64,000 nucleotides of DNA from Octopus sinensis (taxonomy: Eukaryota). Within the stretch, counting starts at the first letter, position 1. Each line of letters opens with the position of its first letter. The notes below the pieces were generated by a model that worked only from the letters and a program-made list of their open reading frames with translations, did not search any database and had not been told where the DNA came from. The stretch spans positions 9,362,001 to 9,426,000 of the forward strand of contig NC_043023.1 of assembly GCF_006345805.1 (NCBI RefSeq), in the 5' to 3' direction. The position numbers were made by a program, and so were the translations under genes. Of the stretch, positions 1-64,000 are shown piece after piece.

Positions 1-218
1 GAGACAGACAAGGCCTAATTTCGTAGCCAGCACGTAAGTGACAGAGCCACTGTAGGTGATTAATTGATCGACGCTTATCATGATATCCGTCATCGAATTC
101 TAAAACTTTGACTTCTTTTTCTTATCTTCCTAATTGTCATTCCTTAGACATTATAGTAAAAAATGTTGCAACTGGTCTCTTCTATATTATTTCTTATGAG
201 TTCTCTTTTATCTTACAG

Positions 219-290
219 GAATCTAGGGAATAACAAAATCTCGACTATTGAGCAAGGAACATTCAGGAATCTTTCCAACATAAAGTATTT
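219..290 (+). CDS. LRR exon, diverged type: (L)NLGNNKISTIEQGTFRNLSNIKY(L)
   Basis: ttacag|g...tt|gtaagt; 72 nt; phase 2/2; matches LxLxxNxIxxIxxxxFxxLxxL. Confidence 0.9.
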
Positions 291-1214
291 GTAAGTTGAA
301 TCTATTTTGCCGATACTCTTCACTTGACGGTATATTTCTAAATATTTGGTGTTTTCCTATCTTTTTTCTTCGTGAACTTGCCCTTCTCTAACTCAGATTT
401 TCTCCCTTTATGAGTCTGCAAATGTGCATGTGAAAGTGTTTAGAAATACGAAAATTTGGTGTTTACATCAGTGATTCGTATTGTGTGTGTGTATAAATTT
501 CTGTATGTGGTCATTTGGAGAGCATAAGTCCTCAGCCGTTTGAACTACTTCTCCCAACTATATTACCAAACAATATTAAATTAGCAGTGAAACTCGAAGC
601 AATCCAATGAAGCTACATATAATAAATCGCTTCAAATCAACGTATTAGCTACTGGAAAAGACTGAAAGAGTGAAAGATATGCAGTGATATAAATCTGGAA
701 ATTCATGGAAGGCCTTGTACCAAACCTTGGCATTGAAAGTTACACAAACAGCAGAACAGGGCGCCACATTTTGCAAGTTGGATCAGTCTTGCTGATATTA
801 TTTTCTTGACTGTATTTTTCTGCACATTTGATGTCTTCCCATGTTTCTTTCTGAACTTCAATTTGCCATTTTCTAACTCGCCTTCATTCAATATACGTGT
901 AATGCAACGGGTGTTTGAAAATGTATGTTAATATGAGTGTTTGGATTCTACATCACTTTGTGTATAATTGTGTGTATGTGCATCTGTATTTTTTTCGTCT
1001 GAAATAAGTGAATAATTATATACTCGTTTACCGTTTCCTCTTGGGTAAGATATGTCAAGCGAACCAGAAAGCATTGCTTTCTTCTTCTAAAGAAAATTTG
1101 TTCGCCTGAAAGTTCACGAGGTCTAAGCACGGCTTTCAGGAATGTTGATTGGAAGATGCTTTCAGAAGTTTATTTATATTGTATGTGCTGAAGAGATTGG
1201 TTTAACCACCCGCA

Positions 1215-1490
<276 letters not shown>

Positions 1491-2036
1491 ACAGTACCAG
1501 GCAGTGGCTCTCATGGCTTCTGATCTTAACTGACTGGAAGTGTTATCATGTACATTGTTTTGTCTTGGTATAAAAGATGGGCTACAGCAAATATTCTGCT
1601 CAATACCACAGATTTGCTTGTCAGTTGTTTGACCATAACCAGTTGAGCATGTCCCTTAGTGGCTGACGATATGTGCATCTCTGATCACGCACAGAAGTAG
1701 TGGGGGAGCATCATAGCCATGTGTTGAAAGGAATTATTTGGGGTTTGGATAATTCACCTTTGGAAACATAGGTGGTTCGTTCAACATCCTTAAACAATCC
1801 TTATTCAGGGACCTTTTGAGCAGGATGGGTTACTCGACCAGAAGAAAATTCTAACTGGGCCTCACAGGCAAGGACATGCACTGTTTGTCTTGATATGAGA
1901 TCACAATGTCGCGCACATATGGTTGTGATGCATGTGTCTTGTGTATCTTGATCAGACGGGTAGTAATGATAGGTATTCTGGGCTTCGTATATTTTACCCC
2001 AGTGTCACTTTGATGGCATGCACTGCTCCCACACTC

Positions 2037-2070
<34 letters not shown>

Positions 2071-2076
2071 GTAATT

Positions 2077-2137
<61 letters not shown>
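1491..2137 (+). mobile_element. Interspersed repeat whose 3' end runs into an (AAT)n tail
   Basis: The tail ccccagtg.cactttgatggcatgcactgctc.cacact.aataataa recurs at ~26380-26470, again followed by (AAT)n. Confidence 0.5.
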
Positions 2138-2138
<1 letters not shown>

Positions 2139-2920
2139 TTCACAACAAATTGCGGTTTTGAAACTTGGCTGATAGGTGGGAAAAAATCTCTGCATAGAAG
2201 ATATATGGCTCGTAGCAAACAAATTACTGTAGACCAGGAGGTCTGCTATGAGTATGTAGAGAACTCAGGTGTAAAGCGAAGACTTTCCCATGGCTGATAA
2301 GTTTAGAGATTATTGGCTGGTAACTCTCAACCCAATGTGAGGAAAAATGGTGTAGACCCAAAGAGCCGATGCCGTAAGGAGGGGATTGAAACAGTGGACC
2401 ACCTAATCACGGGGCGTAAGGTTTTAGAACCTGTAGAGGATAAATCAAGGCATGACAGAATTGGTCAATATCTACAATGGATATAATGTCGACATTTTAT
2501 AATCAAATCTGTCGATAAATGGTATAAACTCCTCATTCAAGCTGTAACTGATTGATGTTACAATTCTTTGGGACTTTCCAGTATGTACACACCGGACCAT
2601 CAAAACTAAAAGACCAAAACAGTAAAGTCTGTTTATTGATTGACGTGAGCCTTCTGTGTGATCATTATATCTCAGCAAAGGAATTCGATAAGCTCAGAAA
2701 ATATAACGATTTGCTAATGGAAATGGAAAAGAAGTGGCATATCAAGCCGGTTATAATACCACTGATTGCAGGATCACCTGGAATGGTCAAAAAAGAAACT
2801 CTAAATTATTTGAGAACCATCCCTGGCTGGCTTCTCTTTCATGCAGGAAGTGAAAAAGATCGTTTTAACTGCTACATCACACATACGGAAACGAGCATTG
2901 ACCCTTTGGATTTTCCTTGA
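2138..2920 (+). mobile_element. Degenerate 3' part of an REL-endonuclease non-LTR retrotransposon (R4/Dong-like)
   Basis: Zinc-knuckle remnant ETVDHLITG...SRHDRIGQYL and REL remnant CLLIDVS...KEFDKLRKYNDL...W...IIPLIAG; frameshifted. Confidence 0.8.
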
Positions 2921-3651
2921 TTTTACCAGTTTATTTTCTTTCTTTAATTATTTTACTTTTTTCTTATCTTCCTGTCTTTTGTGAGATTTGCATCGAAGTA
3001 TTGATTTTGTGAATTAGTACAAGATGGAAGTGAAGAGCATTTGAGGATGTCGAAGCTGCAAATGGGTGATGTATGTGATGAAGGAGCAGATCTTGGTAAT
3101 AATGTAACACCTCGTAAAGAACGCGAAACCGTTCACTCCTCCTACACTGACGCCCTCGTGTTGCGTCCCTCATGTGATTATCCATATTTTAAAACTTGTT
3201 ATTAAAACAATAAATATTCACAATAATTGTTTCAATTGAAAAACATACGAATGTATTAGACAGCTTGTGTTTAAAAGGTGTAAATATTTCAGAATATTCA
3301 AGGACACAGTATATGGAATAAGTAAGAAGGGGTGATCTTATACTTGGTAGTGGGACGATGAAAATTGCACGCTGAAAAAAATAAACCAAACAGCGTTTCA
3401 ACTCTGTGTGAAAATATGTGTGTGTATGTAAAAGGGGAGTGTGTGTGAATGTGTGTGTGTGTGTTTGTGATTGTGTGTGTGCGTGTGCTCTAGCATTTCT
3501 TATGCTCATGTTTACATTCTGGTGTTCTGATGAAATTTTTTTCTTGAGAACACACTGTTCGTGGTTAGGTTATTTGACGTCTATATCTAGCATATTAGGA
3601 GTCCACATTAGTGGTCATTCCTCTTAATTTGTATGTAATATATATATGTAT

Positions 3652-3682
<31 letters not shown>

Positions 3683-4214
3683 AATAAATATATTGTATAT
3701 GTGTGTATGTATAGATAAATATATTGTATATGCATGATAACCATGAAAACAACGATTGCCAAAATCCGCTTAATGAGAAGATGATGATATGAGAAAAATA
3801 AAAATAATGATGAAAATAGTGGTGTTTGTGATGTGTGTAGTAGTTGAAGTTACGTGGATGGTAGGTGATACGCAATAAAGCACATGAGAGCGAGAACAAA
3901 TATTCCGCTGACCTTTCAATATTATATACGAAGCCACAAAAGAGAAGAAACGAAAAAAAGTGGGTGAAAGCCTATAGGGGTGGATGTGCCCGAAAGAGTA
4001 AAAGCAGAAATCTAGAATTTAGAATTTATAAGATTTGTTGATTAATTTGTCAATGTTATGAATTTCACCGTTCATTCACTTTTGTCTGTTTCATGTTGTA
4101 GCTATTTTTCTCTTCTATTTCTTTCTCTTCAATTTCTGCATCTTATTGTTTAGACATAATATTTATATTTTTATGACTAAATTCTACTATTTTATTTCTT
4201 CTGAATCCCTACAG

Positions 4215-4286
4215 ACGTCTATACGGCAATAAAATCTCGAAAATCGAAAGAGGATTATTCGAAAATCTAACCAGATTAATTACTTT
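4215..4286 (+). CDS. LRR exon B1: (L)RLYGNKISKIERGLFENLTRLIT(L)
   Basis: ctacag|a...tt|gtaagc; 72 nt; phase 2/2. Confidence 0.92.
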
Positions 4287-4489
4287 GTAAGCTGGATCAG
4301 TCTCGCTGATACATTTTTGTCGACTATATTTCAAAATATTTCATGTATTCCCATCTTTATTTCTCACCCTTCTTTTAAACATTCTCTAAATCGCATCCTC
4401 TTGCTATGTGTGTCTGTGAATGTGTGAAGGCTTTTGAGAATATGAATGCCTGCGGTTGACATCATTGTTTCATATTATGCATGTGATTG

Positions 4490-4700
4490 AGGCGGCGTGC
4501 TGGTAGATGTATAATCACGCTGGACAAAATCTTGAGCTGCATTTCGTCCGCTTTTGATTTCTGAGTTCAAATTCAACCGAGGTCGACTTCACCATTTATC
4601 TATTTGTAATCGATTATTCGACATAATCAGTTAGCACCCTCCGCCAGCATTCCAGGACGTGTGCCTATGGTAGGAAGGATATTATATAAGTGTTGGTAGG
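4490..4700 (+). mobile_element. Old SINE copy (family 3), co-duplicated at ~13460-13670
   Basis: gaggcggcgtgctgg...ctgagttcaaattc..ccgaggtcgactt matches the younger copy at 30563. Confidence 0.7.
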
Positions 4701-5920
4701 TGCATATCTATCTTTCTGTCACCGGATAATTATTCATTCCTTTCATTTCCTTCATTATCTTTTCCTTTACTGTTTTCCTGTTGAATAAGAAATACTAAGC
4801 AGAACATAATGCATTTGTTTTATGCTTCCAAAGAATTTGACTGTTTACCGTCAGAAACACATTGGAATCAGAGGACGAGTTGGAGAAAAGTCTGCATTTA
4901 GCATAATCATGCATCTGACACTTTCAAAAATGTCCTCCTTTTCTAGGTGTTTCTCAGAAACCCCATTACACCTGTTTTGCTTACCCGTTGCAGTAGTCAT
5001 CTACTGAAAGAGCCTCGAATATGTCTAGCATATGTGAGAATAAATCGTGTCAGGATGATGGTGACATCTACTTAGGGCATCCTTTCATCGATTTTCGAAA
5101 TTCCGCAGCTGTTTTGCTCTTTTGCTGAACAGCGTATCTTCACTCGAATGTCGCGGCAAGCAATCCTGGTAGACAATAAAGAACATCCCTGATTATGAGC
5201 TACTGTCTTCCTCAAAGATCTGCGCGAAGCGTTCCTTAAAAGCCGAAAACATCTGTATAAGCTAATGTAGCAGACAACTCAACCGATTATAACCTCAGGA
5301 GGACATCTTCTCCACTTGGCTAATGACACACTGTCTGTGTCTGATTAGTATTTGCGAAAGGAAAAAAAAAAACCATTGCCATCTCTGGCCTTACGTGATA
5401 CACACATACCCGTGTTTCGATGACGAGTTACTACCCAGAAATCAGGGCCTGTGTTTATTACGTAAAACCAGAGACGGGAACCATGATATTAGTTCGCAAA
5501 TACAAGTAAGAAACAAGTACTGTGTCATTTTGGCAGCTAGTCGAGATGTCATCCCGGAGCTATAAACAACAGTAGCATTATCCCCTATGGGACCGACATA
5601 TGTATATATATCCTTCACAATATATATAGGTGTATTTCATTTCATAATTTTCTCAACACCACATTCATTTACATCTCATCTTCATCATAAACGACATCAT
5701 CATTAGCATCATCTTCCTCATCAGTCAACTACGTCACAAGTCATCATTATCAATATCATCATAACCTTCACTTCTCATTATCTTCATCTTCATCTAATTT
5801 TTCCACTCCTACTTCCTTTTCTTCTACATCTACATCCAGTTGATTAGACATATGCGTATTTAAAATTTCGTGAATAATCATTTTTATACCATTTCTTACC
5901 AATTCTCTTCCAACTTACAG

Positions 5921-5992
5921 AAATCTAGCCAATAATAAAATCGCGATTATTGAACATGGATCGTTCGAGGGTCTCACCAATTTAGAGAGGGT
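5921..5992 (+). CDS. LRR exon A1: (L)NLANNKIAIIEHGSFEGLTNLER(V)
   Basis: ttacag|a...gt|gtaagt; 72 nt; phase 2/2. Confidence 0.92.
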
Positions 5993-7143
5993 GTAAGTTT
6001 GATCTTCCTGATATTATTAATCTAATTGTATGTTTCTATATATATTGTCTTCCCTTCTATCTTCGCTCTCTCTTTCATCCTCTCTAACAGACTTTCACTT
6101 TGTCTGTGTGTGTGTGTGTGTGCGCACGCGTGTATGAAAATGATTAAAGATATGAGTGTTTGTGGGTTACATTTGTTATGTGATTTATATAAATTTATGT
6201 GAACAACGTAACAATTAACGATTAAAGACAAAATTCCCCAATACGGGGAAAAGCCATGTAGGACAACGAGGGGAATACAGAGATTCAGATCTAACAATAT
6301 TCGACAATTAGGCGTCACTAATTAGAAGTAGAATACACATCCAGGTGCATTCCTCCTGTATGATAAGTAAATTGAAATATCCTATGGCAGAATTGGGAAA
6401 AATTCAGACATTTTGACATCAAACGATTCATACAGAGACAGTTGCGTTTATTAGATTTCGCAGTATAAAGCCTACAGTAGTTTATATTTTATTAACATTG
6501 ATAAAATCTTCAGTATACAGATGTAGCGGGAGCAACACTTAAGGTTGGTAACATAGATGCAAACACAAAGTTACAATGCTTATATACACAGACATATATC
6601 TATACATAAATAAAAATATGACGAATCTGAATTGTAAACTGAATTTCGTTGCACTCAATAACATTTTTGTAATAGCAGACAGAGAGGCAGATTTACACAT
6701 GCAGACTCTTTCTCTCTCTCTCTCACACGCACACACATACACGCACACACACACACACAGATGCACACACACTCACACACACACAACACACAACCACAAA
6801 ACAATTTGTAAGTCATACACATACTCACATACATATATATATATGTAAATATAAATGTGTAACAAACATATATATATATAGACATATATATATGTATACA
6901 CACACACGCATACACACACACACATATATATATAAGAAGTAAAGATAGACGTTATGCTATTCCATGAAAAACAATTTTACAAACGGACGATCCCACGGCT
7001 TTATCGATCACATACTCACCTGAAATCGATTTTTGTAACTTTTTCAAAACTTATGCACGCCCTGATAGTAGAAAATAGAGATCAAGTCTTTGACTGCAAT
7101 TTTTAGTTTTTCGGTATGTGGCTAAGCAACCTGTTGCCTGCCC

Positions 7144-7192
<49 letters not shown>

Positions 7193-7602
7193 AGCAATAT
7201 TAAATCTGTGAGTGAGACGTAAACAGTAGTAGCACAGAATCGTAAAGTATATTTACCACGTGAACGTATCAGTCCCATAAGGAACGATGCTTCTGGTTTT
7301 TATAGCCTCAGGAGGACATCTTCTCCACTTGGCTAATGACACACTATGTCTGATTAGTATTCGTGAGCGGAAAAAAAAGCATTGCCATCTCTGGCCTTAG
7401 GTGATACACACACACCCAGGTTTCGATAACGAGTTACTACCCAGAAATCAGGGCCTGTGTTTATTACGTAAAACCAGGGATGGGAACCATGATATTAGTT
7501 CGCAAATACAAGACGCAAATACAAGTGGTGTGTTGTTTTGGCAGCTAGTGGAGATGTCATCCTGGGGCTATAAACAACAGTTGCATTATCCACTATGGGA
7601 TC

Positions 7603-7695
<93 letters not shown>

Positions 7696-8099
7696 CCTTC
7701 TCAATATATATATGCATATTTCACTTCATAGTTTTCTTGTAATCTCCGCTTCAAATTCTATTTTTTGTACTTTTTTTATTTCATTGTCGTCATAAGCATC
7801 ATGGCCATGAATGCGATCATCACCGTCCTCAACACCACACTCCTTATCATCTCATCATCATCATCATAAACGACATCATCATTAGCATCATCTTCACCAT
7901 CAGTCAACTTCGTCACAACTCATGATTATCAATATCTTTCTAACCTTCACTCCTCATTATCTTCATCTTCATCTAATTTTGGCACCTCTTCTTCCTTTTC
8001 TTCTACATCTACATCCAGTTGATTAGACATATGCGTATTTAAAATTGTGTGACTAATCATTTTTATACTATTTCTCACCAATTCTCTTCCAACTTACAG

Positions 8100-8171
8100 A
8101 AATCTAGCCAATAATAAAATCGCGATTATTGAATATGGATCGTTCGAGGGTCTCACCAATTTAAAAAAGTT
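8100..8171 (+). CDS. LRR exon A2: NLANNKIAIIEYGSFEGLTNLKK(L)
   Basis: ttacag|a...tt|gtaagt; 72 nt; phase 2/2. Confidence 0.92.
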
Positions 8172-9123
8172 GTAAGTTTGATCTTCTTGATATTATTAAT
8201 CTAATTGTATGTTTCTACATATATTGTCTTCCCTTCTATCTTCGTTCTTTCTTTCATCCTCTCTAACAGACGTTCAATTTTTCTGTGGGTGTATGTGCGT
8301 GTGTTTGTGTGCGTGCGGGTATGAAAATGATTAAGGATATGAATGTTTGTGGTTTAGAATTGTGATGTGATTTATATAAATTTATGTGAACAACGTAACA
8401 ATTAACGATTAACGATTAACGATTAAAGACAAAATTCCCCAATACGGGGAAAAGCAATGTAGGACAACGAGGGGAACCCAGAGATTCAGATCTAACTATA
8501 TTCAACAATTAGGCACCAGTAATAAGAAGTAGAATACACATCCAAGTGAATTCTTCCTGTATGATAAGTAAATAGAAATATCCTATGGCAGAATTCTGGA
8601 AAATTCAGACATTTTGACAACAAACGATAAATAGAGAGAAAGTTGACTTCATTAGATTTCAAATTATAAAGCCTACAATTGTTTCTATTTTATTAACATA
8701 GATAAAATCTTCAGTATACAGATGTAGCGGGCGCAACATTTAAGGTTGGTAACATAGATGCAAACACAAAGTTACAATGCTTATATACACATACATATAT
8801 CTCTATACATAAATAAAAATATGACGAATCTGAATTGTAAACTGAATTTCGTTGCACTCAAAAACATTTTTGTAATTGCAGACAGAGAGGCAGATTTAAA
8901 CATGCAGACTCTTTCTCTCTCTCTCTCACACACACACAAACACGAACACACTCACATACACAACTACAACACAATTTATAATCATACACATGTTCACATA
9001 CATATATATGTAAATATACATGTGTCACAAACAGATATATATATATTATATACACACACGCAAATATATATACACATGTTCACAGACATACACACATGCA
9101 TAAATATATATATATATATAGAC

Positions 9124-9330
9124 GTATGGCCTAGTGGTTAGGGCAGCGGACTTGCGGTCGGAGGATCGCGGTTTCGATTCCCAGACCGGGCGTTGTGTGT
9201 GTTTATTGAGCGAAAAACACCTAAAAGCTCCACGAGGCTCCGGCAGGAGGTGGTGATCCCTGCTGTACTCTTTCACCACTCTAAAGGCGGTGCTCCAGCA
9301 TGGCCGCAGTCAAATGACTGAAACAAGTAC
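9124..9330 (+). mobile_element. tRNA-head SINE; family-1 head joined to a family-2 tail
   Basis: tggcctagtggttagggcagcgg...ggtttcgattccc (A/B boxes), ending aaggcggtgctccagcatggccgcagtcaaatgactgaaacaagta. Confidence 0.8.
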
Positions 9331-9334
9331 AAAA

Positions 9335-9369
<35 letters not shown>

Positions 9370-10429
9370 AAATACCCCGTCAAATGGACGGGGCTATGTT
9401 GTCAAACATTTAAACCAAATTGTCTCAAACAACTTGTCTGACAGTCCCATAGGTCTTCCCTTTGAGAAACACTGATTTAATCTAAAGTTGAGACACCAGC
9501 AGAAGAAGAAATAAAGATAGACGTTTTCTCTATTCCAAGAAAAACGATTTTACAACTGCACGTTCCCACGGCTTTATCTGTCGCATTCTTACCTAGAATC
9601 GACTTTTGCAATTTTTTCAAGATTTATGCACGCCCTGATAGTGTCGGTATCTTCATATCTATTTTGAGCGCAATCTGAGGAAGGATGCCCAAGATATTAG
9701 AAGACACACACACACATAGAAGACAGAACGGATTTTATATAATAGACTAAAAAAAATTGTTTGGGTTTGTCCATTCATAATAAATGAAAATAATAAGTTC
9801 GACTGTAGAGTAACTACTTCAAGGAGTATATCCATGCAGGGACACCGGATTATGTCCAAGACGGATGCTTCACCTCAGACTGTAAAGGGAGGTAACTAAA
9901 TGAGTTTGGCAAATTTCTTTGTCACTCAACAGTAGTTGAAAAAGAAAATAGAAAATTGATGGACTGTGTATGAAATATGCATGCTTGGTGTTAAGGGAAG
10001 CAACTCCTATCAGCGCCATATTGTCGATTGTCCAATCAAAGAAAAACGATTTCCCACGGCTTTATCGATCTGGAATCGATTCTTGTAATTTTTTCAAGAC
10101 TTATACACGCCTGATACCGTCGGTATCTACATATCAAAATTGAGTGCATGTGGATGGAGGATGTCGGAGATCTGAGAAGACACACAGACACATACACACG
10201 CACCCACACACGCATACATACTTTCATATACGTGTGTTCGTCTTTTAGTTTTTTTATGAGCCAGTTGAACAAAACAGTGTGGTTTTTCAGTTTGCTGGAA
10301 ATAACAGCCAGACCTCTCTCATGTCATGGTCTTAATAGTTTTAAGGAAAGGGAAAAAATAGAATTAATGGTTTTGATTTTGTTCGGATCTATGAAATTTA
10401 TTATTATTTTAAAGCTTTCGTCCATTACT

Positions 10430-11249
10430 TGATTAAAGTAATTGGGAAACCATTTTCTTGCCTTGGGATTCACGGTCAAATGTCAAGGTGGAATTTCGTG
10501 AAAAATTACACAGATGTGTAGAATGATCCGGTGGTGTTGCTGGGTTTTGTATTTTTTCATAGCTCCCATGGTTACCGAGATAATCTACAATAATAATACT
10601 CTTGTGTTTATGAATGAGAAAGGAAGAGGTGATTGATGAATAAGGAAAGAAGGGGCAATCTTGGTAGTGAGATGATGAAAACTCCACGCTGAAAAAAACA
10701 AAAAACAGAGTTTTAACTCTGTGTGAATATATGTGTGTATGTAAAACCAGAGTATGTGAATGTGTGTGCGTGTGAGTGTGTGTGATTGAATGTGTGTGTG
10801 CATGTGATTTTGTGTGTGATTTTGTGCACGCGCAATTGAAGTGGGATGGTTAACATTCAATGCTGAAAAGAAAAATCAAACAGCGTTTCAACTCTGTGTT
10901 TGGTATTCACTTACCAGCTCTTGTATTTAGTCACGGCCAGCTTTATGTAGCATTAAGTCGCAAAAGAAGGAAGGAATTTAGTTGCCGATAGATTTTTCTT
11001 AAGTTTGGTTGTAAAAAATTATTAAACTAAAAACTTGGTTTTGTACATTATCTACTATAATAATATTCTTGTGTTTTTCTCCGTCAGAACACATGAATGA
11101 AAAAGGAAGGAGTGATAGATGAATAAAGAAAGAAAGACATGGCATATTTCGTAGTGGGATGATGGAAGCTGCACAGTGACAAAGATAATTCAAACAGCGT
11201 CTCAACTCTGTGTGAGTTTATGTGTGTCTATATAGAAGGAGGTACGTGA

Positions 11250-11281
<32 letters not shown>

Positions 11282-11660
11282 AATGGAAGTGAGATGGTGA
11301 ACATTCAACGCTGAAAAGAAAAATCAAACAGCGCCTCAACTCTGTGTGAGTTTATGTGTGTCTATATAGAAGGAGGTATGTGAATGTGTGTGTGTGTGTG
11401 TGTGTGTGTGCAATGGAAGTGAGATGGTGAACATTCAACGCTGAAAAGAAAAATCAAACAGCGTTTCAACTCTGTGTATTTGGTATTTACTTGCCAGCTC
11501 CCTTATTTAGTCACGGCCAGCTTTATGTGGCCTTACGTAGAACATGAAGGAAGGAAAACTTGAAAATTTTTTTGACGGAAACAAGCAGTCAAAGGATTTT
11601 AGTTGCGGATAGATTTTTTACAAAAAATTTGGTAATAAAAGAATTATTAAACCAAAATCT
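10430..11660 (+). repeat. Exon-less partial copies of the intron upstream of B, including ~130-bp tandem repeats at ~11190-11470
   Basis: caaacagcg.ttcaactctgtgtg...aatgtgtgtg...caatggaagtgagatggtgaacattcaacgctgaaaag recurs and matches 3350-3490. Confidence 0.75.
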
Positions 11661-11719
11661 TGGTTTTTATAACTTATATATATATATATTTTGACGGCAC
11701 GGGTGCCGGTCTAGCATAC

Positions 11720-11796
<77 letters not shown>

Positions 11797-12379
11797 CACG
11801 CACACACATGTATATATATATATAATAAGGGTAGAAATTGATAGTAATCAACTGAAACCAGTGGCTTAACATATTTAAAAAAAATTAGAAGATTAAAAAT
11901 TATATTACATACAAAATTAAGGGTGCGATTCCTGTGTCTGTGTCTAGTACTGGAAATTATGTTTTGTAAACGACAGACTAAGCTGATGAGCCTGCAGATA
12001 TTTACATGCGTAAATATTAACGAGCGAAACCATTGGTACATAGGTAATTGTTTTTTATTTCGTATGTTTTCATTTGTCATGCTTATTTTTACATTCTGGT
12101 TATTTGCTGAATTTTTTTTCATGAGAACACACGCTTTTGGTTGGGTAATTTGACGTCAATATCAAGCATATTAGGAGTCCACTTCGGTGGTCATTCCTCT
12201 ATATTTTGTAAGTAATAAAAATACATACACATATATATACACACACACTTATATATATACATACACATATATATACACGTATATATATACATGTATATAT
12301 ACACATATATATGTATATATATATATATATATCATATATTTATCATTCATTTTCTACTTTTTGTGTTGTAGATAAAGGT

Positions 12380-12427
<48 letters not shown>

Positions 12428-12527
12428 TATTATTATTATTTTGTATTAGTTTATGTCTACCACTGTTTGAGTTGCATAATAGTGGTTTTATTTCTAATTC
12501 ATATTTAATATATATATATATACGTAC

Positions 12528-12608
<81 letters not shown>

Positions 12609-13186
12609 CATATATATATATTTAAACATATAATATAGTGAGAGAGAGAAATAAGAGAGATAGATAGATAGATAAATATATTGTATATGTGTGTATTGTA
12701 TATGTGTGATAACCATGGAAACACCGATTGCCAAAATCCTCTTAATGAGAAGATGGTGATATGAGAAAAATAAAAATAATGATGAAAATAGTGGTGTTTG
12801 TGATGTGTGTAGTAGTTGAAGTTACGTGGATGGTAGATGATACGCAATAAAGCACATGAGAGCGAGAACAAATATTCCGCTGACCTTTCAATATTATATA
12901 CGAAGCCACAAAAGAGAAGAAACGAAAAAAAGTGGGTGAAAGCCTATAGGGGTGGATGTGCCCGAAAGAGTAAAACCAGAAGTCTAGAATTTAGAATTTA
13001 TAAGATTTGTTGATCAATTTGTCAATGTTATGAATTTCACCGTTCATTCACTTTTGTCTTTTTCATGTTGTAGCTATTTTTCTCTTCTATTTCTTTCTCT
13101 TCAATTTCTGCATCTTATTGTTTAGACATAATATTTACATTTTTATGACTAAATTCTTCTATTTTATTTCTTATGAATCCCTACAG

Positions 13187-13258
13187 ACGTCTATCCGACA
13201 ATAAAATCTCGAAAATCGAAAGAGGATTATTCGAAAATCTAACCAGAATTTGGACTTT
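13187..13258 (+). CDS. LRR exon B2: RLSDNKISKIERGLFENLTRIWT(L)
   Basis: ctacag|a...tt|gtaagc; 72 nt; paralogue of B1 with homologous flanking introns. Confidence 0.92.
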
Positions 13259-14564
13259 GTAAGCTGGATCAGTCTCGTTGATACATTTTTGTTGACTATA
13301 TTTCTAAATATTTAATGTATTCTCATCTTTCTTTCTCCTCCTTCTTTTTAACATTCTCTAAATCCCATTCTCTTGCTATGTGTGTCTGTGAATGTGTGAA
13401 GGTGCTTGAGAATATGAACTCCTGCGGTTGACATCATTGTTTCATATTATGCATGTGATTGAGGCGGCGTGCTGGTAGATGTATAATCACGCTGGACAAA
13501 ATCTTGAGCTGCATTTCGTCCGCTTTTGATTGCTGAGTTCAAATTCAACCGAGGTCGACTTCACCATTTATCTATTTGTAATCGATTATTCGACATAATC
13601 AGTTAGCACCCTCCGCCAGCATTCCAGGACGTGTGCCTATGATAGGAAGGATATTATATAAGTGTTGGTAGGTTCATATCTATCTTTCTGTCACCGGATA
13701 ATTATTCATTCCTTTCATTTCCTTCATTATCTTTTCCCTTACTGTTTTCCTGTTGAATAAGAAATACTAAGCAGAACATAATGCATTTGTTTTATGCTTC
13801 CAAAGAATTTGACTGTTTACCGTCAGAAACACATTGGAATCAGAGGACGAGTTGGAGAAAAGTCTGCATTTAGCATAATCATGCATCTGACAATTTTAAA
13901 AATGTCCTCCTTTTCTAGGTGTTTCTCAGAAACCCCATTACACCTGTTTTGCTTACCTGTTGCAGTAGTCATCTACAGAAAGAGCCTCGAATATGTCTAG
14001 CATATGTGAGAATAAATCGTGTCAGGATAATGGTGACATCTACTTAGGGCATCCCTTCATCGATTTTCGAAATTCCGCAGCTGTTTTGCTCTTTTGCTGA
14101 ACAGCGTATCTTCACTCGAATGTCGCGGCAAGCCATCCTGGTAGACAGTAAAGAACATCCCTGACTATGAGCTACTGTGTTCCACAAAGAGCTGCGCGAA
14201 GTTTTCCTTAAAAGCCGAAAACATCTGTATAAGCTAATGTAGCAGACAACTCAACCGATTATAGCCCAAGGAGGACATGTTCTTCACTTGGCTAATGACA
14301 CACTGTCTGTGTCTGATTAGTGTTTGCGAAAGGAAACAAAAACCATTGCCATCTCTAGCCTTACGTGATACACACATACCCGTGTTTCGATGACGAGTTA
14401 CTACCCAGAAATCAGGGCCTGTGTTTATTACGTAAAACCAGAGACGGGAACCATGATATTAGTTCGCGCATACAAGTAAGACACAAGTAGTGTGTCATTT
14501 CGGCAGCTAGTGGAGATATCATCCTGGAGCTATAAACAACAGTAGCATTATCCCCTATGGGAAC

Positions 14565-14618
<54 letters not shown>

Positions 14619-14628
14619 GTTCCCATAG

Positions 14629-14679
<51 letters not shown>

Positions 14680-15082
14680 TTCACAATATATATATATATG
14701 TATATTTCACTTCATAATTTTCTTGTAGTCTCCGCTTCGAATTCTATTTTTTGTACTTCTTTTATTTCATTGTCGTCAAAAGCATCATGGCCATGAACAA
14801 GACCATCACCGTCCTCAACACCACACTCCTTATTATCTCATTATTATCATCATAAACGGCATCATCATTAGCATCATCTTTTCCATCAGTCAACTGCGTC
14901 ACAAGTCATGATTATCAATATCATCAAATCCTTCACTCATTATCTTCATCTTCATCTAATTTTTGCACTCCTACTTCCTTTTCTTCTACATCTACATCCA
15001 GTTGATTAGACACATGCGTATTTAAAATTTTGTGACTAATCATTTTTATACCATTTCTCACCAATTCTCTTTCAACTTACAG

Positions 15083-15154
15083 AGATCTAGCGAATAATGA
15101 AATAGCGATTATTGAACATGGATCGTTCGAAAGTCTTACCAATTTAAAGGAGTT
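15083..15154 (+). CDS. LRR exon A3: DLANNEIAIIEHGSFESLTNLKE(L)
   Basis: ttacag|a...tt|gtaagt; 72 nt; phase 2/2. Confidence 0.92.
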
Positions 15155-15787
15155 GTAAGTTTGATTTTCCTGATATTATTAATCTAATTGTATGTTTCTA
15201 CATATATTGTCTTCCCTTCTATCTTCGCTCTCTCTTTCATCCTCTCTAATAGACGCCCACTTTGTCTGTGTGTGTGTGTGTGTGTGTGTGCGTGCGAGCG
15301 GGTATGAAAATGATTAAGGATATGAGGGTTTGTGGTTTACGTTTGTGATGTGATTTATATACATTTATGTGAACAACGTAACAATTAACAATTAAAGACA
15401 CAATGCCACAATATGGGGAAAAGCCATGTAGGACGACCAAGGGGATCCGGAGATTGAGATCTAACAATATTCGACAATTAGGCGCCACTAACTAGAAGAA
15501 GAATAGACATCGAGATGAATTCTTCATGTATGATAAGTAAATAGAAATATCCTATGGCAGAATTCGGAAAAAAACACAGACATTCTGACAACAAACGATA
15601 AATATAAAGACAGTTGCGTTTATTAGATTTGGCGGTATAAAGCCTACAATTGTTTCTATTATATTAACATTGATAAAACCTTCAGTATACAGATGTAGCG
15701 GGATCAACACGTAATGTTGTTAGCATAGATGCAAACAGAAAGATACAATGCTTATATACACATATATGTACATATACATGTGTCACA

Positions 15788-15826
<39 letters not shown>

Positions 15827-15832
15827 TATATA

Positions 15833-15938
<106 letters not shown>

Positions 15939-16112
15939 TTATAAAATGAGATAGGGGTTGAAAATTCAACCCACCATGGGATAACATATATCCAATATAC
16001 TGCTAGAGAGCTACCCAACAAGACTAATACATAAATGTTAAAAATTGCCATGCAATTAATTCATCTACTGTATTATGTTGGCAAGGGTAAAATTATTACC
16101 GTAAATTAATAA

Positions 16113-16726
16113 TACAAAATTAGAAACTGGAGAAACATACTTAAATCAATCAAACATCAACCATCAGATAATACCCAATCAATACTTTATTACACCATTA
16201 CATAACAGCAAAGACATTATACAAAATATATTGTAAATATAATTAGACAAGGAAATAGAAATATAAAATACAATTACATCATATCTGACAGCTGTTCCGG
16301 CCGTGAGGACAAGTATGCTTCATTTAACCTATAAGCCATATAAGGCAGGTGTAAATGAGACATTAACAAGGATGTCCTACGGCCTCTTCAGAAAATTTAA
16401 TTTAATATAAGTGTGAAAAAATTTTACATATAAATATAAAAATATAAAATATAAAAATGTGTGCATAGACACTCATAATACTACACATATATATATACAC
16501 ATTAATACAATAATACAAAATAAACAGAATATATCAATATACATTCACAAACACAGTTATTTTACATATCGGACTCCTAGTTCCATAACTAACATCAAGG
16601 AAAATATATGCACACTCACATTTAAATTTAAATCAGACATATATACATAAAAAAATAATAAAAAACCACACAGTTCAGTTCATAAAATTATAACCCTACA
16701 AAAAGTCAATAAAAATTAATATTAAT

Positions 16727-16773
<47 letters not shown>

Positions 16774-17378
16774 CCATGACGGTACCAAGTACATCAAGCG
16801 GACATCTACATATCAATCTGTCAGATATGATGTAATTGTATTTTATATTTATATTTCCTTGTCTAATTATATTTACAACTAGCAGTATCGCCCGGCGTTG
16901 CTCAGGTTTGTAAGGGAAATGACTATAAAGCATTTTTAGAGAGTTATAGCCAAAAAATAGCAAAAAAATGGAAAAAAAATTATGGTAAGTTTTTTTTTGA
17001 GATTTAAAAAGGTGGAGTTGCGCCCCCTAGACAGTTTATGGTTTGTGTTTCTGATTCTCGACCCCATGTCGAATTTATCGATTCTTTTTAGAACTGGGGG
17101 AACTTTTCAAAATTTTCGCTGCGTTAGTTTTGAATTATGACATTGGGCTATGTGTGTGTCAAGTTTCATCAGAATCGGTTGAAAGCCGTGGTCAGGGTGA
17201 GGGTATAAGCAAACAGACACACAGAAACACGCACAGACAAACTGCCGTTATATAGAGAGAGATATATTTTGTATAATGTCTTTGCTGTTATGTAATGGTG
17301 TAATAAAGTATTGATTGGGTATTATCTGATGGTTGATATTTGATTGATTTAAGTATGTTTCTCCATTTTCTAATTTTG

Positions 17379-17380
<2 letters not shown>
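16113..17380. mobile_element. Foldback element with ~180-bp inverted arms (16113-16291 / 16818-17380); right arm split by a Helitron
   Basis: The arms are reverse complements once 16879-17262 is removed. Confidence 0.85.
16879..17262 (-). mobile_element. Non-autonomous Helitron (384 bp)
   Basis: Minus strand starts TC and ends with a hairpin (CCTGAGCAACGCCGGG) then CTAG; inserted between A and T with no TSD. Confidence 0.85.
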
Positions 17381-17450
<70 letters not shown>

Positions 17451-17785
17451 CATACAACGCTCCCCATTCCATGGACAGTGCTGAGGTGCCAAACATTTAA
17501 ACCAAAGTGTTTCAAAAAATTTGTCCCTTTGAGAAACACTGATTTAACCCAAATTTCAGACACTAGCTAAAGAAGAAATAAAGATAGACTTTTTTCTATT
17601 CCAAGAAAAACGATTTTTGCAAATGCACGTTCCCACGGCTTTATGGATCGCATACACACCTGAAATCGATTTTTGTAAGTTTTTCAATACTCATGCACAC
17701 CCTGATAGTAGAAAACAGAGATAAACAGTTTTTGACTGCTATTTTTAATTTTTTGGTATGTGGCTAAGCAACCTGTTGCCTGTCC

Positions 17786-17914
<129 letters not shown>

Positions 17915-17930
17915 ATATATATATATATAT

Positions 17931-18223
17931 CACCGTGATCACCGTGTCCGGCCAGGCTATCAGATTTTGCTACATATCGCTGGTCACAATGCGCTTTGCA
18001 TTGTTTTAGCCTTCAAGCTACTCCACCCCGCTGGCTAAGCGAGCAGGCCAACAGAAGAAAGAGTGAGAGAAAGTTGTGGCGAAGTAGTACAGCAGGGATG
18101 GTTACCACCCTCTGTCGGAGCCTCGTGGAGCTTTGGGTGTCTTCGCTCAATAAACACTGACAACACCCGGTCTGGGAATCGAAACCGCGATCCTACAACC
18201 GCGAGTTCGCTGCCCTAACCACT
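17931..18223 (-). mobile_element. tRNA-head SINE (family-1 head, alternative tail)
   Basis: Reverse complement begins agtggttagggcagcgaactcgcggttgtaggatcgcggtttcgattccc. Confidence 0.82.
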
Positions 18224-19078
18224 ATATATATGTATATAAATAAGCAATATTAAATCTGTGAGTGAGACGTAAACAGTAGTATCACGGAATCGTAAAGTAT
18301 ATTTACCACGTAAACGTATCAGTCCCATAGGGAACGATGCTTCTGGTTTTTATAGCCCCAGGAGGACATCTTCTCCACTTGGCTAATGACACGCTATCGG
18401 TGTCTGATTAGTATTTGCGAAAGGAAAGAAAACATTGCCATCTCTAGCCTTACGTGATACACACATACCCGTGTTTCGATGACGAGTTACTACCCAGAAA
18501 TCAGGGCCTGTGTATATTACGTAACACCAGAGGCGGGAACCATGATATTAGTTCGCGCATACAAGTAAGACACAAGTGGTGTGTCGTTTTGGCAGCTAGT
18601 GGAGATGTCATCCCGGGGCTATAAACAACAGTAGCATTATCCCCTATGGGACCGACATATATATATATATATATATCCTTCACAATATATATATGTATAT
18701 TTCACTTTATATTTTTCTTGTAATCTCCGCTTCAAATACTATTTTGTACTTCTTATATTTCATTGTCGTCATAAGCATCATGGCCATGAATGCGACCATT
18801 AACGTGCTTAACACCACACTCCTTATCATCTCATCATCATCATCATAAACGATATCATCATTAGCATCATCTTCACCATCAGTCAACTTCGTCACAACAC
18901 ATGATTATCAATATCTTTCTAACCTTCACTCCTCATTATCTTCATCTTCATCTAATTTTTGCACTTCTACTTCCTTTTCTTCTACATCTACATCCAGTTG
19001 ATTAGGCATATGCGTATTTAAAATTTTGTGACTAATCATTTTTATACCATTTCTCACCAATTCTCTTCCAACTTACAG

Positions 19079-19150
19079 AAATCTAACCAATAATAGAATC
19101 GCGATTATTGAACATGGATCGTTCGAGGGTCTCACCAATTTAAAAAAGTT
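19079..19150 (+). CDS. LRR exon A4: NLTNNRIAIIEHGSFEGLTNLKK(L)
   Basis: ttacag|a...tt|gtaagt; 72 nt; phase 2/2. Confidence 0.92.
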
Positions 19151-19878
19151 GTAAGTTTGATTTTCCTGATATTATTAATCTAATTGTATGTTTCTACATA
19201 TATTGTCTTCCCTTCTATCTTCGCTCTCTCTTTCATCTTCTCTATCAGACTTTCACTTTGTGTGTGTGTGTGTGTGTGTGTGTGTTTGTGTGCGTGCGGG
19301 TATGAACATGATTAAGGATATGAATGTTTGTGGTTTAGAATTGTGATGTGATTTATATAAATTAATGTGCACAACGTAACACGTAACAATTAACGATTAA
19401 AGACAAAATTCCCCAATACGGGGGAAAGCCATGTAGGACAACGAGGGGAATCCAGAGATTCAGATCTAACTATATTCCACGATTAGGCACCAGTAATAAG
19501 AAGTAGAATACACACCCAAGTGAATTCCTCCTGTATGATAAATAAATAGAAATATCCTATGGCAGAATTGGGAAAAATTCAGACATTTTGACAAGAAACG
19601 ATAAATATAGAGACAGTTGCGTTTATTTGATTTCCCATTATATAGCCTACAATTGTTTCTAATATATTAACATAGATAAAACCTTCAGTATACAGATGTA
19701 GCGGGAGCAATACTTAAGGTTGGTAACATAGATGCAAACACAAAGATACAATGCTTATATACACAGACATATATCTATACATAAATAAAAATATGACGAA
19801 TCTGAATTGTAAACTGAATTTCGTTGCACTCAATAACATTTTTGTAATTGCAGACAGAGCGGCAGATTTACAGATGCA

Positions 19879-19923
<45 letters not shown>

Positions 19924-20391
19924 CACACACACACACACACACAGCGCGCGCGCGCGCGTTCACACACACACACACACATATATCTATAGTTCACAATATA
20001 TATATGTATATTTCACTTCATAATTTTCTTGTAATCACCGCTTTCAATTCTTTTTTTTGTACCTCTTTAATTTCATTTTCGTCATAAGCATCATGGCCAT
20101 GAACGCGACCATCACCGTCCTCAACACCACACTCCTTATTATCTCATCATCATCATCATAAACGACATCATCATTAGCATCATCTTTTCCATCAGTCAAC
20201 TTCGTCACAACTCATGATTATCAATATCTTTCTAACCTTCACTCCTCATTATCTTCATCTTCATCTAATTTTGGCACCTCTTCTTCCTTTTCTTCTACAT
20301 CTACATCCAGTTGATTAGACATATGCGTATTTAAAATTTCGTGACTAATCATTTTTATACCATTTCTCACCAATTCTCTTCCAACTTACAG

Positions 20392-20463
20392 AAATCTAAC
20401 CAATAATATAATCGCGAGTATTGAACATGGATCGTTCGAAAGTCTTACCAATTTAAAGATATT
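20392..20463 (+). CDS. LRR exon A5: NLTNNIIASIEHGSFESLTNLKI(L)
   Basis: ttacag|a...tt|gtaagt; 72 nt; phase 2/2. Confidence 0.92.
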
Positions 20464-21177
20464 GTAAGTTTGATCTTCCTGATATTATTAATCTAATTGT
20501 ATGTTTCTACATATATTGTCTTCCCTTCTATCTTCGCTCTCTCTTTCATCCTCTCTATCAGACTTTCACTTTGTCTGTGTGTGTGTGTGCGCGCGTGTAT
20601 GAAAATGATTAAAGATATGAGTGTTTGTGAGTTACGTTTGTGATGTGATTTATATAAATTAATGTGAACAATGTAACATGTAACAATTAACAATTGAAGA
20701 CAAAATTCTCCAATACGGGGAAAAGCAATGTAGGACAACGAGGGGAATCCAGAGATTCAGATCTAACTATATTCAACAATTAGGCACCAGTAATAAGAAG
20801 TAGAATACACACCCAAGTGAATTCCTCCTGTATGATAAGTAAATAGAAATATCCTATGGCAGAATTCGGAAAAATTCAGACATGTTTACAACAAACGATA
20901 AATATAGAGAAAGTTGTCTTTATTAGATTTCAAATAAAAAAGCCTACAATTGTTTCTATTTTATTAACAAAGATAAAATCTTCAGTATACAGATGTAGCG
21001 GGAGCAACACTTAAGGTTGGTAACATAGATGCAAACACAAAGTTACAATGCTTATATACACATTCATATATCTATACATAAATAAAAATATGATGAATCC
21101 GAATTGTAAACTGAATTTCGTTGCACTCAATAACATTTTTGTAATTGCAGACAGAGAGGCAGATTTACAGTTGCAGA

Positions 21178-21228
<51 letters not shown>

Positions 21229-21649
21229 AACACACACACACATATACTTCACAATATATATATGTATATTTCACTTCATAATTTTGTTGTAATAACCGCT
21301 TCAAATTCTATTTTTTGTACTTCTTTTAATTCATTCTCGTCATAAGTATCATGGCCATGAACGCGACCATCACCGTCCTCAACACCACACTCCTTATCAT
21401 CTCATTATCATCATCATAAACGACATCATCATTAGCATCATCTTCACCATCAGTCAACTTCGTCACAACTCATGATTATCAATATCATCATAACCTTCAC
21501 TTATCATTATCTTCATCTTCATCTAATTTTTCCACTCCTACTTCCTTTTCTTCTACATCTACATCCAGTTGATTAGACACATGCGTATTTAAAATTTCGT
21601 GACTAATCATTTTTATACCATTTCTCACCAATTCTCTTCCAACTTACAG

Positions 21650-21721
21650 AAATCTAACCAATAATATAATCGCGATTATTGAACATGAATCGTTCGAAGG
21701 TCTCACCAATTTAAAAAAGTT
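21650..21721 (+). CDS. LRR exon A6: NLTNNIIAIIEHESFEGLTNLKK(L)
   Basis: ttacag|a...tt|gtaagt; 72 nt; phase 2/2. Confidence 0.92.
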
Positions 21722-22696
21722 GTAAGTTTTTAATCCTCCTGTATGATAAGTAAATAGAAATATCCTATGGCAGAATTCGGAAAAATTCAGACATTTTGAC
21801 AACAATCGATACATATAGAGATAGTTGCGTTTATTAGATTTCACATTATAAAGCCTACAATTGTTTCTATTTTATTAACATAGATAAAATCTTCAGTATA
21901 CAGATGTAGCGGGAGCAACACATAAGGTTGGTAACATAGATGCAAGCACAAAGTTACAATGCTTATATACACATACATATATCTATACATAAATAAAAAT
22001 ATGATGAATCTGAATTGTAAACTGAATTTCGTTGCACTCAATAACATTTTTGTAATTGCAGACAGAGAGGCAGATTTACAGATGCAGATTATCCACACAC
22101 ACACACATACACACACACACACGCACACACACACACACACACGCACACACTCACACAAACACGAACACACATAAACAACCACAAACAATTTATAGTCATA
22201 CACATGCTCACATACATATATACGTAAATATACATGTGTCACAAACATATATATATATATATTATATACACACGCAAATATATATGCACATGTTCACAGA
22301 CATATACATAAACATAAATATATATATATAGACAATAATATATTATTATTTTTACAATTTGTATTCTTATCTCATATGTATTGAATCATAAGATATATAT
22401 GTATGCTATTAAGGTTCTCATTATGTTTAATGGATATATAATCCAACATTTTAATATCCGAAAGTTGATTAAGAAACAATGTTTGTGTCTCCATTTTCTT
22501 ATTTGTGTTATATATATATATATATATATATATCTATTTAAATAGGTGAATGATTTATCCTATGTTTATCGTCAGCATGGAAAATTCGTTTAACCGAAAC
22601 CTGGGTAGCAAATTCACGTAAGAAACACGGTTGAAGCGACCTGTCGAAGGGTAGAAACTCCGGGTTCATGTGGAGAAATTTGTGTGTTGTATATGA

Positions 22697-22888
22697 ATAA
22701 ATGAAAGAATGGAGTCGAACGAAGATGTTAACGAAATTCCTTTACTCTCGACATATGTTTCCTATCTTTCCTGCTGAGACGATTGCATAATGCACCCTTT
22801 ATTCCTTTGGAATGAAACATGTTGTCTTCGAAACATATGTCGAGAGTAAAGGAAGTTTGTTAACATCTTCGTTCGACTCCATTCTTTC

Positions 22889-22894
<6 letters not shown>
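22697..22894. mobile_element. Small foldback element with ~65-bp inverted arms
   Basis: ataaatgaaagaatggagtcgaacgaagatgttaac...catatgtttc and its reverse complement, 2 mismatches. Confidence 0.85.
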
Positions 22895-22983
<89 letters not shown>

Positions 22984-22984
<1 letters not shown>

Positions 22985-24090
22985 TGGAATCCGTGGAAAA
23001 GTTCTAAACTGGATTAAGTATTTCCTGGCGAATAGAATACAACATGTTGTAATTGATGGAGTCCACTCAAACCTAGCAAAAGTCACCAGCAGTGGCCCCC
23101 AGGGGACTCTCTTGGGTCCGCTACTCTTCATAATTTACATAAACTACCTTTCCAGTGTTGTACATTACTGCAAAGTGAAAATATTTGCTGATGACACTAA
23201 GCTCCAGCAAATCGTCAATGAAGAGGCAGACCGAACTCAACTCCAATCTGATCTATATGCTGTGAGTCAATGGGCAGACAGAAACAAATTGCAACTGAAC
23301 GAGAGAAAATATGAGCTGATGCATTTTGGAAGAAATTCTTCACTAAAACAGCCATACTCTCTTCCTTCAGGGGAACCGCTCACAGCCTCTAACAATATCT
23401 GAGACCTGGGTGTAATTGTTGATGACGATCTCAGTTGGAGTGCACACATCAACAAGAAGGTCGATATAGCTCGTAGGATGAGTTCCTGGATCTTAAGAAC
23501 TTTCCGGTCCAGAGAACAAGGTGTCATCATACCACTTTTCTCTTCCTTCGTACGGCCACACCTCGAATACTGCTGCCCACTGTGGTCTCCCCATACAAGA
23601 CAAAACATCTCGAGGATTGAATCACCCCAGAAGGCATTCACTAAACGAATTGAAAGTATGACTCCTCTCGATTATTGGGACCGCCTTAAAGCCTTGAAAC
23701 TCTACTCTCACCAGCGTCGCCGTGAGCGGTACATCATTTGTACGATGTGGAGAATCTACCGCCAAATTTGCCCAAACGACCTGAGCATTACTTTCAAGGT
23801 TCATCCAAGAATGGGACCACGGGCCATACGTCCCCTGCCCAATTCAAGATCACAGCATACATGTACACTGCCCTATTTAACATTGTCCCGGAAGAGATCA
23901 AAGAGGAAAAGGATCCCATCAACTTTAAACGGAGTCTGGATAGATTCCTTCAAGGAATACCAGATAAGCCACCCATAATTGGATACAACTCACCCAACAA
24001 AAACTCACTACTTGAATTAACAAAACTTGACTTAAACAGGATTCAAATAATCCTATCAGGCGGTGCTATTAAGTTAGACATGGCCTGGAC
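22984..24090 (+). mobile_element. 5'-truncated CR1-like LINE (reverse transcriptase C-terminal half), inactivated
   Basis: PQGTLLGPLLFIIYIN, KIFADDTKL, VRPHLEYCCPLWSP, ...QRRRER; stop at ~23400 and a frameshift near 23870. Confidence 0.92.
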
Positions 24091-24169
24091 CAATTTTTTG
24101 ATATACTGGCCATTGATAAAAAAATTTTTTCCGATAAAAATATTATCCTACATTAGATATATATATATA

Positions 24170-24650
24170 CATGAGGTACCTAAAAGTAACCGAAATTATC
24201 TCTGTTGGGCAAGCCAGTTGTAGTTTAGGCTTCCTCTGCTAGAAGCCACTATCAGACATCAGTATGCCGACCGGCATTGTCATTTAGAGTCGTACTGCCA
24301 CGTGATGTATCGTTGTTTTGCAGTGTTTCTCCCTTATTTATTGATTTTTGCGATGGCTGAAACGAGGGAACAGCGTGCTCCCAGGAATTTTCTGATTTCT
24401 GCTGGGGAAAACGGCGGCCGAAACTATTGTCATATTTGACACAACTGACAAGGACGTTACCAGGAGCAAAGCACAAGTTTATAAGTTGTTTCCACACTTC
24501 AAGAATGGTCACTTGTCGCTTGAACAACAACTTCGTTCAGGGCGACCAATGACTTCCCGAAAGAATGAAAACATCACAAAAGTTCATGAACTCATCTTGG
24601 AGGACCGTCATCGAACAATTGAGAAACTTGTTGATACCACTGCTATGTGT
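24170..24650 (+). mobile_element. Mariner transposon 5' remnant (end plus transposase HTH region)
   Basis: From ATG 24353: EQRA...GKTAAETIV...QVYKLF.HFKNGHLSLEQQLRSGRPMTS...ITKVHELILEDRHRTIEKL. Confidence 0.8.
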
Positions 24651-25125
24651 CATAGTGCTCCTGCCGACGGATTGTTTTGTGCGAGGAATTGCAATTGAAA
24701 AGAGTTGCAGTGAGAGACAAACAGGGAGACACAGGGAGACACAGATAGAGAGAGAAAGACAGTGTCACACAGAAACATAGAAGAAGACACACTGTGTGTG
24801 TGTGTCTGTGTGTGTGTATGCGTTTTCTTTCACCCCATCAGCACATTGATGGGGTGAGCGAAACACAAAAGTGTGTGACACAGAGAGAGATTGAGAGAGA
24901 GAGACAGAGAGAAAAAGAGAGAGAAAATAGCACAGACAGACAGACACAGAGAGACAAAGACAGTGTGCGTGTGTGTGTGCGTGTGTGTGTGTGCACACAC
25001 ATACTCACATACTGTCTCTAAACGGATACCCTGTATTTGCGAAAAAGAAATTTAGAAAGGATTTTACAGTATAAAACATTGTTTTTTGACTTTTACGTAT
25101 TTTAACTTATCTTTGATTCTTTCAG

Positions 25126-25194
25126 AAAGTTGAGCTACAACCGTTTACAAAAATTTGATGGCGCTTTCTCATACATTTCCAGCATAAGTGAGAT
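25126..25194 (+). CDS. Last internal LRR exon: KLSYNRLQKFDGAFSYISSISE(I)
   Basis: tttcag|a...at|gtatgt; 69 nt; phase 2/2; xLxxNxLxxF pattern. Confidence 0.8.
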
Positions 25195-26467
25195 GTATGT
25201 ACAATAATACTCTTTATTTCTTGGAAAAGTTTAACATTTTGTAAATCTAACAGCATAAAAAAAGATTATCAAATTCACAAATATTTAATGCAGTTGACAA
25301 TAAATAATGATGTGTTGGTTTACATTTTAATAAGTCGAAATGATTATTTCCGAGTATTGTGTTTAGTCATTGTAAAGTCTGCTTTGAATTGCATGACAGT
25401 TGGTTTGATCTAACTTAATCCATGTAAATACACGTAACGTTAGTGGCCATGTATTTACAGCCTTCACTAGATACGTCTCATGTGACTATGATTTCATTAG
25501 CTTCCTCACCTTTCTTATTTACACCTTCTCCAGTTCCATTTTAATTTCTATAGTTAGTACACTGTGAGATTCTAGTACACCTAGGTACTGATAACTCTCG
25601 CATTGTTTCAGTGATTTTAAAGTCTGGTCATCTAGTAATTGGAGACTTTATTGCTGACCACTTGTCCAGTTTTATGACTAATACTGCACCCTTATCCATG
25701 AAAAATCCTATATCTATAAATTTGTTGAAGTGTTTTACAGTTTGTTTTAAAGAATATCTTTTTTTATTCTTGCTAAAAAGGTTCAGATCATCCATGAAGA
25801 GCAACTGTTAATTTTTCCTTTACTGTCTCTAAACTGATATCCTGTATTTGCGAAAAATATATCGCTATTAATTTTTCCCCATGTTTATTATGAGTATTCC
25901 TTCACAGCCGTATGCCTCAGAAACTGAAAGTGCAAATCGTTGCTTTTATAGTTTCTACCGCAGTTCATGCATTCCTTTAAGACCAATTGTTACGTAGAAT
26001 AAAACAACTATCCTAGCACCAAAACATTCCGTCTAAACTGCTCTTCTGAAAGACACTTTGAAATCACTACCATCAAATTTTCGACACTAAAATACGCCTA
26101 ATCTACGAAATAATGAAATAATTTCAAGTGACTATGAATTTTCTTCTTATTTAAAGTGACACTTTTTTATTCAAGCTGTAAGTTATAAGAATGTAGCGAT
26201 TGTAACAACTTTTCAGTTTTCACGAGAACCATTTCTCTTTTTGTTGTTATTAACACATGGAAAGAAAGAACATGAATGTTGTGACTCCTATACACTTGCT
26301 GAAATTATATTAATCATCATTTCTTGTCAACTGCTGCAGGAGTTTTTCTCTTGTCTGAAGAGTATTCAGATAAAGTTCTGAATGACGGATAGTCATGATA
26401 GATATGCTGGGCTTCATAAAATTTCCCCCAGTGCTACTTTGATGGCATGCACTGCTCTCTCACTGAA

Positions 26468-26534
26468 TAGTAATAATAATAATAACAACAACAACAACAG
26501 CAACAACAATAACAACAACAATAGAATAATAATG

Positions 26535-26577
<43 letters not shown>

Positions 26578-26582
26578 TGTTG

Positions 26583-26616
<34 letters not shown>

Positions 26617-26627
26617 TAATAATGAGA

Positions 26628-26670
<43 letters not shown>

Positions 26671-26984
26671 TGATGATGATGATGATAATAACAATAACAA
26701 TATTAATAGTGATAATAATAATAATAATAATAATGATAATAATAATAATGATGATGATGATGATTATGATATAATAATAATAATGATAATAATAATAATC
26801 AATGATAATAAATAATATAATAATAATAATAATAATAATAAATAAAATAATGATGATGATAATAATAATAACAAAATAATGATAATATAATAATGATGAT
26901 GATGATGATTATGATAATAATAATAACAATATTAATAGTAATAATTATAATGATAATAATAATAGTATAATAATAATGATAGTG

Positions 26985-27015
<31 letters not shown>

Positions 27016-27495
27016 AATAATGATAATAATAATAATGATGATGATAATAATAATAATAACGATGATAATAATAATAATAATAATAATGATAATAATAATA
27101 ATAATGATAATAATGATAATAATAATAATAATAATAATGATGATGATGATAATAATAATAATAATAATGATAATAATAATAATAATAATAATGATGATGA
27201 TGATAATAATAATAATATAATAATGATAATTAATGATAATATAATAATAATAATAATAATAATGATGATGATTATGATAATGATAATAATAATTAATAAT
27301 GATGATAATAATAATATTAATAATAATATAATAATAATAATAATAATAATAATATAATAATGATGATGATGATGATGATCATGATGATGATGATCACGAT
27401 GATCATGATAATAATAATAATAATAATATAATAATATAATAATAATAATGATGATATGATAATGATAATACTAATAATAATAACAACAATAATAA
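26468..27495. repeat. ~1-kb compound (AAC)/(AAT)/(GAT) microsatellite ending ~28 nt before the LRR-cap exon
   Basis: Direct. Confidence 0.97.
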
Positions 27496-27523
27496 CATTA
27501 AAAAGTTGTCTTTATAATTACAG

Positions 27524-27687
27524 TGACCTCAGAAACAATACAGACATGATGTGTGGATGTCACTGCCAGCTATGTCAAATATATAAAGAGTACATACAAC
27601 AGAACTGTGAGAATTCTGGGCAAGTGTCACACAAATTTAGGCTCTAAGATAAATTAATATCTATAAGGAAATATTCACAATGTAAAG
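27524..27687 (+). CDS. LRR C-terminal cap exon, apparently disrupted: DLRNNTDMMCGCH...(shifted frame YVKYIKSTYNRTVRILGKCHTNLGS)...DKLISIRKYSQCK(G)
   Basis: ttacag|t...aaag|gttagt; 164 nt links phase 2 to phase 1 as required. The entry frame has TAA near 27645, and the cap-like middle lies in a shifted frame. Confidence 0.7.
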
Positions 27688-27790
27688 GTTAGTAAACGTT
27701 GCTTCTGTTTTTTGTTTTTACTTTTACCAATAACAAAACTTCAGGTCATTCTCTGCTGCTCAAATTTTGAATCAGGGCCAAAAGATAAAG

Positions 27791-28355
27791 ACGCAGGAGT
27801 GGCTGTGTGGTAATTAGCTTGTTTACTAACCACATGGTTCCGGGTTCAGTCCCACTGCGTGGTACCTTGGGCAAGTCTCTTCTACTATAGCCTCAGGCTG
27901 ACCAAAGACGTGTGAATGGATTTGGTAGACGGAAACTGAAAGAAGTCTGTCGTATATATTATAGGTTTAGGAGTGGCTGTGTGGTAAGTAGCTTGCTTAC
28001 AAACCACATGGTTCCGGGTTCAGTTCCACTGCATAGCACCTTGGGCAAGTGTCTTCTACTATAGTCTCGGGCCGACCAAAGCCTTGTGAGTGGATTTAGT
28101 TGACGGAAACAAAAGAAGCCCGTCGTATATATATATATATGCATGTGTTGTTTGTGTGTGTCTGTGTTTGTCCCCCTAGCATTGCTTGACAACCGATGCT
28201 GATGTGTTTATGTCCCCGTTACCTTGCGGTTCGGCAAAGAGACTGATAGAATAAGTACTGGGCTTACAAAAAGAATAAGTCCCGGGGTCGAGTTGCTCGA
28301 TTAAAGGCGGTGCTCCAGCATGGCCGCAGCCACATGACTGAAAAAAGTAAAAAGA
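27791..28355 (+). mobile_element. Two adjacent family-2 SINEs (truncated copy plus full copy)
   Basis: gcaggagtggctgtgtggtaag...ccttgggcaagtgtcttctactatag...ggcggtgctccagcatggccgcag. Confidence 0.88.
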
Positions 28356-28717
28356 GTAAAAAAAAAGAGAGAAAGAGTATATAAAGAACGCTTTACCATC
28401 CACACCCTTCGCAAATACCAGGCCCCCCCCACTAAACACATGAACCAGCGTGCACACATGCATACACACATACACACACACACAGCGGCACCAGAGACAA
28501 ACACTCATATTCTCTCTAAAGCACTCACAGAATCAACTGTACCACACAAACATAGATCCGCGCACTCGGCACCAAAGTGACTGCATGTATAAAAGCGTGC
28601 ACACACATATCAGATACACACATGCACATACCCTCTCTCGTCTCCCTTATTGTTGTCTCTTATTATTTCTCGTTCTCTCTCTTTTACAATCCTATCGCCA
28701 TCCATATAACATATATT

Positions 28718-28797
<80 letters not shown>

Positions 28798-28799
<2 letters not shown>

Positions 28800-29138
28800 G
28801 GTAAAGACCCCCTTCGGTCATGAATGACCATGGGATTGCACCTAGAAAGTTACCCTCCTAGACACAAGTCTGGGCAAGGTTGTTTATGGAAGACCAGCAG
28901 TCGCCCATGCATACCGGCCTCCCCTCTCCACGACACCAGTGTTATCCAAGGGAAAGACAAAGGTCGATACAGCTTGGCACCTGTGACGTCGCAACTCATT
29001 TCTACAGCTGAGTGAACTGGAGCAACGTGAAATAAAGTGCCTTGCTCAAGAACACAACACGCAGCCCGGTCCGGGATTCGAGCTCACAACCTCACGATCG
29101 TAAGCTCGACGCTCTAACCACTGAGCCATGCGCCTTCA
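28798..29138 (-). mobile_element. tRNA-head SINE (family 4)
   Basis: Reverse complement starts gtgaaggcgcatggctcagtggttagagcgtcg...gagctcgaatccc, then gtgttcttgagcaaggcacttt. Confidence 0.85.
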
Positions 29139-29155
29139 CACACACACACACACAC

Positions 29156-29281
<126 letters not shown>

Positions 29282-29498
29282 TGTATATAAGTGGAATTTA
29301 CCTGCGTTAAAATCCATTTATTTATTTATTTATATATTAGGCAAAAAATTCCACGTAAAGACGAAGTTTCTACCTTTATAAACAAGGAGTTTCAACCTCT
29401 TTACTTGTGTGATCTTTTGCTATCCTGGTAACTATTTATTTATTTTTTTTCGTGTTAATTGTTAACTAGGCAAAAATATACTCATCTCTTTATATATA

Positions 29499-29566
<68 letters not shown>

Positions 29567-29572
29567 ATAATG

Positions 29573-29604
<32 letters not shown>

Positions 29605-29605
29605 A

Positions 29606-29641
<36 letters not shown>

Positions 29642-30355
29642 CTAAAAGCCTAGCAGACAAACAGACATATCTAAAACTAACCTGGAGTAAAGAGAGCTTG
29701 CTATTGAGGAGGAAATGTTTTGACAACCATTGCATAGTGAGTGAATGACTGATAAGGAAACACATTTCGTAATTAAGGAATTAAGTAGCTAACTGCCGAA
29801 TAATAAAGAAGTGAAGGGTAGCAAGGAGATCATTGAGAAGTCACAGCTCCGGTACTATGGATGTAAGATGAAAATAGTGCAAGAATGAGTGATTCGTCGT
29901 GCCGGGGACTTAGGAGCAAATCTCTGGGGACCTAGGTGTATCTCTCTAGGGACCTAGGTGTAGAACAAAGCAAGGTGGTTGGATGATATACATAGTCTTA
30001 GTTGGTCGCGCTTGGAAAGTGTTAAGGCGGTTTCTTCTGAGAGGACACTGTGAAGGAGCTGCCTGTGACATAACTTAAAAGATATTCCCAGGTTTTAACG
30101 GAAGCTAACTCTATAACAGCGTAATCATAACTTGGAGTAACTTCCCTCTTTGGATAATTGCAGGTCTTTGTGAAAGTGGGATATAGAAGCAACACAGCAA
30201 TTAGGTTGCATGATTTTCTTAGTTGAATTTGTGACAAAACTGAAACATTTCCCAAAGATAATTAAAAAAAAAGACGTGCATAGTTATAATTGATTATTTC
30301 CTTTATTTATCTAACATACATTGATTCTAACACTATATTATTTTATATTCTGTAG

Positions 30356-30447
30356 GAAAGACGTTACTTCGAAAGAATTTGCAGTGTCAAACATGTTCAG
30401 GGATGATTTGCGATCATTCGCAAATGAGAAGTTGTCCCGGACTACTG
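30356..30447 (+). CDS. Ly6/uPAR (three-finger)-like domain exon 1: (G)KTLLRKNLQCQTCSGMICDHSQMRSCPGLL
   Basis: ctgtag|ga...ctg|gtaaat; 92 nt; phase 1/0; CxxC start typical of LU domains. The ORF track gives a different frame here. Confidence 0.85.
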
Positions 30448-30562
30448 GTAAAATGAAATGTTACTTTCCTCCTCTCTATCAAAATATGTCCATAACCGTC
30501 AATAGCAACTCAGTATGACCAGGTAGCTTGAACCATGCTTTTGCTAATTGTTTTCGGTGACT

Positions 30563-30800
30563 AAGGCGGCGAGCTGGCAGACACGTTAGCGCGCCGGGCG
30601 AAATGCTTAGTGGTATTTCGTCTGTCGCTACGTTCTGAGTTGAAATTCCGCCGAGGTCGACTTAGCCTTTTATCCTTTCGGGGTCGATAAATTAAGTACC
30701 AGTTATGCACTGGGGTCAATGTAATCGACTTAATCCGTCTGTCTGTCCTTGTTTGTCATCTCTGTGTTTAGCCCCTTGTGGGTAGTAAAGAAATAAGTAT
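30563..30800 (+). mobile_element. Family-3 SINE ending ~28 nt before LU exon 2
   Basis: aaggcggcgagctggcag...ccgccgaggtcgac...gccccttgtgggtagtaaagaaataagtat. Confidence 0.88.
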
Positions 30801-30828
30801 TATATGGCTGTTATATTCATTGTTACAG

Positions 30829-31012
30829 CCTCTCTGCCAATATGGGCTATCAGTGAATGGCAGTACATTGAAGTTTCAAAGATCCTGCAGCACATACGAC
30901 AACTGCCGTGAAGCTATCGGAAACAATTCCCTTACATGCAAAAATTGGTCCAATGGCACTGCTTGTGTTGATTGCTGCAGCGACAACTTATGCAATAAGA
31001 ATGATTTCCCTG
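30829..31012 (+). CDS. LU-like domain exon 2: PLCQYGLSVNGSTLKFQRSCSTYDNCREAIGNNSLTCKNWSNGTACVDCCSDNLCNKNDFP(G)
   Basis: ttacag|cct...cctg|gtaagt; 184 nt; phase 0/1; carries the CCxxxxCN hallmark. Confidence 0.9.
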
Positions 31013-31063
31013 GTAAGTGTTGTCAATTCTTTGATTTTATCGCATCTGATTTATTTATAGAGT

Positions 31064-31260
31064 GGTTGTATACTGTCAACTTAACGTGACAGTCCTGTAA
31101 GGGAATTGCACCACCGCTGTTTAGCCCTAGGAAGCATCGATGCTTCCTGTCGGCCTTAAATGTGTCAAGGCCGACAGGAAGCGTCGATGCTTCCTAGGGC
31201 TAAACAGCGGTGGTGTAAATCCCTTACAGGACTGTCACGTTAATTTGACAGTATACAACC
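31064..31260. mobile_element. Near-perfect palindromic element (MITE-like), ~94-bp arms and a 9-nt loop
   Basis: ggttgtatactgtcaa...cctgtcggcctt / aaggccgacagg...ttgacagtatacaacc; about 4 mismatches. Confidence 0.88.
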
Positions 31261-32127
31261 ACCACTCTATCGCTCCACCACCGTACATATCTCTATGAGA
31301 TATTTAGAAATTTAATATTTCTGATTTATTTATAGATGGATGTTTAATATGAAGATTGGATAATAGTTAATATATGATAAAATGAGTTACTGTGTACACT
31401 CACAAACACAAACGCACACACACATATACTTACATATATACTATATAATATATAATATATATGCGCATGTGTGTGAGTGTTGTGTGTATATCACACATAT
31501 ATATGTACATATATATATATATATATATATATACATAGATATATACACACATATATACAAATCTCTCTCTCTATAAATATATATATATACACACACAAAT
31601 ACGAACACACACGCACACACACATTTATATATCAAGTATGCATGCATTGCACCTTCATTGGGTTTACGACCGTTATCCATGTTGTCATGGGTTAGACGGA
31701 TATACTATACAACAATTGTTTTACAATCGAATGCCATTCCTATCACTAATGCTTACGCATTTTCTGGTGACGAATTTCTTATTTCACATTTCTTCCAATG
31801 CATGGACCGATTGAATGATTTGTTGACAGGAAAAGCGCTTGCGATTTTCAGAGTACGTTTTTTTAACAAAGAGTACGTTTTTAACACACACATATATGGA
31901 CATATACAGGGTTTCTTTCAGTTTAGATATCTGAAATTTACAAATCAGGGTTTGATCGGCCGGAGTAGCAAACACTTGCCTAAGGTGCCACGCAGTAGGA
32001 CTGAATTCTTAAGTATGTGTCGAACAATTTAACCATCGGGCTATCCCTGCACCTGTATACGCATCTTTACATATGTGTGTGCGTGTGTGTATGTATATGT
32101 ATATATATATTTGAATATATGCATGTG

Positions 32128-32180
<53 letters not shown>

Positions 32181-32183
<3 letters not shown>

Positions 32184-32507
32184 AGTCGGCCGTATGCTAG
32201 AAACAGATCATCAACGATCAAACTACAAGGAAATTCTCTAGAGGAAAAATTCAGCGAACGCCAGAACCAAATTTGGCGGGCAGGACAGATGAAAATTTAT
32301 ATAAAAAACAGAATTAAATGCATACCTCGGTTTCGGCCTTTAACACAAGAATTACTTACGTAATTCAAATGTCCGTGCTTCTTCAGTGCATTCGTTCATT
32401 GTAAATGTAAACTGAAAAACTAACCCCAGCTTTCCGTGCAAGGACAGACACGTACTTAGTTTTACCGATTACACTAGGGATCTGTTTCTAGCATACGGCC
32501 GACTTCC
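32181..32507. mobile_element. MITE with 29-bp TIRs flanked by TA
   Basis: ta|gggagtcggccgtatgctagaaacagatc ... gatctgtttctagcatacggccgacttcc|ta (1 mismatch). Confidence 0.85.
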
Positions 32508-32729
32508 TAGCAGTAAGCCCTGCCAATATACACATATATTAGAATTTTCTCTGACTTCTCAGATTTTTTGTATACTGGACTACTGGTTTTAAATTGATAT
32601 TAAAATTAATATTAATTTATCTCCCTCATTATATATATATATATATATATCAACAATTGAGGGTAAAATTAATTAATTAATCAATTTCACCAAGTGTTCA
32701 GTATGTAAAAGGACCATTTAAGGCGAATT

Positions 32730-33016
<287 letters not shown>

Positions 33017-33051
33017 CATATATATGTTTGTGTATGTATGTATATATATAT

Positions 33052-33440
33052 AAGATAATAGGGATGGAAAAGTTAATAGTTAATTAATTACAAAAATAGA
33101 TATAGACTCTGACAGCTGTTTCGATTCGATCTTAGAAATTAACTAGAATAATTTAAAACACTATAAAGTTCAATCTCGACAAAGGTAGCAAAAAGTTATA
33201 CAATTACATGATTTGTTTAGTGTACAGAGCATGGCAGCTAACTGAATATTGTTTTATAGAAAGAACATGGTATAAACCTTATAAGGGGGGAGGTATATTT
33301 GTATTTATTTTTATATTTATAATTTCTATAAATAGATATAAATTTATATTCATTTTGATAACTCCGAAACAGCTGTCAGAGACTATGTCTATTTCCGTAA
33401 TTAATAAATAATCATTAAATTGTCCATCTCTGTTTTCTTA
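33052..33440. mobile_element. Foldback element with ~75-bp imperfect inverted arms
   Basis: ...atagatatagactctgacagctgtttcg / ccgaaacagctgtcagagactatgtctat... Confidence 0.72.
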
Positions 33441-33829
33441 TTATTCTTAAACAATCGTATGCCCCAGACCATCCTATTACCTTATGGTTGAATATTAAAT
33501 ATAATACTCAGCAGTTATCTTAGGCCATACACAAATGAATTCATCGGATGTTTTATTACTTAATGAGGTATCTAACCTTTAATTGAATCTCTCCCTGTCC
33601 TCCTCCTCTCTCTCCCCCTCCTCCTCTCTCTCTCTGTATATATATATATATATATAAAGACACACAGACACACACACACACATACGCATATATATGACGG
33701 GCTCCTTTCACTTTGTGTCTATCAAATCCACTACCAAGTTTAAGACACTTGATCAATGTGCTACACAGTGGGACTGAGTCCTTTGCGACTGGGAAGCAAA
33801 CTTACTACACAGTAACGTCTACGCCTATA

Positions 33830-34500
<671 letters not shown>

Positions 34501-34849
34501 ATCATTATATATATATATATATATATATATACATACATACACACATACATATCCATGAGTAAACCCTGCATATGCATATTACCTACACTCTAATCTCCTA
34601 TGCCTAAAAGGGAAATCTAGCCAGTGACTCTCTCAACCATACAAGACCTTAAGCAGAACATATTAAAGGTAACTGGGTATAACGCATCGCACAAAGGCAG
34701 TTACAAAAGTAAACACACACTGAAAAAATACATATGCATATGAATCATATTTAAATAGTATTGAAATAATCCTATATTTTCATCTATCTCTCTCGTGAAA
34801 GAATCCATAAGCCAGACAATTATGCAATTGCATATTTGTCCGTAGACTG

Positions 34850-35075
34850 GCTATAGCTGGCAGAAACGTTAGCAGGCCGAGCAAAATGCGTAGCCGTATT
34901 ACGTCTGCCGTTACGTTCTGAGTTCAAATTCCGCCGAGGTCGACTTTGCCTTTCATCCTTTCGAGGTCGATAAATTAAGTACTAGTTATGCATTGGGTTC
35001 GATATAATCGACTTAATACTTTGTCCTTATTTGTCCCCTCTATGTTTAGCCCCTTGTGGGTAATAAAGAAATATA
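34850..35075 (+). mobile_element. Family-3 SINE
   Basis: agctggcagaaacgttagc...ccgccgaggtcgactttgcc...gccccttgtgggtaataaagaaata. Confidence 0.88.
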
Positions 35076-35284
35076 TATTAACGAAAGTATACGGTATTAT
35101 AGACTGACTACAACTGATATTAGCAATCGGTTTCATACGGGATATTAAATAACCGGTGATTATATAACAACCCACTGTTAAATTTATATTTCTATGTTCA
35201 TAGTATATGCCACTCAGTGCATCCGTGGCACATATCTCATTTATAATCGCAATGTCTAGGTTTTTCTTTTATGTTCTTGAATAG

Positions 35285-35391
35285 GTTGGACGCATTCCTT
35301 TGAACTTCATCTGATTTATACCGTGGACACATATTCGACTTTTAAGAAGTTAACTGAAAAGGAAAACACCACCGAAAATATATCTAGAGCC
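35285..35391 (+). CDS. SEA-like domain exon 1: (G)WTHSFELHLIYTVDTYSTFKKLTEKENTTENISRA
   Basis: gaatag|gt...gcc|gtgagt; 107 nt; open; phase 1/0 fits neighbours. Confidence 0.75.
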
Positions 35392-35445
35392 GTGAGTTAG
35401 CATGTATTTTCTTTCGATCCCTCTCTTCGTTTCTCTCTATCTTTC

Positions 35446-35492
<47 letters not shown>

Positions 35493-36413
35493 ACACACAG
35501 ACGTGTCATATAAAACGAATGTCAATCATCAACTAAATAAGGAAGAAAACACACGTAGTAGACAACATTATTCATTTGGTTGAAAGATAACCGCGGCTTT
35601 GATTAAGATAACTGTATTTAGTTTAAACAGTATACCAATATATGTTTTGATGTCAATATGGTATCAAAGGCCTCAATAGCAGTTCACAGTCATGTTAGCA
35701 CATATATTATAAATGCGTAAAGACCAGATTCTTATATATTTCTGGACAGTTATATAGACTTGACGCATTTTTACTACAAAGTAAATTTAATGTTTAAAAA
35801 AATCCGTAATTTCTCCCAAGACGTAAGGTTTTTCTTTCAACAGAAGCCCAGAAATTCACTTATTTTCTTCTTGATTCTCTTATCTCTGTATATTCCAAAT
35901 ATACATTATATATAAAATAAAACTGAAGGACAACTACAATTTGCCCGAAAATTATCAACTAATACTAATTATATAATTAAAAACCAAGTGCAGCACAATG
36001 TGCTCAAACTGTTATTGCTTATTGACGTATCCAATTAATAATATAAATTCCTATGAAATCCTATTTTCTAATCCCTTTCTATGCAATCTTCACTCAAATA
36101 GTTTAATCATTTATCCGATTCTGTATCCGAATACATACTGTTTCACCAACTACACAGACTCATTTGCATCAAATTTTAGAACCTCAGTCCATAATATCCA
36201 ATAAGGTTTGCTGAGGCACACTCACTTACCAACAACAATGCCTTTAAGCAGTTTTCACCTCTAATGATAACATATCAACCCGAAATTGATGTGAACCTCA
36301 CCGAAGGTTCACAATTTCCGTGAATTTTATATACAAGTATATATGTATATATAAGATTTGTACTTACATGACCGCAGCTCTGAGCTGAAACTTTAAAAAT
36401 ATATATATATATA

Positions 36414-36981
<568 letters not shown>

Positions 36982-37000
36982 ACACACACACACACACACG

Positions 37001-37100
<100 letters not shown>

Positions 37101-37376
37101 GTCGAAATATGTTACGAAAAGAAAATATAAAATACACGTGGAAATGTAAGTGTAAAATATGAAAAATCAACGGTGTTGTTCATACGATGAATAGCTTCGC
37201 GTAAATCATTGGTTCGTTTTGTTCTCTCACTTTATTATCATCTCATAATCATCCCATAATAATGACTTTTATGACTCGTTTTACTACCTCAGTTAATCTA
37301 AATGTATATATTTGTCGTTAGCCTTTTTCTATTTGCAATATGCAATATGCATTTTCGTTGATTTTTCATATTTTAC

Positions 37377-37426
<50 letters not shown>

Positions 37427-37830
37427 CTCATACATTTGTACGTAGGTATGGAAGTATATATGGACATTTGTAAAGACGTGAATATACCCAGACACAAACA
37501 CACAGGAGACTGTTGTAAGCGTACAAGAAATAAAGAACCATGTTTGGGCTTTTGAACATCAGAGAATCAGCTCCATTTCGTTCTACTAAACCACTTCAAT
37601 GTCCTATTTTTATACCTGCAGAAGATGAGACTTACACTGCCCAAGAAAAATGTCTCTCCGTCTTCTTGTCTTTAATGAAAGTTCATATGGTGACAGACCT
37701 TGACGTCATTTTTATGTCCTGGGATATCTTACGCAGAGACATGATCACGGGCAATAAATATAGCCGTCCTCTATTATTCAGTTAAATTTCTTACATTTAT
37801 TAAAATAATATATATATTCAACTATTGCAG

Positions 37831-37883
37831 GTGGAACACGAGTTATTAACCTTGACAGGAGTATTTAAAGTTGAATATTGTAG
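37831..37883 (+). CDS. SEA-like domain exon 2: VEHELLTLTGVFKVEYC(S)
   Basis: ttgcag|gtg...ag|gtaagc; 53 nt; phase 0/2 fits neighbours. Confidence 0.72.
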
Positions 37884-38153
37884 GTAAGCAAAACATTTTA
37901 TTCGTGATTTGTTTATTTTTCCTCAAAACATTCCAGTGACTTTTCCGTGTATATATTAATTACAATAAAATAAATAAATTCTGTTGTAATTAAATTTCAC
38001 AAATTCACACTATTAATCAAATGTTGAGTTTATGACTATTATTAATATTATTATCATCGTCGTCGTCGTTGTCATCATCATCATCATTATCATCTGCATT
38101 TTAATGTCCCTCTCCAAACCGAAGAAGGGTGTGACCTGAAATGTTATGTTTAA

Positions 38154-38203
<50 letters not shown>

Positions 38204-38214
38204 CACACACACAC

Positions 38215-38249
<35 letters not shown>

Positions 38250-38326
38250 CACATATATATATATATATATATATGTATACACATATATATATATATATAT
38301 ATGTATAAATATATATATATACACAC

Positions 38327-38472
<146 letters not shown>

Positions 38473-38559
38473 GTACATATACACTTGCAGGTGCACACAC
38501 AGACACACACACACATGCAAATATATTTTTGTATAGACATATTTCTATTCATTTACTTG

Positions 38560-39150
<591 letters not shown>

Positions 39151-39472
39151 AGTTTCTAACTTAGGTGCAATCGTTTATGATTTGGAGTTGGAATATAGGT
39201 GATTAACACAAGTAATTAACAAGGTAATAATAGCAACCACGCTAAAAGTAATGGAATTAGGATTAACACACATCAGCCTTGGCACATTGGCGTCCATTAG
39301 GGATAAATCAAATCAGCTGACTGTATTACATAACGATGAAACTTAGATTTCTCTTACGAGGATAAGATCAACATCTTGAAAACCAGTTTGATTGAAGTGT
39401 ACTAAAAACATTCTGGTTGTCGTTGCTGCAACTAATTTTTCTTTAACTTCTTTTTTAAAAATCGTGTTTCAG

Positions 39473-39630
39473 CTCGGAGAAAAGCTCAGTGGTGTTTACT
39501 ATTTACTGTACAGTCCTCATTGAAAGTACTAAAGATCGAGTTTTGCAAAATCTTTACAAAATTTTGAATACATCCCAAACATTGCGTAACTCGGGAATAA
39601 ACCAAGTTAAGGTGAAATCAAAGGGTGAAA
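39473..39630 (+). CDS. SEA-like domain exon 3: SEKSSVVFTIYCTVLIESTKDRVLQNLYKILNTSQTLRNSGINQVKVKSKGE(M)
   Basis: tttcag|c...gaaa|gtaagt; 158 nt; open; phase 2/1; SSVVF resembles the SEA GSVVV strand. Confidence 0.78.
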
Positions 39631-41124
39631 GTAAGTTGTGAGTTTCTTAACATTTCTATCGCTATCACCCATTATCATCCTTTTCGTCATTGTCGGCGTC
39701 ATATTCGCTATCATAAGTAGGTATTACCATTGAAACATGACACACAGACAAACATACACACAAACACACACGTCTAAGTCTTATATATTACTGAATGCTC
39801 TTCTGATGACGACTATTAAGGCAGAAACATGTTCACAGATGTCTCCAGAAAACCTGACCCTCTTATACTTAATGACATATTAATTCGTGAAAATTCTAGG
39901 TCTTCTTTATCTTTTAGACAGAGCTTGGAAGCAGTGTCTGTCCATGATTGTTTTAAAGGTTCTTCGTAGAGGGTGAGGGGTCGGAAAGTAGGTGTCACCA
40001 AACTAGAGACCCAGATCAAATACTTACATCAGAATGTTCTTTTTCATTTGTGGCACTCAAGCTGTCAGATAGCTTTGTTAAACCGGATGATAGATTAATT
40101 CTGCCACACCTGAATGCCATTTGAGCACAGAACTAAAAGTGCTTGGGCTGATACTGTTTCTTACAGACCTGGAAAGGAGCAAAGACAAAGTTAACCTCAG
40201 CAGTGTTTGAACCTAGAACTCAGAGAGTCAAAGAATTTTCCTGGCGTGCTAACAATTCTGCAAATTCAACGCCAACAGGTTACTTTAGTTATCTCCCATT
40301 CTGATTTGGAGTTTGAAGCAATTTTTTTCTATATTTTGAAAGGGCGATTAATTCCACAAATCTGTGATTCATTTTGTAAATATATTTAAAATCCATTTAT
40401 TGTATTTCGTCATTTTTTCTATCTGAATATACCTCTAGATATTTCGAGTTATTTCTTTTAAAACAATTTTGAATGTAACGTATTCATTCATTATACATTC
40501 CGGCAAACTCAAACGTGAATATCTAATCGCTATTGCTTTTCTTCATCACCGAACGCCAGTTCCCTCTAAACGAGGTGTGTTTGTAACACTGGCAATCAAG
40601 CGGTGTCAGGAGACTTTGAGCCCCGGTAATTAATCTTCATTATGTCATTCCTCACTCACAGTCACCAAGCCGGACCAATGAATTTAACAAGTTTATGCAC
40701 CCTTGTTTATAGAAATCAGCAAATGAATTATTTACTGATGCATACTAATAATTCATAGAATGCATGCAAAACAGAAAGAATTCAAACCACTCTTAATACG
40801 TTCTGACTGACTTGCTAGCAACGCTAAAACTTTTGCCTGGAGTATAAAGAGTACTTAAACGAGGAAGCAAATCCGTACAAAATAAACTAAAAGTTTCTGG
40901 ATTTTTTTCGCATTTTATCAAACTAGAAGTAGAAGATAAAAACTCCGCTTCGCTGCTGAAAATTTCACTGAATCTGGGCAAGTGAAAAAGTGACATTTTC
41001 GGATGCTGTCCTCATGAGCGCAGTCTCGTTTGTTCGACTTTGTCATGTCCATTTCCGAAATAGGGAAAGGTACACACACATATGAGTAGTATGTATGGAT
41101 ATGAATATGTGTGTATGATGCATG

Positions 41125-41172
<48 letters not shown>

Positions 41173-42410
41173 ATATATATATATATATATTTATAAAAAA
41201 TATATATAAAAATACAAAATGGGACAAGAACGCAAAACACTCAAATAGACGACACAAAAAACGGACGGGTCATTCGAAGCCTCTAATCTTCAGTCAAGAA
41301 CCGGATCATCCTCGCAATTTCGGCTGATTAATCTTGAGATCGCTCCGATCCGGCCAGTCCCAAGGAAAAACTAATCTACGAGCATTAGATTTCTTGGAAA
41401 AAGGATAGAATGTATACGAAACAAGGACAGAAAAACGGACGATGTCACACGAATATAAATACAAAAAACAATAATAGTAATAACAGGACAAAAACAGCGG
41501 GTGTCTTACGACTTTAGACAGTTCAACTTAACTTCGCTGGCGTATTTGGAAAATAATGCCTTAAGGCAATTCGGTATGGTCATTGTTTATTTATTTATTT
41601 TCCAAATAAACAATAAACACACGCACTATATATTGGTTCTTCACTCATTTATTAATGTTCTTGTTTTACCTCATGTCCATTGTCCGCAAATTTTCCCTCA
41701 CACATCTGTCTTCGGTAACACACTCCGTGCTCGTTGTGATTCTGCTCGGTTGAATACATTTAGTTCTTCTATGATTTGTATCCTTATAAGTGCATGTGTT
41801 TGCGTCTGTATTTGTGTGTGTCGCTGTTCTTAGTATCACTATGACGCTGCTCTCACCTCCTTCTCCTCCATGTATATATGAATGTTTTTCATATGTATTT
41901 ACAGTGCCAGAGGCATTGAGGAGTTATATAGCGACTCAAGACACAACTCTAATGAAACAGTAAACATAATATTTTTAATAAATATGTATACAAGACTGGA
42001 ATCGATTACTGCACTAAATGGACCCTATCCATTGCTGGAACTGCTGGAAGGAAGATGGCGGCGTTTACCGAAGCTGTAGGATTGTGGAATTATCGACTTG
42101 TCTCCCCTTTCGATCACTCAAAGTGAGATGGGATTTAAACCTGGTGAATTTGAAGGATACACGTTTGGTGTTACGAGATCATGACGATTGCCTTCCTTCA
42201 CTTTTCGATTAGGTGGGTTTGTGAGAATGCACTGAGACGTGTTCATACATATATAGACTACCATTGTGTACTTCATCCGTCCAAGGCTTAACGATTGTCT
42301 CCGGCACCTCAATACATCCAACTGAATTAATAATAATATCCTATGGAAAGATCTGGGGTTGTGTGACATAGCTTATTTTTATTCACCATTCCTAAAATCA
42401 TTTATATACG

Positions 42411-42790
42411 TAGGCGCAGGAGTGGCTGTGTTGTAAGTATCTTGTTTACCAACCACATGGTTCGGGTTCACCTTGAGCAAGTGTCTTCTACTATAGCCTC
42501 GGGCCGACCAAAGCCTTGTGAGTGGATTTGGTAGACGGAAACTGAAAGAAGCCCGTCGTATATATGTATATATGTGCGCGTGTGTGTTTGTGTGTCTGTG
42601 TTTGTACCCCTAGCATTGCTTGACAACCGATGCTGGTGTGTTTATGTCCGCGTTACTTAGCGGTTCGGCAAAAGAGACCGATAGGATAAGTACTGGGCTT
42701 ACAAAAGAATAAGTTCCGGGGTCGAGTTGCTCGATTAAAGGCGGTGCTCCAGCATGGCCACAGTCAAATGACTGAAACGAGTAAAAGAGA
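42411..42790 (+). mobile_element. Family-2 SINE
   Basis: Same consensus as 27961-28355. Confidence 0.88.
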
Positions 42791-43029
42791 GAGTGTGTGC
42801 GTGTATGTGTATGTGTGTGTATGTGTGTGAAAGAATAAAAAAGAATACATACAAGAGGCTTCTCTCAGTTTCCATCAACCAAATCTACTGACAAAGCTTT
42901 GGCTAACCGCAGCTACTATAGGAAACACTTTCCCAAGGTGTAGTGCTGTGTAATTGAACCGAAGACCAAATTGTTGGCATTGAAAAGCAAATCTCTTAAG
43001 CACTGAATCATGTATGCACGTATATATGT

Positions 43030-43400
43030 GTTAAACGCAGTTTGCATCACTCTGAGGATATCAGCAGGATCTTCAGGAAGCCTTTTGTCATTTCTCCGGT
43101 CCTACTTTTAGTTTTCGTCGTAGGTTTTTCGCATGAGAAAAAAAAGCAACGCATGCAATGTTGGCCCTCGCTTTTAACCTTAATAAAAAAAGTCCGTTTG
43201 GTATGTATCAAGCTGTTTTCACGTGCCTTTGAAGATATGGAAAGTCCACGTGCACTATAGTTCTGATTGTACGACACCTGAAGTTCTTTGGCGATACCAC
43301 TCAGCGATTTTGCGGTATAATCATCAATAATGTTTTTAATCCGTTGGCTGAATTGCCAAACAATGAAACATTCCCCGCAGAGGCTTTCAAATTTAGCTGA
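43030..43400 (-). mobile_element. Degenerate Tc1/mariner-superfamily transposase remnant (maT/DD37D-like)
   Basis: IKNIIDDYTAKSLSGIAKELQVS...SSKARENSLIHTKR...FFSCEK resembles the HTH followed by the first catalytic FFSDEK motif. Confidence 0.5.
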
Positions 43401-43439
43401 ACATTAATAATAACCGACAATAATAACAACAACAACAAC

Positions 43440-43523
<84 letters not shown>

Positions 43524-43544
43524 TATAATAATAATAATATTGAT

Positions 43545-44136
43545 TTGAAAATGACCACATCTCACTCCTCTGGAACTTCACCATTCAAACTGACAGGAAG
43601 ATAGATGCAAATAGGCCAGACATCATATTGAAAGACCTCAAACAAAGAACATGCCTCCTCATTGATATGACTGTCCCAATCGATATAAACGTATCTGTCA
43701 AGACCTACCAAAAACTGAGCAAATATAAAGATCTTGAAATAGAAATCAGCAAAATGTGGAAGCTGAAGACTAAAACAATACCTGTTGTCATAGGTGCCCT
43801 GGGAATGATAGCAAAAGGGGCTGATAGTTACCTAACTCAGATACCAGGAGACCCAAAAATGGCAGAAGTTCAAAAGATAGTGCTCAGGGGAACTGCTCAT
43901 ATCCTACGCAAAATACTCTCTATGTAATCTCAAGGTTTAAAACAAACATAATCTTCGGTTAAAAAAAAAAACAAAAACTTTTTTTTTAGACATTCATTAG
44001 TACAACATCCCCACCCCCCAAATATATGGCACACTAGGCATAACAACAACATGAACTTCCAACCCTGTTGTCTCTTGAGGTCTCTGGGTGAGACTTGGAG
44101 CCAACTTGTACAAATATAAAGCAAAAGTCAAACATA

Positions 44137-44139
<3 letters not shown>
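43545..44139 (+). mobile_element. 5'-truncated REL-endonuclease LINE (R4/Dong-like) inserted in (AAT)n
   Basis: LLWNFTIQTDRKIDANRPDIILKD...CLLIDMTVP...KLSKYKDLEIEISKMWKLK...PVVIGALG, then 3' UTR; (AAT)n on both sides. Confidence 0.9.
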
Positions 44140-44175
<36 letters not shown>

Positions 44176-44192
44176 TAATAGTAATAATAATG

Positions 44193-44235
<43 letters not shown>

Positions 44236-44236
<1 letters not shown>

Positions 44237-44633
44237 CAGAGATCATGAAGAAAAAAAAAAAGCTTTCTAATTGATGTATCAATACCGGAAGATGACAACG
44301 TGTCTCTAAAAGAAATGGAGAAACTCTCAAAATACAAAGACCTGGAAATAGAGGTAACTAGAATGTGGAATCTGAAAACAGAAACAATTCCTATCATAGT
44401 AGGTGCATTAGGCATGATAAAAAAATATTCAGACAAATACATAACAAAAACACCAGGACTTACAAACACATATAACATACAGAAAATTGCACTACTAGGC
44501 ACTGCACACATCCTACGCAGAACACTTTCCATACAATAACCATCAGAGCATCACAACAAATCACAGCACATACCCAAGGCACACAGAGCTGCGCTCGGTA
44601 ATGAAGTGAAAGCACGCTATAAAAATAAAACTA

Positions 44634-44637
<4 letters not shown>
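44236..44637 (+). mobile_element. Second, different 5'-truncated REL LINE in the same (AAT)n
   Basis: LIDVSIPEDDNVSLKEMEKLSKYKDLEIEVTRMWNLKTETIPIIVGALG; distinct 3' UTR followed by (AAT)n. Confidence 0.88.
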
Positions 44638-44691
<54 letters not shown>

Positions 44692-44716
44692 TAAGTACTC
44701 CTCCTGCTCTTCCTCG

Positions 44717-44760
<44 letters not shown>

Positions 44761-44932
44761 TTACTACTACTAATACTACTACTAACTTGATTAAAATGCA
44801 ATTACTTAATCACTCACCTTTACCAATATTTTATTAGTAGTTACCAATATTTTACCAGTATTTTCAATATATAAATTACACTAAAGTCTTCTCTCGTGCA
44901 TATCTCATATCTACGTTTTGTATCTTTTTCAG

Positions 44933-45044
44933 TGTTTTGTAACGAAGACACATCAACTAACAATGGTACATTCAAGTGGCCAATGACAAAAGTAGGAACT
45001 AATGCGACGATTCCTTGTCATGCAAACGTAGCAACAAGACACTG
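44933..45044 (+). CDS. HRM exon 1: FCNEDTSTNNGTFKWPMTKVGTNATIPCHANVATRH(C)
   Basis: tttcag|tg...tg|gttcgt; 112 nt; phase 1/2; C...G..W..T..G.....C....A.R.C HRM pattern. Confidence 0.88.
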
Positions 45045-45280
45045 GTTCGTTTGGATTGTTTTCTCTCTTCACAAATTTTGAAGTTTTCCCTTTTTAAATT
45101 TTTCTAAGAGAATGTTACACAGTTTACTAAATAAAACACCTACCGAGATTTAGATTACAGAATTCATGTCCGTCAGTTCAAATCCCTTAACACTGGTGTT
45201 TTCCATTTAATTTAGAATGTGACATAATTTTTACTTGGTCTAACTACATCAACTAGATTATAAGAACAAATTACAAACAG

Positions 45281-45695
45281 ATAGGCGCAGGAGTGGCTGT
45301 GTGGTAAGTAGCTTGCTTACCAAACACATAGTTCCAGGTTCAGTCCCACTGCGTGGAATCCTGGGCAAGTGTCTTCTACTATAGCCTCGGGCCGACCAAA
45401 GCCTTGTGAGTGGATTTGGTAGACGGAAACTGAAAGAAGCCCGTCGTATATATGTATATATATATTTATATATATGTGCGTGTGCATGTTTGTGTGTGTA
45501 TGTTTGTCCCCCTAGCGTTGTTTGAGAACCGATGCTGGTGTGTTTACGTCCCCGTCACTTATCGGTTCGGCAAAAGAGTCCGATAGAATAAGTACTGGGC
45601 TTACAGAGAATAAGTCCCGGGGTCGATTTGCTCGACTAAAGGCGGTGCTCCAGCATGGCCGCAGTCAAAGGACTGAAACAAGTAAAAGAGTAAAA
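45281..45695 (+). mobile_element. Family-2 SINE
   Basis: ataggcgcaggagtggctgtgtggtaagtagc...gactgaaacaagtaaaaga. Confidence 0.9.
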
Positions 45696-45785
45696 GAGAG
45701 AGTAAAGAGAGATCAGCGTAATTCTTGGATTCCAATGTGATTGATGAAATAAAACGATGGGACATATTTGATAAAAATTTTTCAG

Positions 45786-45907
45786 TTCATCCAGGAAGTG
45801 TTCGCCATTTACCGGTGTGTGGCAAGAGCCAGACATGTCTCAGTGTAACAATACAGAGTGGATCACTGGAAAACTAAAGAACATCACCACCAAAGGCATT
45901 GATGAAG
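45786..45907 (+). CDS. HRM exon 2 / GAIN start: SSRKCSPFTGVWQEPDMSQCNNTEWITGKLKNITTKGIDE(E)
   Basis: tttcag|t...gaag|gtgagt; 122 nt; phase 2/1; G.W..PD...C motif. Confidence 0.88.
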
Positions 45908-46819
45908 GTGAGTGAAAACCAGTTTCGAAATACTCTTACAGCAGATTTATTAATTGTTTCAGCATCAAGAGGAGCTGTGTATGTCTTTGTATGAGTGTTC
46001 ATTACAATTACTGTATGTGTGTATGTGTATACGTTTCTGATTAAAGTTATCTACCAAGTAGTAATACGTAGTAATTTTTCTTTTGAGTTCTCATATTATG
46101 TGTTCATGTTCTCCAAAGGGGGATCAATTTGAATCCGTTACGGAAACTTTATGACAGAAGTTAATACTTAGATTTGAATTTAATATTATATCGTTAAAAT
46201 TTTAATGACTTTTTGTAGAATGGCCACGGAAATACAATACAGTGGAAAAACAATAGAGATAATCACTTTATAAATTTATCTCTACAGGTTTCTTTTATAG
46301 AAGTTTGAACTCCCAATCATTTCTTATGATGTTTCGTATACGAAAATCTAATTTCGTTTTCAGTAAGAATAGCTTTAGAATGTTAGTTAATAGCACTGCT
46401 AACACGGTAGAACACACCATTGATTTATAAAGCTCTTCATGTTCTTGGTATTATATTATGGTTTCGTAACGAATTACGGCGTCCCCACCAGAAATTGAGA
46501 GAGATAATGTCGGGTCATATCTTTGTAAATACATTACGTGATGCTGATGGTTGTAAAATATTTAAATGTTCAATGATGCAGGCCACATAGTTGCGTACCA
46601 TAGAATATGAACAATTTATCAATTTCATTTGTCACCATAAAATTTTTAATATTTTCATGAGCCTTAAATGCTGAGATTTGTTCATATGGCCTTGAGGAAG
46701 TCTGAGCAATATTAAGTATTAGAACTACGAATCGTTTTGTATTTTGTCATTGGAAGAATAATTTCGTTCAGATTGACTGCTGTTACTGAAGGCTGATGTA
46801 TTACAGCTCATTAGTTTTT

Positions 46820-47215
46820 TTTTACTTGTTTCAGTCATGTAACTGTGGCCATGCTGGGGCACCGCCTTTAGTCGAGCAAATCGACCCCAGGACTTATTCT
46901 TTGTAAGCCTAGTACTTATTTTATCGGTCTCTTTTTTGCCGAACCGCTAAGTTACGGGGACGTAAACACACCAGCATCGGTTGTCAAGTGATGTTGGGGG
47001 GACAAACACGGACACACAAACACGCACATACATATATATATATGTATATATACATATATATATATACGACGGGCTTCTTTCAGTTTCCGTCTACCAAATC
47101 CATTCACAAGGCTTTGGTCGGCCTGAGGCAATAATAGAAGACACTTACCTAAGGTGCCACGCATTGGGTCTGAACCTGGAACTATGTGGTTCGTAAGCAA
47201 ACTACTTACCACACT
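46820..47215 (-). mobile_element. Family-2 SINE, inverted
   Basis: Reverse complement of the 45281-45695 consensus. Confidence 0.88.
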
Positions 47216-47504
47216 CACACATTCAAGTATGTCTCAAACTATAAACGATCCCATTTAATGCTGCAAAGTAGGAGACACTAAGGATGTATTACAATGAGTA
47301 TACAACTCATGAACTGAACACATTTAGCAATTTCTGCACCACAATAAGTTGGAGACGTTAATGAACTTTCAGTGATTCATTAATTGCTGTGCTTAATTTG
47401 CCTCTAATATTTCGTTACAACTTCGTTTTCTCTCCCCAGACACAACATAATTTCGTCTCAAAGCAGCTGTTACAGTCACTGTTTTGTTAAACTTTTCGTT
47501 GCAG

Positions 47505-47724
47505 AAAATTTTGAACCGGTTTCAACAAAGCTCCTAAATATTTCCGAGAAATCAGTGTATTTCAAAAAAGAAGATGTTGACTTGGCTGTAGATGTACTCA
47601 AGAAAATGGTGCCATTGATATCGAATGTGTCCGTCAATATAACACTTCTTAGTATCAACAATATGATAAACACACCGGAGAAGATTTTGGTTGAGGCAGA
47701 ACAATTTAATAGAAGTGTCAACAG
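47505..47724 (+). CDS. GAIN subdomain A exon: NFEPVSTKLLNISEKSVYFKKEDVDLAVDVLKKMVPLISNVSVNITLLSINNMINTPEKILVEAEQFNRSVN(R)
   Basis: ttgcag|aa...ag|gtaaaa; 220 nt; open; phase 1/2. Confidence 0.88.
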
Positions 47725-48102
47725 GTAAAATTCACATCTCATTTATTGTTAGTGCAGTAGCAGTAGCAACTTCAGCGGTGGGCAGGGGTTGCAGCAGTGG
47801 AAGCAGTGTCGGCGGCAGCAGCCGTGGTAGTAGTAGTAGTAGCAATTGTTATTCTTGCTGTTGTTGCCGCTGTTGCTGGTGGTAGTGGTGATGGTGTTGG
47901 TAGTGGTGGTTGTTGTTGCGGTGGCGGTGGCGATGTTGCGGAAACAATATTAGCAATAGCAGTAACAACGACAGAAGCAACATTTGCAATAGTCATGTGA
48001 AAAAATGTTTCAATCAATATAATTAATATAATTAAACCTATATCTAATTACATATATGAAACATACTGTCAACTGAAGGTTGTTTTCTCGGTTTTCTTAC
48101 AG

Positions 48103-48274
48103 AATGCTGGACATCATAGAAACAATCCCAGAACAGATTCCACTGGAAGAGCAGTCAGTCACAGCTTTATATTCTAATCTTGGTATTGGTGCTGCCAAAG
48201 TGGAGAAGGACACTTTCAACGGCCTCACTTATGCTGTTTCATATGGAACCAATGAAATAGAAGCAAGGACTGAG
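48103..48274 (+). CDS. GAIN exon: MLDIIETIPEQIPLEEQSVTALYSNLGIGAAKVEKDTFNGLTYAVSYGTNEIEARTE
   Basis: ttacag|a...gag|gtacaa; 172 nt; phase 2/0. Confidence 0.88.
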
Positions 48275-48769
48275 GTACAATAATTTCTCTTGATTACTGT
48301 CTTATTGAATGTTTGTTCTAAACACCCAAGTTAATAAAATATATTAGGATGAATTATAATGTTTTTATAGTTACGTAAAGTAGTTATGTTACAGAGCTCG
48401 ATAGAGATAGCAATTTAAGTACAAAATATAATAATATACGCAGCACACAGATTATATAACTTTGCAATAACGCTACCATAATAATCCTCCTACTACAGGG
48501 ACAATGTCTGAAATTTGTTGAGTGGGTAGTGTCAATTACATTGACTCCAGTACTTCAGTGATACTTATTTCCCTGAGCCAGAAACAATGAAAGGTGAAAT
48601 TTGAACATAGAAGGTAAAGACTGAAGACTGTCATCGCACCGCCTAAAGCTGACAAAGGAAAACTGCATGAACAAATATAAACCACAAATAAATATGGAAC
48701 AATAATAGTTTACACACATCTTTATCACTATTTTACTGTGAATTTTGGGGTTTTGAACTCTTCCTAAAA

Positions 48770-49370
48770 ACGGAAATGTATCTATATATTTTCCTTTACT
48801 ACCCACAAGGGGCTAAACATAGAGGGGACAAACAAGGACAGACAAACGGATTAAGTCGATTACATCGACCCCAGTGCGTAACTGGTACTTAATTTATCGA
48901 CCCCGAAATAATGGAAGGCAAAGTCGACCTCGGCGGAATTTGAACTCAGAACGTAAAGACAGACGAAATACCTATTTCTTTACTACCTACAAGGGGCTAA
49001 ACATAGAGGGGACAAACAAGGACATACAAACGGATTAAGTTGATTACATCGACCCCAGTGCGTAACTGGTACTTAATTTATCGACCCCGAAAGGATGAAA
49101 GGCAAAGACGTGTGATTGCTTTAGATATATGTATTTCTTTATTGCCCACAAGGGACTAAACATAGAGGGATAAACAAGGACAGACAAAGGGATTAAGTCG
49201 ATTACATCGACCTCCCCCCCAGTGAGAAACTGGTACTTTATTTATCGAGCCCGAAAGGATGAAAGGCAAAGTCGACCTCGGCGGAATTTGAACTTAGAAC
49301 GTAACGACAGACGAAATACCGCTAAGCACTTCGCTCGGCGCGCTAACGTTTCTGCCAGCTCACCGCCCTA
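48770..49370 (-). mobile_element. Head-to-tail multimer of family-3 SINE units
   Basis: Three tail copies (...aggggctaaacatagaggggacaaacaaggacagac...) and one head. Confidence 0.85.
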
Positions 49371-49767
49371 TATCTATATGATCTGCCTTGTGTGTGAGTG
49401 TGCGTGTGTGTTGAGCGTGTTGTGTGTGTGTATGATTTCTTTGTGTGTGCTTGTGTTTCTGTGTGTGCATCTGTTCTGGTGATCCGCTTTCTTCCTTTTC
49501 AGAGTTCCGCCCTCATGCGCCCATCCATTAACACAGGTTCACACAGCAAAGTAACAAATATAAAAAAAAATTCCTTCCCCAGAACACCATATTTCCGAAA
49601 AACAACTCTCCATGGCTGAAAGCTTTTAGTAATACAATTAAAATAAAATTGTACTCCTAATACAATCGAACGAAACCAACGCACGCAGAGGAAAAACAAA
49701 ACCTATCAGTAGATCTTTCAAGCTTCCTCAAGATTATTGTTATAATTTTATATGAACATCTAACAAA

Positions 49768-49811
<44 letters not shown>

Positions 49812-49842
49812 GCACACATATTCTGAACTGAAACAAAATCTG

Positions 49843-50205
49843 GGATCTTTTCCTTTTGAACGGCAGTTTTCAACACAATTTCTAGCTAACTAAACACTTT
49901 TAAACTTCGTATACTGGTAGAATGTGTCAAAATAAAACATTTTTTTCTCTTGGCTTTCTTGAGAAAATTGTAATTTGTAAGTTTAACGTAGTTTAACGCA
50001 GCAAGTGATTTTAGCTCAATAGAGGCTATTGATTGGTTAAAATTCGAAAAATTAAACTCTGTTAAACTTACAAATTACAATTTTCTCAAGAAAGCCAAGA
50101 GAATAAAATGTTTTATTTTGACACATTCTACCAGTATACGAAGTTTAAAAGTGTTTAGTTAACTAGAAATTGTGTTGAAAACTGCCGTTCAAAAGGAAAA
50201 GATCC
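49843..50205. mobile_element. Foldback/MITE with ~145-bp inverted arms
   Basis: ggatcttttccttttgaacggcag...gtaagtttaac / gttaaacttac...ctgccgttcaaaaggaaaagatcc. Confidence 0.88.
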
Positions 50206-51083
50206 GAAATCTGTTACTTAATTTTTAAAAATCTTTTATTGAATTCAATAGAAATTTTGACACTTGACCTGTTGAAAACCTTTCGAAATCCCTGCTTACA
50301 CAATTTCAAATATGTTCTTAACTACGCACAGAATAAGAGAGCAAGCTGTCCTAATTTCTATTAACATGTATTTGAAGCGACTGTCAGCCTGTATAGTGGG
50401 AGGAACATTGGATGCCAATGTCTAATGAGTAACTATGTGAGTGTGTTCCTCTGTTTTTATATATGTGTGCAAAACGTTTCGGAAGGATTACCAAATGATG
50501 AAAATGGTTCAAATGATTGAGATAGCCATAGCCTTGTACACTGTTGTATTCATGTAACTAGGTACCCGCAAGTAAGTCAAATATTGGGACAGTAAGAAGA
50601 AAATTACTGAATACACGAATAATTAGTTGACTAAAGTTGAAACACCTCTGACTACTTGTGTATGAAGCAGTGGTGGTGGGTGATAATGAGAGTTTTATCT
50701 GTTATGTTAACTGTAATGTTGTAGTAATGTATTTGTGGAAAAAAGTTGAAGTTACAAAAGCAATAACAAGCGTAATAGCAATAATTCCTTTTTTGCAATG
50801 GATCTCGAAGCACAAAATGCTATAAATGATAACACGAAAATATTGGCATAAAAGATATTTTTGAATGGGAAAATCAAAAGCTACTTGTGAGGCTTCTCCT
50901 ATCCAGAGGATTTTTCAAATCAATATCTATGTGCTTCGAAATCCTCTATTCCAAGAAATAATTATTTCACTTCATGTTCTGTGAAAAGTTTATAAAAATT
51001 TTTATGACGTCAACAAAATTCAGTCGTAGAAGTGTTTTTCTTTTAAGTATCAATTTCATTTTTTTTCCATTTTCCTCCACCAG

Positions 51084-51230
51084 ATACATCAGGACTCAGA
51101 CTCAAATGTAGATGATACGATGGACTTCATTTCTTTACCAAAGAGTTTATTAAAACATATGAAAGACGAAGAACTGTTAAACCTTTCAAGGATTTCCATG
51201 GTCAGTTTGCGGGACGATAAGCTATATAGG
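51084..51230 (+). CDS. GAIN exon: IHQDSDSNVDDTMDFISLPKSLLKHMKDEELLNLSRISMVSLRDDKLYR
   Basis: caccag|ata...agg|gtatgg; 147 nt; phase 0/0; I.LP..LL and D.KL. GAIN-B motifs. Confidence 0.88.
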
Positions 51231-52057
51231 GTATGGTACAAGAATAGAAATATTTCTTTCTCTGGTTAACCCAAAGTAGTTTGAATTCATTCATGCATTT
51301 TTGATAATGGAAGAAACAATACTAATATGACACAATTACCAATGTTTATATGTTTGTGCATATGTATATATGGACATGTTTGTGTGTTTGTATGAGTGCA
51401 CTTCTATGCGTGTATGTATGCGTGTGTGTATATGTGTGATTTATGATGCATATTACAAACTCAGGGCGGCGCTTGTTCTGAATTATGCCTCGGCGAATTT
51501 ACTTTTAACGCACTTTGTGTGTTGAAATCACAGTTCTTTCAGAAAATATACCACCAAATAATCAAACATCGGCGTGTATTCATTTAACAAGAAAAGCATT
51601 CACAGTAACTTGGAAAATTCGGACTGCTAAGTCACTCTGACAAACCGATGATGGTTAAGCCGAACGAAAATTGTCAATATTGTTATTGTAAAAAATAATA
51701 TATTTGTACTCAAAATAATATGTTTGTACTTTAAAAGCTACCATTGTTCTGAGTGTAATAAATTCTTGTAAGTGATTATAAGAGACGGAAGCTGGAAGGC
51801 GCCTGTCATACCTATATATACATTTTTTTTATTATTTTGCACATTACTTAATCATTGATATATTATTTTCATTATATATTTAATATTTCTATTATATGTA
51901 ATTTTCTAGATGGAGTAATTTAATTGTTCATTTTGAATTGATGGAAGGTGTTTTTTTTCTAATTTTTATATATATATTATAGATTGTGAAATTTGATTTA
52001 GTTTTTCTAAATTGAATTTTTTCCTGTAAGTTTGCAATAATGTTCCCTCAAATTAAT

Positions 52058-52151
<94 letters not shown>

Positions 52152-52279
52152 GTATGTATATTCCTCTAGTTTCAGCTCAGAGCTGTGGCCATGCTGATGC
52201 ACCGCCGTTTTGCTACACTGTTATTAATAAGAGCCTCCTTTTATATGTGGCACTTGATGAACCATAGAGTTTGATATAG

Positions 52280-53496
52280 CTACCCTCATTTGGAATAATG
52301 GAATCATCTTAAAATTTCAAAGAAATTTAGTTTAATGACCGCCTTTGGCAGTAATTACAGCTTGAATTCTACGAGGAATGGACTCGTACAAAGTATGAAT
52401 TGTTTCGAAAGGAATTTTTTGTCCATTCTTCAGCTAAAAGTCTCCAGTTCTTGTAGTGATGAGGGTAGAGGATATCGACTCCTTACTTGTTTTTCTAAAA
52501 TGCACAATAACTGTTCAATAATATTGAGATCTGGGGACTGTGGTGGCCAGATTAAGATGTTCAACTTCACTAGAATGTTCCTCGTGCCATTCAGTAATAA
52601 CTTTAGTTGTGTGAATTGGTGCATTATCATCCCGAAAGATTGCGTATCCCTCCGGAAGCAGTTCCGCAACCAAAGGATGAATTTGATCAGATAAAAACTT
52701 AAATAGACTTGATTATTAATTTTGCCATGAAGGGAAACCATCGGGTCGGCGTATTTCCAAATTATAGCCCTCCGGATCATCCTAGATGCTCCTCCATCTT
52801 TAACAGTTGGAAGAAGCCAGTCTGGGTCAAATGCTTCTTTAGGTTGTCTCCACATGTATACTCGGCCAGTGATCGGAAAAAGGGTAAAGGACGACACGTT
52901 CTTGAAAATAAATTTCCCCCACTGCTCTAGGGACCGATTCTGTGGGGTTTTACTCCACTCTAAACGCTTTGCAACGTTTATCTTCTGATTTCAACCTTCC
53001 AATGAAATCGGGCTCTTGAGCTGGGACCAGTTGGTCATTAAAATCTGCAGCAATTTTGGGAGCTGTACTTTTGTGAACGTTTCTAAAAATTCGCGTAAGA
53101 GTTCGACGGTCCCTATCTGAAAGCTTTGGTTTTCTTCTAGAGTTTTGTTTCGATAAGGAGGCTTTTCTCTCCCTATTTCTCAAAGAAAGGCTGTCATTAG
53201 GGAGTACTTCTTGATACACCAAACAATTCGGCTGGTTTCGTTACACTAGCGCCTGCCATACGAGCACCAGCAATTTAATATCTTTGAAAATCCGATAGAT
53301 CTGTCATTTTAATGAATTTTAATTACCTTTTTCTGATGATATCTGAATAGAAACAGCAAATTTAGCTAAACATATTCAGCATCACTAATAATAAACCAAA
53401 AAACATAAAAATAAACCAGCTTTTAACGGTTTTATAGACATTTCAAAATTATGATGCTATGATGCAAGGTGTTTCCATTATGTTGTCCTACCCCTG
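52280..53496 (-). mobile_element. Degenerate Tc1 (DD34E-type) transposon
   Basis: GRVYMWRQPKEAFDPD.LLPTVK.GG and WPPQSPDLNIIE motifs; Tc1-like end caggggtaggacaacataatggaaacac at 53496; frameshifted. Confidence 0.88.
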
Positions 53497-53584
53497 CATA
53501 TTATCAGAAAAGATGGGGTGTATTTCCGCACATATGTATATGTGTATGCTTTGTATATATTTATATATATATACATGTGCGTGT

Positions 53585-53750
53585 GGAGGTGCAATGGCCC
53601 AGTGGTTAGGGCAGGGGCGGAGGCGATCCCTGCTGTACTCTTTCGTCACAACTTTCTCTCACCCTTTCTTCTGTTGGTCTGCTCGCTTAGCCAGCGGGGT
53701 GGCGTCATTTGAAGGCTAAAACAATGCGAAGAGCATTGTGACCATCGTGA
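53585..53750 (+). mobile_element. Internally deleted tRNA-head SINE
   Basis: gtggttagggcag joined directly to gggcggaggcgatccctgctgtac. Confidence 0.78.
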
Positions 53751-53950
53751 TAGAGGAGAATTTCTTTTTGAAAATGACTTTATGGAATATATTATGAATG
53801 AATTAATTAATTAGTGGTATGGGACTCAGAACTCAGAGCCGTGCAGCTATTGCCACTGCACAGAAATAAATATTGCAATTTGTAATTAAAGCTTGTTTAT
53901 CCCATGTCTTTGTCGTATGTGTGTGTGTATGTGTGCATATACATACATAC

Positions 53951-54345
53951 ATAGGCGCAGGAGTGGCTGTGTGGTAAGTAGCTTTCTTACCAACCACATG
54001 GTTCCGGGTTCAGTCTCACTGTGTGGCACCTTGGGCAAGTGTCTTCTACTATAGCCTCAGGCCGACCAAAGCCTTGTGTGTGGATTTGGTAGACGGAAAC
54101 TGAAAGAAGCCCGTCGTATATATGTATATATATATGTGCGTGTGCGTGTATGTTTGTGTGTCTGTATTTGTCCCCTTAGCATTGCTTGACAACCGATGCT
54201 GGTGTGTTTATGTCCCCGTTACTTAGCGGTTCAGCTAAAGAGACCGATAAATAAGTACTGGGCTTACAAAGAATATGTCCCGGGGTCGAATTGCTCGACT
54301 AAAGGCGGTGCTCCAGCATGGCCGCAGTCAAATGACTGAAACAAG
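53951..54345 (+). mobile_element. Family-2 SINE
   Basis: Full consensus match to the other family-2 copies. Confidence 0.9.
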
Positions 54346-55046
54346 GAAAAAATACATACATACAAATATGTGTGTATGTACAGGCATTTATGGGCATAAG
54401 AAAATAAGACGCATCAAATACATTACATACATCAAATACAAAATATGTATATATTTATACATGCCAAACGAGAGAAAGCAAAAGGTGGGAGCTCTCAGAT
54501 GATTACTATATCGTCTGAAAGAATTAAACACTTTTCTCACCATGTATATATATACCTTTATATTCATTTATATTTTTTAAATATTTTTTTATATCTCTTT
54601 ATATCTTTATACTCTACATTTTTATATTTTTCTATACTTACATTCTTATTTTTCACCTTTTTATATATTTTTTTATCCTTCGTCCTGAATTCTCGCCCCT
54701 CCATCTTTATCCCTATTTGCTCTCATTACCAGGTTCCTTCACGTCTGTCTGTATTTATATATGTATATATTTATTTATTTATTTATTTATATTACCTCAA
54801 CATCCAAACTTCCTCATTCTACATTGAGAGAAGGACGAGATGGACGCTTCATTTTTATGCTGTTGCCGCATTATGTCGTACGCGAATGAGAGGATTTGCA
54901 TCCCCAACGTAGAATTTTTGATGTAATACATGTCCTTGAGGTAGTAGTTGTGCGCGGCTGAAGAAGGCCATAGACACACATTATGCATTGTTATAAATCC
55001 TTGGCATCATGTTTTTATTTTGATTAATATATATATATATATATAT

Positions 55047-55250
55047 CACCGTGATCACCGTGACCGACCAGGCTATCAGATGTTGCTACTCATCACTGGT
55101 CACGATGCGCTTCGCATTGTTTTAGCCTTCAAATGTCGCCACCCCGCTGTCTAAGCGAGCAGACCAACAGAAGAGAGAGTGAGAGAAAGTTGTGACGAAA
55201 GAGTACAGCAGGGTTCACCTCCGCCCCTGCCCTAACCACTGGACCTCCTC
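55047..55250 (-). mobile_element. Internally deleted tRNA-head SINE, inverted
   Basis: Same deletion junction as 53585-53750. Confidence 0.78.
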
Positions 55251-55269
55251 ACACACACACACACATATG

Positions 55270-55366
<97 letters not shown>

Positions 55367-55783
55367 GCAAGCGTTATCTTCAGCGGGTTGAGCCACCAAA
55401 TTCCTCTCACAATATTCTTGTCAACCTGAAGGTGTTGTAGAAATCACTTATCCCATGGTGAATATCCAAGGACGTTGAACACAGGTAATGATATTTCTGT
55501 GACGGTGATAACCAAGAGACCTTCTTAAGTACACAGTCATACCAGCAACTTTTATTGTTAACTGTTTGGATGTAAAACCGAATTATCCATTTCTTAAAGC
55601 CAGGACAACCCTCAGCTGTGAATTTCCATCTAATATATATTGTGTTGATCTGTTGTACTGACTGAAGTGATGATATGATTTAATGATGTCGAAGTACAAC
55701 AACTCTGATTTCATGCTTTAACGATGTATTTAATAAACTTTTCTATGAAACTAAATACTTTATCTAACGGCTTCCCTTTACAG

Positions 55784-55918
55784 GTACAACACAAATCTAA
55801 TACCAAAGCAAATACTAAAATTAACAGCCATATTTTTGCTGTAAATATTCCTAACGTTCATGCCCCAGTTACCAATCTTGATGAACCAATTAGAATATCA
55901 CTCCATGTAACAGATCCG
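55784..55918 (+). CDS. GAIN exon: VQHKSNTKANTKINSHIFAVNIPNVHAPVTNLDEPIRISLHVTDP
   Basis: ttacag|gta...ccg|gtaata; 135 nt; phase 0/0; INS.I and NL.EP..I motifs. Confidence 0.88.
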
Positions 55919-56547
55919 GTAATAAATATCTATTTATTATTGCTGTTGTTGTTCTCGTTGTTTCTTTTCATTTCAAGGACATACTTAATTCCTCCTGAAA
56001 TAAACATGGACCACGGCGCTACAAATAGTACAAGTAGTAGTTGTAGCAGTAGTTGTTGTTGTTGTTTTAGCTGTTGCAAGTGACAATTATAACTATATCT
56101 TTATAATGTGTGTCATGGACATGTTTCCAGTTATTTGTGTTGTATTTTAGTATCGCCAGTATATTGTTTTCATTGATTGCGGCTGTGTATTTTAAATTTG
56201 GTTAATTTCTTTGGGATTTCGTTGACAGTTGTTGTTGTTGCTCTTCTTTATCCTGTTCTTGTTGTTTACCTTCATGCCATGCTTGACCTTGTAGACCTAT
56301 TATAAAACACATTACAATCGTGAACATCACGATATTTAGTTCATTTAACATTTCTAGAACTACACTAACTAATCTCTTCTGTCATTGTTATAGTGATGCA
56401 ATATAAATTAGGAGAATATACATAGATATATATATATACGCTCACAGTGTCAGTAATAATTAAACATTTATAAACTTAGCTTAGTAATGATTCATTATAT
56501 GTATTTTAATTATTTGATTAAAATATCAGAATTTATATTTTTTCCAG

Positions 56548-56688
56548 AATGCCATCAACCCCCAATGTGTCTACTGGAATGAATCCTCCAAACATTGGGC
56601 GACAGAAGGCTGTAATATGTCCCGCTATGTACCTAGGAAGAAAGTATTTTGTTCCTGTAACCATCTTACAAGTTTTGCTATACTAATG
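56548..56688 (+). CDS. GPS exon: NAINPQCVYWNESSKHWATEGCNMSRYVPRKKVFCSCNHLTSFAILM
   Basis: ttccag|aat...atg|gttggt; 141 nt; canonical GPS C..W......W...GC...C.C.HL|T plus Stachel TSFAILM. Confidence 0.96.
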
Positions 56689-57589
56689 GTTGGTAACATT
56701 ATGGCGTGTTGTTAACTGCCTGTAAATTGGCAATTGTGTCTATGGATAAATAATTTCAACGCCTATTAAATTTCATGTTGGTGGATAGTTCAGTAAATAT
56801 GTGACATTGATATTTTGTAATAAGTCACTGTTGTTCTTGCTGCTACGGCTGTTGTTTATTACTTTAAACTCACGATGGGGTCCGTTAGGTGCACCAAGTC
56901 GCCATCCTCAATAAAATGCGTGAGGTTTCTTCCAACACGGATGTGAAGGACAGAAACAGTCATCTCTCCTGGAATTAATATATATTGCTTTGAAACTCTC
57001 AGACTGTTACTCTAAGTGATAGATATTTAATAGCACAATAAACATGTTTGCAGCTTAGAATTTTAATCATTGGTCGTTTCATGATTCTCTTACAAGATCT
57101 CTCCTCTTATTTAACTGACAATTTGTGTCAATAATCCACATGTATCCAATATTTATCAGTTTTTACAACACTCCTATTAACCATAAAAACCATATCCCTA
57201 TATATTATAGATTATTTAAGCCTAAGCGAAGAGTTGAACTCACCCAATATGTTAGTACACTCCATACTGGTTCTATTATCATCTGACATCACAATGACGG
57301 AGATTAAATAATCAAGTCACGGATGTTGTTTCTATCATTATCAGTGTTTTCAGGAACACTACTGATTCAACTCGTCTTTATTACTGTTTTCGTTTCTATT
57401 GTTTTTATTACCAAAATGATTCCAATTTCACATTTTAAATGTATCTAGCTAATTATTCATCTCATATTTCACGTCGTACATCGGTCCTCAGTTAACAGAT
57501 CGTTTCAGTGATGCACCTTGAATTAGTTGTACTGATAACATAAGATACACGTTCAGTGAATTTGAACTCAAGGTTTAAACGCTGATGGT

Positions 57590-58010
57590 ATATTGCAAGC
57601 TGGCAGAAACGTTAGCACGCCGAGCGAAATGCGTAGCCGTATTTCGTCTGATGTTACGTTCTGAGTTCAAATTCCGCCGACGTCGACTTTGCCTATCATC
57701 CTTTCGGGGTCGATTAAATAAGTACCAGTTACGCACTGGGGTCGATATAATCGACTTAATAACTATGTCTGTTCTTGTTTGTCCCCTCTGTGTTTAGCCC
57801 CTTGTGGGTAATAAAGAAATAGGTATTTCGTCTGTCGTTACGTTCTGAGTTCAAATTCCGCCGAGGTCAACTTTGCCTTTCATCCTTTCGGGGTCGATTA
57901 AATAAGCACCAGTTACGCACTGGGGTCGATATAATCGACTTAATAACTATGTCTGTCCTTGTTTGTCCCCTCTGTGTTTAGCCCCTTGTGGGTAATAAAG
58001 AAATAGGTAT
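57590..58010 (+). mobile_element. Family-3 SINE dimer
   Basis: Tail aaagaaataggtat runs into internal ttcgtctg...ccgccgagg and the unit repeats. Confidence 0.88.
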
Positions 58011-58209
58011 ATTCTACATGGAGTCAGATGTCGCTTACATACATTATATATATAGTAGTGCTTCATATTGTAATTAAGTATCATGTAACATGTAATAGGA
58101 GATGGTCCCCACGTATATGAACACTCATAATTTATATAAGTATTGACTTAGCATATAAAAAAGGAAGAGGAGGAGGGGGATAATACGTTGTTGTTTGTTT
58201 CTATTGCAG

Positions 58210-58331
58210 AACGTCTACCAGAATGAAGGAGATTTAAAGAATAGTCAACTCTTGTCTATTCTTTCTAATATTGGTTCCGGAATATCATTTGTCTGTCTCA
58301 TTCTGACAGTAATAATTCATATTTATTCAAA
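58210..58331 (+). CDS. TM1 exon: NVYQNEGDLKNSQLLSILSNIGSGISFVCLILTVIIHIYS(K)
   Basis: ttgcag|aac...aa|gtaagc; 122 nt; phase 0/2; aGPCR TM1 pattern IG..IS..CL..T. Confidence 0.92.
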
Positions 58332-58699
58332 GTAAGCATTTCAATTTCTATTTCCTTTTATAAACTATTCAAATACATTGAGACAGTGTCCATCAGTTAG
58401 TGGGTCTCTCGCACATTGGTAAGCATGACGTGGTTGATGTCTGCGGGAAAATCATGGATGTGAAGAGAATTCCAAGGTCAACAACTACACTATAAGAGTA
58501 AAAACAATAACCAGAATTGCATGTGATTTCTCATTACTAACCGGAAGATAGATGGGGAAACCTAGACCACTGTAAAGAAATTAGACTCATTCCCGAGGTT
58601 TTCTATTACTTTGCAAAAAGGAAACGTCTACCTTTTCATATATCAGCTCACTAATCTATGTACTGTGTTCGACTCACATTTGTTAATTAGTTATAAAAA

Positions 58700-60330
58700 T
58701 AACAATGGAAATACCATCAAACATAATAACCTATACAGCTGTTCAGAAAGTCATATTTAACAGCAGGCAGTGTGCCACAGATGTGGTCAGTCCCTCCGGA
58801 AGAGGAAGCGCTCCAAATTGGTCAGCCACGAAACAGGGCAGGCGGTAGGTGATAACAGAAGCTATGTACATCTGTGTCGCCTCCGCCCGTCCTAGCAGAG
58901 ATAACGCCCTTCCAGACCAGGTCCGGATTAAGGCAGTCTTCTTGTTTGTGATGTCATAACAATTCTTCTCTATCTGAAGGTCAGGAAACAGGCCCCTAGC
59001 GTTTTAACAGGATCTTCCGTTCAACTTTTCGCTCCAGGTGCCGAGTTGCAAGCCGAGTGACTTATTGTGGCTTATTTCTGCTCATGCCACCGTTTCGTAT
59101 CGTTTGATGGCGTTTCCTACACAAGGTAGCTGCCATTCATCAGACACGATTATGGAGATGCCACCCGCATACGCGGTAGGCGTTCTTCTACAACTCAGAT
59201 TACGCGGAATGCCCCTAAAGTCTCCATCCTTCGCAGTAATGGCTCATTCAAAAGCTGAGACAGGGGACATCCCTAGCGAACCAATCGCCTGATGTTGAAC
59301 ATTTCGAGAAGAAACCGTTCATTCATACGAGAGACTGGATGTTGACCATAGAAGCTATCCAGCCGCGGAAAGTTAATTTTATCCTCCCTGGAAAAAAGCT
59401 ATCCAGCCGCGGAAAGTTAATTTTATCCTCTCTAGAAAGAAACAGTGCTGCCACCACCCAGGCGATATCTATCTCTGGTGGTACTTTTTATCCGGGACGT
59501 TCTTCACCCCATATATGAAGGCAGAACTACCACCTCATTTGTTTTTAAGGTCTGCATAGAGTTCTCACGAACTTTCTCCTCAATCACAAAATGTACCTCT
59601 ACTGAGGCAAAATTTTTGCCTCGAGCCACCTATGCGACATCCTTCCATATTGGCCGGAGGCATTTCTCAATTTTCTCCTTGGTAAATTTTCAATTCTTTA
59701 GTTTTCTGCATTATGCCATTTGTGAACAATTGTTTTGCTCCTCGTTTCTATGGTAATGTCACTAGGTGGGCCAATGTTCGCATCGCCCTGTTCATCGTCA
59801 ACATTCCATAATATGTCTGGTACTCAGACCGTGGAATGTTTTCTTGGTGTACCGCGACCGCTGCCGCAAAATGTCTGGCAGCCATACTTGCCGCACTTGT
59901 TTTTGGATTTTCTTTAGATACAGCCATTCGTTCTTTAATAATTTCAACTGTCATTTTTTTCCGTAAGAGAAAAATACAACAAATATTTTTTCCAAATGAA
60001 TTCTCTCTGAAGAAAATTTAAACCAATTTTTCTCCTGCGAGAGAGACAATGTTTCACATCGTCCCCCGTCGAATGAGGACAGTTAAAAACAAAAACAAAG
60101 ACCTGTAAACAAGCTGTAAACAAGTTCATGAAACTAATCACACAGGTTTAAATCTTTCCCCCGTCGGCGGAAAGCACATGATTTCAGCAAAAGCCTGCTA
60201 AGCAGACAATAGTTCTTAATGAACACGCAGTAACAAGTAATCACAACAATACCTTCACGGTCCTATTAGCGTTGAAAAACAAAACTTCTCTAGAAATTGG
60301 CGCATATGACACCTCTTATCAGACTGTTCT
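58700..60330 (-). mobile_element. Probable degenerate retroelement 5' region/ORF1 fragment
   Basis: Broken protein-like minus-strand reading (LKIYQGE...RPIWKDV..VARGKNFASVEVHF...LPSYMG) with many stops; family not identified. Confidence 0.35.
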
Positions 60331-61044
60331 GCGCATGCTCATTTATACTAACTAGTATTGTTCACTTAGCCAATCACGGGGTGTACAGATTCCTCATACA
60401 ACAATAAACTAAATAATAATCGAACTAGCTTCTAAGAATGTATTCTACACGAAGAATGGTCAAGCAGATGTCCTTAAACTTTTAGCGATAGCTGGCTTAC
60501 AACTCTCTCCGTGGAGAGTTAAAGAAATTATCCAGTCGCTGATGAAATCCCAACATAAAATTGAAACTAGTCCGGCTGATTCTTACTTTTATTGCTACAA
60601 AGATATTGTAATGTAATTCCTACAACTGTACATCGAATCTATCACCGACTAAAACCTACAAATATAATATAGCATTGCTACGAATGTACCAACAATGTAT
60701 ATTATGTGTGTACAGCATCGCGTCCTACGTTTAATGTAACATGTACAGATACCTGACTTGTTCTTTGACTATAAAGAACTACCATCATAAACAACCAGAC
60801 CTTCCCAGTCAGCACAATAAACAATAAACATAATGTTTTATATCTCATACAGATCATTATACACAGCTATTTTACACATGTCTATATACAAATTCTAAAT
60901 AAATATTTCATATATCATTTATATTTCGAATGACTATCACCAATATACGCAGTTGTAGTTAACTTTTGATGCATTGAGCAATTTCTTTTAGGTTTATGTT
61001 AATTAAATACAATATTATTATTTCTTTTTTTTTCATTATCTCAG

Positions 61045-61168
61045 AACCCTATGGAAAGTAATGGCTTCAAAGATTTTAGTAAATTTGTGCATTTCTTTAG
61101 CTGCCACTTATCTTACCTTTCTTGCCGGGTTCCAAGCATATAGCACAGAAATAACAGCTGTTTGTAAG
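61045..61168 (+). CDS. TM2 exon: TLWKVMASKILVNLCISLAATYLTFLAGFQAYSTEITAVCK
   Basis: tctcag|a...aag|gtaagt; 124 nt; phase 2/0; I..NLC.SL motif. Confidence 0.92.
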
Positions 61169-61644
61169 GTAAGTGAAAACACATTTAAACCAGTACATAT
61201 TTTGTTTTATATAAAAAAAATTATGAAAAAAAGTCTATAACTTAAATAAATTTCATTCAGTAAAAGTCCATGTTGTAGCTATTTTCAAAGTCTTCTAACA
61301 TTTCTATAAATATTACATTTGACCAGTGAGGGAGCGTGGATAAGTGCTTTCGGATTTTCGACGCACCATCGTAAGGACCTGAGTTCGATACCTTAGGCCA
61401 GACACTTTTTCACGCTACTAGAATCCATACAGCTAGAAAATAATGAGTGCTACCTGTATTTTAATAGGGCCAGCTTTGTCACATTCTGTGTTACGCTGAA
61501 TTTTCTTGACAACTACATTAATGGAAGCAGTTCCGGGCGGATTGGCATCAAAAGGGTTAATCGGATCGACAAAACCCCTCATCGCCATAACCGACGGTGA
61601 ACCTTTTCTCATTTGACCATGATTAATTGTCAGATGATAACATT

Positions 61645-61960
61645 ATGATCAGAAATACCAAGTAATAAGTGATCAATTTTTAATTGGTGTAATCGTATTT
61701 TTGTAAGACATCTTCTGCGTCTCCTAGTGACTTTATATAAAATGTTTTGCTCCCTCCATATGTCTATGCTCGCTTCCTGTTCATATTAAAACACTTTTAT
61801 GATCAAAAATACCAGGTAATGAGTGGTCGATTCTTAATTCGTATTTTTGTAATTGTAATTTTGAATCGTATTTTTGTAAAACATCTTGCAAACCTCCTCT
61901 CGCCTTTATATAAAAAAACATAGCTCACCCCACATGTCTATACTAGTTTCCTCTTCAGCA
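61645..61960 (+). repeat. Two diverged ~155-bp tandem copies
   Basis: atgatca.aaatacca.gtaat.agtg.tc.att.ttaatt...aatcgtatttttgtaa.acatctt repeated. Confidence 0.7.
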
Positions 61961-62199
61961 TGCATTCAATTTTATTCTATCTCCTCATCTAATCAGCCAT
62001 TTTTAGGAAGAGGCAAATGAGTCGATGCCATAGTTCCTGATACTTTATTAGTACTTTGATGTATGGATGCCCATGAGGGATGAAATATAAAGTTGAACCC
62101 TGTCTTCCCTCCGAAGTCGATAAGTTAAGGTAACAATCGAGTAATGATATCGATAGTATAGACTAACATCGCTTTCTCTCTCTCGCTCTCTCTCTCTCT

Positions 62200-62400
62200 C
62201 AAACTTGCGCAGCTTGCCACGGAATCGTTAGCGCGCCGGACAAAAGGCTTAGCGGCATTTCGTCTGTCTTTACATTCTGTGCTCCAATTCCACCTCTCAA
62301 ATTTCGTGATCAATAACATAAGTACCAGCTTAGCACTTTGGTCAATGTAATCGACTAACCTATTCACCAAAATTTCAAATCTTGTGCCAATAAAATAAAG
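62200..62400 (+). mobile_element. Diverged family-3-related SINE
   Basis: gcttgccacggaatcgttagcgcgccgg...gcatttcgtctg...taagtaccag...gtcaatgtaatcgacta. Confidence 0.6.
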
Positions 62401-62453
62401 AATTATTATTATTATTATTATTATTATTATGATGATGATCATCGTCATCATCA

Positions 62454-62488
<35 letters not shown>

Positions 62489-62524
62489 GTGACTATTATT
62501 ATTGTGATTATTGTGATTATTGTG

Positions 62525-62575
<51 letters not shown>

Positions 62576-62848
62576 ATTATTATAATTATTATTACTATTA
62601 TTGTTATTATTATTGTGATTATTATTATTGTGATTATTATTATTATTATTATTATTATTGTGATTATTATTATTATTGTGATTATTATTGTGATTATTAT
62701 TATTGTGATTATTATTATTATTATTATTATTATTAATATTATTATTATTGTGATTATTATTGTGATTATTATTATTATTATTATTAATATTATTATTATT
62801 GTGATTATTATTATTATTATTATTATTATTAATATTATTATTATTGAG

Positions 62849-62909
<61 letters not shown>

Positions 62910-62988
62910 TATTGTGATTATTATTGTGATTATTATTATTGTGATTATTATTATTATTATATATTATTATTATATTATTATTATTGTG

Positions 62989-63051
<63 letters not shown>

Positions 63052-63053
63052 GT

Positions 63054-63118
<65 letters not shown>

Positions 63119-63136
63119 GTGATTATTATTATTGTG

Positions 63137-63181
<45 letters not shown>

Positions 63182-63235
63182 GTGATTATTATTGTGATTA
63201 TTATTATTATTATTATTAATATTATTATTATTGTG

Positions 63236-63266
<31 letters not shown>

Positions 63267-63279
63267 TATTATTATTGAG

Positions 63280-63319
<40 letters not shown>

Positions 63320-63342
63320 GTAGTAGTAGTAGTAGTAGTAGT
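62401..63342. repeat. ~940-bp (ATT)n/(ATTGTG) microsatellite
   Basis: Direct; source of the 421-aa poly-I/N pseudo-ORF. Confidence 0.97.
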
Positions 63343-63582
63343 ACATAATGGTAATGTCGTGAATTGGTAAAAACATGAAACGAAATACACTTTTATATTG
63401 AATGACGTTTTTCTGAATTTTCTGTCGATTTTTCAGTAAAATCTGTTTTAATATTTATCCCCCTGGGTCACTAATATAAAATATCAATCAAGGCCTGGCA
63501 TCTGTACGCCACCTCTGCAAAATAATACATATTCAATGCTTTGTGTGTGTGTTACATATCATTAACTTTGTTGTTTTTGTAG

Positions 63583-63727
63583 GCAGTGGCTGCTCTGTTA
63601 CACTACTTCCTTCTGACATCTTTCATCTGGATGGCTGTAGAAGCACTTCATATTTTCCTGGGCGTCGTTGTTGTATTCAACATATATCAGTCATCTTTTA
63701 TTAAGAAGTGTTCAATTTTGGCCTGGG
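63583..63727 (+). CDS. TM3 to TM4 exon: AVAALLHYFLLTSFIWMAVEALHIFLGVVVVFNIYQSSFIKKCSILAW(G)
   Basis: ttgtag|gca...tggg|gtatgt; 145 nt; LLHYF.L....WM..E family-B/aGPCR motif. Confidence 0.94.
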
Positions 63728-64000
63728 GTATGTATGGCGGCTTTCTGTCTTTCTGTCTCTAATTCCATCTCTCTCTATCTCACACATTGTTTTCCTTCAT
63801 TTCTTTTCTCTTTCATTCTTTCATTCTCTCTTTATTTCTCTCCCTCTCTCTCTATCTATTTTCCCACACACTCTGTGTTAAAGTTTTGTATTGATAATAG
63901 TTGATTGGAAAAGGTTCACTTATTGATTTCATTGACCCGAAAATGGTGAAAGAATAAACTGACTTCCATGGGATTCGAACCCTGAGTACTGAACTAAACA

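Follow-up and report, generated by a model that had tools for sequence, protein, structure and literature searches.

A probable six-disulfide Lynx2/LYPD6-type three-finger domain within the ectodomain of an octopus adhesion GPCR

Introduction

In three-finger domains of the Ly6/uPAR type (LU domains), proteins are bound by the loops and the concave sheet, and the contexts in which these domains have been described are secreted proteins, GPI-anchored proteins with a single domain, GPI-anchored proteins with multiple domains, and the ectodomains of TGF-beta receptors (PMC6600238). An LU domain in the sense of that review has 60-90 residues and ten plesiotypic cysteines in an order that allows 1-5, 2-3, 4-6, 7-8, and 9-10 bonds, and a further disulfide in loop III is termed 'apotypic' (PMC6600238). 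Since its known occurrences were limited to single domains, tandem copies, and TGF-beta receptors, the fold was judged 'probably not a bona fide mobile module' (PMC6600238).

The described protein closest to the module that we report here is human LYPD1/Lynx2 (PDB 6ZSS). Lynx2 has six disulfides, of which four are invariant while Cys6-Cys15 closes loop I and Cys66-Cys75 closes loop III, and its helix spans residues 51 to 61 (PMC7582953). Lynx2 stands alone as a GPI-anchored protein of about 85 residues, and its gene has a signal-peptide exon and two LU exons, whereas the octopus module lies within a protein of about 1000 residues. LYPD6 and LYPD6B (PDB 6GBI, 6IB6, 6ZSO) also have the six disulfides that are predicted for the octopus module, with the extra bonds in loops I and III. 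The receptors for TGF-beta, activin, and BMP resemble the octopus receptor in that a three-finger domain lies in the extracellular part of a signalling receptor, but they are single-pass Ser/Thr kinases in which the LU domain is the whole ectodomain, with 10 cysteines in type I, whereas the octopus LU domain, with the 12-cysteine pattern of Lynx2, is one of several modules in a mosaic 7TM receptor.

Among adhesion GPCRs, vertebrate ADGRA2/ADGRA3 (GPR124/125) and ADGRG6 (GPR126) share with the octopus proteins an order of LRRs with an LRR C-terminal cap (LRRCT), a small globular domain, a hormone-receptor-motif (HRM) domain, GAIN, and 7TM. In ADGRA2/3, an Ig domain takes the place of the octopus LU domain and of a domain that we call X; ADGRG6 has CUB-PTX-SEA. 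LU domains are not known from any vertebrate adhesion GPCR (PMC11595613). In the starfish Asterias rubens and Acanthaster planci, Lynx2/LYPD6-like LU domains (LyAr2/LyAp2 and XP_033635539.1) have been mentioned in passing as NCBI-annotated in the N-terminal part of adhesion GPCRs, the human homologue of which is without an LU domain (PMC9410279, PMC11595613). The octopus-specific expansion of adhesion GPCRs is reported to be enriched in axial nerve cord, suckers, and skin, and only LRRs have been noticed in the N-termini of its members (PMC6408891). We consider it likely that the two octopus exons described below encode a genuine six-disulfide Lynx2/LYPD6-type LU domain internal to an adhesion GPCR, inherited with a cephalopod-expanded family and held under purifying selection, with a function that we infer.

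Results

Two exons in symmetric phase encode the module

The window, by which we mean the whole 64-kb stretch of DNA that was analysed, is AT-rich and contains microsatellites and transposon debris. Spliced together, the two LU exons (Table 1) encode KTLLRKNLQCQTCSGMICDHSQMRSCPGLL followed by PLCQYGLSVNGSTLKFQRSCSTYDNCREAIGNNSLTCKNWSNGTACVDCCSDNLCNKNDFP, a module of 91 residues with 12 cysteines and CCSDNLCN at its C-terminal end, the reading frame being entered with two bases of a split codon. Exon A corresponds to finger I and contains Cys1-Cys4 (module residues C10, C13, C18, and C26), and exon B corresponds to fingers II and III, the helix, and the C-terminal CCSDNLCN (Cys5-Cys12). The LRRCT exon upstream ends ...AAA G/gt, and its last G together with the GA of exon A makes a Gly codon; exon B ends ...CCT G/gt, and the next exon, which begins at 35285, opens with GT TGG to give Gly-Trp. 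Since codons are split in this way at both ends (G+GA; G+GT TGG), both outer introns are phase 1, and in Argonauta as in the window the two exons are entered in phase 1, separated by a phase-0 intron, and left in phase 1. The original prediction had given two exons within 30356-31012, the 12 cysteines, the CCxxxxCN motif, and a phase-1 intron at either end of the module, and our reading of the sequence, of its translation, of the LRRCT donor, and of the acceptor at 35285 agrees with it on each point.

Two exons per domain with flanking phase-1 introns are typical of LU genes, in which the canonical site of the internal intron is the tip of loop 2 (PMC6600238). The octopus module has the two exons and the flanking phase-1 introns, but its internal intron, placed between Cys4 and Cys5, precedes the predicted tip at N40-G41 by about 10 residues, whereas that of Lynx2 is at the loop 2 tip. 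A dispersed SINE-like repeat sits inside the internal intron of the octopus module.

Table 1. Exons and intron of the receptor gene in the window, in window coordinates (a slash marks an exon-intron boundary in the splice-site sequences and the cleavage site in the GPS motif)
Feature	Position	Strand	Details
Six single-repeat LRR exons (whole span)	5916..21722	+	tblastn with P0002 against the window; limits approximate
Individual LRR exons	5916-5993, 8095-8172, 15078-15155, 19074-19151, 20387-20464, 21645-21722	+	approximate tblastn limits
LRRCT exon	27524..27687	+	phase-1 donor, feeds LU exon A
LU exon A	30356-30447	+	ctgtag/GAAAG ... CTACTG/gtaaaa (AG/GT); enters in phase 1, leaves in phase 0
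Phase-0 intron within LU domain	30448..30828	+	between module residues L30 and P31, i.e. Cys4 and Cys5
LU exon B	30829-31012	+	ttacag/CCTCTC ... CCCTG/gtaagt (AG/GT); leaves in phase 1
Domain X, three exons	35285-35391, 37831-37883, 39473-39630	+	about 105 residues, between LU and HRM; phase 1-1 set
HRM, two exons	44933-45044, 45786-45907	+	phase 1 at entry and exit
GAIN exons	47505-47724, 48103-48274, 51084-51230, 55784-55918	+	
GPS exon	56548-56688	+	carries CSCNHL/TSFAILM; Pfam GPS E 8.3e-15 on window protein
First three 7TM exons	58210-58331, 61045-61168, 63583-63727	+	Pfam 7tm_2 E 5.8e-16 on window protein

The module lies in the open reading frame of an adhesion GPCR

From LU exon A to TM3, tblastn together with manual reading of the splice sites gives 15 consecutive exons with AG/GT boundaries, 13 of them after the LU exons, which encode 678 residues without a stop, and within this path separate phase 1-1 exon sets encode the LU domain, domain X, and HRM. 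The protein encoded by the window has a GPS in a GAIN domain directly before a secretin-type 7TM, the arrangement that marks an adhesion (class B2) GPCR, and the earlier placement of the module in the ectodomain of such a receptor is thus borne out by the 13 further in-frame exons that lead to GPS and 7tm_2. The 7TM part is incomplete because the gene runs beyond the end of the window. With the upstream exons included, the domain order of the receptor is LRR – LRRCT – LU – X – HRM – GAIN/GPS – 7TM. Pfam finds HRM below threshold in paralogue P0008 (E 0.0011), and it is part of the precomputed annotation for P0004; the Pfam model of the ADGRA2/3-type GAIN domain (PF26588) matches many family members. 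Domain X gave no Pfam match and no meaningful PDB sequence match, and it is a conjecture of ours that it is SEA-like. The GAIN domain contains the canonical HL/T cleavage motif and the tethered-agonist sequence TSFAILM.

Across exons and introns alike, the window runs collinear with O. vulgaris OX597842.1 at 21.56 Mb (92-98% identity), and from this collinearity and identity we conclude that the window is the orthologous locus of a close relative of O. vulgaris. In the O. vulgaris 'ADGRG6-like' model P0001, all 91 residues of the module are identical (exon A matches P0001 residues 41-70 at 100% protein identity) and are joined to HRM, GAIN/GPS, and 7TM. A word-indexed homologue search with the 91-aa module alone returned nothing, homologues being found only with the receptor part added to the query. 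The family returned by the module together with the downstream exons is Octopus-specific and goes under the NCBI names 'adhesion GPCR G6-like', 'G2-like', and 'A3'; the module is present in 32 of 120 listed family proteins, nearly all with 12 cysteines and many also with 7tm_2. An intron-less Logan contig of 4.2 kb (run SRR21372857) encodes signal peptide–LRR–LU–X–HRM–GAIN–7TM in one ORF, and the module is therefore part of a receptor mRNA in at least one species.

These junctions and models also bear on whether the two exons could instead be an independent gene for a secreted or GPI-anchored Ly6-type protein, lying inside an intron of the receptor gene. Reading through the donor of exon B yields 25 more residues and a stop (GKCCQFFDFIASDLFIEWLYTVNLT followed by the stop codon), and short database models such as P0121 end in the manner of such a read-through. 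However, the exon that precedes the module is the LRRCT, with a donor of fitting phase, and no signal-peptide exon lies ahead; the read-through tail, non-hydrophobic and with Asp/Glu, is no GPI signal; the junctions on either side keep the phase of the receptor exons; and the orthologous and paralogous models as well as the intron-less contig put the module inside the receptor ORF. A nested gene is scarcely credible in the light of these observations, and we retain the reading in which the exons belong to the receptor.

The exon order also sets the product apart from two classes of protein. A single-domain GPI-anchored or secreted Ly6 protein does not agree with an LRRCT exon that precedes the LU exons and an ORF that continues after them, and a receptor of the TGF-beta family would have a single TM and a Ser/Thr kinase where the window has LU followed by X, HRM, GAIN/GPS, and 7TM.

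Profile and structure searches converge on the three-finger fold

Pfam gives no match to the LU module of the window even at E<=10, and none of the clan models (UPAR_LY6, UPAR_LY6_2, Toxin_TOLIP, Activin_recp, CD59) reaches its gathering score among 18 family members, nor does the precomputed Pfam annotation of the listed family proteins contain a family of the Ly6/uPAR clan. The subthreshold matches among the 18 members are almost all of Ly6/uPAR/toxin type (Activin_recp in 5, Toxin_TOLIP in 4, UPAR_LY6_2 in 3, and CD59 in 1), the best being Activin_recp in one member at E 6.9e-4. Failure to reach a gathering score is a matter of detection and not of structure.

A profile of the octopus modules searched against all PDB sequences gave five matches at E<10, all of which are three-finger proteins; ACVR1 is a weak PDB match. 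We then used profile A2, in which the octopus modules are broadened with O. bimaculoides, Argonauta, a Logan transcript, and a scallop protein. With A2, hmmsearch against the PDB sequences found human LYPD1/Lynx2 at E 1.6e-4, and all 11 matches at E<10 are again three-finger proteins; LYPD6/LYPD6B match weakly (E 0.07-2.3), more poorly than Lynx2. In the HMMER comparison with the uPAR_Ly6/toxin clan that had been proposed as a check, no Pfam gathering score was reached. When A2 was aligned by hhalign with a LYPD1 profile made of 16 vertebrate LYPD1 sequences and the human query, the probability was 94.5% (E 8e-8) over 79 columns with 12 of 12 cysteines aligned, compared with 0.2% for a reversed-profile control.

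Two AlphaFold2 models, both of moderate confidence (pLDDT 63 and 66, pTM 0.52-0.57), have three-finger topology, with hairpins at about residues 9-25 and 31-52, followed by residues 53-79 as the third finger; strands are found at 31-40, 43-52, and 75-79, and a helix begins at residue 53. In the second run, which used a broader alignment, the five models were more consistent with one another and the top confidence was not higher. Foldseek ranked Lynx2 (6ZSS) first for both models, with TM scores of 0.62/0.65 and 0.51/0.53 and E-values of 0.02-0.04 that are not significant alone. Three-finger folds account for the best 50 matches of the first search and for nearly all of the second; below Lynx2, both lists are filled by uPAR, PSCA, LYPD6B, CD59, the ectodomains of BMP/TGF-beta receptors, and three-finger proteins of snakes.

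The lack of a Pfam match for the window sequence and the merely moderate AlphaFold2 confidence would both be expected of an unrelated cysteine-rich module, for example an elaborated extension of the LRRCT, that mimics the cysteine spacing by chance. Against this, all of the sequence and structure searches return three-finger proteins almost exclusively, the spacing from Cys5 to Cys12 is that of Lynx2, and the hhalign probability of 94.5% falls to 0.2% when the profile is reversed. We therefore regard an unrelated module as highly improbable. Every independent line agrees on the three-finger fold, although no single number is overwhelming, and a reading other than LU is very unlikely; the original assignment of the exons to this fold, and the AlphaFold and Foldseek check proposed for it, have thus come out in its favour.

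The twelve cysteines follow the six-disulfide pattern of Lynx2

The cysteine positions, the C-terminal CCxxxxCN with its Asn, the three-finger fold (in two models of moderate confidence), and the sequence homology to accepted members together place the module in the LU superfamily. As far as positions are concerned, each of the ten plesiotypic cysteines and both of the loop III cysteines share an alignment column with their counterpart in Lynx2, and all are conserved in the family. C13/C18 and C67/C76 of the module align with Cys6/Cys15 and Cys66/Cys75 of Lynx2, which are the pairs characteristic of the six-disulfide subclass. Lynx2 is like the octopus module also in its helix, which follows Cys6 and leads into finger III, and in its C-terminal CCxxxxCN, whereas the identity between the two is only about 20-23% and loop I of the octopus module is shorter by 4 residues.

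By analogy with Lynx2, the disulfides are predicted to be C10-C33, C13-C18 (loop I), C26-C50, C56-C79, C67-C76 (loop III), and C80-C85, i.e., a pairing by cysteine number of 1-5, 2-3, 4-6, 7-10, 8-9, and 11-12. Homology to Lynx2 also leads us to expect two beta-hairpin fingers, a helix that runs into the third finger, and an invariant C-terminal Asn. In 41 different homologous modules, at identities as low as 24-38%, the 12 cysteines and the C-terminal Asn are all kept; C79, C80, C85, and N86 are invariant in alignment A1, and at least 90% of A2 has N86. From the conservation in these 41 modules and the loss of the LYPD1 profile match in the reversed control, we conclude that the module is not a product of chance. 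Because the cysteines match those of Lynx2 one to one, the 12-cysteine pattern is that of a known six-disulfide subclass and not a novelty. The original prediction had suggested an extra disulfide, which by homology appears real although Lynx2, LYPD6, and LYPD6B share the arrangement, and a second binding site, for which we found no support.

The LU module is more constrained than its surroundings

Between the window and the O. vulgaris orthologue, the LU exons have 0 nonsynonymous and 2 synonymous differences (dN/dS 0), whereas all other exons to TM3 have 45 nonsynonymous and 22 synonymous differences (dN/dS 0.51), of which domain X and HRM contribute 15 and 4 (dN/dS about 1). The difference between the LU module and the rest of the gene has a Fisher p of 0.003, with small counts. 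On these counts, small as they are, no other part of the ectodomain is as constrained as the LU module. Mean column entropy across 41 paralogous modules is 1.5-1.6 bits in the fingers versus 1.1-1.2 bits in the core (head and helix).

Upstream of the LU exons the assembly is in a different state. Relative to the intact O. vulgaris orthologue, the LRRCT exon of the window has three 1-nt homopolymer deletions, near 27562, 27580, and 27646; the O. vulgaris LRRCT (L002) reads SDLRNNADMMCGCQLPAMSNYIKSTYNRTVRILGKCHTNLGSKDKLIPIMEYSQCKG in one frame, whereas the window needs three frame changes for the same peptide and as assembled has an in-frame stop in the reading path. With these deletions and the stop, the window copy as assembled cannot link the LU domain to LRRs or a signal peptide. 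The window yielded neither a signal-peptide exon nor an LRRNT exon, and the six LRR exons sit within tandemly repeated DNA.

The damage to the LRRCT raises the alternative that the window copy is a decaying or N-terminally crippled paralogue, in which the fold would hold but the module would be a relic outside a working receptor. Consistent with this, no protein among the matches listed is identical to the window product, dN/dS is about 1 in domain X and HRM, and the O. vulgaris annotation likewise separates the LRR part from the receptor part. On the other hand, the 678 codons in 15 exons from the LU domain to TM3 have no stop and their splice sites are all AG/GT, the LU module itself has no nonsynonymous change, and the three deletions are all homopolymer contractions by an AT-rich repeat whose sum restores the frame, a pattern typical of assembly error. 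We favour an assembly error for the LRRCT, because the deletions sum to a restored frame, adjoin a long AT-rich simple repeat, and stand beside 678 codons that are otherwise clean, and we think a crippled copy unlikely. The reading of the module as part of a working receptor is the one carried forward below.

The same counts speak to what the module does there, since it could be a mere rigid spacer that separates the stalk from the LRR arc, or an extension of the cap, and lack any binding surface. The LU domain always comes directly after the LRRCT cap, and the finger residues of the 41 modules are only modestly more variable than the core, as would suit such a role. A spacer is less easily reconciled with the protein binding of LU domains in general by their loops and concave sheet (PMC6600238), with the presence of two LU modules in some paralogues, or with an amino-acid sequence that is fully conserved between orthologues next to domains that change freely. 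An LU module that stays unchanged while its neighbours vary points beyond a spacer role, which we hold to be somewhat unlikely, and a binding function remains the one we prefer.

The module was present in the octopod ancestor

HMMER over 1.84 billion cluster representatives returned 27 proteins at E<=1e-3, which are from Octopus species, Argonauta hians, and Logan and ENA sequences, together with one scallop protein and one evident false positive (P0138). Three of the matches (P0121, P0133, P0136) are short and resemble fragments of gene models, and the full-length matches that were inspected carry LRR and/or receptor parts. The search for the closest free-standing LU gene, which the original prediction had recommended, gave none closer than the general superfamily in these 1.84 billion representatives. 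None of the non-octopus adhesion GPCRs among the matches listed (echinoderm, fish, bird) has the LU module.

The scallop protein (P0137) carries the module at E 2e-5 with 12 cysteines aligned. In Argonauta hians the module is encoded by two exons in phases 1, 0, and 1, with the inner intron at exactly the same residue position as in the window. We conclude that the module was present in the octopod ancestor and was probably there earlier in molluscs. The same exon structure in Argonauta and the module in the scallop mean that any capture was ancient and not an event at this locus; the suggestion that the module was acquired by exon shuffling accordingly keeps the support of its symmetric phases and of paralogues with LU-LU tandems, but not as something that happened here.

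Discussion

The arrangement of the receptor suggests how the module might work. By analogy with other LU domains, it would be a rigid, glycosylated protein-binding unit, and the LRR arc with the LU head would engage an extracellular partner. Binding or pull at the distal end would then pass through X/HRM to the GAIN domain, which would expose the tethered agonist (TSFAILM...) and thereby activate the 7TM.

Free Lynx/LYPD proteins bind Cys-loop nicotinic receptors, and octopus suckers use diverged nicotinic-receptor-like chemotactile receptors. By analogy, the LU domain might be a tethered 'prototoxin' that docks on Cys-loop receptors in cis or in trans and couples ionotropic chemotactile sensing to G-protein signalling, which we put forward as a very doubtful but specific idea. 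In a weaker form of this idea, LU domains may have been captured independently by adhesion GPCRs in molluscs and in echinoderms. If so, independent capture would speak against the view in PMC6600238 and make the LU domain a truly mobile one.

The starfish receptors are the precedent for an LU domain in an adhesion GPCR, and the position between LRRs and stalk is an unusual place for a three-finger fold. They belong to another phylum, rest on automatic annotation that describes an 'N-terminal LU', and are compared with the octopus receptor by description; none of the echinoderm adhesion GPCRs among the matches listed has the module. With the octopus family, the ectodomain repertoire of adhesion GPCRs would gain an LU domain in a second phylum, and a stretch that was blank to Pfam is now annotated in dozens of octopus receptors and LRR proteins. 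A small, expressible, and strongly conserved domain also offers a handle with which to de-orphanise a lineage-specific family of receptors of the octopus arm.

The view of LU mobility is also touched by the octopus module being an internal phase 1-1 module of a mosaic protein that is tandem-duplicated in some paralogues. Two tandem LU modules are found in P0051, P0054, and P0121. Single-module proteins have Asn before the LU module and Gly after it, and the residue at the LU-LU junction is Asp, as is expected from the phase-1 join of G with AY. The sequence of these junctions supports the view that the LU exon set can be duplicated in frame.

Uneven evolution of the receptor ectodomain

We compared the coding exons of the window with L002, the orthologous genomic sequence of O. 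vulgaris. The three-finger (LU) module has no nonsynonymous changes between the two; domain X (window 35285-39630), which lies between LU and HRM, and HRM (44933-45907) together have 15 nonsynonymous and 4 synonymous changes, with a dN/dS of about 1. Judged from these coding differences, the rate of evolution is very uneven across the ectodomain.

The LU module is also found as two tandem copies in three octopus paralogues outside the window (P0051, P0054, and P0121), and in each of these the residue at the LU–LU junction is Asp. This is the residue predicted when a phase-1 donor (G) is joined to the acceptor side of LU exon A (AY), and such a fit implies, at the level of sequence, that the two-exon LU set would have been duplicated in frame in these paralogues.

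Repeats around the ectodomain exons

The LRR exons are set within tandemly repeated genomic units (window ~3600–22000), of which near-identical recurring ORF sets are listed in the table. Because such units surround the LRR exons, unequal crossing-over may alter the LRR number of the receptor gene. The intron within LU carries a SINE-like dispersed repeat whose 23-nt core occurs in seven copies in the window, on both strands, where none is expected by chance. Starting 50 nt downstream of the LU exon B donor is a near-perfect inverted repeat, similar in appearance to a MITE or a hairpin element. Transposon remnants were also recognised by eye in translations of the introns: one ORF resembles a reverse transcriptase, two are fragments of retroelement ORFs, and another resembles a Tc1/mariner-type transposase.

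Positions of repeats, deletions, and transposon remnants
Feature	Window position	Strand	Detail
Recurring ORF set, near-identical (example)	3598-4424; 12423-13201
Recurring ORF set, near-identical (example)	5293-5562; 7401-7739; 14237-14458; 18448-18621
Transposon remnant, intronic	22791-24220	+	by eye, translations only
AT-rich repeat	27400-27490		beside the LRRCT deletions
1-nt homopolymer deletions	27562; 27580; 27646		LRRCT exon 27524-27687; reference, intact O. vulgaris orthologue
SINE-like repeat	30500-30800		core 30680-30702; inside LU intron
Other SINE-like cores	34963; 48882; 49066; 49230; 57706; 57890
Inverted repeat	31062-31262		arms 96 nt, 96% complementary; loop 9 nt
Transposon remnant, intronic	43544-44536	+	by eye, translations only
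Transposon remnant, intronic (Tc1/mariner-type transposase-like ORF)	52433-53240	-	by eye, translations only

LRRCT single-base deletions and possible split gene models

Relative to the O. vulgaris orthologue, the LRRCT exon in the window lacks three single bases in homopolymers, so that it has to be read along the path f0→f2→f1→f0 and contains a stop. These deletions are either an assembly error beside the AT-rich repeat or a sign that the 5′ part of the gene was disabled very recently. In the O. vulgaris annotation, the LRR part (a 190-aa model, L002 1-1232) is separate from and upstream of P0001, the LU–7TM model, even though the LRRCT exon is in frame in O. vulgaris; the first residue of P0001 is a Met encoded within that exon. 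Many family entries that appear as "LRR-only" or "GPCR-only" may be split models of one gene. P0001 also has eight extra HRM residues, RTSPYMTS (275-282), that are missing from the window model (45786 region) and could reflect alternative acceptor use or a micro-exon; the family protein P0003 starts at the Met within this insert.
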